The notes under the pieces were generated by a model. The model had not been told where the DNA came from. It did not search any database and saw nothing but the letters and a program-made list of their open reading frames with translations. Source: Candidatus Omnitrophota bacterium (GTDB lineage Bacteria; Omnitrophota; Gorgyraeia; Gygaellales; Profunditerraquicolaceae). Taken from it: a stretch of DNA of 64,000 nt. Where the stretch lies: assembly GCA_041649115.1 (NCBI GenBank), contig JBAZNT010000004.1, forward strand, positions 23,466-87,465, given 5' to 3'. Both the position numbers and the translations under genes were made by a program. Below are positions 1-64,000 of this stretch, piece by piece. Within the stretch, counting starts at the first letter, position 1, and each line of letters opens with the position of its first letter.

Positions 1-56
1 CCAAGAACAACCTTCTGGAAAGCCACATCAGGTTCCTTGCCTCCAATGATATCGGA

Positions 57-3000
57 TTGGCAGCGGATGAGGAATTTATGGAGCAGCTTAGTATTGAACA
101 TCAAGGCAGAATTATAATTGTCGCCGGTCCCTCCGGGGTAGGCAAGAGCGCCCTGATTAGCAAACTTATCCATGAACATCCTGAGAGATTCGCCCACCCG
201 GTTACAATAACCACTCAACAGGGGCAGGCAGATACAGGTTTTGGAATCAAGGATAACGATAAAGAGTATATATCTCAGGAAGAATTTGTGCATTTAGTGC
301 ATAGGCAGGCTTTGTACTTATTAAATAGAGGCGACCGCTATCTATCCGGAATAAGAAGAGCCGATGTCAATGAGGCAACAGCCGCAGGCAAGGTCATATT
401 ATTAGAGGCCTCCTCCCGGGATAAGCTCGATGCCTTAAAGGCAGAATTTCCCGCTGCGCCTGTAATCTTAGTGTCTCCGATATCCTTAGAAGGCCATAAA
501 TCAATACCTGTTGCGACAAAGATACTCTTTGAGAGGTTGATAGGTAGCGTCTCCATAAACGCAGATGACTTTCAGTATTCTGAAGGAACAAAAGAGTTGA
601 TTAAGCCGGTATTGGCAGAGATTAAGCATAATCTTTTATTTGCTTCTAAAGAGAGTGCCGCCTTGAATATGTCGACTGCCCGCAAGCTGATAAAACAGGC
701 CAAAGAAGCATTATTGGATATTAAAGGCAAAGAAGACGGCTCGCCATCCGAGTTCATTAAGGCGATATTGGCGAATCTAAACCGGATTCAAATTGACCTC
801 GAATCAACGATCTGCGCCTTAAGTGAATTTATCGGATTAAATAAACAGGGGAGGCTCGCGGCAACCGTTATTAATAAGGACCAGGCCACGTTGCGCGATG
901 CCTATGCCGAATTTGAACGTCAGGTGTTTCGTTTATCTGGGATTACAACGGAAGAAAAATCCAAGGTTATCGGAGTGCTCGCTTTTGATGTGGATAAAAC
1001 GCTTGCCGAGAGAAACAGTCCTCTGGATACCCCTATGTTAAAGGTTATTACGCGCTTGATAGAGGCGTTCAACCGTTTATCCAAGAGGGCCGGCCTGGAG
1101 ATAAGATTTGCAATAATCACAGGGCAGTCGCTTGAAAAACAGAAGGAGCGCCTCGAGCCTTTATTGCACCCCGGCCTTACTATTTATGCAAATGAGGCTA
1201 CCCAAAAATATGTAGTAACGGATGATTTGGATTTCAGGGAGGATTTATCTTACAGGAAAGGCTTTGCTGACGATTCCCAGAAGAGCGCCGTAATAGAGGC
1301 AATAAGAGCCACCATTATTTATAAATTCCAAAGCGCAAACACCCCTGAGCCTATTAAGTCAGCGTTAAAGGAACTTCTGGAAGATGCGGGAGAGGCGAGC
1401 GAGGTTAAGGATGATGTTATATTGGACAGGGGGACGCAGCTCGCTTTTAAATGCGACTTAAACCAGGCACAAAGAGAGTATCTTGCTGACCACCTGCGCC
1501 AGGAGCTCAAAAAACGCGGAGTCCGCGGGTTAAACGTCAGGGTATCCGGCAAGACTACTGTTTCGGTTTACAGGTCGGGAGTCAGCAAGGCAACAGCAAT
1601 ACAGGACTTAACCGAAACCCTGGGCATCTTTCCGGAGGATATTATTTATTTCGGTGACGAATTCGGCACGGATGGCAACGACCTCCCGATCAAATTCGTT
1701 ACCGGGATAAACGTTATAAGCGTGGGGCCGAGGCAACATCTTAGCGCAGGGATATTATGGTTAGGGGAAGGAGTGAGATTCACCGCAGATATCTTAGGGA
1801 TGGTATCCGGGTTTATAGAGGAGAGCTTAGGTGAGGATGGCGCATTCAGTATGCCCGGGTTAGTGGAGTATTTGCGCGGAATTATGCCGGCTCGTATTAA
1901 TGTCGAGGAGAAAATTGAGCAGGTCCGCACCGCCATAAATGATGAACAAAGAAAATTTTTAGAGCAATTGGGCTTATTGAAGCTGGGCGAAGCTATCTCG
2001 GATACCGTCGCCTCTGCCTATTGCATCCCGGATGATTTTATAACTGTTGCTATGCGCCGCCTCCCTTATGATTATCTTGAGGAAAGCAGCCAGGATGTGC
2101 TCAGGATAGTCGTAGAGGAATGCTGGGAGGCGTACCAGCTTTACCTGAGAGGGGATGCTGCGTGGCCATTGGTGGACGTTTATAACATTTCCTCGGTGCT
2201 TTCCGAAAAACAACTTCATTATACACAGCTTATTGCTGTTTCGGCGGAGCCGGCAGACAATATTGAAAATATTTTATCCCAAGAAGCGTTGCGTTGCGGA
2301 TTATGGGAATTTTCATATCAGGGAGTTGCGTTATGCGGTATGAATATGATAGATCGCAAGAGGGGGTATGCCTTTGCAAATACCAGGCTTCAGCAGGCCT
2401 ATCGCCAGGAAGGGGTAAGAACCGCATCCAGGAGGAGCATGCTTATCCAGCATCGGAAAGAATTCTTCCAGTTTGTATTGCATGCAGCTACCCTTCAGAA
2501 TATTGAGCGCATGCTTGATTATAAGAAAGAAACGCTAAACCCTTACATCATATTGGTGCGCGATATCTTAAAGAGCTCTTTATCTGCCCCGGACCGCGTC
2601 GTGTTATCCGGCGGCTCGTTACCCGCAGGCTTGCAAAGCATGAACCCCGTTAACCTCGGGGAGGTAGCTATTTCCGGCGGGGATAAGGGTCTTGATAGCG
2701 GATTTAAATCTGACTCCTGCCCGGAAGCTTATCTTGACCGGCTCCGGCAGATTTTTGGTTTTGTTGCACATTATATTGATGGCCCGCCGTTAAAGGTTAA
2801 TGTTGTAATCGAGCCGGTTCAAGACCGCCAGCCTTCTATGCGGTATGAACTATCCACCAATACCGTTCATGTCCAGGCGTTATTATTGGCTGAGCCGGTC
2901 CCTCTTGAATACGCCCAGTTCATAATTCATCACGATTTCATTCTGCATGCTTACCGCGGACTTTCCGAAGAAGAAGCCTCGTGGGAGTCGGTATTATTCT

Positions 3001-6000
3001 TGCTTCAAAACCCGGATTTTATCGGTGTCATTTCTTCGTTCTTTGCGGCAGGTTCTCTCATAAAGATTGATACGGATGATGTTTTCTTGGCTGCCATGCT
3101 TGCCAATATCATCCCCCAGGCAAAGCGGGTTGCTGTGCTTAAGATGCTTCTTGACGATAGCTTTATATTCGGGAGTAAGTTGAGGGGCTATGTAGATGCG
3201 CATTATTTTAGATACCTTATCAGCAGGTTGAAAAACCGCCCCCTTGTTTTGGCAGGGGCGTTCGAAGAAATTATCAACGAATGGCCGGAATTAAAAGAAT
3301 ATCTGCAGATAGCCGGTCTGGGGGCTGTTAAAAAGAATTCCAAAAACGCGCCCTACCGTCTCCCCGTTCCGGCATCCAGCCGGTTCCATGGACAGGGTGT
3401 TCGTGGGGACTACCGGGAGTATTACAAGATCCTTAAAGAGAGAAAGTCGTTCTTAAGACAACTCTTGGGCCGCGCCCCGCCCAGGCACCGGATCATCATC
3501 ACTACGGATTTATCTCTTACCCGGGGTAATGTCGCTGCTTGCGGCATCGATAACCGCATCGTTTATATCCACCCGTATTTCTTCGAACTCAGCGAAGCCA
3601 AACAACTTGAGATCCTTTACCATGAGCTCATCAGCCATATAGAAAAGGGCATCCGTAGCGAAGATGCTGCGATGGCTGACACAGAGGATTTTTCTTCTTT
3701 TTGTCTTGAAAAGAAAGCGGTTTCTATTTCCGATAAGGCAATCGGCAATAACGGTTTTATCAGCCTTAAGGTATCCAGAGCCAACGGCAGGTCCGAGTCT
3801 TACCGGGTTAGGCTTGTGCCGCCTTCTGAATATGCGTTATACAGCGAAATGCTCCTATCCGTCCGTGAAGAAGAGAAAATAATCGAGCGTGAGTTTTGGG
3901 TGATGTCCGACGATGAGGACGAAAGGCGTAACCCCGCAGGCAGGATGTTCGGGCTTATGGCGGCAGAGCTGCGTTTGGCCAGCAAAAAAGCGGCAGAATC
4001 CCATGTCCTTGCCTTCTTTGCGGTTGAAGATACGGACGGGAACTTTATAGGTGCCAGGCTATTGTATAAGCTGCAGCATATTTCTGAATTGGGGCTGGAG
4101 GCTATTCAGGGGGTTGACGCCATTCGTCAGGAATTCCAGGGGCGCGGGGCAAACGGCGGCATAGGCATCGGGACGCGGCTGAGGTCTATTGCCTTTGAGT
4201 GGTTAATAAAGAATGGATATCTGCTTTGCGCCGAACTAGTGCCTTTTGACAATGAGCCCGATCTTAAAAGCCTAAAGCGGGCAGCTTGGCTGCAGGGGGC
4301 GCATTTTAATAAAACCAGCGTATATTTTGTCAAAGGCGGAGAAGGCGCTTGGTGGTATGTAGTGAGACTCACCAAATGCCCGCTTATTCATATTCTGCGG
4401 GAGCTATTAATTGCAGTTAGTTCTGTTTCAAAGCGGCTCATTTCAGGCGTTATCGGCCTCGGTTTAATCCGTCTTGCCTACCTCTCCGTGGCTGGTGGGA
4501 GGCAAGTAACAGGAACCGAGGCTATTTTAACAGAGAACTCAGGATGCGATGTGGGTCCTGGTGCCCGGACGACTTCCCCGGGAGACCTCACTGGGACCCC
4601 TCGTATCCCTGAGTTTATCAGGCATAAGACCTCTACAAAACAAAAGACCTACCCCGCCAGGCTTAGAGGAGAAATAATTAAACCTACTGCAGAAGAGTTG
4701 AATAACCTCAAGCAGTATTTCGGAAAGAATGAAGTAACATTCGTAGATAAGACTGTGACCGGCAAGATTGCCGATACCGGAACCAACCCCGGTAAAATAT
4801 CGATATTGAAAGCCCTGGCTTCCCGCGCCCCGCCGTTTAACCCGGATAATCCCTCCTCCCGGGCCTTTCAGGTATTAATCAATGACATCATCCGCCATGA
4901 AACCAAAGAACTGGAAACCGGCTCCCACCAGCTCGCCTGCCAGGCAAGCCATGAGTATTTCAGAATCCACCAGAAAGAGTTGAGTCAATTATTAGAAGCA
5001 GTCGCTTTGGCTGATATCAAATTAGATGCAGAAGAGGCAGAGTATCTTAGCGGCCAGGCAATATCAGAAAAAAAGAATAGAGAAGCCGTCTTAAGGGCAA
5101 GGGTTCTGTTTTCGTTTGACTTAACAGCAATATTATCGTTGTTAAGGGTGACGAACTTTAAGGAGTTCTTAAACGGGCTTTTAGACAATCCCCGCGTACT
5201 GGTAGTAATAAGCACCCGCGCAGGAGATACCGCCGCGGTATCCAGGAAATTATCGAGCGAGTTAACGAGGGAATTCCAGCAAGATCATGTATTGTACGCT
5301 CCAGACGGAATCAATAATAAGGCCCAGGTTCTTCTGGCTTGGATGGAGGCAAACGGGATTACCGCCGAAGATATAGTGCATATTGATGATAGGTCCGTAG
5401 AATTCATGGCTTTTGATTCTCTGCGCAGGGCATTTGGCAGAAGAGGGGCACGGATTGCATTTGTTGATATGGAAGCAGGCAGCGCCGCAGAGGCGTTTGG
5501 CGGGCTTTTGGATTTTGTTGAGTCAGCAGGGGTATCGATTACTACGCAGACTCTCGGAGGACCGCTTGCGGATGCCATAAGCGGGATGCGGGATTGGAGA
5601 GCCGAGCATATCGAGACGCTTAATAAACGCACCAGCAATCCATTTTACAGCGAACTCCAGGCAGCCGCAAAGGATATCTATCACAGGCACAAGATTTACG
5701 CGCTTGCGGCTAATGAGCGCCTTGCGTTTGTTAATGCCGTCTTTGAAGGCGAAAGATACGCGCGGGTACGCCACGCCGTTAGCGTCTTGTATCAGCGAAT
5801 CCGGGAGCAGGGTTTCTCTCCCGATTCCAGCCTCACTGCCGAGCAGTATTATATGTTGGCTAATATATTATCGGAAACGGAAAACAAATATTCTATTATA
5901 GAGAACCGTTATATCCGTTTCGGGATGAACCTTGTCTTTGATATCTGGGAACAGGAGAAGCGCATATTAGAGCAGATGCACCTGCTTGGAGAGATTAGTA

Positions 6001-9000
6001 AAGAATTAGCCGCCCCCGGCAGCGGCAATCTGCCGCTTATTGCTGCTATGCAGGACCTGCACGGCGGGGCGCGCAGGGCCATGGCGCTGGCGGGTTTTGT
6101 CATGGGTCTGCCGGCAGGGCTCTATAGTCAAGTTACAACACTGGAAGACCTCAAGGCCCTTCTGGCAGAATACGGCATTGATGTTAAAAAAAATGGCGTG
6201 CGCTTTGTAGGCCTTAGCGATAAATACGACCGTGGTAATGATCCTATTGCAGCGTTTGAATTGGTAAAGTGGCTTAGGGATGAAGGCAAGGCCAAGCCTT
6301 TTGCCGGAAACCACGATGACTGGCGCACCTGGGGGGTATTGGGGATACACCTTTTATTTGAGGGCGGTATCGATTATAAATCCCCCGATGTCAAGAACCA
6401 CCATATTGCCTATTGGTCGCGCGAGGCCTTTATGCATTCCGGATGGGGGGACATAGAGCTGGAGCAGGTTAATCAGCGCAGATTTAATCAGGCAGTGGCA
6501 GCAGTAAATAAGATTTTGTCCCTAAACGGTATTACAGAATTATCTCCGATAGACCTTTCAGCCGTGCGTGCGCGGGATGAGGCGGAGTTAAAGAGCCTTA
6601 AGAAGCAGAATGCCTTGATACGCCAGCAGAATGAATTGAATAAGGACGACCCCGCTTATGCAAGGCAGGCAGAGCTGCCTCTTCCCGATATCTTCAAGAA
6701 TACCCTCGCTTATCTGCGCGTGAAGACAGAGGAGTATAACCAGCGCATCGCTGCCTTAAATGAGACCCGTCAGCTTGACCTGCCTTTGATAGAGTTCAAG
6801 GAAGTCAATCTTGCCAATTACTGGCGCGACCAGGAGATTATCGAGCGTGCGCTTTGGGAGCTTAAGAATTTCCGTCTTTTTTATGTGGATGTCCTGGGGA
6901 ACCTGCATATGCATAATATACTGCCCATTGATTATGAGAGTCTCCGGGGCGGTTTCGCCGTTGAATATAAGGGGCTAAGAGGCCTGCCTGCCCTAGAGCT
7001 TATGGCTGAAGATATCCGCGTTTTCTTCCAGGATATGGATACTATACCGGATTCCATGGAGTTCCGCAGGAAGATGTGGGATGAATTAGGGGAGGCCTTT
7101 ACAATTATTAACAGTTGGTATTCGGATATTGATGCCCATGCCAAGGCAGTATCGGTAAAGAAGTTCGTGGAGGCAGGAGGGCTTGAGGGGCTTGGCCATG
7201 AGATCCTGGGGCATGTCGCACAGGCCTTTGTGGACAGGGAGTCTACTACCTTTGTTGTCTGGGGGCATAATGAGCGCAAGAAATTCGCAGAGAGCCAGAC
7301 CAGCCTGCCGTATATCTATCTCTATCCCGCCCTGAATAGCGGCATACTTAACATAGATTATGAGATGTCGGAAGGATATTCCGACAGGGGAGCAGTAGTT
7401 ACTTTCTTCAAGCGCGATGCCGAAGGAATGATTACCGGCTTGCGCAGGTGGGGGTATCGTGATGACTCCAAGATTATTGAAGACCTCACCTTTGAGGATA
7501 CCGGAGGCTTAAGCGCGGAGCAGCTAGAGATGCTTGCCACGCTCAGCGACGGCGAAGGGTTTATGCGTTGGTATATGGCCAAGGCCGCAGCACATATAAA
7601 CGAAGAGGCAGGACATCTCCTGTCTCTTGCTAAGCGTTCCAAGCGTCCCGATAAAGAAGCCCGTGCGAGGTCGGCCATGATAGAAGCCAAAAAGCATTTA
7701 GGAGATCATGACCCCTCTTCAAGCTCGCGTCCTCTTAGCACGGAGGAAGCGCAGGAGCTAACCGGCATAATAAGCCGCTACGAGGCGGAATTTAGCGATA
7801 GCCCGGGTGTTTTTTATACCAGCGCAAGGCGCGGGTTTTTAGCAGAGCAGTCAAAAGTAATATCCATACTTAGCGACTTAGGTTACCGCCAGCTCTCCGA
7901 GAGATTAAAAGGCGCCATTGTAATCAATGCCCCCCCGCAGCTTGCCGCTGACCTGCGCCGATTCGAAAAGGAGCACCGCCTTAAAATCTATCAGTGTAAT
8001 ACTACTTTTGATTACAGGGACTACATCATTGTCCATAGGCCCAGCCGCATTAAAAGCCGTTTAGCCCACGAAATTTCAGCACTTCAAGGAAATCCCGAAG
8101 AAGAAAATAAAAAACTGGAAGAATTTGTTTATTCTTTAAGCAGCATAGGAAAGAGGAGCCTTATCTTTGCCGATGAGCGCCGCCTGCTGAAGTTATCGGA
8201 AAGGTACCCTGATTTTGCCAGAGACGGGATGCTGGTAGGCGATCTCGCCCGTTTGATCGCCAGGGAAGCAGGGTTGCCGAAACTCTACCAGGAATTTCTC
8301 TATAAGGCGGGCATGGTACACGACCTGGGCAAGGGGCTGCCGTTGGTTGAACTTTATTACCATTCCAGCATCAGGCCAGGGCGCTTCTTTAACGGCTGGA
8401 TGGCCGTATTACATTCCCGCTTGACCATAAGCATTTTAAAGAACGACGGAATCAAGCCTATGTCCTGGGAACGGGAAGTTCTTCTGCACCACGGGTATTA
8501 TAAGAACCTGCATTTCAGCAGCGCGATAGTCAGGAGGTTGTGGGTAATCCTTGTACTCGCCGACCACACCGTTTCCAGGCATCTGAGGCGTTCCCATCGC
8601 AGGAACCAGCCGCAGGGGATCAGGTTTAATAATACCATCGCGGAATTAGAAAAATACTTTAGTCCTTCTTATGGCATTTTAGGAAAAGGCAGGGGGGTAT
8701 TGCCTGAAGAGGAAAGAGAGATACTGGACATTGTCAAATCCCTGGGAAACAACCCTGAATTTATTAAGATACTGAATTTCGCCTTAAGCGGCGAACTGTC
8801 CGTAGACGAGCTTTACGCTAATACCTCCGTTTCTTTTGCGGAATCAAAAGAGGAATTTGTTTCTTTCCTTGCAGCAACATTTGAGGAGGGGGCATTTGTT
8901 ACCGTTGAAGACATTTCACGCGAGATACCTTTATTTTTGCTATCCAGCGCAAACTCCGAATTTATGCTAGATATCCTTAGGCAGCTTTGTATAGAAAAGA

Positions 9001-12000
9001 AGGTTGCCGCGCTGGAGCTCCCCGGGGAGGGAGAGGGATATCTCCTGCTGGATTTAAAAAAGGAATCTGTCCGGCACAGCCCCCTCGCCGATAAGGCAGA
9101 AGGTTCGTGTTTTTATGCCGGGTTTGCCAGCGGCATCAAGGATATATTAGAAGGGGGGCATTTTAAGTTTCTGCCGCGCAATGTACGCAGTTATTTTTTA
9201 AAAGAAGAATATACTGCCCTTGCCCTTAATAGGAAGGCGGCAGTAGACCTTTTTATAGAGGCCTACGTCGGAATGGCCAGGCTATTTACTGAATATCGCT
9301 CGGAGGATTTATCAAAAGGGGAAATCCGGGATTACATAAATAATTTTGTAGACAGTTTTTTCTCCGAAGAAGGCCTCCGGAAAACATGGGAAGATGGGCG
9401 TTGCCGCGCGTTGGGTATCCCCAAAGAAACTCCTATGCCCGAAGAAGTCAGGAACAGCTTTTCAGAATTATCCGCTAACAAAAAATACCTCCAGGAGATA
9501 CTGTTTCAGATGGCGTTAGCGTTTTCTGATTTATCCCGCAAGATGCCCGCGACAAAAACGCTCCGCCAGAAAAAAGAGCTTATCAGCCGGCTGGAGGATG
9601 TTATGCGCCACGCCTTATTCAGGTTGTCTGCTATCCAGAGTCCCCCGGTGCCAGGCTTTTTATATAATCCGGACGACCCCTTTTACTCCAAGATGATAAG
9701 TTTTTACAGCCATATCTTCGCAATAGTCTTTGAGCCGTCCTATGCCAGTAAGCCTACCTTGATGCTATATCTGGATGCCGAATTAAAAAGGCAGGCGCTT
9801 TTCGGGAGCAGGGATTTTTATAAAAGCGACAAAGACCGAGCCAATGCAGGCGCTTTAAATGCATTTCCGGGCTTCTACAATGCCTTTGCCGCTATCTTGG
9901 GTTGGGATATTCCCCGGGAAGATAGCGCAAGAGAAGATTTAAGCGCAAGCCAGATGGGCAAATATATCAGGGAGGCAGAAGCCGAGGCCGAATCTGCGGC
10001 GGAAGAATATCTCCGTTACGGGGTTCTGCCTTCGGGGATGGCGGGGCTCTGGCAGGATTATAAATATAATCTTATGATAGACGAAAAAGAGGAACCCGGA
10101 TTGCTAAAGAGGCTTTTATTGTTACGCAGCGCACTGGAAAAGATATCTTTAATCTGTGCGGCAGCGAATGCCATGGACTTCGGGGATAAGAAATTTCAGG
10201 AAATCAGCGCTATGAGCGGCTTTAAGGAGGAACAGTGGCTTTGCGCTCAACTTGAGATCGAGAAGAATAACGGCTTAGAGGTTAATCATATTGATAAGTT
10301 TTTTGAGATATTGGCAGGGGCGATGCTGGAATGGGAGAAGAAAAAGAGGCACGGGCAGCTAAATTCTGACAAGGGGCGGCCCAAGGCAATTATCCTTACT
10401 GACAATGCCGGAGAGACGGTATTGGCGATGCTTTTAGTGCAGTTCCTGCTGGATTTGGGATTTAACGTGGTAATCGCCAGCCGCGATACCCCGGTGATTA
10501 ACGATATGACCGCAGAGGACAGCTCGAGCATGTTAAGGATGTTCAGGCGCAAAGGTTATTTTAGGGACTACAGCAGCGAGCGTCTAAAAGTTATCTCTTC
10601 CGGTTCGCGCATCTTTGCTACGCCCATAACGCAACTGAGCTCCGCTTTTGAATTGGAATACAGATCGGCCGATACGGCTTTTGTGATTGCCATGGGGCAA
10701 GGAAATGCCGAAAGCCTCTGGCAGGCAAAATGGGATAAGCCTTTCATACATATCCTCTATGCCAAGAACCCGGAGAAGATAGAAGAGATCTCCACTTCTC
10801 TTGCTAAACGCGCAAGCCTGTTATTGGTGAATATGCCGGGCCCCCCTCAGGAGAACAAGAGGCTTTGCCTGCAGGACGCCCCTGAATTACTCGCGGCACT
10901 ATATGCCTTAGGAGGCATTCAGGTTATCCATGAAGAAAAGATATATATTATTACTGAGGAGTTTAACCCTGAAGAGATGGTTGCGGAATTCGCCTCCTGT
11001 TTTAAGGGCAAAGGAATCATTCTTGACGCTTCAGACGGGACGATTTACTTAGGTAAAGTAGAGATAGGCGAAGGGGTAAGCATTAAAGGCACCGGGCAGA
11101 CCGTCCTCAGGGGCGGGGTGATAGTTAACCCTGGAGCCAGTATTGAGAATTCCAGGATTGAGATCCCCGCCATAATCAAGAAGGACGAGAAAGTCGTAGA
11201 TAGGCACTTCGTGATTACAGAGCCGGGGGTCATAACCCGCCTGCGCCGCGAAAAGGTCTATATCAATGGTAAAATTATAGAGCATGATACGGGGGATGCC
11301 ATCAAGATAGGAAAAGGCAAGAGCGAGATAGAGGTGCTTAAGAACCCCGTTCCCTCAAGGCTATGCGCCTTATCATTGAATAAGCCCCTTGCCACTGCTT
11401 TAAGCAAGAAGGGGGTAGAGATAATTGGTGACATGGCCACGATTTTTGTATCTGACCAGGCCAGGATAGAACCCGGAGTAACCCTGCGCGCGCATGTTAT
11501 TATCGCCGGAGAAACGGCGGTCGGAATCGGGGCAGACATCGGGCCGGAGGTGCGCCTGGATAACTGTTATGTCGGCAATAGAGTTAAATTGACTAATCTG
11601 ACGGCGATAGACTGTGTTTTTCACCCAGGGGTCGAAATAAATGGAGTTAAGTCTCTCTCCGGCGAGGAGGCCTATCCTTATCCTCGCCAGTCTATTCCCG
11701 AGGGCATGAGTTTAACGGGCGTTATCGTTGACCCTGAGCTAGTAAAAGGCGTCAGCGGAATTACGGCGCTTAGATTTAAAAGCAAGACCAAGAGCCGCAG
11801 TTATAGTCTTATCCCGGGGGCAAAGGTAGACCCGCAGTTAAGCCTTGCAGAAATAAAAGTTTCTTACCCTGAGCTCTTGGAGTCTCTTAAGAGGCAGTCC
11901 GAGGAGAGTATTTCCGTTGCCAGTAAATCCTTCCGCGACGATAAACAAATCACCGCTACCCACCTGAGAAAGATTAATGAGACAATAGAGCTGATTTTGA

Positions 12001-15000
12001 ACGACCCCATCTTTGATTCTTTGAATTGGTACGAAGCTAAAGGTATTATCTGGCAGATTATATGGCTCTATGCCAAATCGCCATTCTACCATGAAAAGAA
12101 GGATGCCGATAAGGCAGCCTTAAGGGACGTCCCTCACCTGGTGGCTGTCTTGGACGAGATAGACGGTGTCAGCCGGGATGAGGTTATACGCAGGCGCCTT
12201 TCTTTTGCTATGGAGATAGTGGCCTTATCCAATATTAACGTCTTTGACCGTGCCAAGGCATACCGGGAAGATGACCCTGCTACCCAGCTTGTCTTAAACT
12301 TTGAGAAGATTATGAGTTTGGTGAGAAACAGGATGCATCCCGACACCATATCCTATGCCTTCAGGAGGTATTTCGTTTTAGAGATGACCAAGGAGGTAAT
12401 AGATTGCCTGTTAGAGATTCCGGAAATGGAAAGGGAGGGTAAGACGGTTATCTTTAATATTAATAATGCCGGTGAGGCCATTTATTCTTTAGTTTTGATT
12501 CGCGAGATTTTAAATTTAGGATATAAAGTAGTTATGACTGCCAATGAAAAGCCGATTGATGATAACTACGATGTAATAGACCTGACAGAGTTATTGGGCA
12601 ATCCTTTCGTAATACGCCCGGAGTTCCTTGGCGAGTTTATCGCATCCGGACGCCTTTGCATGATTTCAAACGGTTCATGCACGTCGGGATTAAACCTTGC
12701 GGATGTCTCAAAGCAGTTTTATGAGCTGGCAACAAACCGCAATACCGTGCTTATGCTTTCGGTAGGCTACGACCTTACCTGGGATACGCAGGATTACTTC
12801 TTGCCTTTTAATACCGCCTCTTTATTTTGGATAAAGAATAAAATTATCATAAAAGGAGGCTTGGATTTAAGCGAGTTGCGCGGGACAGCGATGGTCCTCT
12901 TCAGGAGAAAAAGCGAAAAAACCAGCCCCCGCCCTTCCCACAACTTCACCCTTTCTACCCAGCTCCTGGCTGCCCTGGCGTGCGCTTTAACTCTAAGGTT
13001 TAAGCCGGCGGCAGGATTCTACCGCACATTCAGGGCAGGTTATAAGGTGGCCCTCTACAGGACAGCCAAACTCGGAGGCATCAGGGGTTCTCCCGTATTG
13101 AAGCACCTCTTTGCCTTCTTTTACCGCATTGCGGACAACAGCATCACCGCCTCCGAGATAAATTCCCTCAAACAGGAACTAATCCTGGCCTTGCAGAAAA
13201 AGGAACTCAATCTTACCAGGAAAGAAATCAATTCCTTCATCAGGCAGCTGAAGCGCCATGAATCTGCCAGGAATGAAATCGGGGGCTTAAAAAAGCAGTA
13301 TCAGGAATATTTAGAAGTAAGACAGAGGCGTTTTAAGTTCGGGATTGACCCGGGGAGATTTCTACCAGAGGATTACGCCGAAATCATCAAAAACCGCGAA
13401 ACCAATCGCCCTGACGGCCGCCCCCTGGCGGTTATGGTTTTCTGCTCTTATGATTGGAACAAGGCTTTTAGCAGTAGCTCATGCAGGGAGATGACATCCG
13501 CTTTTATCAAAAACGGATACAGGGTTATGTATTATGTTGTCGGTTCGCGCGTGAAGTTAATTTCGGCTTTGAAAGATGCAACTTGCGATGAGGCAGCTTC
13601 GGTAATACTGTTTGGCGGGCACGGAACTCCGGAAGGAATCCTCCTGGGCAAGAGGGCACGCCTGCGCATAGAAAACTATGATTTGTTAGCCGGCGCAGGC
13701 TTAGATTCCGTTCTAAAAGAAAACGGACGGGTGATCCTGAATTCCTGCAGCACAGGAAAGGGGAGGGATAAGAATCCTAATATCGCCAATATGCTCTCCA
13801 GGTTATGGAAAAACAAAAATCCGCTTATCTTGGCCCCGACCGTAGAATCCTTCTCCCCCAGGATCCGATTCGGGAAAGACGGAGAGGTGGAGGATGCCTC
13901 ATTTTTGCATTACACCAATAATAAGGACCGGCTAACTGACCTGTTTTGTTTATTGTTAGTGTTTTCCATCGGGATAATGTTATGGCATTGTTTAATCTGG
14001 TCGTTAAAAGAAGAGGCGAGCAATCTGAGTCTGATATTATTACTGGGGTCCAGTATCTTAAGCAATGTTGCCACATTCTGGTCATCGCTGAGCCGGTCAT
14101 TTCAGAGAAACTTAGACAATATCTATTGGCGTTTTATGCACCGCTATTTCTACACCTATCGTATCAATGCCCCAGAGCAAAAAATATCCCAAAAACAGAC
14201 TGTTAAATTCTGGAAATATTGTGGCCCTGGCTCTACCTGGTTTGCTTCAACCTTTCCGTGGCTGGTGGGGAAGCGAACTCTAATGGCATCCAGGGCCACA
14301 GTATACTCTAAAGCTCCGGAGAAGCCAAAGAAACGCTTCCAGCCGAATTGGCGCAAGGTATTTGCAGTCTTGATGATGGCTACCGTTCTTATCGCAACCA
14401 TCGGCTTCAAGGCCGGCAATATCATTACCCTTTCAAATGCTTACGGTTATTCCTATAGCGAGCAGCCTGTAGCATCCGAGATTGCCGAAGTAGATTTTAC
14501 TCCCCAGGATGTCTCTGCGGATTTAAGCGGAGCAGATGTTATCTCTTATTTTAACAGCACGGCAGAATGGCAGGAAAGCCTTTTTTCCGGCATAGGGGCA
14601 GTTAAAGTAAATTCCAACTGCGTAAGCTCTGAGGGGTGCCTGGAGTTAACTTCGGTAGACGGCGGGATAACGGCAATTACATCGCCGGTTAATCTGGACC
14701 TGCATGCCAAGCTCCCCTTTATGCGTTTTAACGTAAGCGATCTGGAGAGCGCAGAGCAGACCGCCCTCTATCTTTATACTACAGACGATGATTTTTATTA
14801 CTGGAATATCGGGTCATTTGATTATGCTACAGACGGCTGGAACGAAATCGTGCTGAACAGGAGCAATTTTTCGGTTGTCGGCTCTCCGGACTGGTCCAGG
14901 ATTAACAAGGTAGGGGTGAGGATAAAATCAACTCCCGGGGCAACGCTCAGCGTAATCTTTGATGAGCTGGCAGTGCTTCCCGAGACCCTTACGCAAGGCG

Positions 15001-18000
15001 TCGTAATCCTAACCGATGATGACTTAAACAGGTCTGAGATGTACGATACCTTTGCGCAGGAATTAATCAGCCGCGGCATGCCCGCCTCTCTGTTTGCGGA
15101 CCATAAAGCCCTGGGGGCCGCAGGCGCGATTAGCGTCGAAGACATGAAGGTGTTACAGGATGCTTACGGTTGGGATATCGCCAACCATTCCTGGACGCAT
15201 TCGGACTTTACGGTCCTGACTACTGAAGAGCGCATTGCCGATATCACCCGGATGTCCGCATGGATGTGGGAGAACGGCTTTAAGGCCTGGGATATCTTCG
15301 CTTACCCGCTTGGCAATTATGACGCCGATACCATCCGGGATATCTCTCCGTACCTTACGGCGGCAAGGGGCGTGAGGGGCAGGAACGATACTTCCTACCT
15401 GGCAGACCCTTACCGTATAAGCGCAAGGCCGGTGGACCTGGATGTTTCCTTGGCAACGGCGCAAGAATGGGTAGACAGCGCTGCCCGGAATAAAGAGGTG
15501 CTGGTTTTAACCTTCCACAGCATTGCCGATAACCCCGTAGCGGGCGATGACCTTACCTGGTCTACCGCTGATTTCAGGTCCCTGCTTGATTATATCTGCG
15601 ATAGCGACGTAGAAGTAATGACTATGTCAGAGTATCTTGCCAGATATGCGCAATATGACAGTGACGCAGCGTTAGTATCCGGCGCAGAACAGGCAGGGAC
15701 ACAGGGATTTACCCTGGCGGCCGATTATAGCTGGAACCTGCCTCAGGGGTGGGTGATAGATTCCAATGGCAACGGTTCTTGGCCTAATGTTAAAAATTCA
15801 CTTTCAGTAGGCTCTGCCGGCACAGGCTATTCTGCCCTGGTTGACGCGCGCTACCATAACAAATACATCATCCAGGGGATGATTGACGTGGATGAATATA
15901 CTGCCGGACAGATAGGATTGTTTATTGAAGAGGGGAAACTGGAGGAAGGGGCATTTACCCCATTGCGCAGGATACCGGTAGCGGTCAGGACCGGCCAGAG
16001 CCTGGTTTATGTAACTGATGATTATACGGTTGATAACCCTGATGTCAATGCCGCAAGGCTAGTAATTGAAGTTAGCGCTGGAAGCGACCTGCACGCCTAT
16101 CTTGATGATTTGAGTTTTTCGCGCATCCGAGAACCGCAGGCATTCAGCGTCTCGAGGCCGCGCGTGGTCTTCAGGTTTGACGATGGCTTCGACGACCAGT
16201 ATCTTGCTGCCGAGTTCCTCCAGCAGCACGGCTTCCCGGCAGTGGTTAATATTATTACCGACCGCGTCGGTAGGGAAGGCTATCTTAACTGGGGAGAGGT
16301 CCTTGAACTTGATTCCATGGGGGTAGAGATTGGGGCGCATACCCGCACCCACGGCTATTTTGACGGTGCCGACGAAGCGGAGTGGTATGATGAGATTGTG
16401 GGCGCCAAGGGTGACCTGGAGATACAGGGCGTTGATGCGGATACCTTTGCTTCTCCGCGCCTGGAGTATGATTATTTCTCAGATGCCACGGTTTTGAGGC
16501 ATTATTCTTCTTACCAGGGAGGAGAAGGCGGGGAGGGCCAGGGCGTCAACACCTTTCCGTATAACCCCTATAACCTCAGGTCCCGCGTCGTTTCCAATAC
16601 TACTGCGGTTGAAACGGTAATATCCTGGGTTGATGAGGCGATTGAGAATAACCAGACTTTAATCTTGATCTACCATAAATTTAATGACGCCCCGCAGTAT
16701 GATACCGAGGTAAGTTTTGCCGATTTTAGCACGGTAGTAGATTATATCGCCTCCAGAAGCGGAGAGGTTGAGGTTGCTACCATCGATGATTTTCTTTCTG
16801 AGCAGGATGAGGCGCTGGTGAATCTGCTTCCCAATCCTTCTTTTGGCGATGTAGTCAGCGCCCCGGAATCAGCGCTTCCTGAAATTACCTCCGCAGATGA
16901 AATCGTGCGTCCTTCCAAAAGCGGTTTAGCGGTTTTCTTCAAGACCTTTACCTTCAGGGGGGAGGATAGCATCTGGACGGTTGGAGTCCGTAGGGATTAT
17001 CTGCCAAAGCTGTTAGTTTTAGTTTACAGTCTGCTTTCGGGGGTTTACATCTTCGGCCGCTTGATTCAGGCCTGTTTCTACCGCGCGCCAAAAGAAAATA
17101 AGTATTATCCTTTTGTTACTGTTGTCACTCCGGCTTACAACGAAGGGGCAGCCGTTAAGGACTCCATCCTGCGTACCTTTGGTACCGGTTATCCCCTGGA
17201 GCGGTTGAGGGTGGTAGCGATTAACGACGGCTCGCGGGATAAAACCCTGGATTATATCCGGGAGGCAGCCGGGATTTATCCGGACAACGTCCTTGTCATA
17301 AACTTCCCCGAGAACTGCGGTAAGCGCGAAGGTATGTATGCCGGTATGCAGGTTGCTTATGCCTTAAGCCGCGCCCGCAGCGAAGCATTGGATAACGCAG
17401 AGGCTGTTAATGTTATCCTGCGAGATCTGGAGATTAAAGTCAAGGGAGCGCTGAAGCCGTCAGCCGCAGAGGCGATTGTGGAGGCGACGCGCCGGGAATT
17501 GGCGCGGCTATCAATTGAAAAAAAGGAAGAAGGAGATTTTTCCTTCGGACTGGTAATACCCGAAGGGATGGAGAATTATTTTGTGAGTCCTTGCGAGCTT
17601 CCTGGCGGTGCAGTGGGGTTGGATGAGGACGCGGTAGTGTTTGTTGATTCTGACAGCTACCTTCGCGCCGGCGCGATCTACAATGCAGTGCAGCCGCTTT
17701 ATGACCGTAAGGTAGGAGCAGTAGCAGGCCACGCCTATATCCACAATCCTACCCGCGACCTCCTGACCGCAATGCAGGCGATTACTTATTTTACGATGTT
17801 CCGTATCGTCAAGGGCGCGGAGAGTGTTTTTGGTTCGGTTACCTGCGTCTCGGGATGTTTAGGAGCCTACCGCCTGGATTATCTTGTTGATGTCGGAGAG
17901 AGGTTTGTCCGGCAGGAGTTCTTAGGAAAGAAGTGCACTTTCGGGGATGACCGCCACCTGACCAACCTCATTCTGAAACAGGGCTACCGGGTAGTTTATA

Positions 18001-21000
18001 ACCGTAATGCAGCGGTTGATACCATTGTCCCAAATACTATGCGGCAGTTTATCAAACAGCAGACCCGCTGGAAGAAATCCTGGTTCCGCGAGACCATTTT
18101 TGCCAACAAGATCATGTGGAAACGCCCGCTCCCGGCAAGCATTGCTTATTATCTCGGGGTCCTGTTGACCATCTCGGCTCCGTTAATGGTTGCTTATATG
18201 GTGATTGTCCGGACGATGCTGAAAGGTATCCTGCCCTTTGCATATTTGGGCGGCTTGCTGCTTCTGCCTTTTGCAATGGCGATGTATTATTATTACCATA
18301 ACGGCATGCGGGGCAAGCTTTATTATGCCTGGTTGTTGCCGGTTGTATTCCAGGCATTTATTCTGGGGCCGCTGACTTATTATGCCATCCTGACCTCTAA
18401 AAATACTGGATGGGGCACGCGCGGCGGAGCGGATAAGGCCGGGAAGGCCCAACATTTGAAACTTGTCGCCAAGCGCATCAGCGATACCGCCAGCCGCCAG
18501 GCGAAAAACACCAGTACCCGCAGCGGCAAGGAATTAAGCAAGGCAGAGGCGGATTCCGTAACCGCATCCATGCTGGATTTGTTAGCCAAAGCGTCCGGCT
18601 CAGATTTGTGCGGCCTAGATCAATTTATCTTAAGACAGCATGTTAACGGGGCAGTATCTGCGGTGAGGTTTTTTGCCGGGCTCTCCGCTCGTTTCAGGAA
18701 AGAAGACCTGCGCCAGGCTGTTGTTATCAGCGGAACTCCGATATATGTTGAGAGGGCGAATGGAGCGCGAGAGGAAATTTTTGGCGCAGTCAGGATTATT
18801 AACGGCAGAATATCGATATATTTAAACAATAACCGCATAAGGAATAAGGTTGATTTATCGCGTACTTTGGTGCATGAATTGGGTGCTTATATCGGGTTTC
18901 CGCATTGGGTTAATCAAAAGATATTGGAACGGCTGGTGCCTGATGTTGACAGGAGCGTCCACGACCCCGCCCGTCCCATACCCGGTCATTCCATGCCTGC
19001 CGGGGAGGAAGTGAACAGCCAGATTGGCCTGGTCGGCTGGGACAGCGGAGAAGTCGAGACTGTTGGGGTAGATGCCCCCGCATTGTGCCTGGCAGTCAGC
19101 TGCCTACGTTCCATCGGCAGAAACGACATGGCAGAATATTTAGAGTATCTCGCCAGAGCGGGTCTAATCCGTGCCGGACCTTTCAAGGGATTCCTGGCTG
19201 CACCTTATCAGCAAGGCATCGCCTTAAGCAACAACTACCCCGCCTATAACACCACTCAGGAAATAGCGCTTTCCCTTATTCATGATATCGGAGCCACTTC
19301 CAGATTTGACCTTAGCCACGAAGAGAACATTGAAAGAGAAGAAAGGTGCGCTGCTTTATGCGCCTGCGGTTATTTTGAAATTAGCGCTATCCTGGAGGAC
19401 TTATACATTAAAGCCCTGGATGCGCTGAAGAAATATAAAGGATATTACCAGGCGGCAGGAACCTCGCACCTTTTAACGCCGGAGTCTTTGGATTACCTGA
19501 AGACCCATAGATACAAGATGAATTTTAGGTATCACGGGAAGATGAAGTCTTTTATGCGGGCGCATCTTTTGTATAACCGGCACTATATGGAGAATGCCCT
19601 GGTAGATATCAGTTTTCTTTGGATGGCGTATTCGGCCTTGAGGCATTTAGAAAAACAGGGAGCGCAAGGTTTAAAATCTTACCTTGATGCTAAGGAAGAG
19701 GCGGTAAAAAGAGTAACGGCCAGGCACCTGGAGCTATCCGAAGGCGAGCTCCGGAGGTATCTGGAGGGCGAACCCGCTATTACTGCCCGGATAGAAGCAG
19801 AGCTCCTGGTTAAGCCCTTTACGCCTCAGGGGCTAAGAGAAATTTTTGAAAATGACTCCCGGCGCCGGCATAAAAAAGGAGAATACAGCATTTTTTCCTA
19901 TTTCGGCCAGGGCCAGGACGAAAATAGAATCCTTTTAGCAGTACGGAGGTTCTATGCCTCTTTGAGGTTTTTCGATAAGTACGCCTGCGAGATTTCCTCC
20001 CTGAAGTCGCGTATCGCATCTCTGCCTTCAGAAGCTAACGAACCAGCGGCCCCTGAGGTAGCGCCCAGGGTCGCGCGCGCTCTTCGCGTTAAAGAAATTT
20101 CCCCGGAGGCCAAGGGCCAGCAATATCTCTGGACCGATGACGATATCAAGGCCGCGGATTATATAAGCCGGTTAATCGGGATATTAGAGAGATTGCTCGA
20201 TAAATCTCTGAATGATTTGAAATATGCATTGCAGGAGTATACGGATAAGTTTTTTAATTGTAGCCAGAGTGAATATAAGCGTTTAGTCGGGGAGTTAAAA
20301 TTGGAGGATGCCCGCCTGATTTTTAAAAACAAATGTTATTTGAATCAGGAGCGTTTGAATAGGTTAGAGAAGTTTATTAATGCCGGCCGCGATACCGCCT
20401 TGAAGCTGACGAATCCCTATGTTTTGAATAAGCCGGTTTACAGTCTTTCTTACCATCTGGCTTTGGTACGCAAGGTAATGGTGGCGCAGAGGTATCTTAA
20501 GACTAAAGGGCCGCAGGTCCTGCACCGTTATCTGGAAGATAAGGCCCGGGAAGCAGGCAACTTATCCAGCCAGCAATTGGTCAATGCCATGAGCTCAGAG
20601 GCTGCTGTTTGGCTTTCTTGGGTTTTGGAATACGAAATAAAAAATCCCAAGATATATAAGATGACGGGTTTATTATCCATATTAGAGCAATACCTGACAG
20701 AACGGCCATTTATTATCGCCTGCGAGCTTTCCGATACGGCTAAGATTTTAACGCCGATGCTGGGGGAAGAACTCCACGCGGCCGACGGCTTTAATCTTAC
20801 CCCTTCGCACCGTCTCCGTCTCTTAGAACAGGTGCGGTCCGGAGAATTAGATGTTGTTTTTGTTTCGCTGGAGTCTGTGCCGGAGGCCACGGCATATTTG
20901 GAGGCAAGCCAGTTTATTTTATTGACCGAAACACCCGACAGCTGGAAGGTTGAGTCCCACCGGGCGCAAGGTGAAGGACTTACTGCCGAAGATGCGCATG

Positions 21001-24000
21001 CAGAAGGAGCGTTGCCGGAGGCCGAGCAGCTTTGTCTATTTAACCCTTTGCAGGAAAAAGAGGAGGCAGCGTTGCCTGCGGTTGAAGAGGAGCTTAGGGC
21101 TATGGAGCGGATTGCTGCAGCAGAAGGACGCCCTAAGATTATTGAGTATGATATGCGGCGGCTACATTTACTTAACGCATTAGGCATTATCACCAGCGGG
21201 AAAAGGGTTTTTAATGTGCTCTCCGGGGTAGATTTGTTCCCGGGGTTATATGCCGGGGAGATGTGGGCGTCTGATATGCGATTCAGCGATATTGAATTGC
21301 AGGAGTTATTTAGAAAGGTTTATGAGCGGGCAGCGGAATTTATCCCGGAAGAATCAAGAGAAAAGGTATTGCCGCAACTGGATTGCTTTGAAAGGTGCGC
21401 GATATGCCATGATACATCCGACATTCTGCAATCAAAGTGCGATTTTATCCCGGGTTGGGTCAGCCAGATGCGCCCAGGAGACGTTGTGATATTGAAGTTT
21501 TCTCATGAATATCTCCTTCAGCCAGGGGTAAGCCCGGAGAAGATTAAGGAATGGATGGATGACTTTACCAGCGCGCTCCCCGAAGGGGTGATAGCGGTTG
21601 TCGTAGAGCATAAACCGCAGCCTAACTTATTCCCCGAAGGCCTGGCTAGCCATCTGCTCAGGTCAGGGGACTTCGTAGATTATTTAAACCCCGATGTTTC
21701 TAGGCGTTTGGATGCGATACACGCAAATGAGCGGATAATAGAGCCGGGTTATCGGGATATTGAAATTGTCTTAAGAGACGGCGAGAAGCGTAAAATTTTA
21801 GTTTATGATGCCGGAGGGAAGCTAACGGTATTACGCAAGATAAGGGTGCCGGAGAACGCAGTATTAAAGAAGACAGGATTTCTTTCCCGCTTTAAGCAGG
21901 GAGGGATCATTGAGATAAAGCATTATTTTGACGGAGATCCCCAGACCGAGGCAGCCGGCACCTTGACCAGCTTATTATCTAACAGCGGCCTGCCTTATTA
22001 TTCCACAGCCACCTCGGTTTATGATATTTATTCGAGGATTCCTTTAAGTTGCGGCACCAGCGGAGAAGTAAAAGACATACATTGGCTTATATACGGCGGG
22101 CTGTTTACCGCCTGCATCCAGGTTACAATCGAAGCTATTTTAAGAAGAAACGGGATACTAAGCGAGGATTCGGTAAGCTGGATAACCCTGCCTTTGTTTG
22201 CGATAAACACCAGGTATATCCCAAACAGCCAGTATCGTTACGAAGCCTCCGAACGCATCCCGGAGTTAATCGCCGAGCATTCTTCGGAAGGCATAATCAC
22301 GACGGGTAGAGAGTTTTCTTTGCGGGGCAAGGAGGAATATCTCTATTTTCCCTATAATGCCGACTCCAGGATTATAATCAGAAAAGACGGAGAGATTCTA
22401 GGAATAATCAATCCTTGCGGCAGCCCGACCTTCGTGCTTGATTTTTATACCAGCATGGACTGTATGGACCGCTACGCCTTCGGTGATAAAGAAACCTTAG
22501 AAGGATTAGCAGAAGATGCGGCTAGCCCCTCAGGGCCCAGCCATAAAGAGTCGGGACACGGAAAGGCACGGCTCAGAGGAATTCTTGCCACTCTGTCATT
22601 TTTAGACGTAATGCCAGAGAGTATTTTCGCCAGAATGTTCAGAGGCCAGGATTTTAGAGAAAGGGTCGCCTCTGTGCTTAGATATTTTGCAAAGAGCGAT
22701 AAATATGCGCAGATTGAAACAGCGCTGGAGCCCGTCGAATTAAAGTTACTTGAAAGGGTCGCCTTTAACGTGATATTTAAATACATCTATTTAAGGACCG
22801 GCGTATTGATATACGGAAGGGAATCTCACCTTTTGAATCATGTTGAGCAGCTACGGAGAGAATATACGCGGGAGTGGTTCAGGCGCAAGGATTCTTCCTG
22901 GGCAGATTCCTTTAACAATCTGCTGTTGCAGGATGGCGAATTTTATGATTTCTTGGACCATGTTTTGGATGTCAGCAATACAGGATTTGTGCGTCCCGAA
23001 ATTAAAAGTCAGACGGGTTTTCTTATCGAAAATATCATCCGGATAAGACAAGCGGATAGTGGCAGAAAGGTCAGGATTTGGTTCGCTGCGTGCGCCAGCG
23101 GTGAAGAGGCATATCGGTTTGCGGCTGAAGCCATAAGGCACGGGTTAGGCTCTGATGATATCGAAATAATAGGTTCTGATTTAGACGCCGGAGATATCAA
23201 TTCCGCAAAAAATAAGACCTATAATAAGGCTGCTGAGCTTTTCTTTGGGCGAGGCCAAAGCCATGAAAGAGAAAAAGAGATCAAGGAATTTGAGGCTATT
23301 TTCGGAAAGAAAGACGACATCCGGCGCAGGGAGGCAATATTTAAATGCTATAACTTTTTAAGCGATGAGGCATTTCCTTTCGGCCCGGGCCTTGATTTTG
23401 TTGTTTTAAACAATGTTATTAAAATTTGGATACCTCTCGAGCGCCTTCCTGAACTGAGCGTTAGATTATACCCGCTCCTTAACAGAGACGGGCTCGTCTG
23501 TATCTGCAATGAACCGGAATGGAATGAGGGCATATCCGGCAAGCTCGACGCTTCATTATTCCAGGAGATAAAAAATCAAAAGAACGTTTTCCGCAAGATA
23601 GAATTCCTTGAGAGAGCGGCAGCCGCAAGGGGTCAATCCCGGATAACCGAGAAGACCCGCAATTTCACCCCCGCTTCTCAATGGCTCTTTGCCAAATCCT
23701 TGAGGCTAATGAGAAAGGCCAAGGCAGCCGCGCATTATGAGAAAATATATGGATTAGGCTATAAGGCGGCCTTGTGGAAGACGGCCGGGATAAACGGAAC
23801 AAGAGGGTCTCCGACCCTCAGGCAGAAGTGGAATGCCTTTTTCCGTCCTCTCGCCAATGACCGCACCAGCGAAGAAGAGCTCCAGGACCTGCGCCAGGAA
23901 ATAATCAAAAATCAAGTCCTTGCCGAAAAAGAAGCCGACACGCTCGTTAACGAAATCAGAACCCATGAACAGGCCCATCGCCAGGCGACCCGGGAGGGCA

Positions 24001-27000
24001 TCCGCAATCCCTTTAGAAGCGAGATATACGCCTTAAAGAGACAGGGGGATGTTCATACAGAGACAGCTGTTCTTGCCCCGGGAGTTAAAAATAAAGCCCA
24101 GTCGACTCCCAAGAGCAAAAAAAGACCGTTTTTGACCCGCATCATTTCAGCGCTGTTCGTATTATGTTTGAGTTTAGGCATGCTTATGGCCTCTCCCGAT
24201 AAAATTGCAGCGCTTTATTACACTATAACATCCGCTGCCAACAATAACACAGCAGCGGTTACATCATTTGTCTGTAATGCTGACGATAGCCGGTTGGCGG
24301 AGGACCTGGAGAGCGAGCAGTACAATATTGTCAGCCAGGCGCGTTCCGAATTACATACAATAGCAGAGGATAGCCCTGAAAGGGTGATTCCGTGTCTGAC
24401 ATATTTATTGGAGCAAAGCGATAATCCTGATGCGATGTTTTATGCCTCCCAGGTTCTGCAGGAGGCCTTCCGTCAGGTAGATGAAGATTATTTGAGCACG
24501 GGCTTGAAAGATTACCTGTATAGCATTGATAGCGCTACTCCTCGAGTCAGCGTTTTGCCTTCAGAGCGCAGCGGGAAAGATGTCCTGGTTGTCTTTTTAG
24601 ATACTGATATGGAATTAGAGCTGGTCAGGCAGACGCATCTAGATATAGTAGAAGGCGTTTTGCAAGATTCGCTGAATACCCAAGATACCGGCATTGAAGA
24701 GATTATAATTAACCGCGCGGACTTGCAGCAGACTACCGCCGCATTGCTTAGGGTGGTTGAGCAGAACCCCAATAAAAGCATCGTGGTTAACATGAGCTAT
24801 GGTCTTTTTGACTCTCGCGATTACGTTAACGGCGTGTTGCCTCTTGATGTAGTCGAAGAGCTTGGCAAGAAGGGGGTAGTCTTTGTAGTCAGCAGCAGCA
24901 ATTGGGGGATCCCTTATCTGCCTCCAGCCAGCCTCCCGGATAATCTGATAATAGTGGGAGGGTCGGATTCTGCGGCTACCTCTTTCGGGCCGCATATAAA
25001 GATTAGCAGTTCAACTTATGCTAGAGAGAGCAGGTTCGGAAAAGGAAATTCTTTCGCTACTCCGCGGGTAACCGCGGCGTTAGCAAATCTTCTTACCGAA
25101 TTTCCTACGCTTTCCCAGGCAGAAGCGATAGAAGCGTTATTAGCTACAACACGCCCAATTAGCGGTACAGACCGGCCGGCGCTTCTTTACGAAAGCGGGC
25201 TTTTAGGAGGAGAATTGGACGAGGATGCGGCGGAAGCATATCTGAGGCAGCAGGGGACGCAAGAGGAGAGGTTGCGGCAGGATATAGAGACCTTGGCTAG
25301 TTTAGGCTCCCGTATAGCATATCCTTCTTCGCAGGAGAACGACCTGGCTGCGGAATATATTTTCGGACAACTTGAGGCAATGGGGCTGGACGTCAGCTAT
25401 CAGAATTTCAACATAAGGCCTTACCGCGCCGAGGCCGGGTTGAAGATGTTTACGGTATATGATTCCCAGGAGCCGGAGGGGTTAACCTGGATAGATGAGC
25501 CTGCCAGCGCCCGTAATGTCGTTGCCACATTGCCAGGAAGCACTCACCCCGAAAAAATCCTGGTTATTTCCGCGCATTACGACGGCCTCAGGCCGGGAGG
25601 TTCTGCAAACGACAATGCCTCGGGCGTTGCCGTAGTGCTTGAGACGGCCAGGATACTGAGTTCCTTAGAGCCGGATTATACGGTGCAGTTTGTATTATTC
25701 AGCGGGGAAGAAGAAGGCATCCTTGGAAGCAGGTATTTTGTGAAATATATGCTGGAGCAGAACCCGGAATTCTCGGATAACTTCATATGCGATATTAACG
25801 TAGATATGGTAGGTAATCTTAGCTATTCCGGAGAGACGCACACGCCAGATGCAGAGGACCTTAATATCATCGTCATGCCTGAATTTATGCCGTTTGCCCA
25901 GAGATTGGCAGTTTATGCGGAATCCGTGCCAGACCTTGAGGTTACGCTGAATGAGTTTAAACAGCAGGGGGCTTTTAGCGATGATTACGCCTTTGAAAGA
26001 AAAGGCCTCTGCGGAGTGAACTTGGCAGAAGACGATATCCCGGAGTTAATTGAAATGGGGGCGCTTAATCACGGACTTCCGGACGCCCCGGATGCGATAG
26101 ATTACGGTTTTGTTCATCGCGTCTCAAGATTAGTGGTAGCTTCTGCTACCGCATTTTCTAATGATGCCTCTGTTTTTATCGGCGGCTTCGCCGCTATTCA
26201 TAATTTCACCCCCGCTTCTCAATGGCTCTTTGCCAAATCCTTGAGGCTAATGAGAAAGGCCAAGGCAGCCGCGCATTATGAGAAAATATATGGATTAGGC
26301 TATAAGGCGGCCTTGTGGAAGACGGCCGGGATAAACGGAACAAGAGGGTCTCCGACCCTCAGGCAGAAGTGGAATGCCTTTTTCCGTCCTCTCGCCAATG
26401 ACCGCACCAGCGAAGAAGAGCTCCAGGACCTGCGCCAGGAAATAATCAAAAATCAAGTCCTTGCCGAAAAAGAAGCCGACACGCTCGTTAACGAAATCAG
26501 AACCCATGAACAGGCCCATCGCCAGGCGACCCGGGAGGGCATCCGCAATCCCTTTAGAAGCGAGATATACGCCTTAAAGAGACAGGGGGATGTTCATACA
26601 GAGACAGCTGTTCTTGCCCCGGGAGTTAAAAATAAAATCCCGCCGCCTTCGAAGCAACAGACAGACAATATTTCTCCTGCGGAAAACGAAAAGGGAAAAA
26701 TCAATCGTCTTAGCGCCGCAATGCCAACTACTGTTAAGAGGAATTTCAACTTACGGTATTTGCATAACTTCGCCGTTCGCCTGGAATCGAGAGAAATCCC
26801 TTATCCTCTGGATGAAGGAGGGCTTAATTATAGCGCCCGCATGTTAAAAGTTATACAAGATGCCGCGGAATCAATAAACAAAAACGGGACAAAAATAATA
26901 AGGATTACTATCAATCGCTACGGTTCCTTAGCCACTAATTGCTGGATGTTGGGTTCTGATATAGACGGCATGATAGTTTATGCCGATTCGATTGTTTCCG

Positions 27001-28076
27001 AAAAGGCCAAAGCCTGGTTCTCATCGGTCTTGGAATCTAACGGTATGCAGCCAGCGCAATTTAATCCTGATTCCCGGATTGAATGGAAGACGGCCAATAG
27101 CGCAATGATTGGGCCGGAGGGAACGGTTATTTACGAAAATGGCAAGGCGTCGGAACCCAGGATTGATTCTTTGGAGTCCCGGCAGGCACGAGAGATAAGG
27201 TATGAGATTTTCCGTTTGTGGCAGTCCGCCTCTCAAGAGAGCTTAAGCGGCAGGGAGAAGGCAACAATTGCAGAATTGCACAAGGTAGCCGCTTTGGCTA
27301 TGGTCGGTCAACCCGGGGCCTTCGTTATCTGTGAGCATGATAAAGAAGAAGAATTCTCTGTCTTGGCAACTCTCGAAGGGAAAGGCTTTTTGCAGCTAGT
27401 TGAATTTAATTATATATTTTTAAACTGGTTTGATAGCTCTCGGGGGGCGATAAGAATTGTTGTCAAGCAGGGGCAGAGAGAAGGCGGCGCATCCCCGCTT
27501 AAAAAATTACTTCAGAATGAAGTAGCGCGGTTCGTAAAACAGATAGAGCGGCCGGGAGAGCATCGCCAAGGATTTCTGCAAACCATGGAGGAGATTTACG
27601 GCTGGAATAATATCGATTGTTGCGACGGAGCAATGGTTTTTGCGCTTTTACTGCAGCAGAAATTGCATCAACTCGGTCATGAGTTTGTTATTTCATCCCA
27701 AGGTGGGCAGCGTATTGAGTTTATAAGTATTGAGGTAAGGAGTTTCGCGACCGCGCCTTGGCCGCACCGGGTTATGGTATTGTATCGGGATAACGGCCCC
27801 TGGGTGTACATCGACCCCACATTTTCCGTATTCTTTAAATATAGTAACGAACATCTGTATGAGATGTTAGCAGCTCCCATCGGAGCCCTAAGCAAAGAAG
27901 AAATCCAGCGCATACTTAATGAGAACGGAGCTGAGGCCGAGGTGCTTAAAGTGAATAGTGGCCCGGAATGGCATCACCCCGGCTTTGACGCTGCGGAGGT
28001 TTTAGAGAGGGTAAAGAGTGACCCTAAAATGTTAGAGTTGCTCAACAGGATAGCGGGGAACGCGTTAGCATTTTAA
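57..28076 (+). CDS. Giant multidomain protein (>=9,339 aa): concatenated enzyme-like domains, TM clusters and recurrent junction modules
   Basis: Uninterrupted ORF of 28,020 nt (ORF track). All overlapping alternative-frame ORFs are <=221 aa. Catalytic motifs of >20 unrelated families lie in this one frame along its whole length (sub-features below). In-frame codons 3..56 contain no stop, so the gene may start upstream of the window. In-window start candidates are TTG 57 and ATG 78 (GAGGA at 69-73). Confidence 0.9.
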   Translation: MAADEEFMEQLSIEHQGRIIIVAGPSGVGKSALISKLIHEHPERFAHPVTITTQQGQADTGFGIKDNDKEYISQEEFVHLVHRQALYLLNRGDRYLSGIRRADVNEATAAGKVILLEASSRDKLDALKAEFPAAPVILVSPISLEGHKSIPVATKILFERLIGSVSINADDFQYSEGTKELIKPVLAEIKHNLLFASKESAALNMSTARKLIKQAKEALLDIKGKEDGSPSEFIKAILANLNRIQIDLESTICALSEFIGLNKQGRLAATVINKDQATLRDAYAEFERQVFRLSGITTEEKSKVIGVLAFDVDKTLAERNSPLDTPMLKVITRLIEAFNRLSKRAGLEIRFAIITGQSLEKQKERLEPLLHPGLTIYANEATQKYVVTDDLDFREDLSYRKGFADDSQKSAVIEAIRATIIYKFQSANTPEPIKSALKELLEDAGEASEVKDDVILDRGTQLAFKCDLNQAQREYLADHLRQELKKRGVRGLNVRVSGKTTVSVYRSGVSKATAIQDLTETLGIFPEDIIYFGDEFGTDGNDLPIKFVTGINVISVGPRQHLSAGILWLGEGVRFTADILGMVSGFIEESLGEDGAFSMPGLVEYLRGIMPARINVEEKIEQVRTAINDEQRKFLEQLGLLKLGEAISDTVASAYCIPDDFITVAMRRLPYDYLEESSQDVLRIVVEECWEAYQLYLRGDAAWPLVDVYNISSVLSEKQLHYTQLIAVSAEPADNIENILSQEALRCGLWEFSYQGVALCGMNMIDRKRGYAFANTRLQQAYRQEGVRTASRRSMLIQHRKEFFQFVLHAATLQNIERMLDYKKETLNPYIILVRDILKSSLSAPDRVVLSGGSLPAGLQSMNPVNLGEVAISGGDKGLDSGFKSDSCPEAYLDRLRQIFGFVAHYIDGPPLKVNVVIEPVQDRQPSMRYELSTNTVHVQALLLAEPVPLEYAQFIIHHDFILHAYRGLSEEEASWESVLFLLQNPDFIGVISSFFAAGSLIKIDTDDVFLAAMLANIIPQAKRVAVLKMLLDDSFIFGSKLRGYVDAHYFRYLISRLKNRPLVLAGAFEEIINEWPELKEYLQIAGLGAVKKNSKNAPYRLPVPASSRFHGQGVRGDYREYYKILKERKSFLRQLLGRAPPRHRIIITTDLSLTRGNVAACGIDNRIVYIHPYFFELSEAKQLEILYHELISHIEKGIRSEDAAMADTEDFSSFCLEKKAVSISDKAIGNNGFISLKVSRANGRSESYRVRLVPPSEYALYSEMLLSVREEEKIIEREFWVMSDDEDERRNPAGRMFGLMAAELRLASKKAAESHVLAFFAVEDTDGNFIGARLLYKLQHISELGLEAIQGVDAIRQEFQGRGANGGIGIGTRLRSIAFEWLIKNGYLLCAELVPFDNEPDLKSLKRAAWLQGAHFNKTSVYFVKGGEGAWWYVVRLTKCPLIHILRELLIAVSSVSKRLISGVIGLGLIRLAYLSVAGGRQVTGTEAILTENSGCDVGPGARTTSPGDLTGTPRIPEFIRHKTSTKQKTYPARLRGEIIKPTAEELNNLKQYFGKNEVTFVDKTVTGKIADTGTNPGKISILKALASRAPPFNPDNPSSRAFQVLINDIIRHETKELETGSHQLACQASHEYFRIHQKELSQLLEAVALADIKLDAEEAEYLSGQAISEKKNREAVLRARVLFSFDLTAILSLLRVTNFKEFLNGLLDNPRVLVVISTRAGDTAAVSRKLSSELTREFQQDHVLYAPDGINNKAQVLLAWMEANGITAEDIVHIDDRSVEFMAFDSLRRAFGRRGARIAFVDMEAGSAAEAFGGLLDFVESAGVSITTQTLGGPLADAISGMRDWRAEHIETLNKRTSNPFYSELQAAAKDIYHRHKIYALAANERLAFVNAVFEGERYARVRHAVSVLYQRIREQGFSPDSSLTAEQYYMLANILSETENKYSIIENRYIRFGMNLVFDIWEQEKRILEQMHLLGEISKELAAPGSGNLPLIAAMQDLHGGARRAMALAGFVMGLPAGLYSQVTTLEDLKALLAEYGIDVKKNGVRFVGLSDKYDRGNDPIAAFELVKWLRDEGKAKPFAGNHDDWRTWGVLGIHLLFEGGIDYKSPDVKNHHIAYWSREAFMHSGWGDIELEQVNQRRFNQAVAAVNKILSLNGITELSPIDLSAVRARDEAELKSLKKQNALIRQQNELNKDDPAYARQAELPLPDIFKNTLAYLRVKTEEYNQRIAALNETRQLDLPLIEFKEVNLANYWRDQEIIERALWELKNFRLFYVDVLGNLHMHNILPIDYESLRGGFAVEYKGLRGLPALELMAEDIRVFFQDMDTIPDSMEFRRKMWDELGEAFTIINSWYSDIDAHAKAVSVKKFVEAGGLEGLGHEILGHVAQAFVDRESTTFVVWGHNERKKFAESQTSLPYIYLYPALNSGILNIDYEMSEGYSDRGAVVTFFKRDAEGMITGLRRWGYRDDSKIIEDLTFEDTGGLSAEQLEMLATLSDGEGFMRWYMAKAAAHINEEAGHLLSLAKRSKRPDKEARARSAMIEAKKHLGDHDPSSSSRPLSTEEAQELTGIISRYEAEFSDSPGVFYTSARRGFLAEQSKVISILSDLGYRQLSERLKGAIVINAPPQLAADLRRFEKEHRLKIYQCNTTFDYRDYIIVHRPSRIKSRLAHEISALQGNPEEENKKLEEFVYSLSSIGKRSLIFADERRLLKLSERYPDFARDGMLVGDLARLIAREAGLPKLYQEFLYKAGMVHDLGKGLPLVELYYHSSIRPGRFFNGWMAVLHSRLTISILKNDGIKPMSWEREVLLHHGYYKNLHFSSAIVRRLWVILVLADHTVSRHLRRSHRRNQPQGIRFNNTIAELEKYFSPSYGILGKGRGVLPEEEREILDIVKSLGNNPEFIKILNFALSGELSVDELYANTSVSFAESKEEFVSFLAATFEEGAFVTVEDISREIPLFLLSSANSEFMLDILRQLCIEKKVAALELPGEGEGYLLLDLKKESVRHSPLADKAEGSCFYAGFASGIKDILEGGHFKFLPRNVRSYFLKEEYTALALNRKAAVDLFIEAYVGMARLFTEYRSEDLSKGEIRDYINNFVDSFFSEEGLRKTWEDGRCRALGIPKETPMPEEVRNSFSELSANKKYLQEILFQMALAFSDLSRKMPATKTLRQKKELISRLEDVMRHALFRLSAIQSPPVPGFLYNPDDPFYSKMISFYSHIFAIVFEPSYASKPTLMLYLDAELKRQALFGSRDFYKSDKDRANAGALNAFPGFYNAFAAILGWDIPREDSAREDLSASQMGKYIREAEAEAESAAEEYLRYGVLPSGMAGLWQDYKYNLMIDEKEEPGLLKRLLLLRSALEKISLICAAANAMDFGDKKFQEISAMSGFKEEQWLCAQLEIEKNNGLEVNHIDKFFEILAGAMLEWEKKKRHGQLNSDKGRPKAIILTDNAGETVLAMLLVQFLLDLGFNVVIASRDTPVINDMTAEDSSSMLRMFRRKGYFRDYSSERLKVISSGSRIFATPITQLSSAFELEYRSADTAFVIAMGQGNAESLWQAKWDKPFIHILYAKNPEKIEEISTSLAKRASLLLVNMPGPPQENKRLCLQDAPELLAALYALGGIQVIHEEKIYIITEEFNPEEMVAEFASCFKGKGIILDASDGTIYLGKVEIGEGVSIKGTGQTVLRGGVIVNPGASIENSRIEIPAIIKKDEKVVDRHFVITEPGVITRLRREKVYINGKIIEHDTGDAIKIGKGKSEIEVLKNPVPSRLCALSLNKPLATALSKKGVEIIGDMATIFVSDQARIEPGVTLRAHVIIAGETAVGIGADIGPEVRLDNCYVGNRVKLTNLTAIDCVFHPGVEINGVKSLSGEEAYPYPRQSIPEGMSLTGVIVDPELVKGVSGITALRFKSKTKSRSYSLIPGAKVDPQLSLAEIKVSYPELLESLKRQSEESISVASKSFRDDKQITATHLRKINETIELILNDPIFDSLNWYEAKGIIWQIIWLYAKSPFYHEKKDADKAALRDVPHLVAVLDEIDGVSRDEVIRRRLSFAMEIVALSNINVFDRAKAYREDDPATQLVLNFEKIMSLVRNRMHPDTISYAFRRYFVLEMTKEVIDCLLEIPEMEREGKTVIFNINNAGEAIYSLVLIREILNLGYKVVMTANEKPIDDNYDVIDLTELLGNPFVIRPEFLGEFIASGRLCMISNGSCTSGLNLADVSKQFYELATNRNTVLMLSVGYDLTWDTQDYFLPFNTASLFWIKNKIIIKGGLDLSELRGTAMVLFRRKSEKTSPRPSHNFTLSTQLLAALACALTLRFKPAAGFYRTFRAGYKVALYRTAKLGGIRGSPVLKHLFAFFYRIADNSITASEINSLKQELILALQKKELNLTRKEINSFIRQLKRHESARNEIGGLKKQYQEYLEVRQRRFKFGIDPGRFLPEDYAEIIKNRETNRPDGRPLAVMVFCSYDWNKAFSSSSCREMTSAFIKNGYRVMYYVVGSRVKLISALKDATCDEAASVILFGGHGTPEGILLGKRARLRIENYDLLAGAGLDSVLKENGRVILNSCSTGKGRDKNPNIANMLSRLWKNKNPLILAPTVESFSPRIRFGKDGEVEDASFLHYTNNKDRLTDLFCLLLVFSIGIMLWHCLIWSLKEEASNLSLILLLGSSILSNVATFWSSLSRSFQRNLDNIYWRFMHRYFYTYRINAPEQKISQKQTVKFWKYCGPGSTWFASTFPWLVGKRTLMASRATVYSKAPEKPKKRFQPNWRKVFAVLMMATVLIATIGFKAGNIITLSNAYGYSYSEQPVASEIAEVDFTPQDVSADLSGADVISYFNSTAEWQESLFSGIGAVKVNSNCVSSEGCLELTSVDGGITAITSPVNLDLHAKLPFMRFNVSDLESAEQTALYLYTTDDDFYYWNIGSFDYATDGWNEIVLNRSNFSVVGSPDWSRINKVGVRIKSTPGATLSVIFDELAVLPETLTQGVVILTDDDLNRSEMYDTFAQELISRGMPASLFADHKALGAAGAISVEDMKVLQDAYGWDIANHSWTHSDFTVLTTEERIADITRMSAWMWENGFKAWDIFAYPLGNYDADTIRDISPYLTAARGVRGRNDTSYLADPYRISARPVDLDVSLATAQEWVDSAARNKEVLVLTFHSIADNPVAGDDLTWSTADFRSLLDYICDSDVEVMTMSEYLARYAQYDSDAALVSGAEQAGTQGFTLAADYSWNLPQGWVIDSNGNGSWPNVKNSLSVGSAGTGYSALVDARYHNKYIIQGMIDVDEYTAGQIGLFIEEGKLEEGAFTPLRRIPVAVRTGQSLVYVTDDYTVDNPDVNAARLVIEVSAGSDLHAYLDDLSFSRIREPQAFSVSRPRVVFRFDDGFDDQYLAAEFLQQHGFPAVVNIITDRVGREGYLNWGEVLELDSMGVEIGAHTRTHGYFDGADEAEWYDEIVGAKGDLEIQGVDADTFASPRLEYDYFSDATVLRHYSSYQGGEGGEGQGVNTFPYNPYNLRSRVVSNTTAVETVISWVDEAIENNQTLILIYHKFNDAPQYDTEVSFADFSTVVDYIASRSGEVEVATIDDFLSEQDEALVNLLPNPSFGDVVSAPESALPEITSADEIVRPSKSGLAVFFKTFTFRGEDSIWTVGVRRDYLPKLLVLVYSLLSGVYIFGRLIQACFYRAPKENKYYPFVTVVTPAYNEGAAVKDSILRTFGTGYPLERLRVVAINDGSRDKTLDYIREAAGIYPDNVLVINFPENCGKREGMYAGMQVAYALSRARSEALDNAEAVNVILRDLEIKVKGALKPSAAEAIVEATRRELARLSIEKKEEGDFSFGLVIPEGMENYFVSPCELPGGAVGLDEDAVVFVDSDSYLRAGAIYNAVQPLYDRKVGAVAGHAYIHNPTRDLLTAMQAITYFTMFRIVKGAESVFGSVTCVSGCLGAYRLDYLVDVGERFVRQEFLGKKCTFGDDRHLTNLILKQGYRVVYNRNAAVDTIVPNTMRQFIKQQTRWKKSWFRETIFANKIMWKRPLPASIAYYLGVLLTISAPLMVAYMVIVRTMLKGILPFAYLGGLLLLPFAMAMYYYYHNGMRGKLYYAWLLPVVFQAFILGPLTYYAILTSKNTGWGTRGGADKAGKAQHLKLVAKRISDTASRQAKNTSTRSGKELSKAEADSVTASMLDLLAKASGSDLCGLDQFILRQHVNGAVSAVRFFAGLSARFRKEDLRQAVVISGTPIYVERANGAREEIFGAVRIINGRISIYLNNNRIRNKVDLSRTLVHELGAYIGFPHWVNQKILERLVPDVDRSVHDPARPIPGHSMPAGEEVNSQIGLVGWDSGEVETVGVDAPALCLAVSCLRSIGRNDMAEYLEYLARAGLIRAGPFKGFLAAPYQQGIALSNNYPAYNTTQEIALSLIHDIGATSRFDLSHEENIEREERCAALCACGYFEISAILEDLYIKALDALKKYKGYYQAAGTSHLLTPESLDYLKTHRYKMNFRYHGKMKSFMRAHLLYNRHYMENALVDISFLWMAYSALRHLEKQGAQGLKSYLDAKEEAVKRVTARHLELSEGELRRYLEGEPAITARIEAELLVKPFTPQGLREIFENDSRRRHKKGEYSIFSYFGQGQDENRILLAVRRFYASLRFFDKYACEISSLKSRIASLPSEANEPAAPEVAPRVARALRVKEISPEAKGQQYLWTDDDIKAADYISRLIGILERLLDKSLNDLKYALQEYTDKFFNCSQSEYKRLVGELKLEDARLIFKNKCYLNQERLNRLEKFINAGRDTALKLTNPYVLNKPVYSLSYHLALVRKVMVAQRYLKTKGPQVLHRYLEDKAREAGNLSSQQLVNAMSSEAAVWLSWVLEYEIKNPKIYKMTGLLSILEQYLTERPFIIACELSDTAKILTPMLGEELHAADGFNLTPSHRLRLLEQVRSGELDVVFVSLESVPEATAYLEASQFILLTETPDSWKVESHRAQGEGLTAEDAHAEGALPEAEQLCLFNPLQEKEEAALPAVEEELRAMERIAAAEGRPKIIEYDMRRLHLLNALGIITSGKRVFNVLSGVDLFPGLYAGEMWASDMRFSDIELQELFRKVYERAAEFIPEESREKVLPQLDCFERCAICHDTSDILQSKCDFIPGWVSQMRPGDVVILKFSHEYLLQPGVSPEKIKEWMDDFTSALPEGVIAVVVEHKPQPNLFPEGLASHLLRSGDFVDYLNPDVSRRLDAIHANERIIEPGYRDIEIVLRDGEKRKILVYDAGGKLTVLRKIRVPENAVLKKTGFLSRFKQGGIIEIKHYFDGDPQTEAAGTLTSLLSNSGLPYYSTATSVYDIYSRIPLSCGTSGEVKDIHWLIYGGLFTACIQVTIEAILRRNGILSEDSVSWITLPLFAINTRYIPNSQYRYEASERIPELIAEHSSEGIITTGREFSLRGKEEYLYFPYNADSRIIIRKDGEILGIINPCGSPTFVLDFYTSMDCMDRYAFGDKETLEGLAEDAASPSGPSHKESGHGKARLRGILATLSFLDVMPESIFARMFRGQDFRERVASVLRYFAKSDKYAQIETALEPVELKLLERVAFNVIFKYIYLRTGVLIYGRESHLLNHVEQLRREYTREWFRRKDSSWADSFNNLLLQDGEFYDFLDHVLDVSNTGFVRPEIKSQTGFLIENIIRIRQADSGRKVRIWFAACASGEEAYRFAAEAIRHGLGSDDIEIIGSDLDAGDINSAKNKTYNKAAELFFGRGQSHEREKEIKEFEAIFGKKDDIRRREAIFKCYNFLSDEAFPFGPGLDFVVLNNVIKIWIPLERLPELSVRLYPLLNRDGLVCICNEPEWNEGISGKLDASLFQEIKNQKNVFRKIEFLERAAAARGQSRITEKTRNFTPASQWLFAKSLRLMRKAKAAAHYEKIYGLGYKAALWKTAGINGTRGSPTLRQKWNAFFRPLANDRTSEEELQDLRQEIIKNQVLAEKEADTLVNEIRTHEQAHRQATREGIRNPFRSEIYALKRQGDVHTETAVLAPGVKNKAQSTPKSKKRPFLTRIISALFVLCLSLGMLMASPDKIAALYYTITSAANNNTAAVTSFVCNADDSRLAEDLESEQYNIVSQARSELHTIAEDSPERVIPCLTYLLEQSDNPDAMFYASQVLQEAFRQVDEDYLSTGLKDYLYSIDSATPRVSVLPSERSGKDVLVVFLDTDMELELVRQTHLDIVEGVLQDSLNTQDTGIEEIIINRADLQQTTAALLRVVEQNPNKSIVVNMSYGLFDSRDYVNGVLPLDVVEELGKKGVVFVVSSSNWGIPYLPPASLPDNLIIVGGSDSAATSFGPHIKISSSTYARESRFGKGNSFATPRVTAALANLLTEFPTLSQAEAIEALLATTRPISGTDRPALLYESGLLGGELDEDAAEAYLRQQGTQEERLRQDIETLASLGSRIAYPSSQENDLAAEYIFGQLEAMGLDVSYQNFNIRPYRAEAGLKMFTVYDSQEPEGLTWIDEPASARNVVATLPGSTHPEKILVISAHYDGLRPGGSANDNASGVAVVLETARILSSLEPDYTVQFVLFSGEEEGILGSRYFVKYMLEQNPEFSDNFICDINVDMVGNLSYSGETHTPDAEDLNIIVMPEFMPFAQRLAVYAESVPDLEVTLNEFKQQGAFSDDYAFERKGLCGVNLAEDDIPELIEMGALNHGLPDAPDAIDYGFVHRVSRLVVASATAFSNDASVFIGGFAAIHNFTPASQWLFAKSLRLMRKAKAAAHYEKIYGLGYKAALWKTAGINGTRGSPTLRQKWNAFFRPLANDRTSEEELQDLRQEIIKNQVLAEKEADTLVNEIRTHEQAHRQATREGIRNPFRSEIYALKRQGDVHTETAVLAPGVKNKIPPPSKQQTDNISPAENEKGKINRLSAAMPTTVKRNFNLRYLHNFAVRLESREIPYPLDEGGLNYSARMLKVIQDAAESINKNGTKIIRITINRYGSLATNCWMLGSDIDGMIVYADSIVSEKAKAWFSSVLESNGMQPAQFNPDSRIEWKTANSAMIGPEGTVIYENGKASEPRIDSLESRQAREIRYEIFRLWQSASQESLSGREKATIAELHKVAALAMVGQPGAFVICEHDKEEEFSVLATLEGKGFLQLVEFNYIFLNWFDSSRGAIRIVVKQGQREGGASPLKKLLQNEVARFVKQIERPGEHRQGFLQTMEEIYGWNNIDCCDGAMVFALLLQQKLHQLGHEFVISSQGGQRIEFISIEVRSFATAPWPHRVMVLYRDNGPWVYIDPTFSVFFKYSNEHLYEMLAAPIGALSKEEIQRILNENGAEAEVLKVNSGPEWHHPGFDAAEVLERVKSDPKMLELLNRIAGNALAF
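99..560 (+). other. Domain: guanylate kinase-like P-loop
   Basis: P-loop GPSGVGKS (nt 126-149). It is followed by HPVTITTQ (the Gmk 'S-x-TTR' region, with Arg replaced by Gln) and GKVILLEASS, matching guanylate-kinase motif order. Confidence 0.65.
960..1740 (+). other. Domain: HAD-superfamily phosphatase, subfamily IIB (Cof / sugar-phosphate phosphatase-like)
   Basis: HAD motif I FDVDKTL (nt 984-1004). Cap-like region with SGKTTVSVYRSGVSKATAIQDL. Motif IV GDEFGTDGND (nt 1653-1682). Confidence 0.75.
3484..3680 (+). other. Junction module J1 (DUF4157-like beta-strand region followed by a His-Glu helix)
   Basis: RHRIIITTDLSLTRGNVAACGIDNRIVYIHPYFF...LEILYHELISHIEKG; HELISH at nt 3621-3638 is HExxxH, not the canonical HExxH. 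The pattern resembles the Zn-peptidase-like DUF4157 layout (..A.t.G..I.....LL.HEL.H). Confidence 0.3.
3830..4340 (+). other. Domain: GNAT-type N-acetyltransferase
   Basis: GNAT motif A-like IRQEFQGRGANGGIGIGTRLRSIAFEWLIKNGY (nt ~4125-4220), preceded by beta-strands VLAFFAVEDTDGNFIGARLLY. Confidence 0.6.
4600..4960 (+). other. Junction module J2 (divergent relative of the 435-bp repeat module, with an insertion)
   Basis: TAEELNNLKQYFGKNE...LINDIIRHETKELETGSH aligns with TSEEELQDLRQEIIKNQ...LVNEIRTHEQAHRQ of the exact repeats. ASRAPP echoes GRAPP of J1. Confidence 0.35.
6040..7420 (+). other. Domain: calcineurin-like metallophosphoesterase (ApaH / FBPase class 3-like layout)
   Basis: Ordered metallophosphatase motifs: QDLHG (nt 6051-6065), LSDKYDRGND (~6215-6245), GNHD (6305-6316) and VVWGHNE (~7255-7275). 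The segment NLHMHNILPIDYE resembles the 'NLLIHGCIPVD' region of class 3 fructose-1,6-bisphosphatases. Confidence 0.75.
8200..8600 (+). other. Domain: HD phosphohydrolase
   Basis: AGMVHDLGKG with the HD doublet at nt 8319-8324. Downstream His-rich helices (LHSRL, LLHHGYY, LADHTVSRH) are typical of the HD superfamily. Confidence 0.6.
9940..10830 (+). other. Domain: DUF89 / ARMT1-like (damage-control phosphatase family), copy 1
   Basis: KAIILTDNAGETVLAMLLVQFLLDLGFNVVIASRDTPVINDMTAED (DNAGE at nt 10401-10415) and MGQGNAESL (~10691-10715). These match the DUF89 signature DNxGxE...P.iNDvT...KGqgNyE. Confidence 0.65.
11030..11650 (+). other. Domain: left-handed parallel beta-helix (hexapeptide-repeat, acyl/nucleotidyl-transferase-like)
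   Basis: Runs of hexapeptide-like periodicity: GKVEIGEGVSIKGTGQTVLRGGVIVNPGASIENSRIE and IEPGVTLRAHVIIAGETAVGIGADIGPEVRLDNCYVGNRVKLTNLTAIDCVFHPGVEI. Confidence 0.6.
11925..12915 (+). other. Domain: DUF89-like, copy 2 (divergent)
   Basis: TVIFNINNAGEAIYSLVLIREILNLGYKVVMTANEKPIDDNYDVIDLTEL (NNAGE at nt ~12462-12476). It has the same architecture as copy 1, with an N-terminal helical region. Confidence 0.5.
12940..13290 (+). repeat. Junction module J4: divergent third copy of the 145-aa repeat module
   Basis: HNFTLSTQ...FRAGYKVALYRTAKLGGIRGSPVLKHLFAFFYRIADNSITASEINSLKQELI...IRQLKRHESAR aligns with RNFTPASQ...YGLGYKAALWKTAGINGTRGSPTLRQKWNAFFRPLANDRTSEEELQDLRQEII...IRTHEQAH. Confidence 0.6.
13410..13900 (+). 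other. Domain: clan CD cysteine-peptidase-like (caspase / CHAT / CPD-type His-Cys dyad)
   Basis: ASVILFGGHGTPEG (His codon 13620-13622) and, 42 residues later, RVILNSCSTGKG (Cys codon 13746-13748). The His-Gly...hydrophobic-strand-Cys arrangement and spacing are typical of clan CD. Confidence 0.5.
13930..14420 (+). other. Transmembrane cluster (about 3 TM helices; the last resembles a signal-anchor)
   Basis: LFCLLLVFSIGIMLWHCLIWSL, LSLILLLGSSILSNVATFWSSL and KPKKRFQPNWRKVFAVLMMATVLIATIGF (a basic n-region followed by a hydrophobic core). Confidence 0.6.
14450..14990 (+). other. Domain: beta-sandwich, carbohydrate-binding-module-like
   Basis: Mostly beta-type sequence ending ...GWNEIVLNRSNFSVVGSPDWSRINKVGVRIKSTPGATLSVIFDELAV, directly preceding a CE4 domain. 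No family-level assignment is possible by eye. Confidence 0.35.
14995..15650 (+). other. Domain: CE4 (NodB-homology) polysaccharide deacetylase, copy 1 (divergent)
   Basis: VVILTDDDLNRS occupies the TFDDG position, followed by WDIANHSWTHSDF (H-x-x-x-H metal motif, nt ~15175-15210) and VLVLTFHSI. Confidence 0.6.
15700..16135 (+). other. Domain: beta-sandwich, CBM4/9(CenC)-like
   Basis: ...NAARLVIEVSAGSDLHAYLDDLSFSRI is a typical C-terminal strand of CenC-type binding modules, and it sits between two CE4 domains. The assignment is tentative. Confidence 0.3.
16150..16800 (+). other. Domain: CE4 (NodB-homology) polysaccharide deacetylase, copy 2 (canonical)
   Basis: RVVFRFDDGFDDQY (nt ~16158-16200), GVEIGAHTRTHGYF, LILIYHKF. 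This is the classical CE4 motif series (TFDDG, H-x-x-x-H, LxH). Confidence 0.8.
16997..18400 (+). other. Domain: processive family-2 glycosyltransferase (HasA / NodC / PgaC-like synthase) with flanking TM helices
   Basis: N-terminal TM YLPKLLVLVYSLLSGVYIFGRLIQACF. Motifs: VTVVTPAYNE (nt ~17118-17147), AINDGSRD, VDSDS (17645-17653 region), FGDDRHLTN (17941-17967), QQTRWKKSWFRE (QxxRW at 18057-18071). These are followed by 3-4 TM helices running to ~18400. Confidence 0.85.
18715..18915 (+). other. Junction module J5 (DUF4157-like)
   Basis: AVVISGTPIYVERANGAREEIFGAVRIINGRISIYLNNNRIRNKVDLSRTLVHELGAYIGFPHW; the HE is at nt 18873-18878. Confidence 0.3.
21150..21620 (+). other. Possible degenerate Rossmann-fold methyltransferase-like region
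   Basis: RVFNVLSGVDLFPG (motif I-like), ASDMRF, GDVVILKFSHEYL, LPEGVIAVVVE. The order is class-I MTase-like, but the glycine-rich loop is poor. Confidence 0.2.
22760..23530 (+). other. Domain: CheR-type SAM-dependent protein methyltransferase
   Basis: VSNTGFVRPE (CheR 'TNxTxFFRE'), RKVRIWFAACASGEEAYRFA (CheR 'lRIWSAGCSTGEEpYSlA', nt ~23067-23125), IIGSDLD, FKCYNFLSD...LDFVVLNNVIKIW (CheR 'F...NLl...fDlIfCRNVlIYF'). Confidence 0.7.
23661..24095 (+). repeat. Exact 435-bp direct repeat, copy 1 (junction module J6, 145 aa, contains HEQAH)
   Basis: Base-for-base identical by eye to 26202-26636. The two protein stretches NFTPASQW...APGVKNK are identical, and the antisense ORFs 23754-23978 and 26295-26519 have identical translations. 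HExxH (THEQAH) lies at nt 23964-23978. Confidence 0.95.
24115..24205 (+). other. Internal signal-peptide-like / signal-anchor segment
   Basis: KSKKRPFLTRIISALFVLCLSLGMLMASPDK has a basic n-region, a hydrophobic core and a small-residue c-region, although it lies ~8,000 aa into the ORF. Confidence 0.5.
24540..25160 (+). other. Domain: subtilisin (S8)-like serine peptidase, divergent
   Basis: VLVVFLDTD (Asp region, nt ~24585-24608), QTHLDIVEGVL (His region), IVVNMSYG (oxyanion Asn region, ~24781-24803), GNSFATPRVTAALANLL (the 'GTSxAxPxVaG' Ser motif; Ser codon 25050-25052). Confidence 0.5.
25270..26110 (+). other. Domain: M28-family Zn aminopeptidase
   Basis: ARNVVATLPGSTHPEKILVISAHYDG...GSANDNASGVAVVLETARILS...VQFVLFSGEEEGILGSRYF...DINVDMVG is the full M28 motif series (nt ~25505-25815). 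Confidence 0.8.
26202..26636 (+). repeat. Exact 435-bp direct repeat, copy 2 (junction module J7)
   Basis: Identical to 23661-24095. The offset is 2,541 bp (847 codons), so the copies are in the same reading frame. Confidence 0.95.
26850..27230 (+). other. Domain: Pol-beta-superfamily nucleotidyltransferase
   Basis: RITINRYGSLATNCWMLGSDIDGMIVYAD shows the G-S...D-x-D minimal NTase signature (GS at ~26922, DID at ~26958-26966). Confidence 0.6.
27540..27900 (+). other. Domain: transglutaminase-like Cys-His-Asp (cysteine peptidase / transglutaminase core)
   Basis: NIDCCDGAMVFALLL (Cys ~27618-27623), WPHRVMVLY (His 27765-27767), VYIDPTF (Asp 27812-27814). The Cys->His spacing is ~48 aa and the His->Asp spacing ~16 aa, as in transglutaminase cores. 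Confidence 0.55.
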
Positions 28077-28090
28077 AAACAGCCACGGAG
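28076..28090 (+). promoter_or_regulatory. Conserved leader motif AAAACAGCCACGGAG (copy 1, upstream of PilZ-1)
   Basis: The identical 15-mer recurs at 28517-28531 upstream of PilZ-2. Each copy lies 21-30 nt before the ATG and before a GGGAGGTG RBS. Confidence 0.5.
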
Positions 28091-28110
28091 AAAGGAAAGG
28101 GAGGTGGCAT

Positions 28111-28452
28111 ATGGACGGGATATTGGTAAAGGATAAGAGGTTGTTTGAGCGCATCGCCACAAATTTAGCCTTACGCTTCATGGACCTTGACGGAAATAAA
28201 GTCGGCCAGGGGCAGGCCTGCGATGTCAGCGCCAAGGGAGTAGGTTTTATCAGCAGCGAGCCCTTAAAGCCAAGCACTTCTTTGGGGATATGGCTGGATA
28301 TTCCGGACGGCTCCAGCGATCTCTACACCCAAGGTTCTGTGGCGTGGTCCAGGCCTCTGGTTGACGGCAGATACCGTATCGGCGTAGAACTGATGAGGCC
28401 GGAACTGATGGGTTTTTCGCGTGTTTTAAGGTTAAATCAAAACTTTGCATAA
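28111..28452 (+). CDS. Stand-alone PilZ-domain protein (c-di-GMP receptor family)
   Basis: PilZ motifs RLFER (RxxxR) and DVSAKGVGF (D/NxSxxG). RBS GGGAGGTG lies 5 nt upstream. The start is 34 nt after the giant ORF stop. Confidence 0.85.
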   Translation: MDGILVKDKRLFERIATNLALRFMDLDGNKVGQGQACDVSAKGVGFISSEPLKPSTSLGIWLDIPDGSSDLYTQGSVAWSRPLVDGRYRIGVELMRPELMGFSRVLRLNQNFA

Positions 28453-28474
28453 GTGTTTTTAATAAAATAAATAG

Positions 28475-28502
28475 TAGTCAAAAGAGCAATTTGTGATATA
28501 AT
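28475..28502 (+). promoter_or_regulatory. Putative sigma70 promoter of PilZ-2 (extended -10)
   Basis: TAGTCA (28475-28480), 16 nt spacer, TGaTATAAT (TATAAT at 28497-28502). Confidence 0.4.
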
Positions 28503-28516
28503 ACCTCAGATAATGG

Positions 28517-28531
28517 AAAACAGCCACGGAG
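28517..28531 (+). promoter_or_regulatory. Conserved leader motif AAAACAGCCACGGAG (copy 2, upstream of PilZ-2)
   Basis: Exact match to 28076-28090, although the coding regions of the two paralogs have diverged substantially. Confidence 0.5.
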
Positions 28532-28560
28532 CAAAAATACTCAGAGGAGGGAGGTGTAAT

Positions 28561-28887
28561 ATGGAAGATAATAGAGTATTCGCCAGGATAAATACCCGAT
28601 TGCCCGTGCGCTTCTTAAATCCAGTTGACGGCAGCGAAGGCGTAGGAGAAACGACCGATATCAGCGCCAATGGGGTGGGTTTTGTTACCAATCAGGAATT
28701 GACTAACAGGACACCTCTGGAGATGTGGCTGAATATACCTGATAAGCACGAGCCGCTTTACACCCGCGGCAGGGTGATGTGGGCAGGCGCCAATCCCGGT
28801 ATCGGAAACAGACGTATCGGAGTGCGTCTTGACAGGGCAGAACTTATGGGTTTAGCGCGTGTGCTGTGGCTGGAGGAACACCAGTAA
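28561..28887 (+). CDS. Stand-alone PilZ-domain protein, paralog
   Basis: RVFAR (RxxxR) and DISANGVGF. ATG 28561 is preferred over the ORF-track start 28513 because it follows GGAGGGAGGTG and aligns with the start of the upstream paralog. Confidence 0.8.
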   Translation: MEDNRVFARINTRLPVRFLNPVDGSEGVGETTDISANGVGFVTNQELTNRTPLEMWLNIPDKHEPLYTRGRVMWAGANPGIGNRRIGVRLDRAELMGLARVLWLEEHQ

Positions 28888-28908
28888 CCATTTCTTAAGG
28901 GGAATGCC

Positions 28909-28937
28909 TTGACCACCCGGGCAGCTTATGGTAAGGT
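28909..28937 (+). promoter_or_regulatory. Possible promoter of the ABC transporter operon
   Basis: TTGACC (28909-28914), 17 nt spacer, TGgTAAGGT (-10 at 28932-28937). The -10 hexamer is weak. Confidence 0.25.
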
Positions 28938-29014
28938 AAGGAAGATTTTTGATGGCGGGGTGGTATCCCTCCAAAACATTCTATCCCGTAACGCAAGACA
29001 ATGAACAAGGTCGC

Positions 29015-30319
29015 ATGAAGAGAAACTCACCGGTATTAGCGAGCGTTTTCCTTCTATTATTAATTACCGCGGGCTGCGGACAGAAAATTACCGGAAAGCC
29101 AAGCACCAGCATCACGGTCTGGCATTGGATGACTGACCGTGACCCCGCCTTTCAGGAGTTAGCCAAGAGATACGAATCCAGGACCGGCGTACATGTAAAT
29201 TTTGAGCTCTACGCTCCTTCGGATGCTTATTCCCAGAAGGTGCGTGCCGCAGCGCAGGGCAATAATTTACCGGACATCTTCGGGTTGCTTGGAGAGAAGC
29301 GCGACTTCGCTTCTTTTATCAAGGCCGGGTATATCCTGGACCTTACCCCTTACATGCAGGATTCCGGCGGCGCATGGCAAAATGGCTTTTTTGCCAAGGC
29401 CCTGGCAGTCAATGAGTTTTCTCCAGGAAATAGCTACGGCGTCACCCCCGGCATCTACGGCGTCCCCGTAGATATCATGACCATCCAGATGCTTTATAAC
29501 AGGGATCTCTTTAAAGAATTAGGGCTTAATCCTGATCAGCCCCCTCAAACCTTTGCGGAATTCCTGGCAATCGGCAAGAAGATCAAAGAGAAGAAATTGC
29601 AGGGGTTTGTTTCCGGATGGGGGGAGGCCTGGATGATCGGTTGCCTCGCCAATAACTACGCCTTCAATATCATGGGCCAAGACAAGGTCCTGGCGACTAT
29701 TAAAGGCGATGTCCCTTACACCGACCCGGACTGGGTAAGGGTCTTGACGCTTTTTAAACAGATGCAGGATTCCGGCATCCTCTCCGGCGGCATCGTAACT
29801 ATGATTAATAAGAATGCCGAACAGCTTTTTGCCAACGGCAGGGCTGTATTTGCCTTTAACGGCTCCTGGTGTGTAAATGTATATAAGTCCATGAATCCGG
29901 GGTTGGATTATGCCGCGATGCTTCCGCCAAGGGCCTCGGAAAAATTTCCGGTGAGTATCTGGGGAGGCGGCGGCTCTTCGTTTATGGTAAATGCCAAATC
30001 AAAAAATAAGGAAGAGGCATTGGAATTCTTAAAATGGCTGACTGACCGCGACCAGCAGGCATATTTAGCGCAGGCTACTATGAACCCCCCGGCAAACAAA
30101 TATGCCTTAAACAAAATTTCTCCAATCCTCCTGCAGTTTGCCGATGATATGGAGCTTGCCACCCATCCGAATGCCTGGGGCATATCCGAGTCGCCGCAGG
30201 TTCTGGAAACCTTCAACAAGGGGATACAGTCCATAATCATAGGCGAGAAGACGCCGGAAGAGGTAGCGCAGGAGACGCAGAAGATTAAAGAGAGAGAAAT
30301 GGCGAGAATCTCCAGATGA
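29015..30319 (+). CDS. ABC transporter sugar-binding lipoprotein (solute-binding family 1)
   Basis: From ATG 29015 the N-terminus is MKRNSPVLASVFLLLLITAGC (lipobox LITAGC). The body is typical of family-1 carbohydrate SBPs. The ORF-track start 28949 adds 22 non-signal residues. Confidence 0.8.
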   Translation: MKRNSPVLASVFLLLLITAGCGQKITGKPSTSITVWHWMTDRDPAFQELAKRYESRTGVHVNFELYAPSDAYSQKVRAAAQGNNLPDIFGLLGEKRDFASFIKAGYILDLTPYMQDSGGAWQNGFFAKALAVNEFSPGNSYGVTPGIYGVPVDIMTIQMLYNRDLFKELGLNPDQPPQTFAEFLAIGKKIKEKKLQGFVSGWGEAWMIGCLANNYAFNIMGQDKVLATIKGDVPYTDPDWVRVLTLFKQMQDSGILSGGIVTMINKNAEQLFANGRAVFAFNGSWCVNVYKSMNPGLDYAAMLPPRASEKFPVSIWGGGGSSFMVNAKSKNKEEALEFLKWLTDRDQQAYLAQATMNPPANKYALNKISPILLQFADDMELATHPNAWGISESPQVLETFNKGIQSIIIGEKTPEEVAQETQKIKEREMARISR

Positions 30320-31194
30320 GGTTAAAAAGTACGCTAGAAAATTATCTCTTTGTTTCCCCCGCAGCATTAATCTTCCTTATATTCTACATCATCCCCTTTA
30401 TCTGGGTTTTTCAGCTGGGGATGTATGAATGGGACGGGATACTGCCTACCAAGGTCTTTGTGGGCATGGGGAATTTCAAGGAGATAATCTTTGAGGATAA
30501 GATCTGGTGGAATTCTATGCTCAACGCCGGCTACATCACCTTAATCGCGCTTACCCTGCAGAACGCCCTGGCGTTTTTGCTCGCCTGGGCATGCGACCGC
30601 GAGATCCGGATGAAGAATTTCTACCGCCTGGTTTTTTTTATCCCTCCGGTTTTATCCGAGGTAGTGGTGGGACTGGTCTGGCAGTGGATCCTCGACGGCA
30701 ACTACGGCTTGTTAAACCATTGGCTTATACAATTAGGGCTGGGGAATCTGGCCAGAAATTGGCTTTCCGACCCCTCTAGCGCCCTGACCACCGTAGCTAT
30801 TGTGCATTCCTGGAAGGGTTTTGGCTGGGGGTTTTTGATATTTTTAGCAGGATTACAGACTATACCGCACGAACTCTATGAGGCGGCGCGGGTAGACGGA
30901 GCAAATGCCTGGCACTGCTTCAGAAAGATCACCCTTCCTTTAATGGTGCCTGTGGCGGTATTGGTGGGGATACTCACGGTCTTAGGGACGATGCAGGCAT
31001 TTATCTTGATCATAGCCATGACCGACGGAGGGCCGGCATATCATACGCAGGTGCCGGTATTAAGAATATTGGCTTCCATGCGCGGTTCGTCGCGTTTCGG
31101 TTATGCCTGTGCGCAGGGGATCAGCTTTGGTTTGATATTAGTCGTCATTTCTTTTATACAGTACCGTTTTTCAAATAAGGCCAGGCAGGCTTAA
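30316..31194 (+). CDS. ABC sugar transporter permease (MalF/UgpA-type)
   Basis: Six hydrophobic segments and the EAA-type loop LYEAARVDGANAWHCFRKITLPL. Its start overlaps the SBP stop by 4 nt. Confidence 0.85.
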   Translation: MRLKSTLENYLFVSPAALIFLIFYIIPFIWVFQLGMYEWDGILPTKVFVGMGNFKEIIFEDKIWWNSMLNAGYITLIALTLQNALAFLLAWACDREIRMKNFYRLVFFIPPVLSEVVVGLVWQWILDGNYGLLNHWLIQLGLGNLARNWLSDPSSALTTVAIVHSWKGFGWGFLIFLAGLQTIPHELYEAARVDGANAWHCFRKITLPLMVPVAVLVGILTVLGTMQAFILIIAMTDGGPAYHTQVPVLRILASMRGSSRFGYACAQGISFGLILVVISFIQYRFSNKARQA

Positions 31195-31252
31195 ATCCCG
31201 TTTAACGCGTCGCGGGAATCAGCCGGTTAACCGGGCGTAACGAGCATAACGA

Positions 31253-32101
31253 ATGAAGACGGCAGGGTATTATAAAACTAAAAAAGCAATCCTTAATTTA
31301 TTCATCCACCTTTTTTTAATCTCCGTCGCTATCACCTGTCTTTTGCCTCTGTTCTGGATGGTATCGTCAAGCCTTAAGACCCAGGAGACAATATTCAGCG
31401 ACATGTCTTTGATCCCGAAGGAATTGCATTTTGCCAATTACATCCTTGCCTGGAAGGAGGGGGGATTCGGCAGGTATTTCCTGAACAGTTTATTTTATAC
31501 CGCTTCGGTAGTGGTAGCGATTATCTTCGTTGCCTCTTTGGCCGCCTACGCCTTTTCGCGTTTTCGTTTTCCCGGCAAGAATATCCTATTTTTTATGTTT
31601 ATGGCGGCGATGATGATACCCATACCCGGAAGCTTCGTCCCTTTATACGTCCTTTTGAGCAAATTGCATTTAAGGGATACCGCCCTAGGCTATATTCTTT
31701 GCATGGTCAACGTCGGGTTATCTACGAGCATTTTCCTCTTAAAGACATTTTTTGATAAACTCCCGCGCGAATTGGAAGATGCAGCCAGGATAGACGGTTG
31801 TTCCAAATTCGGCATCTGGTGGCACATGGCCCTGCCTTTAGCGAAGCCGGTGTTAGCGGTAGTTGTGATATTCAATGCCCTCAATGTCTGGAACGAATAC
31901 GTCCTGGCCCTGATAATATTTGACAATAAAAACCTGATGCCTCTTCAGCGGGCCTTGATGGTGTTTCAGGGGGAATTCCTAACTCAGTACCCGCTTTTAA
32001 TGGCGGGGCTTACTATCACAGCCCTGCCCATAATCATAGTGTACCTGTTAATGCAAAAGTACATTGTCAAGGGAGTGACCTCCGGCGCGTTATTCGGATG
32101 A
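31253..32101 (+). CDS. ABC sugar transporter permease (MalG/UgpE-type)
   Basis: EAA loop LEDAARIDGCSKFGIWWHMALPLAKP and a multi-TM profile. Confidence 0.85.
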   Translation: MKTAGYYKTKKAILNLFIHLFLISVAITCLLPLFWMVSSSLKTQETIFSDMSLIPKELHFANYILAWKEGGFGRYFLNSLFYTASVVVAIIFVASLAAYAFSRFRFPGKNILFFMFMAAMMIPIPGSFVPLYVLLSKLHLRDTALGYILCMVNVGLSTSIFLLKTFFDKLPRELEDAARIDGCSKFGIWWHMALPLAKPVLAVVVIFNALNVWNEYVLALIIFDNKNLMPLQRALMVFQGEFLTQYPLLMAGLTITALPIIIVYLLMQKYIVKGVTSGALFG

Positions 32102-32143
32102 GAAGATTGTTTTAGGCGTGAGGCTTGACTTTTGACAATAATA

Positions 32144-32172
32144 TTGCCTGCGCCTGATATATTTGTTATAAT
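32144..32172 (+). promoter_or_regulatory. Sigma70-type promoter upstream of the GPH/MFS gene
   Basis: TTGCCT (32144-32149), 17 nt spacer, TGtTATAAT (TATAAT at 32167-32172). AGGAGG RBS at ~32219. Confidence 0.55.
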
Positions 32173-32235
32173 GCAACACTCATGCATGCCGGCCGGCCGG
32201 CCCATCAATTTAATTAGAAGGAGGTAGGTCAATTC

Positions 32236-33732
32236 ATGGAACAATCAACCGCTAATTCCAAACGACATGTTACGGCCCGCGAAGACCGCGTCCCAATTTT
32301 ACAGAAAGTCGCATACAGTATAGGAGGGCTGGTTAACAGTATCCAGTCTGCGGCTATCGGGGCAATGGTCATTGTTCTTAACATCGGCTTAGGCGTTAAT
32401 CCCGCCTTGGTTGGTTTAGTAGGGGCTATCCCGCGTATCCTCGATGCCATATCCGACCCCGCTACAGGCTACTTCTCAGACAATTTCCGGACCAGATGGG
32501 GCAGGCGCAGGCCGGTTATATTCTTTGGGGCGATTGCCGGCGGCATCCTTTTTGCGCTGATGTTTCAGTTCTATAAAGGACACAGCGAAAGTTTTTATTT
32601 CTGGTATTTCGCAGCGTTCCAGAGCCTTTATTTTCTCGGATTCACCTGTTTTTCCATTCCCTGGATTGCCTTAGGGTATGAAATGACCCCCGATTATCAC
32701 GAGCGCACCAGGCTGCAGGCAGCCAGCAATTTTGTCGGACAGCTTGCCTGGGTGATTGCCCCCTGGTTTTTCAAGATCATGGATAACAAGGCCTGGTTTA
32801 CGGATATTGTCCAGGGCGCGCGGGTCCTCTCGGTTATCCTCGGTGTCTTTATTGTATTCGGCGGGATACTGCCGGCGATTTTTATCAAAGAGCGTTTCGC
32901 CGATATGCCCAAGCCCGAAAGAGGCAAGGGGCCCTGGAATATCACTAAGGATTTCTTTAAGGGGTTTGCCAGCGCTTTCAAATGCCGGCCGTTTGTCAAG
33001 CTTTGCGCGGCAACCTTCCTGATTTTCAACGGATTTATGCTTGCCAGCGCATTCACGGCGTATGTTATCTTCTTCTATGTTTACCACGGCGATTATTCAA
33101 AAGGGGGGATGCTTCTAGGATGGTTCGGTTCGCTTAGTTCCGTCTGCACTTTCTGCGTCATCTTCATAGCCACCTGGCTCTCCACGAAGATCGGCAAGCG
33201 CAACACCTTTTTGATAACCGTTTCTATTTCGATTATCGGTTACGCCCTGAAGTGGCTCGGGTATAACCCGGATCATCCATACTGGCTCTTGATTGCGGCT
33301 CCTTTCATCGCCTTTGGCCTGGGTTCGCTTTTTACGCTGGTCAGCTCCATGGTGGCCGATGTCTGCGATTTTGACGAGCTCCTGACCGGCACGCGCAGGG
33401 AAGGGCTTTTCGGCGCTATTTACTGGTGGATGGTAAAGCTGGGGTTGGCGATCTCGTCGCTTATCTCCGGTATCCTCCTTAACATGACCGGTTTTAATAT
33501 CGCGTTTGGAGCGGAGCAGTCAGCCAGTTCTTTGTTTTGGATGAGGGTCTGCGATATCGGCATCCCGATCATCACATCCCTGATCGCGATTTTCATTATC
33601 CTGACTTTTGATATCACCGAAGCCAAGGCAGGCGAGATCCGCGCACAGGTAGAGCGGCGCAGAGGAGAAAGGCGAAGCCAGGAAGAAAGGCGCATGGAAG
33701 AGGACAGGCGAAAAGGAGACAGGCGGCAGTAA
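32236..33732 (+). CDS. Glycoside-pentoside-hexuronide (GPH):cation symporter family MFS transporter with an Arg-rich C-terminal tail
   Basis: GPH signature region ...AIPRILDAISDPATGYFSDNFRTRWGRRRP, about 12 TM segments, and the C-terminal tail ERRRGERRSQEERRMEEDRRKGDRRQ. Confidence 0.8.
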   Translation: MEQSTANSKRHVTAREDRVPILQKVAYSIGGLVNSIQSAAIGAMVIVLNIGLGVNPALVGLVGAIPRILDAISDPATGYFSDNFRTRWGRRRPVIFFGAIAGGILFALMFQFYKGHSESFYFWYFAAFQSLYFLGFTCFSIPWIALGYEMTPDYHERTRLQAASNFVGQLAWVIAPWFFKIMDNKAWFTDIVQGARVLSVILGVFIVFGGILPAIFIKERFADMPKPERGKGPWNITKDFFKGFASAFKCRPFVKLCAATFLIFNGFMLASAFTAYVIFFYVYHGDYSKGGMLLGWFGSLSSVCTFCVIFIATWLSTKIGKRNTFLITVSISIIGYALKWLGYNPDHPYWLLIAAPFIAFGLGSLFTLVSSMVADVCDFDELLTGTRREGLFGAIYWWMVKLGLAISSLISGILLNMTGFNIAFGAEQSASSLFWMRVCDIGIPIITSLIAIFIILTFDITEAKAGEIRAQVERRRGERRSQEERRMEEDRRKGDRRQ

Positions 33733-36059
33733 TGAAAAGACCGCGCAATGTTAAAGAGCTGATGTGTAATGCAGCAATCTGGCTCATCGCCATCCTTTCA
33801 TTATGCATCAGGCCTTGCACATTAGAGAGGCTTTATGCCGAGGACGCCAAGCCGTCCTGTGCCGAGCTTATCGATAAGGCCTGGGAGGCGCACGGCAAGA
33901 GAGACGCGGAGGCAACCTTGCGCTATACCGGCGAATGCATAAGGATGTATAAAGATGAAGCGGACAGGGAACAGGCTTCCTTGAAGGTGCTCCCCAAGAA
34001 CAAGGCGGAGATTGAGCAGGTATCGGCTTTAAACGATGTGGCGACGGCATATTTTATCCAGGCGGAAAGCCTGTTGCGCCAGCAAAAAACAGAAGAGGCC
34101 AAGAAGATATTCCAGTTGATCGTTGATAAATATCCTTATGCCCAGGCCTGGGACCAGCGCGGCTGGTATTGGCAGTTGGGGACCGCGGCCCAGCAGAGCA
34201 TCAAGAAGATCGAGACCGGAAGCATTGACCTGGATAAAATCAAAAAAATAGAGCGCCCCGGGACCAAGGTTGTCCTTTATGACCCCGGTACGGAGAAATT
34301 TGTGGATTACTCCAGCTACGGTGATTTCGAAAATACCGGCACTAAGGATTATGCCTATATTATCAAAGACCAGGAAGGGTTGAGCAGGGCGGTAGGAGAA
34401 GGGATATATCCCAATACCTCTTCGGTGCGCCGGGACCCCGAATTTAGAAAGGCCTTAAAGGGAAAAAGGCTTGAAGGGGACCCCTGGGATTTTGTGCATT
34501 CCCCGGATTTGGAGGCGGCTTTTTTAAAATGGGCTACGGCGCCCGAGTCGCAGGGGATAAAGTTATTTTATACCGGCCTCATCCTTGAAAAATCCGGGCT
34601 TATCGAGCACGCCATCAAATGCTATTATGCTATTGCGGTGCATTTCCCCGGCAGCTACGGCTGGACCTATTGGCATACCCCCTGGTACGTAGGGCAGGCC
34701 GCAATTGCCAAAATAAATTTTTTGTTAAAACGCAACCCGCAATTAGGTTATTGCCTTGAAGGAGCAGATGTCAGAATTGTCAACGGTTTTGATAATGACG
34801 TCTCCAATGACGTTGCGCTGGTCAATCCGGGAAGGTTTGTCAAGATTAAGGCAGAAGAGAAGCCGGCAGCCAAGCCGGATGCCAGGCTCTTGAGCATTAA
34901 GCGCGAGCTCGGCAAAGGCATGGTGCGCCTTGTTCAGTACGAAAACGGGGACTGGCAGCTTCTGGTGAATAATAAGCCGTATATCATTAAAGGGATTACC
35001 TATACCCCCACCAAGATAGGGCAATCTCCCGATGAGGGAACCCTTGGCAACTGGATGTATGAGGATTTCAATAAAAACGGCAGGATCGACGGCCCCTACG
35101 ATTCCTTTGTGGACAAAAACAACAACGGTACCCAGGATAAAGGCGAGCCTTCCGTCGGAGATTTTAAATTGATGCAGGGGATGGGAGTCAATACCATCAG
35201 GCTCTATCACCACCCTCCTAAGGTCAACAAGGAATTATTGCGGGATCTTTACCGTAACTACGGCATCAGGGTGATTATGGGGGATTTCCTCGGCAAGTAC
35301 GCCATCGGTTCAGGCGCGCCCTGGTATCCCGGTACGGACTATAATAATCCCGAGCAGCAGAAGAAGATGCTGGAATCGGTAACCCAGATGGTCAATGAAT
35401 TTAAGGATGAGCCCTACATACTTTTTTGGCTGCTTGGTAATGAAAATGTCTACGGTTTTGCCTGTAATGCCGATAAGGAACCGGATGCATTTTTTAAGTT
35501 TGCCAACGAGGCGGCCCTGCGCATCAAGGAGCTTGATCCGGAACGCCCGGTGGCGATCTGCAGCGGAGACATACTGTTTCTTGATAAATTCGGGAAGAAT
35601 TGCCCCGATGTGGATATCTTCGGCACCAATGCCTACCGCGGGGATTACGGGTTCGGCTTTCTCTTCCGGCAGGTAAGGGAGGAAGCCGATAAGCCGGCTT
35701 TCATTACAGAATACGGCTGTCCTGCTCATGCCGACGCCAAGAGCCCCGAAGAGGCAGAGCGGCTGCAGGCGGAATATCACCGCGCAGCCTGGGAGGATAT
35801 CGAGGCCAATATGGCATTTCGTGGCGGAGCCGGCAATGCCCTGGGAGGGATTGTTTTTGAGTGGCTGGATGAATGGTGGAAGGCTTATGAGCCATCACTC
35901 CATGATACCAAGGGGTTATTCACAGGGCCGTTTCCAGACGGTTATATGCACGAGGAGTGGCTGGGGGTATGCGGACAGGGTGACGGCAAAGAGAGTCCAT
36001 TTTTAAGACATTTACGCCAGGCCTATTATTACTATAAGGATGCCTGGCATCGCGATTAG
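33732..36059 (+). CDS. Secreted clan GH-A (TIM-barrel) glycoside hydrolase, GH2/GH72-like, with N-terminal helical/TPR-like region
   Basis: Signal-like N-terminus. Motifs KPYIIKGITYTP, GVNTIRLYHH, WLLGNENVYG (acid/base NE), AFITEYGC (nucleophile E), GGIVFEWLDEWWK. It is a paralog of the 37335-38642 CDS. Confidence 0.6.
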   Translation: MKRPRNVKELMCNAAIWLIAILSLCIRPCTLERLYAEDAKPSCAELIDKAWEAHGKRDAEATLRYTGECIRMYKDEADREQASLKVLPKNKAEIEQVSALNDVATAYFIQAESLLRQQKTEEAKKIFQLIVDKYPYAQAWDQRGWYWQLGTAAQQSIKKIETGSIDLDKIKKIERPGTKVVLYDPGTEKFVDYSSYGDFENTGTKDYAYIIKDQEGLSRAVGEGIYPNTSSVRRDPEFRKALKGKRLEGDPWDFVHSPDLEAAFLKWATAPESQGIKLFYTGLILEKSGLIEHAIKCYYAIAVHFPGSYGWTYWHTPWYVGQAAIAKINFLLKRNPQLGYCLEGADVRIVNGFDNDVSNDVALVNPGRFVKIKAEEKPAAKPDARLLSIKRELGKGMVRLVQYENGDWQLLVNNKPYIIKGITYTPTKIGQSPDEGTLGNWMYEDFNKNGRIDGPYDSFVDKNNNGTQDKGEPSVGDFKLMQGMGVNTIRLYHHPPKVNKELLRDLYRNYGIRVIMGDFLGKYAIGSGAPWYPGTDYNNPEQQKKMLESVTQMVNEFKDEPYILFWLLGNENVYGFACNADKEPDAFFKFANEAALRIKELDPERPVAICSGDILFLDKFGKNCPDVDIFGTNAYRGDYGFGFLFRQVREEADKPAFITEYGCPAHADAKSPEEAERLQAEYHRAAWEDIEANMAFRGGAGNALGGIVFEWLDEWWKAYEPSLHDTKGLFTGPFPDGYMHEEWLGVCGQGDGKESPFLRHLRQAYYYYKDAWHRD

Positions 36060-36062
36060 TTA

Positions 36063-36135
36063 GGGGCGGTTCTCTACTCGAAGCAAAGGTGTCCCCGTAA
36101 GGGGCACACTTTAAGATTGACTTCAGAACCAGCTC
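36063..36135. repeat. REP/MITE-like palindromic element related to the RAYT flanks
   Basis: GGGGCGGTTCTCT...AAAGGTGTCCCC-GTAA-GGGGCACACTTTAAG...TTCAGAACCAGC carries both the outer (GGGRCGGTTCTC / GAGAACC) and inner (AAAAGTGTCCC / GGGACACTTTT) motifs found at 47629-47661 and 48195-48229. Confidence 0.6.
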
Positions 36136-36169
36136 TGGTAAAATATAAGGAAAAAAGGAGGAGCAAGAG

Positions 36170-37354
36170 ATGAAGAGAATATTTTTAGTTCTGGCAGCCA
36201 TGTTTTTAGCATTACCGACCTGTCTTTTATCGGCAGAGACCTCGTCCGAGACATCCAAGGAGGGGTCTTCCGCCGTAACCCTGGCACCCAAGGAGTTCGT
36301 TATTTACAATGATAAAAACTCCAGGGATAATCATTACATACCTTCGGGATTTATGGGCGATGTCGGAGACATCAAGCTTAATGACCAATACATGGCCGAT
36401 CCTCATAGCGGCCCTACCGGCATTGAGTTTGTATACACTGCGAAAAACAGCCAGGGGCAGGGGTGGGTAGGGGTTTACTGGCAGAATCCCGCAAATAACT
36501 GGGGAACGAGAAAGGGCGGTTTCGACCTTAGCGGCATGACCAAGCTTACCTTTTGGGCAAAGGGCGCCAAAGGGGGCGAGGTCGTCAGGGAATTTATGGT
36601 CGGAGGCATCAAGGGGACCTATCCCGATACCACGCTAGTTAAGTTCGGCCCGGTTGAACTCACCGACACCTGGAAGCAATATACGATTAATCTCGCCGGA
36701 AATGATTTGAGCTATATCAGCGGCGCATTCGGCTGGGTTACCACCTCTGATTTAAACCCCCAGGGTGCTACCTTTTATCTGGATGATATCAAATTCGAGG
36801 CCGACCCCGCCATGAAACCCGAGGGTCATAAGGTAGAGAATATGCCTTTTTACGTCTACGCCGACAGGAATTCCATAACTAACCATTTTACTCCTTCAGG
36901 GTTTATGGGCAGTTACGGCGACATCAAGATTGATATCGCATCCAATACGGATCCTTATCTCGGCAACAGCTGCATTAAAATGGTATATACCGCCAAGGCC
37001 GTTCAAGGGGTACGCTGGGCAGGGGTTTACTGGCAGAATCCCCCTAATAACTGGGGTACTGTTGATGCCGGTTTTGACCTTTCCCGCGCTAATCAACTTA
37101 GCTTCTGGGCGCGCGGAGAAAAGGGCGGAGAGAGGATTGAGGAGTTTAAGATCGGCGGTATCATGGGAGAATATTCCGATTCCGATTCCGCCAGCATAGG
37201 TCCGGTGATATTAAACAAGGAATGGACGCAGTATACCATTGACTTAAGGGGTAAGGACATGTCATATATTATAGGAGGTTTCTGCTGGGTTACCAACGCC
37301 GATGTCAACCCCGAAGGAGCGACTCTCTATCTGGATGAAATCAAATACGAATAA
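36170..37354 (+). CDS. Secreted protein with two tandem ~170-aa CBM-like beta-sandwich domains
   Basis: Signal peptide MKRIFLVLAAMFLALPTCLLSA. There is an internal duplication: ...NHYIPSGFMGDVGDIKL...GVYWQNPANNWGT...ATFYLDDIKFE is followed by ...NHFTPSGFMGSYGDIKI...GVYWQNPPNNWGT...ATLYLDEIKYE. Confidence 0.6.
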   Translation: MKRIFLVLAAMFLALPTCLLSAETSSETSKEGSSAVTLAPKEFVIYNDKNSRDNHYIPSGFMGDVGDIKLNDQYMADPHSGPTGIEFVYTAKNSQGQGWVGVYWQNPANNWGTRKGGFDLSGMTKLTFWAKGAKGGEVVREFMVGGIKGTYPDTTLVKFGPVELTDTWKQYTINLAGNDLSYISGAFGWVTTSDLNPQGATFYLDDIKFEADPAMKPEGHKVENMPFYVYADRNSITNHFTPSGFMGSYGDIKIDIASNTDPYLGNSCIKMVYTAKAVQGVRWAGVYWQNPPNNWGTVDAGFDLSRANQLSFWARGEKGGERIEEFKIGGIMGEYSDSDSASIGPVILNKEWTQYTIDLRGKDMSYIIGGFCWVTNADVNPEGATLYLDEIKYE

Positions 37355-38642
37355 AAAGATAGCCTCCGGCTCTAATTCGCCGGTTACCGTAAAAGGAGCC
37401 GCAAGCCGTAAGTTGCCCTTGCTTGCGGCTTCTTGTTTGGTGCTTTTCCTTTTCGCCTTAGGAATGGCTTCCAGGCCCAAGCCCGCGGTTTGGATTAAGA
37501 AATTTAAAGGCAGCCGTTATGAATTAATGGCAGCAGGCAAGCCTTATGTCGTAAAAGGGGTCTGCTATAATCCTATTCCTATCGGCAAGGGGCAGGATTA
37601 TGACTGGTGGTCAGATCCCAACAAGCCCTGGTTGACAGACGGCAGGTTGATGCAGGAGATGGGCGTTAATACCGTGCGCATATACAAGGCAGGCAATAAC
37701 CCCGAGAGCGTCAAGAAGGTCATCAGCGATATGTATGATATTTACGGCATACGCACCATTATGGGGCACTGGCTGGGTTTTTGGGAATATCCCTGCCCTC
37801 TTTACGGCGGGAAGGAATTTCAGGAGAAGGTCAAGAAAGAGGTCCTTGAGATGGTCAGCCTCTATAAGGATGAGCCAGGCATACTCATGTGGATCCTGGG
37901 TAATGAGAATAATTATTCCTGTTTCGGACAGGTCAACCCCTGGTCCACCGATGAAATAGATAAGGAGACCGACCCCGCGAAGCAGAACCTGATGCGCGCC
38001 AGGGTGTATTATTCTTTCGTCAATGATCTGGCGGCTGAAATACACAAGATTGACCCTGATCACCCGGTGGCCCTGGGTAACGGTGAGCTTCTGGGGCTGG
38101 AGGTCGCTGGCGAGGTCTCGCCCGAGATAGACGTGGTGGCATGTATTATTTATCGCGGCAAGAGCTTCGGCAATATCTTCAATTCCCTGAAAAACATCTT
38201 TGACCGCCCGATCCTCATCTCTGAATTCGGAGCAGACAGCTACGACGCGTATCTGGGCAAAGAGGATCAGAACATGCAGGCATTCTTCCTTGAGGCGCAG
38301 TGGAGGCAGATTTATCAGAACCTCGCTGCCACCAAGGGCGGCGCGGGTAACTGCATCGGAGGCGCGATGTTCGAATGGACGGATGAATGGTGGAAGCATA
38401 ACGAGTATTATGCCGATGGATGGAGCCTCCATGATTGCGAATCCAATTGGTCCAACCCCAGTTATTACTTTGACATCAAGGCCAACAGCAATAAGAATAT
38501 GAATGAGGAGTGGTTTGGTATTGTGGAATTGTCAAAAGAGGACGAATCCGGGCTGGATAGGCGCATTCCCCGCAAGGCCTATTATCTAATCAGGGAATTC
38601 TGGAAGAATCCGGCTCTCGCCGATACCCCCCGTAAAAAATGA
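37335..38642 (+). CDS. Membrane-anchored/secreted clan GH-A glycoside hydrolase, paralog of 33732-36059
   Basis: KPYVVKGVCYNP, GVNTVRIYKAG, WILGNENNYS, ILISEFGADSY, GGAMFEWTDEWWK. ATG 37335 (MKSNTNKK...) is preferred. The ORF-track start 37302 lies inside the preceding CDS. Confidence 0.6.
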   Translation: MKSNTNKKIASGSNSPVTVKGAASRKLPLLAASCLVLFLFALGMASRPKPAVWIKKFKGSRYELMAAGKPYVVKGVCYNPIPIGKGQDYDWWSDPNKPWLTDGRLMQEMGVNTVRIYKAGNNPESVKKVISDMYDIYGIRTIMGHWLGFWEYPCPLYGGKEFQEKVKKEVLEMVSLYKDEPGILMWILGNENNYSCFGQVNPWSTDEIDKETDPAKQNLMRARVYYSFVNDLAAEIHKIDPDHPVALGNGELLGLEVAGEVSPEIDVVACIIYRGKSFGNIFNSLKNIFDRPILISEFGADSYDAYLGKEDQNMQAFFLEAQWRQIYQNLAATKGGAGNCIGGAMFEWTDEWWKHNEYYADGWSLHDCESNWSNPSYYFDIKANSNKNMNEEWFGIVELSKEDESGLDRRIPRKAYYLIREFWKNPALADTPRKK

Positions 38643-40315
38643 AAAGACCTTTATCTAAAGCCGTCATCCTTGCCTTGTTTTTCTTAGTCTGCCTTCCTGC
38701 CACGGCACTCGCATTAGACAGCCAGCAGCAAAAGAAGGCGGGCCTCTTAGTAACAGAGATAAACAAAACCAAAGACAATGCTAAGCGTTACGCCCTATTT
38801 AATGAACTGGGGGAGCTTTATTTTAATAATAGCGATTTCAACGGCTTTATTACGGCGTTATCCTCTGTAGGCGACGGAGGCAAGGAGTCGGCATTATGGA
38901 GCGATTATTATACTGCCCTTGCCCGTTACAGGCAATTAAAGTACCTGGAGGAGAACCAGCTATGGGAGGAGTATTTTGCAAACCAGAATTCCTGGCGTAG
39001 TCAGATAACCGATTCTATCGCCAAGGTGCTTGGCGGGACTACCACAGTTGACCCCTTGCGTATCTTAAGCCGTCTCCTGCTCTGGAGGTTCTATCAGGAC
39101 CAGCAGGACCCGGCTAGAGAATTGCAGCTTTCGGGATTAATGGCTGAAGCTGGAGAATATGCCGCCGCCGGCTCCTCCGATGCCAGAGTGATAAAGACCG
39201 CGGCAGATGAGCTTTCATCCTACAACGAAAAAGGAAACGCCCGCCAGTTATATAAATTATACGTTTCCAAAGTCGTCTCCCCCGGAGAGGACAGCGGGGA
39301 AATAAAAAAGGTGGCCCTGGATTTCTACAGCCACGGTAACCTGGAGTTGGCAGAGACCGTTTACGATACTTATATGGAAAGGATAGTAGGGGCAGAAGGT
39401 GTTAAGGCTGTCCCGGAGCTGATTGAGATCGCAAGGCAATTTTCATACGGCGACAACAAGCCCGGCGATCCTTTTTATTCCGAGAAGGTCTTTGCCAAGA
39501 TAGAAGAACTGGCAGGTAAAGGGGCCTTTGATGAGAGGCTGATGTATCTTCGCGCCTTCAACCTGGAAAAGGGGAGGGATTTCCTGGCGGCCAAGGATAG
39601 ATATAGGGATTTTGCGGACTCTTTTCCGGATAGCCCAGAAAATAACGAGGCGCAGTATAAATTGGGAATTATCACCACATATATCATGCGCGACATCTCC
39701 GGAGGCAGGGGTTATTTTACAAAATTATCCGAAAGCGATAAGGTCAGCCCGCAGGCAATCTCGGCTATCTATCAGCTGGGGCTTCTGGCGCAGTGGGAGG
39801 GCAAGAATGAAGAAGCCCGACGCTATTACCTGGCTCTTAAAGATAAGGCCGGGGATGGGTTCAAAGAGACAGTGGGTCTTGCCAGCGAGAGGATCTCCGA
39901 ATTAGACGAATCCAGGCCGATGGAGTATAACCTCAAGACCTTCATAGATGTTTCGTTAAAACCGCAGGATGCCCAAACTGACCGCGCTAAATTTGAATTG
40001 AGCTGCCATCCTTACCGCAGCCTCAAAAACCAAGATGTCAATATAAGCTCTTCTTATTATTACGGAGACAACGGATGCCTGCAGCCGGAATTCCAGTATC
40101 TCTGGTCAGGGCACCTGGGAGCTTATCATGATACGGCCAAGGATTCATCCGCAACCGCGGATACCTGGGGGTTGACCAAGCCTGATACCGCTCAACCCGC
40201 TTTTGCTACCCAGTACATCCACAACGGAAGCAAGGAGGTTAACCTGGTAATAGTCTCCGCTAGCGGAGTTGTTGACCGTAATCTGGATATCGTGGATGTT
40301 TACGATTCCCCATAA
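38639..40315 (+). CDS. Secreted TPR-like repeat protein
   Basis: Signal peptide MKRPLSKAVILALFFLVCLPATALA and repeated helical A/Y/L-rich TPR-like units (e.g. EAQYKLGIITTYIMRD, AIYQLGLLAQWEGKNEEARRYY). Confidence 0.5.
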   Translation: MKRPLSKAVILALFFLVCLPATALALDSQQQKKAGLLVTEINKTKDNAKRYALFNELGELYFNNSDFNGFITALSSVGDGGKESALWSDYYTALARYRQLKYLEENQLWEEYFANQNSWRSQITDSIAKVLGGTTTVDPLRILSRLLLWRFYQDQQDPARELQLSGLMAEAGEYAAAGSSDARVIKTAADELSSYNEKGNARQLYKLYVSKVVSPGEDSGEIKKVALDFYSHGNLELAETVYDTYMERIVGAEGVKAVPELIEIARQFSYGDNKPGDPFYSEKVFAKIEELAGKGAFDERLMYLRAFNLEKGRDFLAAKDRYRDFADSFPDSPENNEAQYKLGIITTYIMRDISGGRGYFTKLSESDKVSPQAISAIYQLGLLAQWEGKNEEARRYYLALKDKAGDGFKETVGLASERISELDESRPMEYNLKTFIDVSLKPQDAQTDRAKFELSCHPYRSLKNQDVNISSSYYYGDNGCLQPEFQYLWSGHLGAYHDTAKDSSATADTWGLTKPDTAQPAFATQYIHNGSKEVNLVIVSASGVVDRNLDIVDVYDSP

Positions 40316-40345
40316 ACCCCTTAAATCCTTACTTCTTAAAAATAC

Positions 40346-40380
40346 TTGACTTATATTATATTTAATAGTATAAATAAGTC
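40346..40380 (+). promoter_or_regulatory. Promoter of the ROK regulator gene overlapped by an imperfect palindrome (candidate operator)
   Basis: TTGACT (40346-40351), 17 nt spacer, TATAAA (40369-40374). The palindrome GACTTATATTATA...TATAAATAAGTC (40348-40380) spans both hexamers. Confidence 0.5.
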
Positions 40381-40418
40381 TTAATTAAGGCTATTTTTCA
40401 AAAAAATAATTCTGCCGG

Positions 40419-41654
40419 ATGAGGAATATCGACCTGCAAAAACAGGAATTCAGCGAAAAGGAACGACGCAACATCAGGATTCTCGAAATCCTCAGGAAAA
40501 AAGGCCCTATTAGCCGGCCGGACATCTCCAAGGAAATAGGAATAAACGTAGTCACCGTCTCCAATTACATCGACGACTTCCTGAAGAACAAGCTTGTTTA
40601 TGAAAAGGAGCTTGATGTATCCGAAGGAGGGAGGCGCCCCACCTTAATAGAACTCAACCCCCACGGCGGATACATTATAGGCGTAGGGTTAAACCTTATG
40701 AATATGGTCGGCCTCTTGGTGGACCTTAAAGGGAATATCCTTACCAAGACCCAGATCGCCAGGCCCCGCGCTAACGTCAAGGAGATTGCGGAGTGCGTGC
40801 TGGAGATTATCCGCGAGATCCTTAAGCGCTCCAAGCAGTACACTGCTAATATCAAGGGCATCGGGGTCGGCATCGCCGGTCTCATCAATAAAAAAGACGG
40901 CTCCATCCACTGGCCGCAGAGGATGGACCATTACTACACCTATGCCTCGGTTGACCTTTCGTTGGCCGAGCTTATCGAGAAGGAATTCGACCTGCCGGTT
41001 TTGATCGAGAATGACGCCACCTGCGCCTGCTTCGGAGAGCAATGGATGGACGTGGAGCGTGAATTCAGAAATGTCATTTATATGTTTTCCGGGGTAGGCT
41101 GTGGTATAATCATTAACGGAGAAATCTACACCGGTACCAACGGTTATGCGGGAGAGGTCTCCATTTATAATTACCGCGAGGACGACCTTTTTAATTGCAA
41201 GCCAGGCAATAACTGCTTCCTGAAACGCTGGGAGGCCGACCTCGGGATAACAGAGGATTTAAAGACGGTATTCTCCCGCGACCATAGAGCTGCGGAGAAG
41301 TTTTTTAAGTTGACATCGGTCGACGCGACCAGGCTTGAACTTAAGACAATCTTAAGCGCATCCCAGGAGAACGACCCTTCATCGGTTGCGGCATTAGAGA
41401 GGGCTGCTAAGAGGTTAGGCATTAAGGTTGCTTACCTCGTGAATCTACTGAACCCCGAAACAGTCATTATCGGAGGCGGCCTGGAATATGCCGGAGAGAG
41501 ATTCCTGGAGACGGTCAATTCCACTGTCAGGGATTGGGCGTTCAGGGAAGAGACGCAGGACCTAAGGATCATTTATTCGGCCCTCAAGGAGAACGCCGTG
41601 GCAGTGGGGGCGGCAAGCCTGGTAGCCCAGAAGATATTCGCGCGCCTGCTATAA
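40419..41654 (+). CDS. ROK-family transcriptional regulator (NagC/Mlc/XylR type: N-terminal wHTH plus ROK sugar-kinase fold)
   Basis: N-terminal RNIRILEILRKKGPISRPDISKEIGINVVTVSNYI (HTH), then the ROK core GVGLNLM...GIGVGIAGLI...ENDATCACFGE...G.GCGIIINGE. Confidence 0.8.
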   Translation: MRNIDLQKQEFSEKERRNIRILEILRKKGPISRPDISKEIGINVVTVSNYIDDFLKNKLVYEKELDVSEGGRRPTLIELNPHGGYIIGVGLNLMNMVGLLVDLKGNILTKTQIARPRANVKEIAECVLEIIREILKRSKQYTANIKGIGVGIAGLINKKDGSIHWPQRMDHYYTYASVDLSLAELIEKEFDLPVLIENDATCACFGEQWMDVEREFRNVIYMFSGVGCGIIINGEIYTGTNGYAGEVSIYNYREDDLFNCKPGNNCFLKRWEADLGITEDLKTVFSRDHRAAEKFFKLTSVDATRLELKTILSASQENDPSSVAALERAAKRLGIKVAYLVNLLNPETVIIGGGLEYAGERFLETVNSTVRDWAFREETQDLRIIYSALKENAVAVGAASLVAQKIFARLL

Positions 41655-41675
41655 GTTAAGAGACAAGGAAGACTT

Positions 41676-42842
41676 ATGGAAGATAAGATGAAGTTTGTGG
41701 CAATAGGCCTGGCAGCAGCCTTATTAATCAGCATCTTTGCCAACTTCCAGAGTTGTAATTCCCGCAAGGCGGCGGAACTCGCCAGGGACGCCCTCAAAGA
41801 AGAAAACTCCTCTCTCTCCAAGAAGGTCAAGGAGAGCATCAAGGAAAAGAAAGAGATTGAAGAAAAGCTCGGCGCCTTGAAGGGCGAACTGGACAAACTT
41901 ACCAAGGAAAAGGATGACCTTGCTTCCCTCAGGGATGAACTTCAGAAGCAGTATGAGGCTCTTCTCAAGGAGAGGGATGCGATGCAGGAAAAATTAAAAG
42001 GCCAGATCGGCGAGGCCAGGGAGGGGTTAGCTGATAGCGCGTCTTCCAGGGAAGAGTCCTATTGGGCAAGGGTAATAAAGGAAAAGACCGACCTGTCGGT
42101 ACAGGTAGATAGCTTGCGCAGCGAATTGGAAAGGCTCAGGATTGCAAATGAGCAACTCAAGCGCGACAAAGATTCATTGGAGCTGGATTTGAAAAACCTT
42201 GACCGCGACAAGGAAGCCCTGGAGCAACAGGTTAAAGGGATGGATAGTATCAGCATAGACCTGGTAAGGGAAAAGAACTCCAAGATGAAAATCCAGGATG
42301 ACCTCACGGCTATCAAGAGGGAAAACTCTTCTTTGCGCAGACAACTAAGGTATATGGGCAGCCGTAAGACATACCTTGAGAATAAGCTGCAGAAGCTTCA
42401 GGAAGATAAGGAGTCGCTTCAGCGGCAGTTCGACGAAATGGGGACACTGCTGGAGAGTAAGATGTATCAGATGGGCGACGTCAAAGAGAAGCTCAAGGCT
42501 ATCCGCAGCGGAGAGGAATTAGAGACAAGCGAACCCAAGAAGGACTCCGTGGAGCTGCCGCCGATTGTGGTGCGGCCCGGCTCCGAGACGCCCGCTTCTG
42601 CCGGGCGCGTCTTGCCCGATACCCAGGGGATCGGCAGGATACTTGAGGTAAACCGCGAGAGTAAATTCGTTGTCATTGACCTGGGTGAAGATTACGGCTT
42701 AAAGATCGGCGATGCTTTCCATGTTTACCGCTCGGGAAAGTTAGTAGGGACTATTGAGGTAGTGCAGGCGCGTAAAGGCATTACTGCCTGCGACATCAAG
42801 GAAGAGAAAACCCCTATTAAGATAGGCGATATTATAAAGTAG
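41676..42842 (+). CDS. Membrane-anchored long coiled-coil protein with a small C-terminal beta domain
   Basis: N-terminal hydrophobic anchor FVAIGLAAALLISIFANF, about 250 aa of heptad-rich E/K/L sequence, and the C-terminus FVVIDLGEDYGLKIGDAFHVYRSGKLVGTIEVV...IKIGDIIK. Confidence 0.5.
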   Translation: MEDKMKFVAIGLAAALLISIFANFQSCNSRKAAELARDALKEENSSLSKKVKESIKEKKEIEEKLGALKGELDKLTKEKDDLASLRDELQKQYEALLKERDAMQEKLKGQIGEAREGLADSASSREESYWARVIKEKTDLSVQVDSLRSELERLRIANEQLKRDKDSLELDLKNLDRDKEALEQQVKGMDSISIDLVREKNSKMKIQDDLTAIKRENSSLRRQLRYMGSRKTYLENKLQKLQEDKESLQRQFDEMGTLLESKMYQMGDVKEKLKAIRSGEELETSEPKKDSVELPPIVVRPGSETPASAGRVLPDTQGIGRILEVNRESKFVVIDLGEDYGLKIGDAFHVYRSGKLVGTIEVVQARKGITACDIKEEKTPIKIGDIIK

Positions 42843-42860
42843 CAAAGCGTCTTCATATAA

Positions 42861-43892
42861 ATGACCCGCACTAAAAAACCAACCTCCGGTAAGGCAGCTT
42901 CCATCCATGATGTTGCCCGCTTAAGCGGGGTTTCCATCACCACGGTTTCGCGCGTCATCAATAAATTCCCTTCGGTCAAAGAAGCTAACCGCCGGCGGGT
43001 GTTAGAGGTGATGAAACAGCTTAAATACCAGCCCTCCAGCCTTGCGCAGCAGCTTGCCAGCGGCAGGAGCAATATCGTGGCCCTGGTGATACCGCGTTAT
43101 GAAGGCGTATTCTACTCTTTTTATGCCTTGGAGTTAATCCGCGGAATAGGCACGCTTTGCGAGGCCCTCAAGCTTGACCTTCTTCTCCACCTTACGGATA
43201 CGCGCACGCAGTTGAATCTGACGGGATTGGGAGGGGTGATATTTTCCGATATCATCGGCAACCGCTCCCAGGTGGAGGACGCCATTGCCAGCGGCATTCC
43301 CTGCATCGTTATTAATAATTACCCCAAAGACCTCCCGGTTAGCTGCATAACGGTGGATAACGTTGGAGGGGCCCTGGCTGCGGTGAATTACCTGGTCAGC
43401 CTCGGCCATAAGAAAATAGCGCATATCAGCGGCGACTTGGTTACCCAGGCAGCAGCACAGCGTTTTGAGGGGTACAAGAAGGCCCTCGATAAGAATAACA
43501 TCATTTTCAAGGAGGAATTGGTTTTTAAAACTGATTACTCGCGCGGCCAGGCGCGCCAGGCAGCAGAGGCCATCTTGAAGATGAAGGAGCCTCCCAGCGC
43601 GGTGTTTGTAGCTTCGGACTCCATGGCCCTGGAGGTGATGGCGGTAGCAAGAGAGATGGCAAGGGAGATACCGCGCGACTTGTCCATTGTCGGATTTGAC
43701 GATAATCCCTCCGGACTCTACGGGCCGGTTGCCCTGACCACCGTAAAACAGCCCTTGATAAAAATGGCAGAGGAGAGCGTTAAGGAATTATACAATATCA
43801 TGAATTCCAAAAGCAAGGATAACGGTCCCAAAAAGAGAATCCTGCCGACGGAATTAGTGATACGGGAGTCCTGCCGCCCATTCGGGAAATAA
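42861..43892 (+). CDS. LacI-family transcriptional regulator
   Basis: N-terminal HTH ASIHDVARLSGVSITTVSRVINKFPSVKEANRRRV plus a periplasmic-binding-protein-like sugar-binding core. Confidence 0.85.
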   Translation: MTRTKKPTSGKAASIHDVARLSGVSITTVSRVINKFPSVKEANRRRVLEVMKQLKYQPSSLAQQLASGRSNIVALVIPRYEGVFYSFYALELIRGIGTLCEALKLDLLLHLTDTRTQLNLTGLGGVIFSDIIGNRSQVEDAIASGIPCIVINNYPKDLPVSCITVDNVGGALAAVNYLVSLGHKKIAHISGDLVTQAAAQRFEGYKKALDKNNIIFKEELVFKTDYSRGQARQAAEAILKMKEPPSAVFVASDSMALEVMAVAREMAREIPRDLSIVGFDDNPSGLYGPVALTTVKQPLIKMAEESVKELYNIMNSKSKDNGPKKRILPTELVIRESCRPFGK

Positions 43893-43938
43893 TACAACTT
43901 ATTGTATATTAAGGAAGCTTGCCTACCAGATATTGTAT
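43892..43938 (+). promoter_or_regulatory. Two NrdR-box-like sites upstream of nrdJ
   Basis: ATACAACTTATTGTAT (43892-43907; palindromic arms ATACAA/TTGTAT; 12/16 matches to acaCwAtATaTwGtgt) and CTACCAGATATTGTAT (43923-43938; 10/16). The centres are 31 bp apart, the spacing typical of tandem NrdR boxes. Confidence 0.4.
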
Positions 43939-43945
43939 TTTTTTG

Positions 43946-43974
43946 TTGACAAACATCGCGAGAGCATTTATACT
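43946..43974 (+). promoter_or_regulatory. Sigma70 promoter of nrdJ
   Basis: TTGACA (43946-43951), exactly 17 nt spacer, TATACT (43969-43974), about 45 nt upstream of ATG 44019. Confidence 0.65.
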
Positions 43975-44018
43975 TTTCTGTATCGGTCATCAATCAACAT
44001 TTTAACTTGGAGCCCGCC

Positions 44019-46331
44019 ATGTCATTAAAATTATCCCAAAATTCCCTGAAGGTTCTGGAGAGGCGTTACCTCAAAAAAAATACCGAAGGAGAGATAGTGG
44101 AAACCCCTGAGGAACTCTTTCGTAGGGTATCCCGGGCCATTGCGGAGGCGGAGGGTCTTTACGGCGCAGGAGAAACAGAGGTGGCAGGGTTAGCGGATTC
44201 ATTTTATCGCGCCATGACGACGCTGGAATTTCTTCCTAATTCACCTTGCCTGATGAATGCCGGAAGAGATCTGGGGCAGCTCTCCGCTTGTTTTACCCTT
44301 CCCATCGAAGACGCGATGGAGTCAATATTCGAAACCTTGAAGGCCACCGCCATTATCCATAAGAGCGGAGGGGGGACGGGCTTTTCGTTTTCGCGGCTTC
44401 GCCCCAAGAATTCGGTAGTCAAGACTACCGGAGGAGTAGCGTCTGGTCCGGTTTCTTTCATGAAGGTTTATGATTCCGCTACCGAGGCAGTAAAGCAGGG
44501 CGGCACCCGCCGCGGGGCAAATATGGGGATCCTTGCGGTAGACCATCCGGACATCATGGAGTTTATTACCTGCAAGGAGAATAACAGGTCCATCAATAAT
44601 TTTAATATCTCGGTTGCCATTACCGACGCTTTCATGAAGAGGCTCGAGGCAGGAGAGGATTACGATTTAATTGACCCGCGGGGGAAAAAGGTGGTAGGGC
44701 GCATCAATGCCAAGGATGTATTTGAGTTGATTGTCAAACAGGCGCATAAAAACGGCGAGCCCGGAATTATCTTTATTGACCGCGTCAACCACGAAAACCC
44801 CACCCCCAAATTAGGAAAGATTGAAAGCACCAATCCCTGCGGCGAACAACCACTCCTGCCGTACGAAAGCTGCGACCTGGGCTCGATTAACCTTGAGCGT
44901 ATGTGCAGGAAGATAAACGGCCGCGCCGAGATAGACTGGCAGAAGCTGAAGGATGTAACCCGCCTGGCGGTGCATTTTCTCGATAACCTCATTGATGTGA
45001 ATAGGTATCCGTTGCCGGAGATTGAAAAAGCTACTAAGTTGACGCGCAAAATAGGGTTGGGCGTGATGGGGTGGGCAAGCCTTCTTATCCGCCTGGGGAT
45101 AGCGTATGATTCCGAAGAGGCGGTTGCCTTGGCTGAAAAAGTAATGTCTTTCATACGGGATGAGGCAACAAAGAAGTCTCAGGAGTTGGCAAAGAAGAAA
45201 GGGACCTTCCCGGCCTACAAAGGCAGTATTTATGACAGGAGTGAAAAGGGCATCAAGGTGCGTAACGCCACTCTTACCACCATTGCCCCCACCGGCACCA
45301 TCAGCATTATCGCAGGTCCGTGTTCTTCCGGCATCGAGCCCTTGTTTGCGATAGTCTATCACCGTAACGTCATGGATAATGATAAGCTGCTGGAGGTGGA
45401 TCCCATATTCGAAGAGGTTGCGCGGCAGCGCGGTTTCTACAGCCGCGAACTGATGCAGAAGATTGCCGATAAGGGGTGCCTCAAGGATATTCCGGAGGTG
45501 CCCGAAGACGTCAGGCGCATCTTTGTTACTTCCCACGACATCTCGCCTGAGTGGCACGTGCGTATGCAGGCGGCCTTTCAGAAATACGTGCACAACGCCA
45601 CTTCCAAGACTATAAATTTTGCTCACGAGGCCACTATTGATGACGTAAGAAAGGCGTACCTGTTGGCTTATGAATTAGGGTGCAAGGGCATTACTATTTA
45701 CCGCGACAGGAGCCGCGAGGAGCAGGTTTTGAATATCGGCACGGTAAAGGATGCTAAATCCGAAGGGCAGGAGGCACCGCAGCAGGCCGTGAATAAAGAG
45801 ATTGCTCCGCGGCCGCGCCCCGAGGTAATCATCGGCACTACTACCAAGGTGTCTACCGGTTGCGGCAACCTTTATGTTACCATTAATGTTGACGAGCGGG
45901 GCAAGCCTTTTGAGCTTTTTACCCAGATGGGCAAGGCCGGCGGCTGCGCGGCATCGCAATTGGAAGCAATCGGTCGCCTGGTTTCGCTGGGTTTTCGTTC
46001 GGGTATCGAGGTAAAATCCATAATTGAGCAGCTGCGTAATATCCGTTGTCCGTCTCCTTCCTGGGAGAAGGGGCAGCGGATATTCTCCTGCGCCGACGCA
46101 ATCGCCCGCGTGGTTGAAAAAAGGCTGGTTAACGTAAATGTAAATGTTATTCCTGCCGAGGTTGAAGCTGCCAGCATAGCCATGAAGCATTCCAGCGAGG
46201 ATGAAAGCGCATCCAAGATAGCTAATAGATCCCACGGCAATATCGTGGGGGTTTGTCCTGATTGCGGCGGTGCGCTGCGGCACGAGGAGGGTTGCGTCAA
46301 GTGCCATGCCTGCGGCTTTTCGAAGTGTTAA
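44019..46331 (+). CDS. nrdJ: Class II (adenosylcobalamin-dependent) ribonucleotide reductase
   Basis: Typical NrdJ sequence (LERRYLKK..., NSPCLMNAG, FTLPIEDAMESIF, TNPCGEQPL, TIAPTGT) with the C-terminal Zn-ribbon CPDCGG...CVKCHACG. ATG 44019 is preferred over TTG 44007. Confidence 0.9.
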   Translation: MSLKLSQNSLKVLERRYLKKNTEGEIVETPEELFRRVSRAIAEAEGLYGAGETEVAGLADSFYRAMTTLEFLPNSPCLMNAGRDLGQLSACFTLPIEDAMESIFETLKATAIIHKSGGGTGFSFSRLRPKNSVVKTTGGVASGPVSFMKVYDSATEAVKQGGTRRGANMGILAVDHPDIMEFITCKENNRSINNFNISVAITDAFMKRLEAGEDYDLIDPRGKKVVGRINAKDVFELIVKQAHKNGEPGIIFIDRVNHENPTPKLGKIESTNPCGEQPLLPYESCDLGSINLERMCRKINGRAEIDWQKLKDVTRLAVHFLDNLIDVNRYPLPEIEKATKLTRKIGLGVMGWASLLIRLGIAYDSEEAVALAEKVMSFIRDEATKKSQELAKKKGTFPAYKGSIYDRSEKGIKVRNATLTTIAPTGTISIIAGPCSSGIEPLFAIVYHRNVMDNDKLLEVDPIFEEVARQRGFYSRELMQKIADKGCLKDIPEVPEDVRRIFVTSHDISPEWHVRMQAAFQKYVHNATSKTINFAHEATIDDVRKAYLLAYELGCKGITIYRDRSREEQVLNIGTVKDAKSEGQEAPQQAVNKEIAPRPRPEVIIGTTTKVSTGCGNLYVTINVDERGKPFELFTQMGKAGGCAASQLEAIGRLVSLGFRSGIEVKSIIEQLRNIRCPSPSWEKGQRIFSCADAIARVVEKRLVNVNVNVIPAEVEAASIAMKHSSEDESASKIANRSHGNIVGVCPDCGGALRHEEGCVKCHACGFSKC

Positions 46332-46348
46332 AACAGGGAGAGTAAATA

Positions 46349-47629
46349 ATGAAAAAAATATTATATATTGTGCTGGACGGCTTAGGGGACCTGCCGCTTA
46401 AGGACCTGGGCGATAAGACCCCCCTTGAGGCTGCGCTTACTCCTAATCTTGACCGCCTGGCGCAGAAGGGTATTACGGGATTTGTTCATACGGTAGGCGA
46501 GGGCATTGCCCCTGAATCTGATATTGCGGTAATCAGCCTCCTGGGATACGATGCGCACAAGTATTATACCGGCAGGGGCCCCCTGGAGTCTTTTGCCGAA
46601 GGGTTGATCGTTAATGACGGTGACGTTGCCTTTAGGGTGAATTTCGCCACTGTCGAGGCTGACGGCAGGACCATTAAGGACCGCCGGGTAGGAAGGAACC
46701 TTGTTACCGAGGAGGCCGCTGCGCTTTCCAAGGAGATAAACTCCAAGGTCGCCCTTACCAACGGGACATTTGAGTTTAAGAATACCATCGGCCATCGCGG
46801 GGTGCTGGTGATACGCGGGATGCGTTCTAAGTTATCCGGTTGGATTACCAATACCGACCCTGCCTACGAGCGTGAAGGGGTATTCGGCGTAGCCAAGGAG
46901 AAGTTTGAGAATACCGTTTCCGTTTCAGCGCCCATGCCAGGGCATGAAGATTCCTCCGAGGCGGCGGAGGCCGCAAACCTTCTGAACGAGTTTACCAGAA
47001 AATCCAATCTCATCCTCAATGAATGCGCCCTGAATAAAAAAAGGATTGCCGAAGGAAGGCTCCCGGCCAATGTGATTTTATCGCGCGACGCCGGTGACCG
47101 CCTGCCGAAATTCCCCAAGATAAGCCAGGTATATAACGTTAGATTCGGCTCATTTGTGCAGATGCCGGTAGAAAAGGGTATTGCGCTCTTGACCGGGATG
47201 GAGATTATCGAGGTGCCGGAATCCACCGGTCACCTTGACGTGGATTATCCGGTCTGGGCGAAAGTAGCCCTGGAGTCCCTGAAGATTTACGACGGCATCT
47301 ATGTACATATCAAGGGTCCGGACGAGCCTGCCCATGACGGGGATTACAGGAAGAAAAGGGATATCATTGAGGCGATTGACAAGTTCTTCTTTACCAATCT
47401 CCTGCCCGAGCTTGAGCTGGCAGATACGATTGTGGCGGTGACGGCTGACCACTCTACGGTTTGCGCCATCAAGGCGCATTCTGCCGACCCTGTGCCTTTG
47501 CTGGTCTGCGGAGGTAGCGTCAAACCCGACGGTTCTTTGAGCTTTTCCGAAAAGGCCTCCAAACTCGGCTCAATCGGGGCGTTAAAAGGCCGCGACATCA
47601 TGCCCCTCCTCACAAAGCTAGCCAAGTAG
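46349..47629 (+). CDS. apgM: Cofactor-independent phosphoglycerate mutase, archaeal type (alkaline-phosphatase superfamily)
   Basis: MKKILYIVLDGLGD..., ...TADHSTVC..AHSADPVPLLV; the length and motifs are typical of ApgM. Confidence 0.75.
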   Translation: MKKILYIVLDGLGDLPLKDLGDKTPLEAALTPNLDRLAQKGITGFVHTVGEGIAPESDIAVISLLGYDAHKYYTGRGPLESFAEGLIVNDGDVAFRVNFATVEADGRTIKDRRVGRNLVTEEAAALSKEINSKVALTNGTFEFKNTIGHRGVLVIRGMRSKLSGWITNTDPAYEREGVFGVAKEKFENTVSVSAPMPGHEDSSEAAEAANLLNEFTRKSNLILNECALNKKRIAEGRLPANVILSRDAGDRLPKFPKISQVYNVRFGSFVQMPVEKGIALLTGMEIIEVPESTGHLDVDYPVWAKVALESLKIYDGIYVHIKGPDEPAHDGDYRKKRDIIEAIDKFFFTNLLPELELADTIVAVTADHSTVCAIKAHSADPVPLLVCGGSVKPDGSLSFSEKASKLGSIGALKGRDIMPLLTKLAK

Positions 47630-48229
47630 GGACGGTTCTCAGTTCCCCTTAAAAGTGTCCCTTTTTAAAGGTTAGATATTTCATCCAACATAGTGTTACC
47701 GATTAATCTTAACCTGTAGCTACTCCAGGGATATAGATTTAAGTCCAATGTCAGATTAGTTCGTAGCGGATTAGTTTCTATATAATCGACGCATTTTAAA
47801 AGGTAACTTTCCCCTTGGATTATTTTGCTTTTGAATCTGTCCTGCCATAGGTGTCCCACTTTATTGTATTTAGAATTAAAATATAAAGTGTAACTTAGAT
47901 TTAAGCCACGCATAATTTTATTCAAGCGCGTTGGTTCATTAACCTCAAGCATAAGATGGACATGATTGGGCATCAGGCAAAATGCGTATAATTTAAACAA
48001 ATAGCGTTTCTTATAGCTTGTTAATATCTTTAGGTACTTTTCATAATCCTCAGAAGCCATAAAAACCGGTTGTTTTTGATTTCCTCGTGTGATAATATGG
48101 TAACAACCATTTTCTACAGTAATTCTTCCTATTCGTGGCATACTTATCACCTCCTATTTAATAGACGCATAGAACATTATTTTCTAACAAAAAAGGGGGA
48201 CACTTTTAACCGTGGTTGAGAACCGTCCC
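47629..48229 (-). mobile_element. RAYT element: REP-associated tyrosine transposase gene bracketed by ~34-nt imperfect inverted repeats
   Basis: Left repeat GGGACGGTTCTCAGTTCCCCTTAAAAGTGTCCC (47629-47661). The right repeat GGGGGACACTTTTAACCGTGGTTGAGAACCGTCCC (48195-48229) is its imperfect reverse complement. Confidence 0.7.
47665..48150 (-). CDS. IS200/IS605-like Y1 (HUH) transposase, REP-associated tyrosine transposase (RAYT) type
   Basis: GCYHIITRGNQKQPVF, HUH motif MPNHVHLML, catalytic Tyr region YPWSSYR. At 161 aa it is the only minus-strand gene in the window. Confidence 0.8.
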   Translation of the reverse strand: MISMPRIGRITVENGCYHIITRGNQKQPVFMASEDYEKYLKILTSYKKRYLFKLYAFCLMPNHVHLMLEVNEPTRLNKIMRGLNLSYTLYFNSKYNKVGHLWQDRFKSKIIQGESYLLKCVDYIETNPLRTNLTLDLNLYPWSSYRLRLIGNTMLDEISNL

Positions 48230-50101
48230 TATGATGTGATTGTGGTGGGGGCTGGGCATGCCGGCATCGAGGCCGCTTTGGCGGCAAGCCGCATGGGCAA
48301 GAAGACGCTTTTGGTGACCCTAAGCGCAGAAACTATCGGCCAGATGAGCTGCAATCCGGCAATCGGCGGGGTTGGCAAGGGGCAGCTTGTTAAGGAGATT
48401 GATGCGTTGGGGGGAGAAATGGCCCGCGCAGCAGATTCCGCTGGGATACAATTCCGCATCCTGAATGCCTCCAAGGGCGCAGCAGTGCAGTCCTCGCGCT
48501 GCCAGATTGACCGCAAACTGTATAAGAATTATATGCGCGCCGCCGTAAGTCATCAACATCGCCTTGAGGTAAAAGAAGCCCATGTCAGGTCGTTGATCGT
48601 GGAAGACGGTATCGTCAAAGGAATGCTTACGGATGCTGGGGGAGCGCTGGAGTCTTCTGTAGTGGTGCTTGCGCCGGGGACATTTCTAAACGGGGTTATT
48701 CACGTTGGGCTCAAGCATTTCAGCGCCGGGCGCATTGACGAGCCTGCAGCCGTAGAATTAAGCGATAACTTGGAGAGGTTAGGCTTTAGGCTGCAGCGTT
48801 TTAAGACCGGTACCTGCCCGCGCCTGGATAAGGACAGCATTGATTTCTCGCGTCTTCTGGCCCAGCAAGGAGACAGCCCTCCCAGGCCTTTCTCTTTCTC
48901 CACCCGCGAGCTTAAGCAGAGGCAGATACCATGCCATATAACCTATACTAACGAAAATACGCACCGGCTCATACTGGATAACCTTGACCGCTCTCCTCTT
49001 TATGCGGGTATAATCCAGGCAACCGGGGTGCGTTATTGCCCTTCCATTGAAGACAAGATTGTAAAGTTCAGGGAGAGAGTCAGGCACCAGGTATTCCTGG
49101 AGCCGGAAGGTTACGACGCAAGAGAGGTTTATCCTAACGGCCTGGCAACCAGCCTCCCCGAGGACGTGCAGTTAGAAATGCTGCATTCCATCGAGGGTCT
49201 GGAGGACGCCGAGATATTAAAATTCGGTTACGGCATTGAGCATAGCGTGGTTGACCCTCTCCAGCTTTATCCGAGCCTCCAGACGAAGTTAATCAAGAAT
49301 CTTTATCTGGCCGGTCAGATTAACGGCACTACCGGTTATGAGGAGGCAGCTGCTCAGGGCCTGGTCGCCGGCATCAACGCTGCCTTAAGCTCTGAGGGGA
49401 GAGAACTGTTGGTTTTAGACCGTAGCTCGGGTTACATCGGGGTCTTGATTGACGATTTAACTACAAAAGGTACTAACGAGCCTTACCGTATGTTTACCTC
49501 GCGCGTCGAGTACCGCCTCCTCCTGAGGGAGGATAACGCGGATTTGCGGTTACGCAAAATCGGCCATGAGGTAGGCCTGGTTGGCGGCCGGGTCTATTCT
49601 AAGACTGAAGAGAAGGCACGCCATATCAAGGACGGAATTGCTTTTTTAAGAGAAAAGCGCGTTGGCCCGGGGTCCGGCATAAATGACATTTTAAATAAGC
49701 ATGCAGGATTTACCGTCAAAAAGGCAGTTACCTTAGAGGAGCTCCTGAGGCGGCCTGAGGTAAGACTCGAAGATTTGAGGGGGGCAGGGGTCCTTGAGGA
49801 TATACCCGAAAGTATTGGAAGAGAGATGGAAATTGAAGTAAAATATTCTGGGTTTATCCAGCGCCAGCTTGCCGAGGTAGAAAGATTCAGGAATCTGGAA
49901 AGAATAAGGCTGCCTGCGGAACTGGACTATAGCCTTGTCAACGGATTGTCCCGCGAGATTCGCGAGAAGCTTAAAAATTTAAAGCCCATAAATCTTGGCC
50001 AGGCCTCCCGTATCTCAGGGGTGACCCCGGCAGCAGTCGCAATATTGATGGTGTACCTTAGGAAGCTCAATGAGCAAAGGAAAAAACTACAGCGCCCTTA
50101 A
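48212..50101 (+). CDS. mnmG: tRNA uridine-5-carboxymethylaminomethyl(34) synthesis enzyme MnmG (GidA)
   Basis: YDVIVVGAGHAGIEAALA FAD fold, MSCNPAIGG.GKG.LV.EIDALGG, 629 aa. The GTG start and first 6 codons lie inside the right inverted repeat of the RAYT element. Confidence 0.9.
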   Translation: MVENRPYDVIVVGAGHAGIEAALAASRMGKKTLLVTLSAETIGQMSCNPAIGGVGKGQLVKEIDALGGEMARAADSAGIQFRILNASKGAAVQSSRCQIDRKLYKNYMRAAVSHQHRLEVKEAHVRSLIVEDGIVKGMLTDAGGALESSVVVLAPGTFLNGVIHVGLKHFSAGRIDEPAAVELSDNLERLGFRLQRFKTGTCPRLDKDSIDFSRLLAQQGDSPPRPFSFSTRELKQRQIPCHITYTNENTHRLILDNLDRSPLYAGIIQATGVRYCPSIEDKIVKFRERVRHQVFLEPEGYDAREVYPNGLATSLPEDVQLEMLHSIEGLEDAEILKFGYGIEHSVVDPLQLYPSLQTKLIKNLYLAGQINGTTGYEEAAAQGLVAGINAALSSEGRELLVLDRSSGYIGVLIDDLTTKGTNEPYRMFTSRVEYRLLLREDNADLRLRKIGHEVGLVGGRVYSKTEEKARHIKDGIAFLREKRVGPGSGINDILNKHAGFTVKKAVTLEELLRRPEVRLEDLRGAGVLEDIPESIGREMEIEVKYSGFIQRQLAEVERFRNLERIRLPAELDYSLVNGLSREIREKLKNLKPINLGQASRISGVTPAAVAILMVYLRKLNEQRKKLQRP

Positions 50102-50750
50102 AGATTTCTGCCTGGATATGGGGGCAGACCTCTTCGGGGTCGCCGATATCTCCGTGGTAAAGCATGATTTCGCCCTTTCAAAGCGTTCCCTCGCCGGGCT
50201 TGAAAGGGCAGTATCGCTGGTGGCGAGACTGTCATCGGCGATACTCTCCGAGATTGAAAACGCGCCTACCCGCCTTTATTTCCATCATTACCGCACGGTT
50301 AATGCCTTTCTTGACCAGGCAGCACTTCGAACCTGCAATTACATTCAAGGCAAGGGATATCGCGCCCTTCCGGTCCCTGCTTCCCAGATATTGGACTGGC
50401 AGAATCAGAAAGGCCACCTTTCTCATAAGAGGATCGGCTATCTGGCGGGATTAGGGTGGATAGGCAGGAACAACCTTTTGGTTAATCCTTCATTCGGCAG
50501 CCAGCTGCGTCTCGTCTCTATCCTTACCGATATGCCCCTGGAGGCAGATGTCCCGTTAAGAAAAGACTGCGGGAAGTGCATGCTTTGTGTTAAAATATGT
50601 CCGGCAGGCGCGATAAAGAAAGACAGCGCCTCGTTTGACCATCTCCTCTGTTTTGAGAAACTCAAGGGTTTCCAGAAGCAGCGTTTAACAGACCAGTATA
50701 TCTGCGGGGTCTGCGTGAATATCTGCCGCGGGGACAAGAAGACAGGATGA
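50070..50750 (+). CDS. QueG-like (epoxyqueuosine reductase family) 4Fe-4S protein, short form
   Basis: SHKRIGYLAGLGWIGRNNLLVNPSFGSQLRLVSILTDMPL (QueG-family core) and the cluster motif CGKCMLCVKICPAGAI. It lacks the C-terminal HEAT region of full-length QueG. Confidence 0.5.
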   Translation: MSKGKNYSALKDFCLDMGADLFGVADISVVKHDFALSKRSLAGLERAVSLVARLSSAILSEIENAPTRLYFHHYRTVNAFLDQAALRTCNYIQGKGYRALPVPASQILDWQNQKGHLSHKRIGYLAGLGWIGRNNLLVNPSFGSQLRLVSILTDMPLEADVPLRKDCGKCMLCVKICPAGAIKKDSASFDHLLCFEKLKGFQKQRLTDQYICGVCVNICRGDKKTG

Positions 50751-51727
50751 ATTTGATTCTTATTGCGCTTTTATTGCTAATGAGTGTGGGGGTAGGCTGG
50801 TCCATCGGAGCAAACGATGCCGCCAATTCCCTTGGCACAGCCGTGGGCTCGCGCGTGCTGAACCTGAAGCAGGCAATCTGTCTGATTGTGCTATTCGGGT
50901 TTCTCGGGGCGTTTTTACAGGGAAGCCATGTTACCAAGACTATCGGCAAGGGTATCGTGCCGATGGACCTCCTTGATAAAAATGCTTCAATTTATCTGGC
51001 TATGGTAGCGGCTTTTGCCGCCTGCGTCTGGGTAGTGATTGCGACCCGCTGGAAGATACCCATTTCTACCAGCCACTCCATAGTCGGCGCCGTGGCCGGA
51101 GGAGGTCTGGCCTTGGGGGCGCCGGTAAAATGGAAGGTCCTGGGGGATATCTTTATCTGTTGGGTGTTTACTCCAATCGGGGCAGCGGTCCTGGGGTATA
51201 TATTGTACCGGATTTCCAAGAATGTTTTCTACCGCATACTTCCCCGGCGCTACCTGAAAAGCATCCTGGCCGCGCTTATCATTGCCAGCGGCTGTTACGT
51301 AGCTTATTCCTGGGGCGCCAATGACGTTGCCAACGCTACCGGGGTTATCGTAGGCGCCGGCGTTTTAACTCCTACAGTAAGCGTTATGTTGGGCGGCCTG
51401 GCAATAGTCCTGGGCATCGTCACCTGGGGTTATAAGGTCATCGAGACCGTAGGTTCCGAGATCACCCAGTTAATGCCCATCATGGCTTTTTCGGCACAAC
51501 TGGCCAGCGCCATCAACGTGCATGTATATACTATGTTTGGCATCCCGGTTTCTACCAGCCACTCCATCGTAGGGGCGATCTTCGGGGTAGGATTGGTGCG
51601 CGGATTGCGCGTTTTAAACGTCCGCATCATCAAAGATATCGTTATCTGCTGGTTAGCCACCCCTTTTATTTCCGGCATCGTCAGTTTTTCCGTATTAAAG
51701 GCTGCGTTATTATTTGTCAAAATTTAA
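50747..51727 (+). CDS. pit: Inorganic phosphate transporter, PiT family
   Basis: Duplicated PiT signature GANDAANSLGTAVGS and GANDVANATG, and a multi-TM profile. Confidence 0.85.
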   Translation: MNLILIALLLLMSVGVGWSIGANDAANSLGTAVGSRVLNLKQAICLIVLFGFLGAFLQGSHVTKTIGKGIVPMDLLDKNASIYLAMVAAFAACVWVVIATRWKIPISTSHSIVGAVAGGGLALGAPVKWKVLGDIFICWVFTPIGAAVLGYILYRISKNVFYRILPRRYLKSILAALIIASGCYVAYSWGANDVANATGVIVGAGVLTPTVSVMLGGLAIVLGIVTWGYKVIETVGSEITQLMPIMAFSAQLASAINVHVYTMFGIPVSTSHSIVGAIFGVGLVRGLRVLNVRIIKDIVICWLATPFISGIVSFSVLKAALLFVKI

Positions 51728-51739
51728 AGGAGGTTTAAG

Positions 51740-52408
51740 ATGAAAGAGACAAGGAATATTCTGGGTTGGTTAGGAATGGCGGAGGAACAATCCATCCTGG
51801 AGGACTCCAGGAGGCATGTAGACGAGACGCACAAGACCGTGGCTTATTTTTCGGAGGCGGTGGAGGCCTTCATTAAGGGAGACGCTGCTGCCAAGAACGC
51901 CGCCATTGAGAACGTAAGGCAGAGCGAACACCAGGCCGACATATTGCGTTCTAAGATGGTAGAAGAGCTTTCTGAAAGCCTCTTGATGCCTCCGGACAGA
52001 GAGGACCTGATGCATTTTGTTAAAACCCTGGATAAGATTGCGGATTGGACTAACGGCGCCGCGCGCATCCTGGGTTTCATAGAGCAGAAACCAAACGACG
52101 ATATCCTTAAAAACGTTTCTTTAGCTACCGGGATAATCGTATCCTCAATCTCCAAGCTGCGCGAGGCCATCGGCGTTCTCACTAAAAATGACCTCAAGAA
52201 GGCCCTCGTATTGTGCGAGGAGGTAGACCGCCTGGAGCACCAGGCAGATGACCAGAAGAAAACCCTCATCGAGGCCATCATACATGCCAACCTTGGGCCG
52301 ACGCCGTTATTACTGTGTTATCAGCTTGCGGAATACCTGGAGGGCGTAACCGATAAGATCGAAGACGCTGCGGACCTGATAAAGACAGTGGCAATCAAGT
52401 CCAAATAA
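51740..52408 (+). CDS. DUF47 / PhoU-like phosphate-transport regulator (Pit accessory protein)
   Basis: Helical 222-aa protein with paired motifs ...HQADILR... and ...EHQADDQK..., as in the TIGR00153/DUF47 family. It lies immediately downstream of pit. Confidence 0.7.
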   Translation: MKETRNILGWLGMAEEQSILEDSRRHVDETHKTVAYFSEAVEAFIKGDAAAKNAAIENVRQSEHQADILRSKMVEELSESLLMPPDREDLMHFVKTLDKIADWTNGAARILGFIEQKPNDDILKNVSLATGIIVSSISKLREAIGVLTKNDLKKALVLCEEVDRLEHQADDQKKTLIEAIIHANLGPTPLLLCYQLAEYLEGVTDKIEDAADLIKTVAIKSK

Positions 52409-52420
52409 TTAAGGCCGGCA

Positions 52421-53113
52421 ATGAGCGAAAAGATTTTAATCGTAGATGACGAAAAGGACATCGTCAGGATGCTTGATTATAACCTCAAGAAAGAGGGGTA
52501 CCGTAGCTTCTCGGCTTATGATGGAGAGGAGGCCCTGGAGATTGCTAAGAGAGAACGCCCGGATCTTATTATCCTGGATTTGATGCTGCCTGAAATAGGG
52601 GGGCTGGAGGTTTGTAAGTCACTAAAGAAGACCCCTGAACTCGCTTCCATACCGATTATTATGCTCACTGCCAAGACCCAGGAGACGGATAAGGTGGTGG
52701 GGCTGGAGGTTGGCGCCGATGATTACGTAACCAAGCCTTTTAGCCCGCGGGAGTTACTGGCGCGCATAAAAGCAGTATTGCGCAGAAGCCGGGAAAAGGA
52801 TTCTGTGCCCGAGGTATTAAAAACAGGAGAGCTCGCAGTGGATCTCTCCAGGATACAGGTTACCCTTAAAGGCAGGCCTGTTCAGTTGACCTCAAAGGAA
52901 TTTGAGCTGCTTGTTACCCTTATCAAGGCCCGTGGCAGGGTCCTTTCGCGCAGCTATCTTTTGGATGCCATCTGGGGTTATGAGAATGCCTTGGATATCC
53001 AGACCCGCACCGTAGACGTGCATATCAGGTCACTGCGCAAGAAGTTAAAGTCCGCAGGCGGGCTTATTGTTACCGTTAAGAACTACGGTTATCGTTTTGA
53101 GAAGGCAGAATGA
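52421..53113 (+). CDS. phoB: OmpR/PhoB-family response regulator
   Basis: Receiver (ILIVDDE...DLIILDLMLP...LTAK) plus a winged-helix output domain (LTSKEFELL...RTVDVHIRSLRKKL). The gene name is assigned from the pit/pst context. Confidence 0.7.
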   Translation: MSEKILIVDDEKDIVRMLDYNLKKEGYRSFSAYDGEEALEIAKRERPDLIILDLMLPEIGGLEVCKSLKKTPELASIPIIMLTAKTQETDKVVGLEVGADDYVTKPFSPRELLARIKAVLRRSREKDSVPEVLKTGELAVDLSRIQVTLKGRPVQLTSKEFELLVTLIKARGRVLSRSYLLDAIWGYENALDIQTRTVDVHIRSLRKKLKSAGGLIVTVKNYGYRFEKAE

Positions 53114-54891
53114 TGATAAGAAGCAAGAGCCTTAAATTTAAATTAGTCCTTTCGTATCTTTTGGTAATATTTATTTCCTTCGGCTTTATTGCTTTCTATC
53201 TTGACCGCAACCTCGAAGAAAACGCCCTCCAGGACATCAAGAAGTCCCTTCTTAATCAGGGGTATCTGATTGAGTCTCAGCTTATAAGCCAGAATGCAAA
53301 AAAACAGGATCCTGCGCGCCTGGAGGCGTTGGTTCAAGAGATTGCCCCCAAGATAGGTTGCCGTATCAGCATTATTGATGACCAGGGGAGGGTTCTGGCT
53401 GATTCAGAGAGGACGCCGGAAGAGGTCCTTTTGATGGATAACCATGCCCGACGCCCTGAGATAAGAGCGGCCCTGGGAGGCAAGATGGGAGAATCCACCC
53501 GTTACTCCTCTACTTTGAAGATAGACATGCTTTATCTGGCGATCCCCTTGCGCCAGAAGGATTCGTTGACAACAGGCGCCTTGAGGCTGGCGCTTCCCTT
53601 AGAGAGCGTCAGGAGGATGCTGCTGGTTATCAGAAAAAGCATAATACTAAGCGTATCCTTTGCCTTAGGGCTTGCCTTTGTCCTGGGGTCTTTATTGGCA
53701 GCCGGAATCGTTAAGCCGCTCAGAAAGATAATTAACGTATCGCGCAGGTTTTCAGCCGGTGATTTTGCTCACAAGATATTTTATGAGAGCGATGACGAAA
53801 TAGGCGAGCTCGCCGCTACCCTCAATAAGATGGCGCAGGAGATAGAGGATAAGGTCCGCCAGACCAGCATACAGAACCAGCACCTCAAGGCCATACTCTA
53901 CAGCATGATTGAGGGTATAGTGGTGGTTGATAAAGACGCCAGGATAGTCTCGCTTAACCCCCCGGCAGAGACGATATTCAATATTGACAGCCAGGGGGCA
54001 GACAGGAGGCTTTTAATCGAGGCCATCCCAAATAATGAAATCTCCGGCATCATCAGCGATGTCTTGAAGGGCGGGGTATCGGCATCAAAGGAAATCACCC
54101 TCGTCTGGCCTCTGCAGCGCGTTTTTCAGCTTAACGCCTCCCCTATTTTTGTAAATAATTCCGTAGCGGGGGCGGTAGCGGTAATACACGATATAACCGA
54201 GATCCGAAGGCTGGAGGTTATGCGCCGGGATTTTGTGGCAAACGTATCGCACGAGTTAAAAACCCCTCTTACCTCCATCAAGGGTTTTGTAGAGACGCTC
54301 CTGGAGGGCGCGCTGGAAGACAAAAAAAACAAGCGGCACTTTCTGGAGATTATCCGCGAGCATGTTGACAGGCTTGATAATCTGGTCAATGACCTTCTTT
54401 CGCTGTCTTACCTGGAATCCAGAGAGATAAGGCTTGATAAGAAGGAGTTTGATTTAAGGGGCCTGGCCGATGAGTCATTGGCAGGTTTTAAATCCCAGAT
54501 TAAAAAGAAGGCGCTGGAGGTTGCTAACGATTTGCCCTCCGGCCTCAGCGTCAAGGCCGACAGGGACCGCATCGAGCAGGTGCTGATTAATCTTATTGAT
54601 AATGCCGTCAAATTTAACAATAACAACGGCAGTATTAATGTTTATTGCGAGGAATCCCCCGGGCAGCTTAAGGTTTTCGTGGAGGATACCGGCGCAGGCA
54701 TACCTGCCAAGGATATCCCCCGTATCTTTGAGCGGTTCTACCGCGTAGATAAGGCGCGTTCGCGCGAGCTCGCAGGCACCGGGCTTGGCCTCTCCATCGT
54801 CAAGCATATCGTAGAACTGCACGGAGGCAGCGCGGGCGTAGAGAGTACCGAAGGCCTCGGCTCAAGATTCTGGTTCACCCTTCCGCTTTAA
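53110..54891 (+). CDS. phoR: Sensor histidine kinase, PhoR-like (2 TM, HAMP, PAS, HisKA, HATPase_c)
   Basis: H-box FVANVSHELKTPLTSI, N-box LINLIDNAVKF, G-boxes DTGAGI / GTGLGLSIV. It overlaps the regulator gene by 4 nt. Confidence 0.7.
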   Translation: MMIRSKSLKFKLVLSYLLVIFISFGFIAFYLDRNLEENALQDIKKSLLNQGYLIESQLISQNAKKQDPARLEALVQEIAPKIGCRISIIDDQGRVLADSERTPEEVLLMDNHARRPEIRAALGGKMGESTRYSSTLKIDMLYLAIPLRQKDSLTTGALRLALPLESVRRMLLVIRKSIILSVSFALGLAFVLGSLLAAGIVKPLRKIINVSRRFSAGDFAHKIFYESDDEIGELAATLNKMAQEIEDKVRQTSIQNQHLKAILYSMIEGIVVVDKDARIVSLNPPAETIFNIDSQGADRRLLIEAIPNNEISGIISDVLKGGVSASKEITLVWPLQRVFQLNASPIFVNNSVAGAVAVIHDITEIRRLEVMRRDFVANVSHELKTPLTSIKGFVETLLEGALEDKKNKRHFLEIIREHVDRLDNLVNDLLSLSYLESREIRLDKKEFDLRGLADESLAGFKSQIKKKALEVANDLPSGLSVKADRDRIEQVLINLIDNAVKFNNNNGSINVYCEESPGQLKVFVEDTGAGIPAKDIPRIFERFYRVDKARSRELAGTGLGLSIVKHIVELHGGSAGVESTEGLGSRFWFTLPL

Positions 54892-54907
54892 CTAATCCCA
54901 GACACCT

Positions 54908-54927
54908 GATTTTACCTGCATTTTACC
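54908..54927 (+). promoter_or_regulatory. Candidate Pho box A: direct repeat (G/C)ATTTTACC x2 with 11-bp period
   Basis: GATTTTACC (54908-54916) and CATTTTACC (54919-27), in the intergenic region downstream of phoR and upstream of the orphan receiver gene. Confidence 0.4.
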
Positions 54928-55083
54928 GTCTCTTCCCTTAAACTTAATCCCTTTGTTGTAAGCTATAGCCATGATAAAGAAGATCCTGAAGATACTCATG
55001 GCGTTAAGGGCACACCTGGATAGCATCATCTCAGACGAGATAGAGAGTATTGAGATTTTTTATCGGCAATACGGTTAATAACT

Positions 55084-55491
55084 GTGCAAAGGTCTAAGAA
55101 GGTCTTGGTTGTCGAGGACGATAAGGGCATAAACGAACTGGTATTTTATAACCTTAAAAAGGAAGGTTTTTTAGTGCGTCAGGCATTTGACGGATGCCAG
55201 GCAGAGAAAATCATAGCAGAAGAGGATGGCTTTGACATCGTAATACTCGATATCATGCTGCCTTTTAAGGACGGATTTGAGCTCTGCCGCCAGATTAAAG
55301 AAGGCGGGGATGCCTATCGGACCTTCGTGATTATCATAAGCGCCAAAGGTGCTCCTCAAGATAAACTCTATGCCCATCTGCTGGGAGCAGATTATTACCT
55401 TGCAAAGCCTTTCAGTATTAAGGCCTTGTTATCCATCGTCAGGGAGTTAGACAATATCAAAAAGGGGGATTTTTTAATAAAAAGGAGGTGA
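55084..55491 (+). CDS. Single-domain response regulator (receiver only)
   Basis: VLVVEDD...DIVILDIMLP...ISAKG...GADYYLAKPF; GTG start; 135 aa with no output domain. Confidence 0.8.
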   Translation: MQRSKKVLVVEDDKGINELVFYNLKKEGFLVRQAFDGCQAEKIIAEEDGFDIVILDIMLPFKDGFELCRQIKEGGDAYRTFVIIISAKGAPQDKLYAHLLGADYYLAKPFSIKALLSIVRELDNIKKGDFLIKRR

Positions 55492-55508
55492 TTTTACATG
55501 GATTTTAC
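55490..55508 (+). promoter_or_regulatory. Candidate Pho box B: direct repeat GATTTTAC x2 with 11-bp period
   Basis: GATTTTAC (55490-55497) and GATTTTAC (55501-55508), ~88 nt upstream of the porin start. A weak -10 (CATAAC, 55525-55530) lies 16 nt downstream. Confidence 0.45.
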
Positions 55509-55595
55509 CCGTCCTTAAAACCGGCATAACAAAAGGGTGCTATCCTTGCATAGGAAAAGCAACAGAGACCACAATAAGAGATGGAGGTAAGCATA

Positions 55596-56879
55596 ATGAT
55601 GAGACGCGTAGCGTTAGTGTTGGCAGTAGCAGTACCGGTTATTTTTTCGGCAGTCTTCAATTGCGTTCATGCCGGAGAGATTGATCTGCTTTTAGAGAAA
55701 TTGGTGGATAAGGGCGTTTTGACTCCCGGCGAGGCGCAGCAGATAGGGGTTGAAACTAAGGAGCAGGTGAAGGCAGAGATTGCAGCCGGTAAATCTTCTT
55801 CCCTGCCTGCCTGGGTTCAGAACATGAAGCTTAAAGGCGACCTGCGCTTAAGGTACCAGTATAAGCATGATAAAGCAGCAAATAATTATTCCAAGGATAC
55901 GCAGATCGGGCGTTTGCGCATGCGTCTTGGATTAGACACAAAGGTAAATGAGAAGATTATGGTCGGTGTCGGCATCGCCACTAATTCCGACGGAGACCCG
56001 CGTTCCACCAATATGACCTTTGGCAAAAGCGGCGACGGTTATTCCACCAAGATGGAGATCCGCCTTGACAATGCCTATGCCAAATACGATGCCTTGCCCT
56101 GGCTGACCATTGTCGGCGGCAAGATGCTTTTAAAAGACGCGCTCTGGGAGCCGACTGACCTCGTTTGGGACACCGATATTACTCCCGAAGGAGGCGTGCT
56201 CCAGTTTGATAAGAAGTTGAATTCCAATACCAGCCTTTTCATGAATACCGGCGTATTGATTCAGACCGATGATACCAGCTCGGATAATGACCCGGTGATG
56301 ATGTATATTATCCAGCCCGGAGCTACCTATAAAATTAATGATTCCATGTCATTGAAGGGCGCTTTCACGGCCAACATCGGCAGCAATACCAAAGGCACGG
56401 CTTATCCTACCGGAGATTGGTATAAAAGCAGCAATACCAAAAACGGCTCAAACTGGGCATATGATTACCGCACCATCAGCCCGGCGTTAGAACTCAGCCT
56501 CAAGGAGCCTTTCAAGGCTGCGGGGTTGGATATTGAAAATATGAAGCTATTCGGCGAATATGTAAAGAACCTCGCCGTCTCAAGCAATAATTCGGGATTT
56601 TCATTAGGTTTCCAGTTAGGTAACGATAAGATATCCAAATTCGGTGATTGGCAGTTTAGATACATCTACGCCATGCTTGAGAAAGACGCGGTGCTTGATG
56701 TTACGCCCGATTCCGACCGTTACAGCGGAAAGACCGGCATGAGAAGCCACGAGGCCGCGTTAAGCTACGGCTTAGGCAAAAACACCTTTCTGGGTCTTGA
56801 CGTTTACCGTTCCTGGAGCTTGATCGGCAGCAGGGCTCCGGAGACCCTGGTCCAGGTCGATTGGAATTTGAAATTTTAA
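55596..56879 (+). CDS. Outer-membrane porin (phosphate-regulon-associated by context)
   Basis: From ATG 55596 there is a signal peptide MMRRVALVLAVAVPVIFSAVFNCVHA, an alternating amphipathic beta-strand pattern, and a C-terminal ...VQVDWNLKF (aromatic terminus typical of OM beta-barrels). Confidence 0.6.
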   Translation: MMRRVALVLAVAVPVIFSAVFNCVHAGEIDLLLEKLVDKGVLTPGEAQQIGVETKEQVKAEIAAGKSSSLPAWVQNMKLKGDLRLRYQYKHDKAANNYSKDTQIGRLRMRLGLDTKVNEKIMVGVGIATNSDGDPRSTNMTFGKSGDGYSTKMEIRLDNAYAKYDALPWLTIVGGKMLLKDALWEPTDLVWDTDITPEGGVLQFDKKLNSNTSLFMNTGVLIQTDDTSSDNDPVMMYIIQPGATYKINDSMSLKGAFTANIGSNTKGTAYPTGDWYKSSNTKNGSNWAYDYRTISPALELSLKEPFKAAGLDIENMKLFGEYVKNLAVSSNNSGFSLGFQLGNDKISKFGDWQFRYIYAMLEKDAVLDVTPDSDRYSGKTGMRSHEAALSYGLGKNTFLGLDVYRSWSLIGSRAPETLVQVDWNLKF

Positions 56880-56973
56880 GTAAAAATAGAGACAGCGCCC
56901 GGCGCTAAGCGGTATTTATACCCGGCCTTAAAGGATAGGCCGGTATGCGCCTCTGCGCAAGGAGGGAAGGAAG

Positions 56974-57786
56974 ATGAAATTTGTTGCGAGGTTAGCGTTT
57001 TTCGGGATGTTGATATTGGGATTGACAGCGCCCTGTTACGCTGAGAAAATAGTAGTCGAAGGCTCAACCACGGTCCTGCCTATTGCGCAAAAGGCGGCCG
57101 AGGTATTTATGCAGAAGAACCAAGGCGCGGACATCGCGGTGCGCGGAGGAGGCTCAGGGGTAGGGATCGCATCCATTATTGACGGCACCTGCGATATAGC
57201 GGATGCCTCCCGGCCGATAAAAGAGAGCGAGCTGGAGAAGGCGGCCAGTTACGGCAGGGATATCAAGGCGCATGTGATTGCAATGGATGGGATTGCGGTA
57301 GTCGTCAACCCCTCCAATAAAGTCTCCGCCTTGTCTAAAAAACAGGTAGCGGATATTTATACGGGAAAAATCTCCAATTGGTCAGAGGTAGGGGGCGATG
57401 ACCAGAAGATAGTGGTTATTTCCCGGGATACCTCAAGCGGGACATTCGAGGCCTTTGGGGAATTGGTGCTTGAGAAGGCCAAGGTAAGGCCCGATGCGCT
57501 GATGCAGGCGTCAAACCAGGCAGTTGCATCTGTAGTAGCAAGGACTCCGGGAGCAATCGGTTATGTGGGGATGGGATTTCTTTCCGGTTCGGTAAAGGCG
57601 CTTAAGATTGACGGGGTTATGCCTTCCAGGGAGCTGGTATTAACAGGGAAGTATTCCATAGGCAGGCCGCTGTTTATGTATACTAACGGCAGCCCACGCG
57701 GGTTGGTTAAGGATTTCCTTGATTTTGTAAAAAGCTCCGAGGGCCAGCAATTAGTGGAAGGGGAAGGTTTTATAGCCTTAAAATAA
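56974..57786 (+). CDS. pstS: Phosphate ABC transporter substrate-binding protein
   Basis: Signal peptide, then VEGSTTVLPIAQKAAE...RGGGSGVGI...ISRDTSSGT, the motifs of the PstS/PhoT family. Confidence 0.85.
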   Translation: MKFVARLAFFGMLILGLTAPCYAEKIVVEGSTTVLPIAQKAAEVFMQKNQGADIAVRGGGSGVGIASIIDGTCDIADASRPIKESELEKAASYGRDIKAHVIAMDGIAVVVNPSNKVSALSKKQVADIYTGKISNWSEVGGDDQKIVVISRDTSSGTFEAFGELVLEKAKVRPDALMQASNQAVASVVARTPGAIGYVGMGFLSGSVKALKIDGVMPSRELVLTGKYSIGRPLFMYTNGSPRGLVKDFLDFVKSSEGQQLVEGEGFIALK

Positions 57787-57814
57787 AACAAGCGTTTACT
57801 CAGTTTTAAGGCTC

Positions 57815-57853
57815 CTGTGCCGTGGTAGTATTTTAAATGCTGCCACGGCGCAG
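57815..57853 (+). promoter_or_regulatory. Intercistronic stem-loop between pstS and pstC
   Basis: An 11-bp stem (57815-57825, CTGTGCCGTGG, pairs with 57843-57853, CCACGGCGCAG; one G-U pair) with a 17-nt loop. No U-tract follows. Confidence 0.5.
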
Positions 57854-57867
57854 TCACAAATAAAGTT

Positions 57868-58752
57868 ATGTGGCGCGTAAGAGAAAAAATATACGGAGGG
57901 ATATTTGCGGTGCTGGCTTTTTCTTCGCTGGCATTCCTGATCGGAATCGTCATCGTGCTCTTTAAGGAGGCCCTCCCGATTTTTAAAACAGCCGGGCTGT
58001 TTCATTTTATCCTCGGCAGGGAGTGGTATCCGACGTATCAACCTCCTGAATTCGGCATCCTCCCTTTAATCCTGGCTTCGGTGTGGGTAACCCTGGGGGC
58101 AATGCTGATATGCCTGCCCCTTGGCGTAGGCAGCGCTCTTTATTTAAACGAGATAGCGACAGCAGCGCAGAAAGCGGTGCTCAAGCCCGTAATCGAGATA
58201 TTAGCGAGCATCCCTTCTATCGTATACGGATTTTTCGGGATGGTAGTCCTGGCTCCTTTCTTGCAGAGGCTGTTGCATTTACCCGTCGGGTTATGCGCTT
58301 TTACTGCCAGCCTCACCCTGGGCGTCATGGCTACCCCTACCGTCTGCAGCATTGCCGAGGACGCTTTAAGCTATGTGCCGCGTTCATTCCGGGAGGCTTC
58401 TTTTGCGGTAGGGGCCAACAGGTGGCAGACCTTGACAAGGGTGGTGATTCCGGCGGCCGGATCCGGTATTTCAACGGCAGTAATATTGGGTATGAGCAGG
58501 GCAATCGGAGAAACCATGACGGTATTGATGGTAGCCGGAGGTGCCGCAGTCATACCCCGGTCATTTTTTGACCCTGTCCGGCCCATGACCGCCGCGATTG
58601 CCGCAGAAATGGGAGAGGCGCCGGTCGGAAGCGCGCATTATCACGCCCTTTTTGCAATCGCGTTAATCCTGTTTCTGGTTACCTTTATTTTTAATATCAT
58701 TGCCGAGTTTATCAGCAGAAGATTCAGGATAAAACTGGGGCTGGGCAGATGA
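57868..58752 (+). CDS. pstC: Phosphate ABC transporter permease PstC
   Basis: Multi-TM protein with EAA-like loop SFREASFAVGANRWQTLTRVVIPAA, positioned after pstS. Confidence 0.85.
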   Translation: MWRVREKIYGGIFAVLAFSSLAFLIGIVIVLFKEALPIFKTAGLFHFILGREWYPTYQPPEFGILPLILASVWVTLGAMLICLPLGVGSALYLNEIATAAQKAVLKPVIEILASIPSIVYGFFGMVVLAPFLQRLLHLPVGLCAFTASLTLGVMATPTVCSIAEDALSYVPRSFREASFAVGANRWQTLTRVVIPAAGSGISTAVILGMSRAIGETMTVLMVAGGAAVIPRSFFDPVRPMTAAIAAEMGEAPVGSAHYHALFAIALILFLVTFIFNIIAEFISRRFRIKLGLGR

Positions 58753-59603
58753 GGAAAGACAGGGTTGAGAAGATAGGGTTTGGGCTGCTTTTTTTAAGCA
58801 TCGCCGTTACCGTGCTTCTCCTCTTTTCCATCATATACTTCATATCCGCAAGGGGGATAAAGGTGATATCCTGGGAATTTATCACGCAGCCCCCGCGCGA
58901 TGCCATGACAGCCGGAGGGGTAGCCCCGGCAATCATCGGCACGCTCTGTCTTACCTTGATTGCGATTGCATTTTCTCTGCCCCTGGGCCTGGCGTGCGCA
59001 ATATACCTGTGCGAATACAGCCCCAGGGGTTATATCGTTAATCTCATCAGGGTCGGCATTAATAACCTTGCGGGCGTGCCTTCGGTTGTGTTCGGGCTAT
59101 TCGGCCTGGCAGTATTCGTTAAGTTTTTCAAATTCGGGGTCTCGATGCTCTCGGGGGGCTTGACGCTGGGGATATTGGTGTTGCCCGTGATAATATCCGC
59201 CAGCCAGGAGGCGCTGATGGCAGTGCCTAATTCCGTACGCGAGGCATCGCTTGCGCTGGGCGCTACTAAGTGGCAGACAATCAAAAAGATAATATTGCCT
59301 ACCGCGCTTCCCGGAGTGCTTACCGGTACAATTCTAAGCATCGGCAGGGTAGCCGGCGAGACGGCACCCATACTTTTCACCGCGGCGGCCTTCTACCTGA
59401 GGGGTTACCCCCATTCGTTATTTTCGGAGGTGATGGCCCTGCCTTACCACATATATGCCCTGATGACAGAAGGGGCGCATCCCCAAGAGCAGACTGCCAT
59501 TGCCTACGGATGCAGCCTTATATTGTTGGCATTGGTTCTCTTGGTGTCATTTGTAGCAATCCTGATACGCCAGAGACAGAGAGGGTATGGACATGGACAG
59601 TAA
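58749..59603 (+). CDS. pstA: Phosphate ABC transporter permease PstA
   Basis: [28 protein letters not shown], multi-TM, 4-nt overlap with pstC. Confidence 0.85.
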
Positions 59604-60354
59604 GGTAAAGATCAAGACAGAGGAGATAAATTTTTTCTACGGAAGGCACCGCGCGTTAACGGATATCAATCTGGATATCTATGAGAAGCGGGTCACCGCC
59701 ATAATCGGGCCGTCCGGCTGCGGCAAATCCACATTTATCAGGCTTATTAACCGTATGAACGAGCTCGTGCCGAACACCAGCCTCAGCGGAAGTATTTATA
59801 TCGACGGCCAGGATATTTTTTTAGGCAGCATTGACCCGGTTGAGATAAGAAGAAGGGTGGGGATGGTATTCCAGAAACCCAACCCTTTTGCCAAGAGCAT
59901 ATTTGAGAATATCGCCTACGGCCTGGAGGTCAACGGCGTAAAGGACAGGGGATTTATTGAGGAAAAGGTGGTGGAGTCCCTGAAGAAAGCCGCGCTATGG
60001 GAGGAGGTTAAAAACAGGCTCTCGGCAAGTGCGCTGGGGATATCCGGCGGGCAGCAGCAGCGCCTCTGTATAGCCCGTTGCCTGGCAGTAGAGCCGGAGG
60101 TAATATTGTTTGACGAGCCCTGCGCCAGCCTTGACCCCATATCAACCGCCAAGATAGAGGAACTGATACAGGAGCTGAAGAAGTACTATACTATCGTAAT
60201 CGTAACCCATAATATGCAACAGGCAGCCCGCGTCTCAGATGATACCGCATTTTTTCTATTGGGCGAATTGGTAGAATTCGACCGGACGCAAAACATCTTT
60301 ACTGCTCCCCGCGACAGCAGAACCGAGGCCTATATAACGGGAAGGTTCGGATAA
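59587..60354 (+). CDS. pstB: Phosphate ABC transporter ATP-binding protein PstB
   Basis: Walker [10 protein letters not shown], signature LSGGQQQRL, Walker B ILFDEP, and a PstB-typical C-terminus ...YITGRFG. Confidence 0.9.
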
Positions 60355-60380
60355 GGCATCAAGTATATAAGGAGGATATT

Positions 60381-61049
60381 ATGGAGAGGCATTTTGACGA
60401 AGAGTTGTTCGGTTTACATAAGGAAATACTGGGGATGGCGGCATTGGTGCAGGCTGCGATTTACAAGTCCGTCGAGGCCCTTAAAAACCGCGATATAAGA
60501 CTTGCCGAGGAGGTCATCAGCGGCGATTCCGCGATAGACCAGCTTGAGCTTGCCATTGACGAGAGATGTATTGACCTTATTGCTAGGCACCAGCCTCTGG
60601 CCGGGGACTTAAGGTTTATTACTACCGGCATGAAGATTAATGCGGAACTGGAGCGTATCGCAGACCTGGCTGTCGACATATCACAGCGTGTCACCGAGCT
60701 GGGGAATAAGCCGCTGCTTAAGCCCCTGATTGACATCCCGAAATTATCGGAGGTCGCCCAGAGGATGGTTGGCGATGCCATAGAGTCTTTTGTAAGGAAG
60801 GATGCGGGCCTGGCAAGGAAGGTTGTTTTGTCGGATAGCGAGGCAGACAGGCTGCGCAACCTTGTGCAGACGGAGCTGATCCGTGATTACATGGCAAAAG
60901 ACCCCAAGACCGCCGACCGTGCGGTGCCGCTCTTGTTGATTACGAGGCACCTTGAGCGCATCTGCGACCACTCTACCAATATAGCCGAGGATATAATATA
61001 TATGGTAGAGGCCAGGGTTGTAAAGCATCACCCCGAAGAGCTCAAATAA
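60381..61049 (+). CDS. phoU: Phosphate signalling complex protein PhoU
   Basis: Two PhoU repeats (...INAELERIADLAVDI... and ...ITRHLERICDHSTNIAEDI...), 222 aa, downstream of pstB. Confidence 0.9.
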   Translation: MERHFDEELFGLHKEILGMAALVQAAIYKSVEALKNRDIRLAEEVISGDSAIDQLELAIDERCIDLIARHQPLAGDLRFITTGMKINAELERIADLAVDISQRVTELGNKPLLKPLIDIPKLSEVAQRMVGDAIESFVRKDAGLARKVVLSDSEADRLRNLVQTELIRDYMAKDPKTADRAVPLLLITRHLERICDHSTNIAEDIIYMVEARVVKHHPEELK

Positions 61050-61061
61050 CCAGAATAACTA

Positions 61062-61135
61062 GGGATGGTTCTGAAGGTGAAGCTAACCTGCCCCCTTTCA
61101 GGGAGACAGGTTACGAACGACCTGAGAACCGTCCC
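61062..61135. repeat. REP/MITE-like palindromic element sharing the RAYT terminal motif
   Basis: GGGATGGTTCTGA (61062-61074) ... inner palindrome AACCTG..CAGGTT ... TGAGAACCGTCCC (61123-61135). The outer arms match the RAYT-element termini GGGACGGTTCTCA / TGAGAACCGTCCC. Confidence 0.55.
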
Positions 61136-61218
61136 TGCCATTCAAATACCTTGACCTTAACCCTGCCCTGTTATATAATCTTTCCGTTGATTAGGCGGCC
61201 GTAATTAATCCTTATAAA

Positions 61219-61935
61219 GTGGAAAAGAAGATAGTCAGGTGGCTTAGCAAGCAACTCGCGCTTTCTGGGGCCAGGGGGATAGTTTTGGGGTTGTCCGGCG
61301 GGATAGATTCCTGCGTGGCAGCCGCAGTAGCGAAGAGGGCGGTAGGGAAAAACCGCCTTTTGGCTTTAATCCTGCCGATCCATAGCCATAGACACGATGC
61401 CCGGGACGCCATTTGTTTTGCCAAAAAATTAAGTATCAGATACAGAGCCGTTGATTTGTCAAAGATATACGATGCCCTCATTAATATATTGCCTCAGGCG
61501 GGCAAGACCTCGCGTTTGAATCTTAAACCGCGCCTGAGGATGCTGGTTCTTTATTATTTTGCCAATAAGCTTGATTATTTAGTCTGCGGCACCAGCAATA
61601 AATCAGAGCTGTCCGTAGGTTATTTTACCAAATACGGCGACGGGGCGGCAGATATCCTTCCGCTGGGCGGGCTTTTAAAAAGAGAGGTTTATGATTTAGC
61701 CAAGGCCCTGCATATACCGGCTGAAATAATAAAAAAGGCGCCAACAGCCGGGTTGTGTCCGGGGCAGACCGATGAGGCCGAGATGGGCATAACCTATGCC
61801 GAACTGGATGAGATATTGGCAGCGCATCTTGGCAGGAGGAAGCAGCGCCTTGCGGGGAACAAGGTTACAAAGGTCAGGGCAATGATTGAAAGGTCAGGGC
61901 ATAAAAGGGAGAGACCCCTGATATGCCAAATTTAA
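61219..61935 (+). CDS. nadE: NH3-dependent NAD+ synthetase
   Basis: PP-loop LGLSGGIDS, ...TSNKSELSVGYFTKYGDG..D..P...L.K.EV; GTG start; 238 aa. Confidence 0.85.
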   Translation: MEKKIVRWLSKQLALSGARGIVLGLSGGIDSCVAAAVAKRAVGKNRLLALILPIHSHRHDARDAICFAKKLSIRYRAVDLSKIYDALINILPQAGKTSRLNLKPRLRMLVLYYFANKLDYLVCGTSNKSELSVGYFTKYGDGAADILPLGGLLKREVYDLAKALHIPAEIIKKAPTAGLCPGQTDEAEMGITYAELDEILAAHLGRRKQRLAGNKVTKVRAMIERSGHKRERPLICQI

Positions 61936-61948
61936 TACGGAGGTTGGG

Positions 61949-62434
61949 ATGGATGAGATACTAGAGATATTGGAGAAAGACGGCCGTAGGAGTTTTGAGG
62001 ATATCGCCAGGATGCTTAAGAAGAAGCCGGCTGCGGTTAAGGCGGCAGTAGCCAGGTATCAGAAGGAGGGGGTAATCCTTAAATACAAAGCCGTTATCAA
62101 TAAGGAATTAATCAGGGATGCGGCCTCCCAGGTGCGTGCGCTTATTGAGGTTAATATTACCCCGCAGAAGGACGTGGGTTTTGACCGTGTTGCGGAGCGC
62201 ATATACTCCTTTGCGGAGGTCTCCAGCTGTTATCTGATATCGGGGACCTACGACCTGCTTTTGATCGTGGAAGGCCGCGACCTGCAGGCGGTTTCCAGGT
62301 TCGTTGCTGAGAAGCTTGCGCCGCTTGAAAACGTCAAGGGCACTACCACTCATTTCCTCCTTAAGAAATACAAGGAGGACGGGGTGATTCTTAAGCACAA
62401 GGAAGAGAATAAGAGGATTGCGATTTCTTATTAG
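61949..62434 (+). CDS. Lrp/AsnC-family transcriptional regulator
   Basis: N-terminal HTH ILEILEKDGRRSFEDIARMLKKKPAAVKAAV and a C-terminal RAM/AsnC domain (ALIEVNITPQ...VSSCYLISGTYDLLLIVE). Confidence 0.8.
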   Translation: MDEILEILEKDGRRSFEDIARMLKKKPAAVKAAVARYQKEGVILKYKAVINKELIRDAASQVRALIEVNITPQKDVGFDRVAERIYSFAEVSSCYLISGTYDLLLIVEGRDLQAVSRFVAEKLAPLENVKGTTTHFLLKKYKEDGVILKHKEENKRIAISY

Positions 62435-62455
62435 GTATAGTAGCAGGGATAGAAA

Positions 62456-63619
62456 ATGTCGGTAACAAAAAAAGTTAAAAATTTGCAGCCTTCTGGTATC
62501 CGGGAGTTTTTTGACCTGGTGCTCGGGATGAAAGAGGTCATCTCTTTGGGTGTAGGGGAGCCTGATTTTGTAACGCCGTGGCAGATCCGCGAGGCCGGGA
62601 TATATTCCCTGGAGGAAGGCTTCACCTCTTACACCTCCAATAAAGGGCTATATAAATTAAGGCTCGGGATTGCGCGCTATCTTAAGAACCGCTGGGGGCT
62701 GGAGTATTCGCCGGAAGAAGAAATCCTTATTACGGTTGGCGCAAGCGAAGGCATGGACCTTGCCTTAAGAACCCTCATTAATCCTAAAGATAAGGTCCTG
62801 ATTCCCGTGCCCAGCTATGTTTCTTACGGCCCGCTTACGGAATTGGCCGCAGGGGAGCCGGTATATATTGATACTACCCCTTATGGTTTTAAGCTTACCC
62901 CGGAATTGCTTGAGAAATACGCGGCCAAAAAACCCAAGGCCCTGATATTAAATTATCCTGCTAACCCCACGGGCGTATCTTATACCGCCAGGGAGCTTGG
63001 GGAAATCAACCGCATCCTCCTGAAACACAAAATCCTTTGCATAACAGACGAGATTTACGGGGAGCTTACCTATGATTTCCAGCATACCCCTTTTGCTACC
63101 TTAAAGGGCGCAAAGGGTAATACCGTTTACCTCGACGGTTTCTCCAAGAGTTACGCTATGACAGGATGGAGGGTAGGGTTTGCGGCCGGCCCGGAAGATA
63201 TCATTTCGGCAATGAACAAGATACACCAATATACCATTATGTGCGTATCCATCACTTCCCAGATGGCTGCCTGTGAGGCGTTGCAGGCGGGGAGGAGGTC
63301 CGTAGAGGAGATGAAGCGGGAATACCGCCGCCGCAGGGAATTTGTGATAGCCGAGCTTAACCGTATGGGCCTGGAGTGCCATATGCCGCAAGGTGCATTC
63401 TATGCTTTCCCAAGCATAAAATCCAGCGGCATGAGCTCTATTGATTTCTGTCAGAAGCTGCTTAAGGATCAGAAGGTGGCGGTTGTGCCGGGAACTGCCT
63501 TTACGCCAATGGCAGAGGGTTATGTCAGGATTTCCTATGCCTCAAGCATCAATAGCCTCAAGGAGGCTTTAAATAGAATCGGGGCGTTTTTAGAGAAGCA
63601 CCGCCCTGTTAAAAAATAA
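62456..63619 (+). CDS. Class I/II PLP-dependent aminotransferase (aspartate/aromatic aminotransferase-like)
   Basis: LQPSGIREFFDL, LGVGEPDF.TP, NYPANPTG, PLP-lysine motif FSKSYAMTGWRVG, VRISYA. Confidence 0.85.
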   Translation: MSVTKKVKNLQPSGIREFFDLVLGMKEVISLGVGEPDFVTPWQIREAGIYSLEEGFTSYTSNKGLYKLRLGIARYLKNRWGLEYSPEEEILITVGASEGMDLALRTLINPKDKVLIPVPSYVSYGPLTELAAGEPVYIDTTPYGFKLTPELLEKYAAKKPKALILNYPANPTGVSYTARELGEINRILLKHKILCITDEIYGELTYDFQHTPFATLKGAKGNTVYLDGFSKSYAMTGWRVGFAAGPEDIISAMNKIHQYTIMCVSITSQMAACEALQAGRRSVEEMKREYRRRREFVIAELNRMGLECHMPQGAFYAFPSIKSSGMSSIDFCQKLLKDQKVAVVPGTAFTPMAEGYVRISYASSINSLKEALNRIGAFLEKHRPVKK

Positions 63620-63643
63620 CGCACAATAATAAGGAGGAAAGAG

Positions 63644-64000
63644 ATGCCTAAAAAGACAAAGACTGAGATCCTCAAGATTGTTAAGGAGGAAAAAATAAAG
63701 TTTATCCGCTTGTGGTTTACCGATGTCCTGGGTTTTTTGAAAGGGTTTGCCATTACCCCCGATGAGCTGGAAGGCGCCCTGGATGAAGGGATGGGGTTTG
63801 ACGGCTCTTCCATCGAGGGTTTTGCGCGCATCGAGGAGTCGGATATGATAGCGCGGCCCGACCCCGAGACGTTTGCGATTATACCCTGGCGCTCTGCCGA
63901 AGGGTGCAAGGTAGCGCGGATGTTCTGCGACATATATGAACCCAGCGGCAGGTCCTTTGAAGGAGACCCGCGTTATGTGCTTAAGCGTAATCTTGCCCGC
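63644..64000 (+). CDS. glnA: Glutamine synthetase type I, N-terminal part (truncated by the window end)
   Basis: AGGAGG RBS, then MPKKTKTEILKIVKEEKIKFIRLWFTDVLGFLKGFAITPDELEGALDEGMGFDGSSIEGFARIEESDM...; this is the canonical GlnA beta-grasp domain, and the ORF runs to the window edge. Confidence 0.85.
   Translation, partial: MPKKTKTEILKIVKEEKIKFIRLWFTDVLGFLKGFAITPDELEGALDEGMGFDGSSIEGFARIEESDMIARPDPETFAIIPWRSAEGCKVARMFCDIYEPSGRSFEGDPRYVLKRNLAR

Follow-up and report, generated by a model that had tools for sequence, protein, structure and literature searches.

A DUF89-LbH-DUF89 block shared by giant open reading frames of Candidatus Omnitrophota

A 64,000-nt stretch of Candidatus Omnitrophota DNA (the window) opens within a giant open reading frame (ORF) that brings many putative phosphate-handling domains together in one chain. 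An earlier note had counted five phosphate-handling folds plus two DUF89 domains in about 4,300 aa and proposed a coordinated role rather than random accretion. Do these domains form one assembly, or is the protein a mosaic in which a smaller block is conserved?

The giant ORF and its phosphate-handling domains

From nt 3 onwards the frame is uninterrupted, running off the 5′ edge of the window, and the first 22 codons in the window align with the end of a junction element (59% identity to P0004 646-667 and 71% to P0008 1496-1512), indicating that the ORF continues upstream. In P0004 and P0008, this element is internal. The analysed region lies inside a giant protein of >9,339 aa from Candidatus Omnitrophota; the label "N-terminal" given to the 4,300-aa region was wrong, because the frame enters the window already inside a recognisable element. 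An open frame of 28 kb cannot have arisen by chance. A GT2 synthase and two deacetylases are encoded further along the same ORF, its C-terminal end has S8 and M28 peptidase domains, and a sugar-transporter/GH2/ROK locus follows downstream within the window.

Table 1. Features of the giant ORF in the window (LbH, left-handed beta-helix)
Feature	Residues (aa)	Window (nt)	Strand	Basis or remark
Tail of upstream 'RGPP...GHELxHL...NLLxSHIxFL' junction element		3..68	+	KNNLLESHIRFLASNDIGLAAD vs P0004, P0008
Giant ORF, 9339 aa as listed		57..28076	+	ORF list; true start 5′ of window
Guanylate-kinase-like P-loop domain	17-147	105..497	+	Guanylate_kin PF00625
HAD-IIB domain	308-545	978..1691	+	TIGR01484 and Hydrolase_3
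Junction element type A	1106-1214	3372..3698	+	LLGRAPP...GNVAAC...VYIHPYFFEL...EILYHELISH
GNAT-like block	1237-1448	3765..4400	+	Motif-A-like QGRGANGGIGIGTRL; motifs only
Hydrophobic, weakly TM-like segment	1450-1479	4404..4493	+	Only such segment in first 4,600 aa
Junction element type B	1518-1666	4608..5054	+	KISILKALASRAPPF...IIRHETKELETGSH
Degenerate HAD-like region (HAD-like#2)	1682-1800	5100..5456	+	TIGR01681, E 0.03 only
MPE-like module	1835-2555	5559..7721	+	Invariant motifs; ~200-aa helical insert
Start of block common to L001/L016 and L004	2507-2700	7575..8156	+	Holds junction-like 'NAPPQL...LAHEISALQG'
HD-like domain	2701-2912	8157..8792	+	Sub-threshold PF01966; conserved residues
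Helical N-terminal part of supermodule	2930-3168	8844..9560	+	In all relatives reaching that far
DUF89/ARMT1 domain #1 (DUF89#1)	3169-3572	9561..10772	+	ARMT1-like PF01937
LbH (hexapeptide) stub	~3652-3851	11010..11609	+	GlmU positions 237-312
DUF89/ARMT1 domain #2 (DUF89#2)	3956-4290	11922..12926	+	PF01937; divergent copy

The two domains nearest the 5′ edge were confirmed by HMM matches above curated cut-offs. The guanylate-kinase-like (GK-like) domain scored 45.8 bits (cut-off 25.2) and has a complete P-loop, GPSGVGKS; its LID region had no match, and both GMP-binding arginines of the yeast enzyme (R38, R41) are replaced by Gln. The HAD-IIB domain scored 63.9 bits with TIGR01484 (cut-off 41.8), also exceeded the cut-off of Hydrolase_3, and contains all four motifs (FDVDKT, ITGQS, SK and GDEFGTDGND); the nearest solved structure is L. 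lactis alpha-phosphoglucomutase. Neither domain had a counterpart in any of the relatives found. One Omnitrophota fragment contains CofD, HAD-IIB and DUF89 fused.

Three further calls have motifs in their favour but no HMM support. The embedded GNAT domain has a motif-A-like sequence and is 56% identical in the relative P0176, whereas HMM, PDB profile and fold searches gave no support for aa 1237-1448. HAD-like#2 retains the Asp nucleophile (FSFDLTA) and a motif IV (HIDDRS), with Thr at Asp+2, and adjoins the next module without a gap in P0176. In that module, the proposed calcineurin-type metallophosphoesterase (MPE), the motifs QDLHGG, DKYDRG, GNHD, MH and WGHNERKKF are invariant, and D-x-H, D-x-x-D-R-G, G-N-H-D, H and G-H follow one another in canonical order in nine homologues, although the module matched nothing in Pfam, PDB profiles or Foldseek. 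It also occurs in other Omnitrophota as a stand-alone protein of ~800 aa with a signal-peptide-like N-terminus. One such gene follows a double PRPP-synthetase-like gene at a distance of 11 nt.

For HD, PF01966 scored 17.6 bits, below its cut-off of 22, and the domain lacks the first canonical His, but H2755-D2756, H2786, H2811-H2812 and D2836 are invariant in four homologues. Its nearest PDB profile matches are HDOD and HD-GYP, and it directly precedes the DUF89 block in four lineages. Of the folds originally counted, GK-like, HAD-IIB, both DUF89 copies and LbH were upheld, HD was sub-threshold, and MPE, GNAT and HAD-like#2 had motifs only.

The DUF89 block and its relatives

Both DUF89 domains exceeded the PF01937 cut-off of 25 bits (87.3 bits at aa 3169-3572 and 45.6 bits at aa 3956-4225), upholding the two copies called in the earlier note. 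An AF2 model of aa 3150-4290, compared by Foldseek, agreed: the top 10 matches were all DUF89 structures (E 3.5e-9 to 2.6e-4), with moderate model quality (pLDDT 68.8, and <50 in the LbH part). The hexapeptide beta-helix between them was backed by GlmU NCBIfam matches (E 3.5e-7) and by Hexapep/LbH_EIF2B Pfam matches in homologues. The alignment of homologues contained no invariant His in this stub, which is therefore probably non-catalytic.

DUF89#1 has a complete catalytic signature: D3449-N3450 (DNAGE), PVIND3483MT and GQGNAE. Among the sequences covering them, DNAGE was found in 11/11, PVIND(M/I)T in 11/12 and GQGN in 12/12. It shares the Asp-Asn dyad, the second metal-binding Asp, GQGN and a C-terminal Lys with the reference metal-dependent "damage-control" phosphatases (PF01937; 2g8l, 1xfi, 2ffj, 5f13, 7t7k), but its helical N-domain is much enlarged, profile positions 24-297 being spread over 404 residues. 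Two copies per chain, an LbH between them and the setting in a giant protein also set the window apart from these enzymes, as does DUF89#2, in which Asn occupies the nucleophile position (N4136, NNAGE) and GQGN is lost. This position was Asn in eight and Asp in four of 12 sequences. The D-to-N substitution inactivates S. pombe Duf89 and Duf8901, and the substrates of DUF89 enzymes include both phosphomonoesters and PPi (PMC9062747). Judged by these residues, DUF89#2 is probably a divergent, non-phosphatase copy; many of its residues are invariant, and it may have a different activity instead of none. Catalytic residues are complete in DUF89#1 and HAD-IIB, and canonical ones are missing from GK-like, HAD-like#2, HD-like and DUF89#2. 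An active DUF89 phosphatase is also joined to a second, partly degenerate enzyme domain in PanK4/At2g17340-type fusions; there, the partner that has lost catalytic residues is pantothenate-kinase-like, not a second DUF89, and no LbH is present.

The LbH-DUF89#2 half resembles P0074 (852 aa, from a 66-member cluster) and P0031 (798 aa), uncharacterised GlmU(4-312)-DUF89 proteins. A single collinear BLASTP alignment joined aa ~3782-4221 of the window protein to P0074 344-773 (E 5e-15); on this alignment, the half is homologous as one unit to ordinary GlmU-like-LbH-DUF89 proteins of ~850 aa. In these fusions, as in the window protein, the LbH ends at GlmU ~312, and a helical linker leads on to DUF89. 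Unlike the window protein, these fusions are ordinary-sized, lie on Mb-scale contigs, carry a nucleotidyltransferase in the place of DUF89#1, and have a DUF89 with canonical DNEGE and P-A-A-N-D-A-T motifs. The half may derive from such bacterial proteins.

Among 1.84 billion cluster representatives, eight showed the collinear DUF89-LbH-DUF89 arrangement, as did the genomes of 11 GTDB species; every relative found is a giant ORF of Candidatus Omnitrophota. The arrangement is real and non-random, as had been suggested. The 11 genome loci all come from MAGs of Omnitrophota, and at each a single open frame extends past the end of the contig. The part kept in all 11, at 38-62% identity, is confined to aa ~2930-4290, which takes in the helical domain and DUF89-LbH-DUF89. 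The closest relative, P0176 (7,014 aa), keeps the longer order GNAT-like, HAD-like#2 plus MPE-like, HD-like and DUF89 block at 56-62% identity, with an insertion of ~930 aa between the MPE-like and HD-like blocks. At ~40% identity, the DUF89 block alone remains; the rest have changed places or given way to other blocks. The domain order recurs for the DUF89 block in all relatives and for the longer series in P0176, and not for GK-like or HAD-IIB. Enzymes adjoining the block in relatives are PRPP-synthetase-like (Prs), PFK and starch synthase (GT5), and three of ~7 relatives with enough flank have a glycosyltransferase in the same ORF. The block lies upstream of a GT2 synthase in L010 and in the window; other ORFs contain the block but have no GT2 within 10 kb.

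Junction elements and competing explanations

In 59,308 aa, R[AG]PP was counted 23 times, against an average of 0.87 for shuffled sequences, and it sits at block boundaries. The type A junction element, for which Pfam and PDB searches gave no match, immediately follows the DUF89 block in several relatives; in P0151, it precedes the MPE-like module, and an R[AG]PP start recurs just after the module. Type B is common to L010, L011 and P0154 (53-63% identity in the BLAST-scored L010 and L011). DUF89, HD and kinase-like domains would normally be expected in the cytoplasm, in contrast to the signal-peptide-like N-termini of MPE-like homologues and the signal-peptide- or anchor-like N-termini of P0006 and P0009.

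If the whole ~4,300 aa were a coordinated assembly that scavenges or remodels nucleotides or sugar phosphates, one step per domain, the order kept in P0176, the phospho-sugar and nucleotide enzymes repeatedly beside the DUF89 block, the MPE-like gene close behind a PRPP-synthetase-like gene and the CofD-HAD-IIB-DUF89 fusion would all speak for it. We consider this unlikely, given two domains with no counterpart in the relatives found, the insertion in P0176, the survival of the DUF89 block alone at ~40% identity, four domains without canonical catalytic residues and three calls without HMM support. Because GK-like and HAD-IIB lack counterparts, blocks are reshuffled and catalytic residues are lost, a coordinated pathway over the entire region is not supported; what stands of the proposed coordination is a conserved supermodule of ~1,360-1,780 aa.

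The ORF might instead be translated once and its product cleaved, within or close to the junction elements, to give separate enzymes, a few of them perhaps exported; shared position would then stem from co-expression rather than from physical cooperation. HExx(x)H-like motifs in junction elements at conserved-block boundaries, R[AG]PP on both sides of the P0151 module, the stand-alone MPE-like protein, the C-terminal peptidase domains and the autocatalytic cleavage proposed for Omnitrophota giant proteins by West-Roberts et al. point this way. We find it doubtful, since Pfam and PDB searches placed the junction elements in no known peptidase family, the second His is missing from some variants (window aa ~2630-2690), and cleavage has not been observed for any such giant protein. 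It is very unlikely that the phosphate-handling domains are for the most part pseudo-enzymes, binding phosphometabolites and regulating the membrane-embedded GT2 polysaccharide synthase and the deacetylases. The replaced residues in GK-like, HAD-like#2, HD-like and DUF89#2, the HDOD and HD-GYP matches and the position upstream of GT2 would fit such a sensor or scaffold, but DUF89#1 and HAD-IIB have complete signatures, the MPE-like module shows no variation in its candidate metal ligands, and the DUF89 block also occurs away from GT2.

A probable mosaic giant protein with one conserved supermodule

The best reading is that the giant protein is a mosaic whose cassettes also occur as stand-alone genes or in other orders. 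MARTX-type toxins are likewise very large secreted or membrane-associated proteins with reshuffled enzyme modules, which are freed by internal processing. This likeness is analogy only, in size and in variable, reshuffled modules; export, processing and a target cell are putative here, and MARTX repeats and the cysteine protease domain were not found in the giant ORF. The closer comparison is with the very long proteins described in Omnitrophota (West-Roberts et al. 2023, bioRxiv 10.1101/2023.11.21.568195; 2026 preprint 10.64898/2026.06.07.730766), which share the phylum, a multi-kilobase single ORF, a mosaic of enzyme domains with TM anchors, the combination of GNAT, HAD, HD, methyltransferase and sugar-metabolism domains, and C-terminal peptidases with proposed post-translational cleavage. 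ARMT1/DUF89 goes unmentioned in both papers, as do the DUF89-LbH-DUF89 block and R[AG]PP junction elements. The 2026 corpus starts at 10 kaa, above the window ORF (>9.3 kaa) unless the missing 5′ part adds enough.

Because DUF89-LbH-degenerate DUF89 is the only block in all relatives found, the result amounts to a new, if modest, domain architecture and not to a proven pathway. We give an even chance to the following account as a whole, mechanism included. Enzyme cassettes would be separated by short R[AG]PP/HExxH-type junction elements, with GK-like, HAD-IIB, MPE-like and HAD-like#2 as lineage-specific additions outside any fixed pathway. The conserved phosphatase/pyrophosphatase supermodule of ~1,360 aa would comprise a helical N-domain, a catalytically intact DUF89, the LbH stub as a spacer or oligomerisation element, and a degenerate DUF89 as a ligand-binding or structural pseudo-enzyme, preceded by the HD-like domain in the sub-lineage of the window. 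From association, we infer a tie to nucleotide-sugar chemistry: DUF89#1 would hydrolyse a phosphomonoester or pyrophosphate by-product of the sugar-phosphate or nucleotide-sugar chemistry performed by neighbouring cassettes of the same polypeptide, which may be the GT2 synthase and deacetylases in the window and PRPP synthetase, PFK and starch synthase in its relatives.

A mosaic giant protein with one conserved supermodule

The giant protein encoded in the window is a mosaic in which one supermodule is conserved. When relatives were compared with the window protein by BLAST, aa ~2930-4290 was the only part common to all of them; this block comprises a helical N-domain, a first DUF89 domain (DUF89#1), a beta-helix (LbH) and a second DUF89 domain (DUF89#2). 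With aa 3150-4290 as the query, HMMER was run exhaustively against 1.84 billion cluster representatives and found eight proteins with the full collinear DUF89-LbH-DUF89 arrangement (42-65% identity) and one additional, more distant case, all of them fragments of long ORFs. When one genome of each GTDB species was scanned, the block was present at 11 loci, all in Candidatus Omnitrophota MAGs and each with one open frame running off the contig. The HD-like block (from aa ~2507) lay immediately upstream of the DUF89 block in four lineages, and the remaining blocks of the window protein were reordered (locus L010) or absent in relatives. The closest relative, P0176 (7014 aa, HNW39321.1), had the same order of GNAT-like (56%), HAD-like#2 plus MPE-like (61%) and HD-like plus DUF89 (62%) blocks. 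It carried an insertion of ~930 aa that contains a PRPP-synthetase-like domain, and it also had a starch-synthase domain following the block. Neither the guanylate-kinase-like (GK-like) nor the HAD-IIB domain was present in it. No homologue of the N-terminal 638 aa, which hold these two domains, was found at E<=1e-5, and a metagenome scan with the same 638 aa gave one match at 25% identity.

The earlier note had seen in the whole 4,300 aa a non-random assembly with a coordinated role in phospho-metabolite chemistry. Non-random assembly holds for the supermodule and, among close relatives, for the stretch from the GNAT-like to the DUF89 block, but not for the entire region; for the GK-like and HAD-IIB part no relative was detected. 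Similarly, a common domain order in related giant ORFs is limited to DUF89-LbH-DUF89 in all of them and to the GNAT-like-to-DUF89 stretch in P0176. The occurrence of phospho-sugar and nucleotide enzymes (Prs, PFK, starch synthase) beside the block in relatives is consistent with the coordinated role, which is unlikely to extend to the whole 4,300 aa.

Positions of features in the giant ORF and its surroundings, and flanks of the conserved block at three related loci
Feature	Position	Strand	Content or score
Giant ORF	nt 57-28076	same strand as downstream genes	single open frame, 9339 aa
Guanylate_kin (PF00625)	aa 17-147		45.8 bits (cut-off 25.2); P-loop GPSGVGKS
HAD-IIB (TIGR01484/PF08282)	aa 308-545		63.9 bits (TIGR01484 cut-off 41.8)
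Junction elements	nt 3-68; 3372-3698 (aa 1106-1214, type A); 4608-5054 (aa 1518-1666, type B); ~7900-8130 (aa ~2620-2690)		R[AG]PP (once NAPP), then HExx(x)H-like motif
GNAT-like	aa 1237-1448
HAD-like#2	aa 1682-1800
MPE-like	aa 1835-2555
HD-like	aa 2701-2912
DUF89#1	aa 3169-3572		ARMT1-like PF01937, 87.3 bits (cut-off 25)
DUF89#2	aa 3956-4225 (domain to 4290)		ARMT1-like PF01937, 45.6 bits (cut-off 25)
Remainder of giant ORF	nt 12957-28076 (aa 4301-9339)		three TM segments, two CE4 polysaccharide deacetylases, GT2, CheR-type methyltransferase, another TM, S8 and M28 peptidases
Downstream genes	nt 28949-42842	same strand as giant gene	sugar-type ABC transporter (SBP_bac_8 and two permeases), MFS_2 sugar transporter, TPR-GH2-like protein, ROK-family regulator/kinase
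L009 block flanks			HEAT repeats, PFK
L011 block flanks			M54 peptidase, two PRPP-synthetase-like domains
L010 block flanks			TPR, methyltransferase, Prs N-domain, then GT2 and CheR

The two DUF89 domains and the beta-helix between them

The presence of two DUF89/ARMT1-like domains, proposed from the sequence, was confirmed: both exceed the Pfam gathering cut-off, and in an AF2 model of aa 3150-4290 (pLDDT 68.8) the ten best PDB matches by Foldseek were DUF89 structures only. The DUF89#1 region aligns with PH1575 (2g8l) and At2g17340 and has a complete catalytic set, consisting of D3449-N3450 (DNAGE), D3483 (PVINDMT), G3547-N3550 (GQGNAE) and the Lys of 'YAKNPEK'. Among relatives covering these motifs, DNAGE was present in 11/11, PVIND(M/I)T in 11/12 and GQGN in 12/12. 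Judged by its residues, DUF89#1 looks catalytically competent.

DUF89#2 reads NNAGE and has N4136 at the nucleophile position, aligned to the D of DNEGE in the related protein P0074. Eight of 12 sequences have Asn at this position and the other four have Asp, and GQGN is lost in all 12. In S. pombe Duf89 and Duf8901, the nucleophile Asp forms an aspartyl-phosphate intermediate and a D-to-N change abolishes activity (PMC9062747). Because DUF89#2 has Asn at the same position, it is most likely not a phosphatase. Many of its residues are invariant among relatives, suggesting selection for some other role, and the domain may be a binding or structural pseudo-enzyme. DUF89 enzymes hydrolyse PPi and monoesters (PMC9062747); the supermodule would be a metal-dependent phosphatase or pyrophosphatase, and could serve the sugar-phosphate or nucleotide-sugar enzymes of the same polypeptide.

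The hexapeptide beta-helix expected between the DUF89 domains was also recovered, as an NCBIfam match to GlmU positions 237-312 (E 3.5e-7). Homologues carry Hexapep and LbH_EIF2B Pfam matches there, with Hexapep PF00132 in L011 (E 3.5e-11) and P0001. A catalytic GlmU-type acetyltransferase was ruled out because the match is truncated at GlmU ~312 of 452 and no invariant His was found in the LbH region among 9 sequences. The LbH is a truncated and probably non-catalytic stub.

P0074 (852 aa, 66-member cluster, Mb-scale contigs) and P0031 (798 aa) are proteins of ordinary size in which a GlmU-like nucleotidyltransferase and LbH stub (GlmU positions 4-312) are fused to a canonical DUF89. Window aa ~3782-4221 (LbH, linker and DUF89#2) aligned with P0074 344-773 in a single collinear BLASTP alignment (E 5e-15), indicating homology of the whole LbH-DUF89#2 half, as one unit, with the GlmU-like-DUF89 fusions. 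In the giants, in contrast, DUF89#1 occupies the position of the nucleotidyltransferase and copy #2 is degenerate. The genomic context of P0074 was uninformative. Further DUF89 fusions included CofD-HAD-IIB-DUF89 (an Omnitrophota fragment), tandem DUF89-DUF89 and asparaginase-DUF89, and of the 150 best DUF89 matches some two dozen were proteins of at least 1,500 aa. DUF89 fusions and Omnitrophota giant proteins are both already known, and the present finding is a variant of both.

Accompanying enzyme-like domains

Catalytic residues were complete in the HAD-IIB domain and DUF89#1, but not in the GK-like, HAD-like#2, HD-like (first His), DUF89#2 and LbH regions. The guanylate-kinase-like P-loop is intact and PF00625 scores above its cut-off, whereas the GMP-binding arginines are missing: when aligned with yeast 1gky, TTR-TPR corresponds to TTQ-QGQ, with Gln in place of both GMP-phosphate-binding residues R38 and R41, and the LID region was unmatched, the profile being covered only to position 128 of 182. 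With an equivalog (TIGR03263) score of 42 bits against a threshold of 160 in addition, a bona fide guanylate kinase was ruled out. The best PDB sequence match to aa 17-116 was FAP42 (7n6g), an axonemal protein of Chlamydomonas that has several guanylate-kinase-like domains in tandem and scored above true guanylate kinases; its whole-sequence E of 1e-18 is the sum of several weak stretches (best single i-E 0.0038). The HAD-IIB assignment stood, with a TIGR01484 score above cut-off and all four motifs present (D311-x-D313-x-T, T355, K511 and GD...GND 533-542). Among solved structures, its closest relative is alpha-phosphoglucomutase of L. lactis (4bnd), with the same GDxxxxxGND spacing, so the domain may be a mutase instead of a phosphatase.

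A calcineurin-type metallophosphoesterase was suggested by motifs but by no HMM, PDB-profile or Foldseek match. Nine homologues all share the motifs QDLHGG, DKYDRG, GNHD, MH and WGHNERKKF without change; their order is canonical, as is the spacing between II and III. These motifs supply the ligand candidates D2000-x-H2002, D2055-KY-D2058-R-G, G-N2085-H2086-D, H2286 and G-H2404, and strands are predicted before the first three motifs in the AF2 model. On the other hand, no Pfam family, PF00149 included, had a match in any of nine family members at E<=1, PDB profiles gave no match, and a Foldseek search of PDB with the AF2 model (pLDDT 67.7, poor core) was empty at E<=0.001; alignment of motifs II-III with lambda phosphatase by hhalign was non-significant (E 0.033, probability 1.5%). 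Stand-alone MPE-like homologues of ~800 aa (56-65% identity) occur in other Omnitrophota (P0153, P0155, P0156, P0157 and P0158; loci L013-L015). Their N-termini are hydrophobic and signal-peptide-like, four of the five share a conserved '...AA' C-terminus, and none of the five has a Pfam annotation. At L015, the stand-alone gene lies 11 nt downstream of a gene whose product (1104 aa) carries duplicated PRPP-synthetase-like domains.

The proposed HD domain retains the HD dyad and other candidate ligands as invariant residues (H2755-D2756, H2786, H2811-H2812 and D2836), but PF01966 reached only 17.6 bits against a gathering cut-off of 22 and the canonical first His is aligned to a non-His residue. 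The best PDB matches of a four-sequence profile were only HDOD 3hc1 (E 0.17) and HD-GYP 4mcw (E 0.85). For the second, degenerate HAD-like region, the assignment is at motif level only: the nucleophile Asp is kept, but Asp+2 is Thr and no PDB match was obtained. The embedded GNAT domain could not be upheld. The block had no Pfam (PF00583), NCBIfam or PDB match, and its resemblance is confined to a motif-A-like stretch that aligned to RimI non-significantly (hhalign, E 0.26).

Extent of the giant ORF and its junction elements

The region, which had been described as the N-terminal 4,300 aa, corresponds to aa 15-4287 (nt = 57 + 3(aa-1)) and is in fact an internal stretch. The frame is open already at nt 3, upstream of the listed start at nt 57, and the first 22 codons, KNNLLESHIRFLASNDIGLAAD, resemble the C-terminal tail of an 'RGPP...GHELxHL...NLLxSHIxFL' element inside the related proteins P0004 (59% identity) and P0008 (71%). 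The ORF therefore extends upstream of the window, and its start in the window was ruled out as the true N-terminus. Among related giants, P0006 and P0009 (L008 and related) are the two whose records start with Met, as called, and in both a stretch of positive charge leads into a hydrophobic segment (MLDWQDKPWIKIISAVLVIAFLTYDIAWA; MLSWQRGKTRIFLKTVALVMAHVFFVTS). Such a start points to a signal peptide or anchor, which conflicts in topology with the enzyme domains that follow over thousands of residues and are normally cytoplasmic.

By hydropathy, aa 1-4600 contain no strong TM segment and a weak one at 1450-1479, and TM segments were found at aa 4629-4790, 5649, 6027-6111 and 8025. The GT2 is chitin-synthase-like and flanked by TM segments, and aa 4301-9339 looks like a poly-GlcNAc-type synthase/deacetylase unit from its domain content. 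L010 has blocks matching GT2, CheR and aa 5222-5608, and is 72% identical at its C-terminus. A repeat of ~130 aa occurs at aa ~7866-7998 and ~8715-8845 (nt ~23652-24050 and ~26199-26591); each copy matches L010 residues 6381-6516 (76-77% identity), and a 45-aa stretch around 'IRTHEQAHRQAT' is identical between them. A third, more divergent copy lies at aa 4292-4419, directly after the DUF89 block. Three of the downstream ORFs had no Pfam match.

Junction elements, in several subtypes with 40-90 aa between R[AG]PP and the HExx(x)H-like motif, were also found in L001-L011, P0151 and P0154, and sit where conserved blocks begin or end. The MPE-like module of P0151 has a type A element in front of it and the R[AG]PP start of that type once more directly behind it. 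R[AG]PP occurred 23 times in 59,308 aa, compared with a mean of 0.87 (maximum 4) in 200 shuffles, and a search of Pfam and PDB with a type A profile found no matching family. The junction elements may serve processing or mark boundaries. A further-reaching reading, which we regard as improbable, takes the giant ORF for a multi-effector polyprotein that is exported and processes itself, with R[AG]PP/HExxH as a new class either of processing sites that act in cis or of minimal peptidases of zincin-like type. The junctions would then free cassettes with phosphatase, pyrophosphatase, kinase-like and nuclease-like domains, among them the DUF89-LbH-pseudoDUF89 unit, and the freed enzymes would remove phosphometabolites from the host or prey cell on which these host-dependent nanobacteria rely.

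The window protein, a single ORF of several thousand aa with mosaic domains, TM anchors and Omnitrophota relatives at 11/11 loci, belongs with the Omnitrophota giant proteins. These have been described as membrane-anchored mosaics in which GNAT, HAD and HD domains co-occur with sugar-metabolism domains and for which proteolytic processing was proposed; ARMT1/DUF89 is unmentioned in these descriptions (10.1101/2023.11.21.568195; 10.64898/2026.06.07.730766).

At least one Omnitrophota giant protein is made of reusable cassettes. Such proteins rank among the largest known, and long-term constraint falls on one supermodule only, in which an active-looking DUF89 is joined to a pseudo-DUF89 via a putative GlmU-derived beta-helix stub. 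The result leaves the understanding of known enzyme families unchanged. The recurrent junction elements offer a handle on whether Omnitrophota giants are processed, and the supermodule is a defined, expressible unit of ~1,400 aa for probing DUF89 'damage-control' phosphatases in a natural fusion.

What the first reader, a model, noticed from the sequence alone, without database searches (positions are those of the whole stretch)
23661..26636. Perfect 435-bp in-frame direct repeat bracketing an S8 + M28 peptidase cassette
nt 23661-24095 and 26202-26636 are identical base for base. They are exactly 2,541 bp (847 codons) apart, so both encode the same 145 aa. Between them lie an internal signal-anchor, an S8-like peptidase and an M28 aminopeptidase. 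Zero divergence, including at synonymous sites, implies a very recent duplication, ongoing gene conversion, or an assembly artefact. Homologous recombination between the copies would delete or re-duplicate the peptidase cassette while keeping the frame. That would be a ready-made mechanism for modular variation of the giant protein.
Basis: seen in the sequence. Interest (0 to 1): 0.75.

Follow-up and report, generated by a model that had tools for sequence, protein, structure and literature searches.

The report
Identical module repeat brackets peptidase cassette
Inside a giant (over 9,300 amino acid) gene of an uncultured Omnitrophota bacterium, a previously undescribed 145-residue protein module occurs twice with identical DNA on either side of a two-protease segment; it looks like a real duplicated module, probably kept identical by gene conversion, and is of moderate rather than exceptional interest.

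Summary
Window 23661-24095 and 26202-26636 are 435/435 identical, 2,541 nt apart and in frame within a giant ORF of at least 9,339 aa. They bracket a segment with a membrane anchor, an S8-like domain and an M28 peptidase.

New here: the repeat is not arbitrary DNA. It is one complete copy of a rare, all-helical, unannotated protein module ("R", consensus start H-NFT). An exhaustive search found it only in Omnitrophota giant-protein fragments. A third copy, 33% identical, lies at aa 4296-4420.

The one close relative found is a syntenic Omnitrophota MAG contig. Its stored part has a single R (77% aa identity, dS 0.67) and no peptidase segment, and the other modules are shuffled.

The repeat edges look eroded. 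The conserved His codon is kept before copy 2 only, and 11 of 18 nt match just past the right edge.

I favour an older R-cassette-R arrangement homogenised by gene conversion (about 0.4). A brand-new duplication is about 0.25, and an assembly or polishing effect about 0.2. No reads or second assembly were available, so none is excluded.

In-frame loss or amplification of the cassette by recombination is plausible and fits the relative, but it is not shown. Interest is moderate.

The parts
3..28076 (+). Giant multi-enzyme ORF, at least 9,357 codons open and running off the 5' edge of the window. It hosts everything below.
   Evidence: Pfam domains: guanylate kinase, HAD hydrolase, ARMT1-like, polysaccharide deacetylase, GT2/chitin-synthase-like, CheR methyltransferase, S8, M28. 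Hydrophobic segments.
12942..13316 (+). Third, diverged copy of the R module (aa 4296-4420; 33% identical to the repeat).
   Evidence: blastp E 6e-18. R-family HMM score 189 bits. It starts with the consensus S-H-NFT.
23661..24095 (+). R1, the first perfect copy (aa 7869-8013). It follows the CheR module tail (...EKTR) and is preceded by Arg (CGC) instead of the family's His.
24096..26201 (+). U, the 702-aa segment between the copies: membrane anchor, S8-like domain and M28 peptidase. Its codon usage and GC match the rest of the gene.
24129..24185 (+). Signal-anchor or transmembrane segment FLTRIISALFVLCLSLGML, preceded by KSKKRP.
   Evidence: Hydropathy peak 2.14. In 4 of the 5 distant R homologues that have sequence after R, a strongly hydrophobic helix follows R within about 35 aa; the fifth (P0008) has a signal-like segment read by eye.
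24747..25154 (+). S8 (subtilase)-like domain. The match is partial, the catalytic Ser and Asn motifs are recognisable by eye, and the His is uncertain.
   Evidence: Pfam PF00082, 35.9 bits, profile 104-273 of 288. No solved-structure sequence match. Weak similarity to the S8-like region that follows R in P0008 (E 2e-4).
25515..26141 (+). M28 aminopeptidase domain, complete, with metal-ligand motifs present.
   Evidence: Pfam PF04389, 105.8 bits. Alignments to PDB 6hc6, 2ek8 and 1cp7.
26202..26636 (+). R2, the second perfect copy (aa 8716-8860). It lies about 12 aa after the end of the M28 domain and is preceded by His (CAT), as in the family consensus H-NFT.
26637..26654 (+). 18 nt just right of R2 that match the 18 nt right of R1 (24096-24113) at 11 of 18 positions. 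This may be an eroded repeat edge.
   Evidence: Empirical P is about 0.0025 for a fixed 18 nt and about 0.01 for the best-prefix statistic.
27510..28064 (+). C-terminal domain of the giant protein (aa 9152-9336), 72% identical to the relative's C-terminus. Together with R it is the conserved frame around a variable slot.

Best explanation
The repeat is a genuine duplicated protein module, not arbitrary DNA. R is a roughly 130-aa all-helical module plus a 15-aa linker. It is specific to Omnitrophota giant proteins and usually sits just upstream of membrane-spanning segments. In this gene it stands on both sides of a peptidase segment (anchor, S8-like domain, M28). I think the R-U-R arrangement is older than the zero divergence suggests, and that intragenic gene conversion keeps the two copies identical (concerted evolution). 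Only the outermost codons escape conversion and have drifted. Two 435-bp direct repeats 2.1 kb apart are also a substrate for repeat-mediated recombination. That would remove the cassette in frame (A-R-D) or amplify it (A-(R-U)n-R-D). Shown: the identity, frame, module status, rarity and taxonomic range of R, the third copy, and the single-R, cassette-less architecture in the stored part of the relative. Inferred: gene conversion, the age of the arrangement, and any recombination outcome.
For: The repeat is exact and in frame. It coincides with a module. An exhaustive HMMER search of 1.84 billion representative proteins gave 9 hits at E up to 0.001. Six of them match across most of the module, and they align from the H-NFT start. 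Five of those six are named Omnitrophota and one Micrarchaeota. An R HMM finds exactly three copies in the window. R is under protein-level purifying selection: dN/dS is 0.19 and dS 0.67 against the relative L002. R1 and R2 show no difference over 96.7 synonymous sites, so pS is below 0.031. Edge erosion: His before NFT is present in all 8 other family members and before R2, but it is Arg before R1, with CGC against CAT; His makes up 1.9% of the protein. The 18 nt past the right edge match at 11 of 18 (P about 0.01). The order R, then anchor, then S8-like domain recurs in the distant homologue P0008, which argues that the R1|U junction is old. The His argues that the U|R2 junction is not a random paste site. 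U has native composition. The M28 domain is complete before R2, and both R2 junctions fall in linkers. Repeat-mediated deletion between direct repeats of this size is established in bacteria (PMC10669199, which cites a 438-bp case).
Against: No relative with two R copies was found. The only close relative has one R and no cassette within the 4,011 aa available, so there is no between-genome versus within-genome comparison, the classical proof of concerted evolution. The edge signals are weak and were noticed post hoc: one codon, and 11 of 18 nt in Pro/Ser/Lys-rich linkers. The similarity of U to P0008's S8 region is marginal (E 2e-4). Complete identity right up to both edges is also what a single very recent event, or in-silico homogenisation, would give. 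No reads, coverage or second assembly could be examined; three look-ups by exact protein sequence found none of the window's neighbouring proteins on record.
Confidence: 0.4

Rival explanations
1. A brand-new single-event duplication. One R copy was pasted very recently, about 2.1 kb from the original, into a linker of the same gene. Either R1 was copied to a site downstream of M28, or R2 was copied to a site between the CheR module and the anchor. No time has passed for any substitution.
For: There are 0 differences in 435 nt, with abrupt loss of identity at both ends. The last 15 aa of the repeat are a lineage-specific linker not shared with L002. The close relative has one R only. The upper bound on copy divergence is under 5% of the divergence from the relative.
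Against: The left boundary falls within one residue of the module's conserved start, and the paste site would have to supply the invariant His by chance (about 2%). Alternatively, if R2 is the source, the canonical order R, anchor, S8 seen in P0008 would have arisen by chance. The 11 of 18 flank match would also be chance. There is no microhomology, target-site duplication or terminal inverted repeat at the junctions. The structure is not a tandem duplication, which is the common spontaneous class.
Confidence: 0.25
2. An assembly or polishing effect. The R-U-R layout is broadly real, but either the copy number is wrong (a population mixture of A-R-D and A-R-U-R-D, or more than one R-U unit) or consensus polishing with multi-mapping reads erased real differences between two similar copies.
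For: The window comes from an uncultured lineage known mainly from metagenome assemblies (bioRxiv 10.64898/2026.06.07.730766). A 435-bp exact repeat is longer than a typical short read, and giant-gene repeats are reported to fragment assemblies (bioRxiv 10.1101/2023.11.21.568195). All six R homologues sit on contigs of which five are short (1.7-5.1 kb), and five are partial proteins. No independent assembly could be found.
Against: A false join through a shared repeat cannot invent both the R|U and U|R junctions. Those require either a real R-U-R or a 2,541-bp circle that is one endless ORF. The whole stretch stays open and in frame, and its codon usage is native. M28 is complete and the junctions lie in linkers.
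Confidence: 0.2
3. R is a portable in-frame module that mediates capture of the cassette. The peptidase segment entered by recombination at R, or by insertion with duplication of R as a very long target duplication. R behaves as a semi-mobile junction element of giant genes.
For: R is present or absent exactly at module junctions between the window and L002. The third copy follows the ARMT1-like module in the window but not in L002, where homology stops 6 aa before H-NFT. Module order is shuffled between the two genomes. The single R in L002 sits both after the cytoplasmic enzyme modules and before the tail.
Against: There are no terminal inverted repeats, target duplications or recombinase, and no further near-identical copies. 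The third copy is only 33% identical, so any movement is ancient. Campbell-type integration from the same genome would give R-U-R-U, not R-U-R. U has no second copy or foreign composition.
Confidence: 0.08

Closest known systems
Omnitrophota giant 'multi-enzyme' proteins (class 1 of Nielsen & Lui 2026, bioRxiv 10.64898/2026.06.07.730766; giant genes of West-Roberts et al. 2023, bioRxiv 10.1101/2023.11.21.568195)
   Same: A very long ORF tiled with many different enzyme domains plus membrane segments. Its relatives are Omnitrophota MAGs. A sugar ABC importer, an MFS transporter and glycoside-hydrolase genes lie directly downstream, as reported for giant genes. S8 peptidase domains occur inside such proteins.
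   Different: Those studies scanned for tandem nucleotide repeats and concluded that repeat architecture is generally old and diverged. Here the repeat is dispersed, 100% identical and brackets a cassette. No SecA DEAD-like, C39 or dockerin domain was detected in the part inside the window. The R module is not described there, as far as the sections I read show.
Concerted evolution of intragenomic duplicates by gene conversion (for example bacterial tufA/tufB and rRNA operons; from my own knowledge)
   Same: An identical core in two copies with unrelated flanks, and edges that appear to decay.
   Different: Here the copies are two modules of one ORF only 2.1 kb apart in direct orientation, so deletion competes with conversion. 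The defining test, that copies are more alike within a genome than between genomes, could not be run because no relative with two copies was found.
Repeat-mediated deletion or amplification between direct repeats (RecA-dependent recombination or single-strand annealing; PMC10669199 and the works it cites, including 438-bp repeats in Deinococcus)
   Same: Direct orientation, about 435 bp of perfect homology and a short spacer. The predicted products remain in frame.
   Different: No product was observed here. Whether this organism's recombination machinery acts on the repeat is unknown.
In-frame selfish insertions in coding genes (Rickettsia palindromic elements; inteins; from my own knowledge)
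   Same: A discrete module that appears or disappears in frame at particular points of proteins.
   Different: R has no palindromic ends, no target duplication and no Hint or endonuclease domain. It has very few copies and is under purifying selection as a protein.

Membership tests
Omnitrophota multi-enzyme giant protein (Nielsen & Lui class 1) | Polypeptide of at least 10,000 aa | tested here: inconclusive
   9,339 aa from the first start codon and 9,357 open codons. The ORF runs off the window's 5' edge.
Omnitrophota multi-enzyme giant protein (Nielsen & Lui class 1) | Many distinct Pfam enzyme domains, none dominating by copy number | tested here: met
   Eight different enzyme families, each present once.
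Omnitrophota multi-enzyme giant protein (Nielsen & Lui class 1) | [quoted passage not shown] | tested here: met
   About 10 hydrophobic segments by Kyte-Doolittle scan. No dedicated topology predictor was available.
Omnitrophota multi-enzyme giant protein (Nielsen & Lui class 1) | Encoded by phylum Omnitrophota | tested here: met
   This is indirect. The syntenic relative L002 is 'MAG: Candidatus Omnitrophota bacterium'. Five of the six R-module homologues are named Omnitrophota. No marker-gene phylogeny was done.
Archaeovorin-type giant protein (West-Roberts 2023) | SecA DEAD-like helicase domain and/or C39 peptidase | tested here: not met
   Neither was found by Pfam in the 9,339 aa inside the window. 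The missing N-terminal part is untested.
Direct-repeat substrate for repeat-mediated deletion or amplification | Two copies in direct orientation, with hundreds of bp of near-perfect identity and a unique spacer | tested here: met
   435 of 435 identical, both on the + strand, with a 2,106-bp unique spacer.
Direct-repeat substrate for repeat-mediated deletion or amplification | Recombination products (deletion junction A-R-D, or extra R-U units) present in the population | not testable with these tools
   No reads are available, and no second assembly of this organism was found.
Concerted evolution by gene conversion | Paralogous copies more similar within a genome than orthologous copies between genomes | not testable with these tools
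   The only close relative holds a single R in the stretch available. The upstream 9 kb of its contig could not be fetched.
Concerted evolution by gene conversion | Homogenised core with diverged remnants of the duplication at the edges | tested here: inconclusive
   His versus Arg in the codon before the repeat, and 11 of 18 nt matching after it (P about 0.01). Suggestive, but found post hoc.
Tandem repeat expansion | Head-to-tail copies | tested here: not met
   The copies are separated by 2,106 bp of unique sequence.
Transposable or MITE-like in-frame element (for example Rickettsia palindromic elements) | Terminal inverted repeats, target-site duplication, many near-identical copies | tested here: not met
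   The best terminal inverted match is 9 of 11, at chance level. There is no adjacent target duplication and no other nucleotide copy in the window.
Intein | Hint domain blocks; N-terminal Cys/Ser and C-terminal His-Asn followed by Cys/Ser/Thr | tested here: not met
   No Hint or other Pfam match at E up to 10, apart from a sub-threshold Ferritin_2 hit. R begins with NFT and ends with KNK.
Peptidase family M28 | Pfam match above the gathering score, and the co-catalytic metal-ligand motifs | tested here: met
   105.8 bits against a cut-off of 21.3. AHYD, NDNASG, GEEEG and NVDMVG align to solved M28 aminopeptidases. The last His ligand region reads SDDY and was not resolved.
Peptidase family S8 | Asp-His-Ser catalytic triad in a full subtilase fold | tested here: inconclusive
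   The Pfam match is above the cut-off but covers profile positions 104-273 of 288 only. Ser (GNSFATP) and Asn (SSSNWG) motifs are visible by eye, and the His was not identified. No solved-structure sequence match.

The most novel reading that the evidence does not exclude
R modules are functional junction elements of Omnitrophota giant genes. Because the same module recurs at boundaries between enzyme cassettes, it would give the DNA portable in-frame homology through which cassettes are excised, amplified or exchanged, a bacterial analogue of exon shuffling. At the protein level, R could also mark the points where the giant polyprotein is inserted into the membrane or cut. On that reading, two identical R modules around a protease pair would define a releasable unit.
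Probability: 0.1. Interest if true: 0.75.

Novelty: new member of a known kind. Interest (0 to 1): 0.4.

Why it matters
Giant bacterial genes are recent discoveries, and how they are built and remodelled is unknown. The published survey I read looked only at tandem repeats and concluded that repeat architecture is old. If this repeat is real, it is a nucleotide-level snapshot of module-scale duplication or homogenisation inside such a gene. Its boundaries sit at a domain edge, and a related genome differs by exactly the predicted kind of cassette content. It also gives a concrete, cheap test: long reads or PCR for in-frame cassette loss or gain. Finally, it flags an undescribed, Omnitrophota-restricted module that marks junctions before membrane segments. 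It does not by itself reveal a new mechanism.

Tried and rejected
1. Independent assemblies. Exact-protein look-ups of three neighbouring genes found nothing. The metagenome scan returned only the same contig as the genome scan.

2. Close homologues of the whole R-U-R region. The word-index protein search found none, and the first genome scan with 8-mer peptides found none.

3. Origin of U. Only distant M28 peptidases were found, at most 40% identity over 23% of the query. Codon usage and GC of U do not differ from the rest of the gene, so a foreign origin is rejected.

4. Function of R. No Pfam match and no solved-structure match. The AlphaFold model from 7 sequences was all-helical but low in confidence (pLDDT 55), so no fold search was run. 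The HExxH motif in R (HEQAH) is not conserved in the family; the other members read HESAR, HEEAK, HEQGK and similar. A zincin active site is therefore rejected.

5. Mobile-element signatures (terminal inverted repeats, target duplications): none.

6. Residual homology in 300-nt flanks: none beyond the 18 nt on the right.

7. The apparent extension of homology upstream of R1 to the third copy (ASLF..IKN) added no BLAST score. It belongs to the tails of the preceding modules, so it was dropped as evidence for an ancestral A|R1 junction.

8. Pfam scan of the R-bearing homologues and of the L002-specific segments: uninformative.


Full report
OBSERVATION. Window 23661-24095 and 26202-26636 are identical at all 435 positions. 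Identity ends at the next base on each side (independently). The copies are 2,541 nt (847 codons) apart, both in frame 0 of one ORF, 57..28076, of 9,339 aa. That reading frame is open back to base 3 of the window, so the gene is longer than what is visible. Each copy encodes the same 145 aa (aa 7869-8013 and 8716-8860). This is the only long nucleotide repeat in the 64 kb.

WHAT LIES BETWEEN AND AROUND. The 702 aa between the copies ("U") begin with a basic stretch and a hydrophobic helix, KSKKRP-FLTRIISALFVLCLSLGML (hydropathy 2.14). They continue with a partial Peptidase_S8 match (35.9 bits, profile positions 104-273 of 288) and a complete Peptidase_M28 domain (105.8 bits). The metal-ligand motifs of the M28 domain align to solved aminopeptidases. 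The M28 domain ends about 12 aa before R2, and the sequence after R2 starts with a Pro/Ser/Gln-rich linker, so R2 sits between linkers and disrupts nothing. U has the same GC, GC3 and codon usage as the rest of the gene. The giant ORF as a whole strings together guanylate kinase, HAD hydrolase, ARMT1-like, polysaccharide deacetylase, GT2/chitin-synthase-like, CheR methyltransferase, S8 and M28 domains, with about ten hydrophobic segments. Downstream are two PilZ genes, a sugar ABC importer, an MFS sugar transporter and GH2-like genes, followed by ordinary chromosomal genes.

THE REPEAT IS A PROTEIN MODULE. A third copy of the 145-aa unit lies at aa 4296-4420, at 33% identity (E 6e-18). A profile of the window copies was searched exhaustively against 1.84 billion representative proteins. 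It returned nine hits at E up to 0.001, six of which match across most of the module. All six are "hypothetical" proteins. Five are partial proteins on short contigs (1.7-5.1 kb), and one (P0013) is a full-length call on an 88-kb contig. Five are named Candidatus Omnitrophota or Omnitrophica and one Micrarchaeota. Aligned, the family starts with an invariant H-N-F/L and has the blocks GYK(V/A)AL(Y/F/W)K.A, GIRG(S/A)P, AFFYPLAN and IHE.G..E..GL(K/R)NQ.

The perfect repeat starts at the Asn of H-NFT, within one residue of the module's N-terminal boundary. It ends 15 aa after family conservation stops. Those last 15 aa (VHTETAVLAPGVKNK) are a lineage-specific linker that the closest relative does not share. 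In four of the five homologues that have sequence after R, a strongly hydrophobic helix follows within about 35 aa. In the fifth, P0008, R is followed by a lipoprotein-like signal (read by eye) and then an S8-like region weakly similar to U (E 2e-4). That is the same order as R1, anchor, S8 here. R has no Pfam or solved-structure match. A structure prediction from the 7-sequence alignment is all-helical but of low confidence (pLDDT 55). The HEQAH motif inside R is not conserved as HExxH across the family.

THE ONE CLOSE RELATIVE. A degenerate-pattern scan of the GTDB species representatives found contig JBAZKK010000005.1 of an Omnitrophota MAG (L002). The metagenome scan found the same contig again (L004, an identical sequence). 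L002 is syntenic downstream, with SBP, two permeases, MFS and GH at 80-95% aa identity. It carries the 3' 4,011 aa of a homologous giant gene. That fragment holds exactly one R (76-77% aa and 81% nt identity; dS 0.67, dN/dS 0.19). R is followed by about 356 aa containing an HELGH motif, and then by a C-terminal domain 72% identical to the window's. There is no S8 or M28 and no second R in that stretch.

The other shared modules are only 31-50% identical and occur in a different order. The window's third R copy has no counterpart in L002: homology stops 6 aa before its H-NFT. So R and the C-terminal domain diverge at about the level of the flanking orthologues, while the content between and upstream of them varies. 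This shows that these genes vary module by module. It is also the architecture that loss of the cassette by R-R recombination would leave, although it could equally be the ancestral state.

AGE OF THE REPEAT. With no difference over 96.7 synonymous sites, the 95% upper bound on pS is 0.031. That is less than 5% of the synonymous divergence from L002. So the copies either separated very recently or are being homogenised.

Three details favour homogenisation of an older arrangement. (a) The residue before NFT is His in all eight other family members and before R2 (CAT), but Arg before R1 (CGC). If R2 were a fresh paste of R1 at a random site, a His there would have a probability of about 2%. (b) The 18 nt following the two copies match at 11 positions, with empirical P about 0.0025 for 18 nt and about 0.01 allowing any prefix length. 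The left flanks show nothing further. (c) The order R, anchor, S8 in P0008 suggests the R1|U junction is old, while (a) suggests the U|R2 junction is not random.

Taken together, both junctions look old, with a perfectly identical core and drifted outer codons. That is the pattern expected for a converting repeat whose edges erode. These signals are weak and were found after looking, so I weight them modestly.

ARTEFACT. I could not examine reads. None of three neighbouring window proteins is on record in the searchable assemblies. A misjoin through a shared repeat cannot create the R|U and U|R junctions. These need a true R-U-R, or a 2,541-bp circle consisting of one endless ORF, which is implausible. 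The stretch is open, in frame and compositionally native. What an artefact could plausibly affect is copy number (a mixed population with and without U, or more than one R-U unit) and the exactness of identity (polishing that erases a few real differences). I give this about 0.2.

MECHANISM AND CONSEQUENCES. There are no terminal inverted repeats, target duplications or junction microhomology, and it is not a tandem duplication, so transposition and simple slippage are not supported. Direct repeats of this length and spacing are known substrates for RecA-dependent recombination and for single-strand annealing in bacteria (PMC10669199, which cites a 438-bp example). The products here would be an in-frame deletion of anchor, S8 and M28, or an in-frame amplification. 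That step is inference. Published work suggests S8 and C39 domains might cut giant proteins into pieces (bioRxiv 10.1101/2023.11.21.568195). Whether R is a processing or membrane-insertion mark is speculation that I could not test.

COMPARISON WITH WHAT IS KNOWN. The host gene fits the "multi-enzyme metabolic cluster" class of Omnitrophota long proteins (bioRxiv 10.64898/2026.06.07.730766, section 8). That study scanned tandem nucleotide repeats only, and concluded that repeat architecture is not the product of recent expansion. A dispersed, perfect repeat around a cassette falls outside what it tested. The phenomenon itself, a segmental duplication possibly under concerted evolution and a substrate for repeat-mediated rearrangement, is a known kind. 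The module R appears to be undescribed.

VERDICT. The feature is real in the sequence and biologically coherent, and it is informative about how a giant gene is remodelled. It is mechanistically ordinary and unverified at the read level. Probabilities: older duplication with gene conversion 0.4, brand-new duplication 0.25, assembly or polishing effect 0.2, R-mediated cassette capture 0.08. Interest 0.4.

Noticed in passing
window 12942-13316: A third copy of the repeated module, 33% identical, lies 3,450 aa upstream in the same ORF. It directly follows the ARMT1-like module. The relative L002 has no R at the orthologous junction.
   Followed up: yes
window 57-28076 versus L002 2-12037: Shared modules of the two giant genes occur in different orders and are only 31-50% identical. 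The flanking genes are 80-95% identical, and R and the C-terminal domain are 72-78% identical. The bulk of the giant gene therefore evolves or reshuffles much faster than its surroundings.
   Followed up: partly
window 27510-28064: The conserved C-terminal domain contains the pattern ...NIDCCDGA...WPHR...YIDPTF. By eye this resembles the Cys-His-Asp core of transglutaminase-like cysteine peptidases.
   Followed up: partly
window 26637-27509: The 291 aa between R2 and the C-terminal domain have no Pfam hit and no counterpart in L002. They contain a GS...DIDG motif that by eye resembles a nucleotidyltransferase fold. L002 has a different 356-aa segment with HELGH at the same place, so this is a variable slot.
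   Followed up: no
window 24096-24113 versus 26637-26654: The 18 nt just past the two repeat copies match at 11 positions (P about 0.01). This is either an eroded repeat edge or a coincidence between Pro/Ser/Lys-rich linkers.
   Followed up: yes
window 36328-36798 versus 36880-37350: A 65%-identical internal direct repeat of about 470 nt lies inside ORF 36170-37354 (394 aa, no Pfam hit). It looks like an old internal duplication in a neighbouring gene.
   Followed up: no
window 51056-51110 versus 51542-51596: A 55-nt, 73%-identical direct repeat lies inside the PHO4 phosphate-transporter gene. It probably reflects the internal two-fold repeat of that family.
   Followed up: no
window 1-64000: Every sizeable gene is on the + strand and GC skew is positive throughout. 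MnmG/GidA is at 48212-50101. This suggests one replichore arm, possibly not far from the origin.
   Followed up: no
window 28111-36059 and L002 12967-19962: Two PilZ genes, a sugar ABC importer, an MFS transporter and GH2-like genes directly follow the giant gene. From the ABC substrate-binding gene onward the order is the same in the relative. This matches the reported association of giant genes with carbohydrate import.
   Followed up: partly
P0010 (PIZ92182.1): One R-module homologue is deposited as Candidatus Micrarchaeota, while all the others are Omnitrophota. It sits on a 1.7-kb contig and may be a binning error.
   Followed up: no
protein libraries: Neither the window's giant protein nor L002's appeared among hits in the 1.84-billion-representative search, although their R modules would score very highly. 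Giant proteins therefore seem under-represented in those libraries, and the rarity of R may be overstated.
   Followed up: no

What the first reader, a model, noticed from the sequence alone, without database searches (positions are those of the whole stretch)
47629..48229. RAYT transposase nested in the loop of a palindromic element, with two gene-less MITE/REP-like derivatives; the right arm doubles as the 5' end of mnmG
The only minus-strand gene is an HUH/Y1 transposase. It is flanked by imperfect inverted repeats with outer motif GGGACGGTTCTCA / TGAGAACCGTCCC and inner motif AAAAGTGTCCC / GGGGACACTTTT. Removing the gene would leave a ~75-nt nested palindrome. Structures of exactly that kind sit at 36063-36135 (outer plus inner motifs) and 61062-61135 (outer motifs with a different inner hairpin), both in intergenic 3' regions. 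This is the REP/RAYT (REPtron) relationship captured within one window. In addition, the right repeat (48195-48229) contains the GTG start and first six codons (V-E-N-R-P) of mnmG. The element therefore either supplied or overlaps an essential gene's translation start.
Basis: partly seen in the sequence, partly recalled or inferred. Interest (0 to 1): 0.55.

Follow-up and report, generated by a model that had tools for sequence, protein, structure and literature searches.

The report
Fixed RAYT transposase cassette with palindromes
A small tyrosine (HUH/Y1) transposase-like gene sits inside a split palindrome between two housekeeping genes of an Omnitrophota bacterium; it is an old, vertically inherited cassette of the known REP/RAYT kind rather than a fresh insertion, and its ends now supply one neighbour's stop codon and probably the other's start codon.

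Summary
A 158-aa Y1/HUH gene (47665-48141, minus strand) lies between 40-nt inverted arms. These are the longest inverted repeat in the window. Two gene-less ~73-nt palindromes, at 36063-36135 and 61062-61135, share the outer motif.

The REP/RAYT reading is essentially right but needs refining.
- The arms are long terminal inverted repeats carrying the published GGGGWSAS motif. This is the "TIRtron/TIRYT" form (Bertels group 1, TnpAY1 subclass 2.1-like), not canonical GTAG-footed REP hairpins. The protein also lacks that subclass's C-terminal extension.
- The cassette is not a recent insertion. In related Omnitrophota contigs whose RAYT is at least 58% identical, both arms are present in 25 of 26 and mnmG is adjacent in 22 of 24.
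- The RAYT gene is on average 11 GC points lower than its surroundings.
- The 11-mer GGGACGGTTCT also brackets 39-43% identical RAYT homologues in Bacillota. It forms palindromic pairs in MAGs of many phyla.
- The mnmG claim is plausible but unproven. The usual ATG and spacer are missing here, and the arm abuts the conserved Y-D-V codons.

Verdict: a new member of a known kind, of moderate interest.

The parts
47627..47666 (.). Left inverted arm of the cassette. Its first bases are the TAG stop codon of apgM (47627-47629).
   Evidence: the repeat finder I1; sequence
47629..47641 (+). Outer motif GGGACGGTTCTCA, left copy
   Evidence: exact match
47651..47661 (+). Inner motif AAAAGTGTCCC, left copy. 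It ends 3 nt from the RAYT stop codon.
47665..48141 (-). RAYT/TIRYT-type Y1 HUH gene of 158 aa. HUH = H60-V-H62, W99-Q100, catalytic Tyr120 in YIETNP. 34% GC against about 53% in the flanks.
48148..48155 (-). Shine-Dalgarno AGGAGGTG, 6 nt upstream of ATG 48141. The GTG at 48150 lies inside it and is not the start.
   Evidence: read from the sequence
48142..48191 (-). RAYT 5' leader/promoter region. The block TATGCGTCTATTA is conserved in L125 and L126.
   Evidence: sequence comparison. No consensus promoter was found on this strand.
48192..48231 (.). Right inverted arm
48196..48207 (+). Inner motif, right copy, GGGGACACTTTT. GGGGACAC fits the published TIRYT consensus GGGGWSAS.
   Evidence: PMC3733652
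48217..48229 (-). Outer motif, right copy (TGAGAACCGTCCC on the + strand)
48212..48229 (+). GTG GTT GAG AAC CGT CCC: candidate start and first six codons of mnmG, all inside the right arm
   Evidence: (gene callers give 629 aa)
48230..48238 (+). TAT GAT GTG: the conserved Y-D-V of MnmG. This is the first base after the arm, and homology to the cassette-less relative resumes exactly here.
36063..36135 (.). Gene-less palindrome E1, with outer and inner motifs and a degenerate right outer arm. It begins 4 nt after a stop codon. An orthologous copy is present in the nearest relative.
61062..61135 (.). Gene-less palindrome E3, with good outer arms and a different inner hairpin. It begins 13 nt after a stop codon.

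Best explanation
This is a vertically inherited REP/RAYT-type system of the "TIRtron" form in a Candidatus Omnitrophota genome. A single 158-aa Y1/HUH enzyme gene lies antisense in the apgM-mnmG gap. It is bracketed by two half-palindromes, each made of an outer GGGACGGTTCTCA module and an inner AAAAGTGTCCC module.

The same modules, joined without the gene, form ~73-nt palindromes scattered in intergenic DNA at roughly one per 30-50 kb.

Inferred mechanism, by analogy with E. coli TnpA-REP and IS608 TnpA: the protein binds the arms or palindromes when they are single-stranded at the replication fork. It cleaves next to the conserved core with Tyr120, assisted by the H60/H62-bound metal, and rejoins strands. 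This creates, moves or maintains the palindromes at a low rate.

The cassette itself no longer moves. It has been locked at this site long enough for its ends to be absorbed into the neighbouring genes. The terminal TAG is the apgM stop, and in this species the arm probably supplies the mnmG start.

What is shown: the anatomy, the family assignment, the conserved position, the co-occurrence of arms and gene, the multi-copy palindromes, and the cross-phylum core motif. What is inferred: catalysis on these sites, the ssDNA mechanism, and the start codon actually used.
For: - Protein family and catalytic motifs: the alignment to 4ER8 TnpA-REP aligns the HUH and Y motifs; H60, H62, W99, Q100, Y120, N124 and P125 are invariant in 28 homologues.
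- Arms and palindromes.
- Same position in divergent genomes: L125 and L126-128.
- In 35 metagenome loci with RAYT at least 58% identical, both arms were present in 25 of 26 evaluable loci, mnmG was adjacent in 22 of 24, and apgM in 17 of 25.
- RAYT and MnmG have diverged to a similar degree (mean pairwise identity 67% and 69%), with a positive rank correlation of 0.40.
- Gene-less copies: 5 in 228 kb of flanking DNA, and several loci per genome in Omnitrophota MAGs STC_87, SO_2017_LW4_85, LacPavin_0920 and MAG177.
- Specificity: a second RAYT paralogue in L125 has its own, different 58-nt TIRs.
- Four Bacillota RAYT homologues (39-43% identity) are bracketed by the same 11-mer.
- Literature: TIRs with GGGGWSAS flank TIRYT genes and occur as moderately abundant dimers (PMC3733652). 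Group 1 flanking 16-mers occur about 12 times per replicon (PMC5581495).
Against: - No complete genome of this species was available, so the copy number is an extrapolation.
- The two gene-less copies in the window do not share spacers with the cassette arms. E1 is an old, decaying copy also present in a relative that lacks the cassette, so there is no sign of recent mobilisation.
- The half-arms do not form significant hairpins on their own (z = -1.4 and +0.1), unlike canonical REPs.
- No biochemistry exists for this RAYT group.
- The rank correlation of divergence is only moderate, and the pairs are not independent.
Confidence: 0.75

Rival explanations
1. The Y1 protein has been domesticated for a host function unrelated to moving palindromes. 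Examples would be processing of hairpins at the fork, or local control of the apgM/mnmG junction. On this view the dispersed palindromes are fossils of an extinct mobile phase.
For: - The position is fixed, with conservation comparable to a housekeeping gene.
- E1 is ancient and decaying.
- Palindrome density is low, and many 20-kb loci have none.
- The arms are always within 4-21 nt of the conserved Y-D-V codons near the start of mnmG.
Against: - The arms around the gene stay nearly perfect in 25 of 26 loci, as expected if they are still substrates.
- Near-perfect gene-less copies exist in many genomes.
- Nested and tandem copies in other phyla indicate ongoing activity of the wider family.
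- The nearest relative lost the cassette without visible harm.
Confidence: 0.15
2. The palindromes are host regulatory or structural hairpins, such as mRNA 3'-end stabilisers or terminators, that evolved independently. The transposase gene merely landed in one of them.
For: - All three elements in the window start 0-13 nt after a stop codon of the upstream gene.
- REP-like elements are known to act as RNA elements (PMC3733652).
Against: - The arm-gene association is conserved in Omnitrophota and in Bacillota homologues.
- The core is conserved in sequence rather than only in pairing, and the spacers do not pair.
- No T-run terminator was found in the scanned region 47400-48500, and the bases that follow E1 and E3 are not T-runs.
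- There was no Rfam match.
Confidence: 0.05
3. This is a recently acquired autonomous insertion sequence of the IS200/IS605 type, as suggested by the sharp GC drop.
For: - The cassette is 33% GC in a roughly 53% GC context.
- The cassette is 100% identical between two strains whose flanks differ by 6%.
Against: - The same site is occupied in genomes whose MnmG is only about 70% identical.
- The GC deficit is a constant property of the gene in all hosts.
- The IS200 model scores below its cutoff.
- The Y motif is Y...NP and not Y...Q (PMC6006769).
- The exact protein was found in one genomic context only.
- The ends are inverted repeats, not distinct left and right hairpins.
Confidence: 0.03

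Closest known systems
TIRtron / TIRYT (Di Nocera et al. 2013, PMC3733652), equated with TnpAY1 subclass 2.1 (Quentin et al. 2018, PMC6006769) and RAYT group 1 (Bertels et al. 2017, PMC5581495)
   Same: - A RAYT-like Y1 gene flanked by long terminal inverted repeats rather than canonical REPs.
- The TIR carries GGGGWSAS (here GGGGACAC).
- TIR copies are moderately abundant and mostly occur as inverted dimers.
- The protein motifs NHVH / WQ / YIETNP fit the 2.1 signature NHVH / W[EQ] / YIELNP.
   Different: - The protein is 158 aa and stops about 20 residues after the core. It lacks the C-terminal extension of about 90 residues that the Bacillota homologues found here carry (247-260 aa), which Quentin et al. 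describe as HTH/DnaA_C-like.
- The arm is a two-module unit, giving a nested palindrome.
- The locus is fixed across a large Omnitrophota clade.
- Quentin et al. reported no REP-like repeats for 2.1, whereas a defined 11-13-nt core is seen here.
Canonical REPtron / REPIN-RAYT systems (E. coli TnpA-REP, PDB 4ER8; Pseudomonas REPINs)
   Same: - A single-copy, vertically inherited Y1/HUH gene flanked by inverted copies of a repeat.
- The repeat also occurs as gene-less inverted doublets (REPIN-like) in intergenic DNA, mostly just downstream of genes.
- The Y...NP motif is present.
   Different: - There is no conserved GT[AG]G foot, and the half-units are not stable hairpins.
- Abundance appears to be tens rather than hundreds.
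- Similarity to 4ER8 is weak (E 0.007).
- The core motif is shared across phyla instead of being lineage-specific.
IS200/IS605 insertion sequences (IS608, ISDra2)
   Same: The same HUH/Y1 catalytic fold family (Pfam PF01797), and a presumed ssDNA cleavage chemistry.
   Different: - The Y motif is Y...NP and not Y...Q.
- The NCBIfam IS200 model scores below its cutoff.
- It is single-copy at a fixed locus.
- It has inverted-repeat ends, and no tnpB.

Membership tests
REP/RAYT (REPtron, REPIN-RAYT) | Y1/HUH protein with an HUH motif and a catalytic Tyr in a Y...NP motif | tested here: met
   Pfam PF01797 E 2e-20. NCBIfam REP_Tyr_transpos 82.1 bits against a cutoff of 80. H60-V-H62 and Y120-IETNP are invariant in 28 homologues. 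Aligns to 4ER8.
REP/RAYT (REPtron, REPIN-RAYT) | Gene flanked by inverted copies of a repeat that also occurs dispersed without the gene | tested here: met
   Arms. Two gene-less copies in the window. Multiple loci per genome in other Omnitrophota.
REP/RAYT (REPtron, REPIN-RAYT) | Repeat unit is a 20-40-nt hairpin with a 5' GT[AG]G foot | tested here: not met
   The consensus end is taGGGACGGTTCTCAA, and GTAG is present only at the window's left arm. The half-arms fold with z = -1.4 and +0.1.
REP/RAYT (REPtron, REPIN-RAYT) | High genome-wide copy number of the repeat (tens to hundreds) | tested here: inconclusive
   Only 64 kb of this genome was seen (2 gene-less copies). There were 5 copies in 228 kb of related contigs.
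REP/RAYT (REPtron, REPIN-RAYT) | Single-copy, vertically inherited gene | tested here: met
   The exact protein occurs in one context only. The apgM-RAYT-mnmG order is conserved. Divergence is comparable to that of MnmG. A whole genome was not available for the copy count.
TIRtron/TIRYT = TnpAY1 subclass 2.1 = RAYT group 1 | Long TIRs containing GGGG[AT][CG]A[CG] | tested here: met
   GGGGACAC at 48196-48203, with its complement in the left arm. Consensus taken from PMC3733652 and PMC6006769.
TIRtron/TIRYT = TnpAY1 subclass 2.1 = RAYT group 1 | Motif signature NHVH / W[EQ] / YIELNP | tested here: met
   PNHVHL, HLWQDRF and YIETNP, compared with Table 1 of PMC6006769. The authors' HMMs were not available, so this rests on the motifs only.
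TIRtron/TIRYT = TnpAY1 subclass 2.1 = RAYT group 1 | C-terminal HTH (DnaA_C-like) domain, median length about 238 aa | tested here: not met
   The protein is 158 aa, and the whole Omnitrophota family is 155-162 aa. Bacillota homologues bracketed by the same motif are 247-260 aa, with a C-terminal extension ending in ...RQISRLTGIS.... Pfam reports no domain in that extension, so its HTH nature rests on PMC6006769.
IS200/IS605 | TnpA with the Y...Q motif, the IS200 model above cutoff, and multiple near-identical copies | tested here: not met
   NF033573 scores 25.5 bits against a cutoff of 55. The motif is YIETNP. The protein occurs in one context only.
TIR-bounded MITE of a DDE transposon | Target-site duplication flanking the TIRs and a cognate DDE transposase | tested here: inconclusive
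   TA is found on both sides of many copies. Because TA is self-complementary, it cannot be told apart from part of the inverted repeat. No DDE gene was seen in the window.

The most novel reading that the evidence does not exclude
The 11-13-nt core GGGACGGTTCT(CA) may be the shared recognition and cleavage site of the largest RAYT group (Bertels group 1 / TnpAY1 2.1), which has so far been described as "REP-less". It appears across at least eight phyla, amplified into REPIN-like doublets. Omnitrophota would then keep a minimal form without the C-terminal extension, locked antisense between apgM and mnmG, where its arms have been absorbed into the stop and start codons of the two housekeeping genes.
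Probability: 0.35. Interest if true: 0.6.

Novelty: new member of a known kind. Interest (0 to 1): 0.45.

Why it matters
- It extends REP/RAYT-type systems to Omnitrophota, an uncultured phylum.
- It gives a clean natural example of long-term fixation of such a cassette at one locus.
- It points to a concrete, short DNA core shared by RAYT homologues in distant phyla. That core is a ready substrate for the first biochemical test of the largest RAYT group, for which no cognate repeat was clearly defined.
- It shows how a selfish or domesticated element's ends can become part of neighbouring genes' translation signals.
- It is a caution for annotating mnmG starts in these genomes, because gene callers run into the arm in several of them.

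Tried and rejected
- Rfam at gathering thresholds over the whole window found nothing.
- A full-text search for the motif strings returned only chance primer matches.
- A genome-wide count for this species was not possible.
- I tested whether each half-arm is itself a REP-like hairpin (GGGAC...GTCCC). The fold was not significant.
- The promoter and terminator scan of 47400-48500 gave no usable signal for RAYT or mnmG. There were 3 promoter-like sites against 1.6 expected, and none was placed where it could serve either gene.
- I considered that the AT-rich block next to mnmG (gidA) might be a replication origin. I rejected this because GC skew is positive in every 4-kb bin, all genes run the same way on both sides, and the block is a conserved ORF.
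- I considered recent horizontal acquisition because of the GC drop. I rejected it because of the conserved synteny and because the GC deficit is constant across hosts.
- Pfam did not detect a named domain in the C-terminal extension of the Bacillota homologues. Its HTH nature therefore rests on the literature description.
Full report
**What is in the window**

Between the stop codon of a cofactor-independent phosphoglycerate mutase gene (apgM, 46349-47629) and mnmG (48212-50101) lies a 600-bp block.

- Its GC content is about 33-34%. The flanks are about 53%.
- It holds the only credible minus-strand gene of the window.
- That gene is a 158-aa ORF from ATG 48141 to the stop at 47665. AGGAGGTG sits 6 nt upstream of the ATG, so the GTG at 48150 listed by the ORF finder lies inside the ribosome-binding site and is not the start.
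- The protein matches Pfam Y1_Tnp (E 2e-20). It passes the NCBIfam REP-associated tyrosine transposase model (82.1 bits, cutoff 80) and fails the IS200 model (25.5 bits, cutoff 55).
- Its only solved relative by sequence is E. coli TnpA-REP (4ER8, E 0.007), with the HUH and Y motifs aligned.

**The repeats**

The block is bounded by the longest inverted repeat of the window, 47627-47666 against 48192-48231 (40 nt, 80% complementary).

- Each arm has an outer module (GGGACGGTTCTCA) and an inner module (AAAAGTGTCCC). Both modules are exact in both arms. They are separated by a 9-nt spacer that does not pair.
- The outer module gives 5 hits in the window against 1.1 expected. None of 100 shuffles reached 5.
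- Joined in silico, the arms make an 85-nt hairpin of -29 kcal/mol (z = -7.8). Each arm alone does not fold better than shuffles.
- Two gene-less palindromes have the same architecture. E1 (36063-36135) has outer and inner modules and a degenerate right end. E3 (61062-61135) has good outer arms and a different inner hairpin.
- All three elements begin 0-13 nt after the stop codon of the upstream gene.
- Their spacers differ from those of the cassette arms, so E1 and E3 are relatives of the present cassette rather than fresh deletion products of it.

**Whose genome, and how old the arrangement is**

The window is identical to ENA contig ERZ27247363:k141_554441. Homologues of its proteins are named Candidatus Omnitrophota.

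The RAYT has more than 1000 homologues. The best 120 are almost all 155-162 aa and 60-72% identical. H60, H62, W99, Q100, Y120, N124 and P125 are invariant in an alignment of 28.

The gene sits in the same place and orientation in divergent genomes.

- It lies antisense between apgM and mnmG in genomes whose MnmG is only about 70% identical (L125 and L126-128).
- In a metagenome sample of 80 loci, 35 have a RAYT at least 58% identical to the window's. Among these, both arms are present in 25 of 26 evaluable loci, mnmG is adjacent in 22 of 24, and apgM in 17 of 25.
- None of the 45 more distant homologues is next to these genes.
- Pairwise divergence of RAYT (mean 67%) equals that of the first 300 residues of MnmG (69%). 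The rank correlation is positive at 0.40, but the pairs are not independent.

The cassette is therefore an old, vertically inherited resident of this gap and not a recent insertion.

The low GC is a constant property of the gene: 34 against 53% here, 31 against 46-48% in L125, and 29 against 39-41% in L126. The mean deficit is 11.4 points in 30 loci.

**A natural loss**

The closest relative (GCA_041650795.1, MnmG 89% identical) has a 250-aa TPR gene in place of the cassette and no arms.

- Nucleotide homology to the window stops at 47610 and resumes exactly at 48230, the first base after the right arm.
- That relative still carries the orthologue of palindrome E1 at the same intergenic site, and it is decaying at different positions than the window's copy.
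- E1 therefore predates the split and has not moved since.
- Both species occur in the same sample.

**The mnmG and apgM boundaries**

In 71 of the 100 close MnmG homologues in which the DV-type β1 motif was found (out of 120 listed), the protein starts M-x-x-Y-D-V/I.

- In related cassettes the right arm ends 4-21 nt before the conserved TAT GAT. Typically the order is arm, then a 9-12-nt spacer, then ATG, then two codons.
- In the window the spacer, the ATG and the two codons are missing. The arm is followed directly by TAT GAT GTG.
- The only in-frame start upstream is GTG 48212 inside the arm, with the preceding stop at 48185. It gives M-V-E-N-R-P-Y-D-V. Gene callers use it, giving 629 aa.
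- The alternative start, GTG 48236, would remove the conserved Y-D.
- In two other loci (L149, L157) an ATG formed by an A plus the TG of the arm reads ATG AGA ACC GTC CCT GAG TAT GAT. The start is again inside the arm, but in a different frame.
- On the other side, apgM stops 3 nt before the arm in L125 and L126. Here it uses TAG overlapping the arm, and the protein is one residue shorter.

It still needs a transcript or peptide end to be proven.

**The motif beyond Omnitrophota**

I scanned one genome per species for GGGAYGGTTCTSW, then 30-60 nt, then WSAGAACCRYCCC. My own calculation gives about one match expected by chance. The scan hit its 120-locus limit.

- About 26 loci are Omnitrophota or Planctomycetales MAGs with the same two-module palindrome of about 73 nt, with several loci per genome.
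- The rest come from Bacillota (many of them rumen Lachnospiraceae and Clostridia), Syntrophomonadaceae, Bacteroidales, Actinomycetota, Atribacterota, Nitrospirota, Chloroflexota and Desulfobacterota.
- In these other phyla the 11-mer GGGACGGTTCT sits between complementary 6-nt flanks. At least 4 of 6 positions pair in 176 of 262 instances, against 14 of 54 in the Omnitrophota type.
- The units occur in inverted pairs that are sometimes nested or tandem.
- Four of these loci carry a RAYT homologue 39-43% identical and 247-260 aa long, with a C-terminal extension. Each is bracketed by the motif, and the upstream copy overlaps a -35-like TTGACA.
- A second RAYT paralogue in L125 has its own unrelated 58-nt TIRs, as expected if each enzyme has its own cognate repeat.

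**Comparison with what is known**

- Di Nocera et al. described RAYT-like genes flanked by long TIRs ("TIRtrons", "TIRYT"). Many of those TIRs share GGGGWSAS and form moderately abundant, mostly dimeric repeat families (PMC3733652). The inner module here, GGGGACAC, fits that consensus.
- Quentin et al. equate TIRYT with TnpAY1 subclass 2.1 (Bertels group 1). Its signature is NHVH / W[EQ] / YIELNP, with a C-terminal HTH and a median length of 238 aa. They found no REP-like repeats for it (PMC6006769).
- Bertels et al. found that group 1 flanking 16-mers occur about 12 times per replicon (PMC5581495).
- The window protein has NHVH / WQ / YIETNP but lacks the C-terminal domain.
- Canonical REP features are not met. 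There is no GT[AG]G foot and no stable 20-40-nt hairpin.

I therefore file this as working like a REPIN-RAYT system and as closest to the TIRtron / group 1 form. It is a short variant lacking that group's C-terminal extension, and I do not claim strict membership of subclass 2.1.

**Mechanism and confidence**

The best-supported model (0.75) is a domesticated, vertically inherited RAYT whose cognate sites are its own arms and the dispersed palindromes. By analogy with TnpA-REP and IS608 TnpA, it would act on single-stranded DNA through Tyr120 and the HUH-bound metal. That step is inferred and was not tested.

Rival explanations:
- The enzyme is retained for another host function and the palindromes are fossils (0.15).
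- The palindromes are independent host hairpins (0.05).
- The cassette is a recent IS (0.03).

**Verdict**

The finding is real and its interpretation is largely right, but it belongs to a known kind. What adds interest:
- the phylum-wide fixation at one locus;
- the persistent AT-richness of the gene;
- the absorption of the arms into neighbouring genes' stop and start signals;
- a short core motif shared with RAYT homologues in distant phyla, which none of the papers I could search describes.

Noticed in passing
window 57-28076 (+): A giant ORF of 9339 aa fills almost half the window. It contains an exact 300-nt internal direct repeat (23661-23960 and 26202-26501). Relatives carry gene calls of 5252 to more than 7086 aa at the same place.
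   Followed up: no
L002 against window 38378-48225: A contig from another sample is about 94% identical to the window up to 47578. It is then 100% identical over 47579-48225, which covers the end of apgM and the whole RAYT cassette. That is 0 differences where about 39 would be expected. The contig ends inside the right arm. This is either recombination or a sweep of the cassette between strains, or a chimeric assembly.
   Followed up: partly
window 47665-48141; L125 10001-10477; L126 6988-7467; L129-L163: The RAYT gene is AT-richer than its host context in nearly every genome examined. The mean deficit is 11.4 GC points in 30 loci (range 0.4-21.6), despite long residence and strong protein conservation. 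This is unexplained. Possible reasons are weak selection on codon usage, selection for low expression, or a need for easy strand opening.
   Followed up: partly
L124 5005-6000 (GCA_041650795.1): The nearest relative has a 250-aa TPR-repeat gene on the + strand exactly where the cassette is. No arm remnants were detected. It co-occurs with the window's species in sample ERZ27247363 (L210).
   Followed up: partly
L211 9900-10000 against window 36060-36169: Palindrome E1 has an orthologue at the same intergenic site in the cassette-less relative. Different decay mutations are seen in each lineage: the right outer arm is intact there and degenerate here, while there are deletions in the left half there.
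   Followed up: yes
L004-L123 (non-Omnitrophota loci; for example L018 7011-7096, L029 3599-3664, L109 3893-3952, L111 2978-3054): In Bacillota, Bacteroidales, Actinomycetota and other phyla the 11-mer GGGACGGTTCT lies between complementary 6-nt flanks, so the conserved sequence is in the loop position. The units form inverted pairs, and nested and tandem copies suggest insertion of one element into another.
   Followed up: partly
L125 17821-18490: A second RAYT paralogue (160 aa, 17944-18426) lies 8 kb from the first. It is flanked by its own 58-nt inverted repeats built from GCACCTGGTGC units and ending in AGGGACAGGTAC.
   Followed up: partly
L149, L157 (right arm / mnmG start): The arm is duplicated, and an ATG created by an A plus the TG of TGAGAACCGTCCC gives M-R-T-V-P-E-Y-D-V. 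This is an independent case of the mnmG start lying inside the arm, in another reading frame. Several database MnmG calls (for example MRTVPNNIMNNYD...) run into the arm in the same way.
   Followed up: partly
window 36671-36798 and 37223-37350: A 128-nt direct repeat, 70% identical, lies inside the 394-aa ORF 36170-37354. That ORF is a conserved Omnitrophota hypothetical protein with no Pfam domain. The repeat is probably an internal protein repeat.
   Followed up: no
whole window: GC skew is positive in every 4-kb bin and all real genes except the RAYT are on the + strand. The window lies within one replichore, and the RAYT is the only gene facing the other way.
   Followed up: yes
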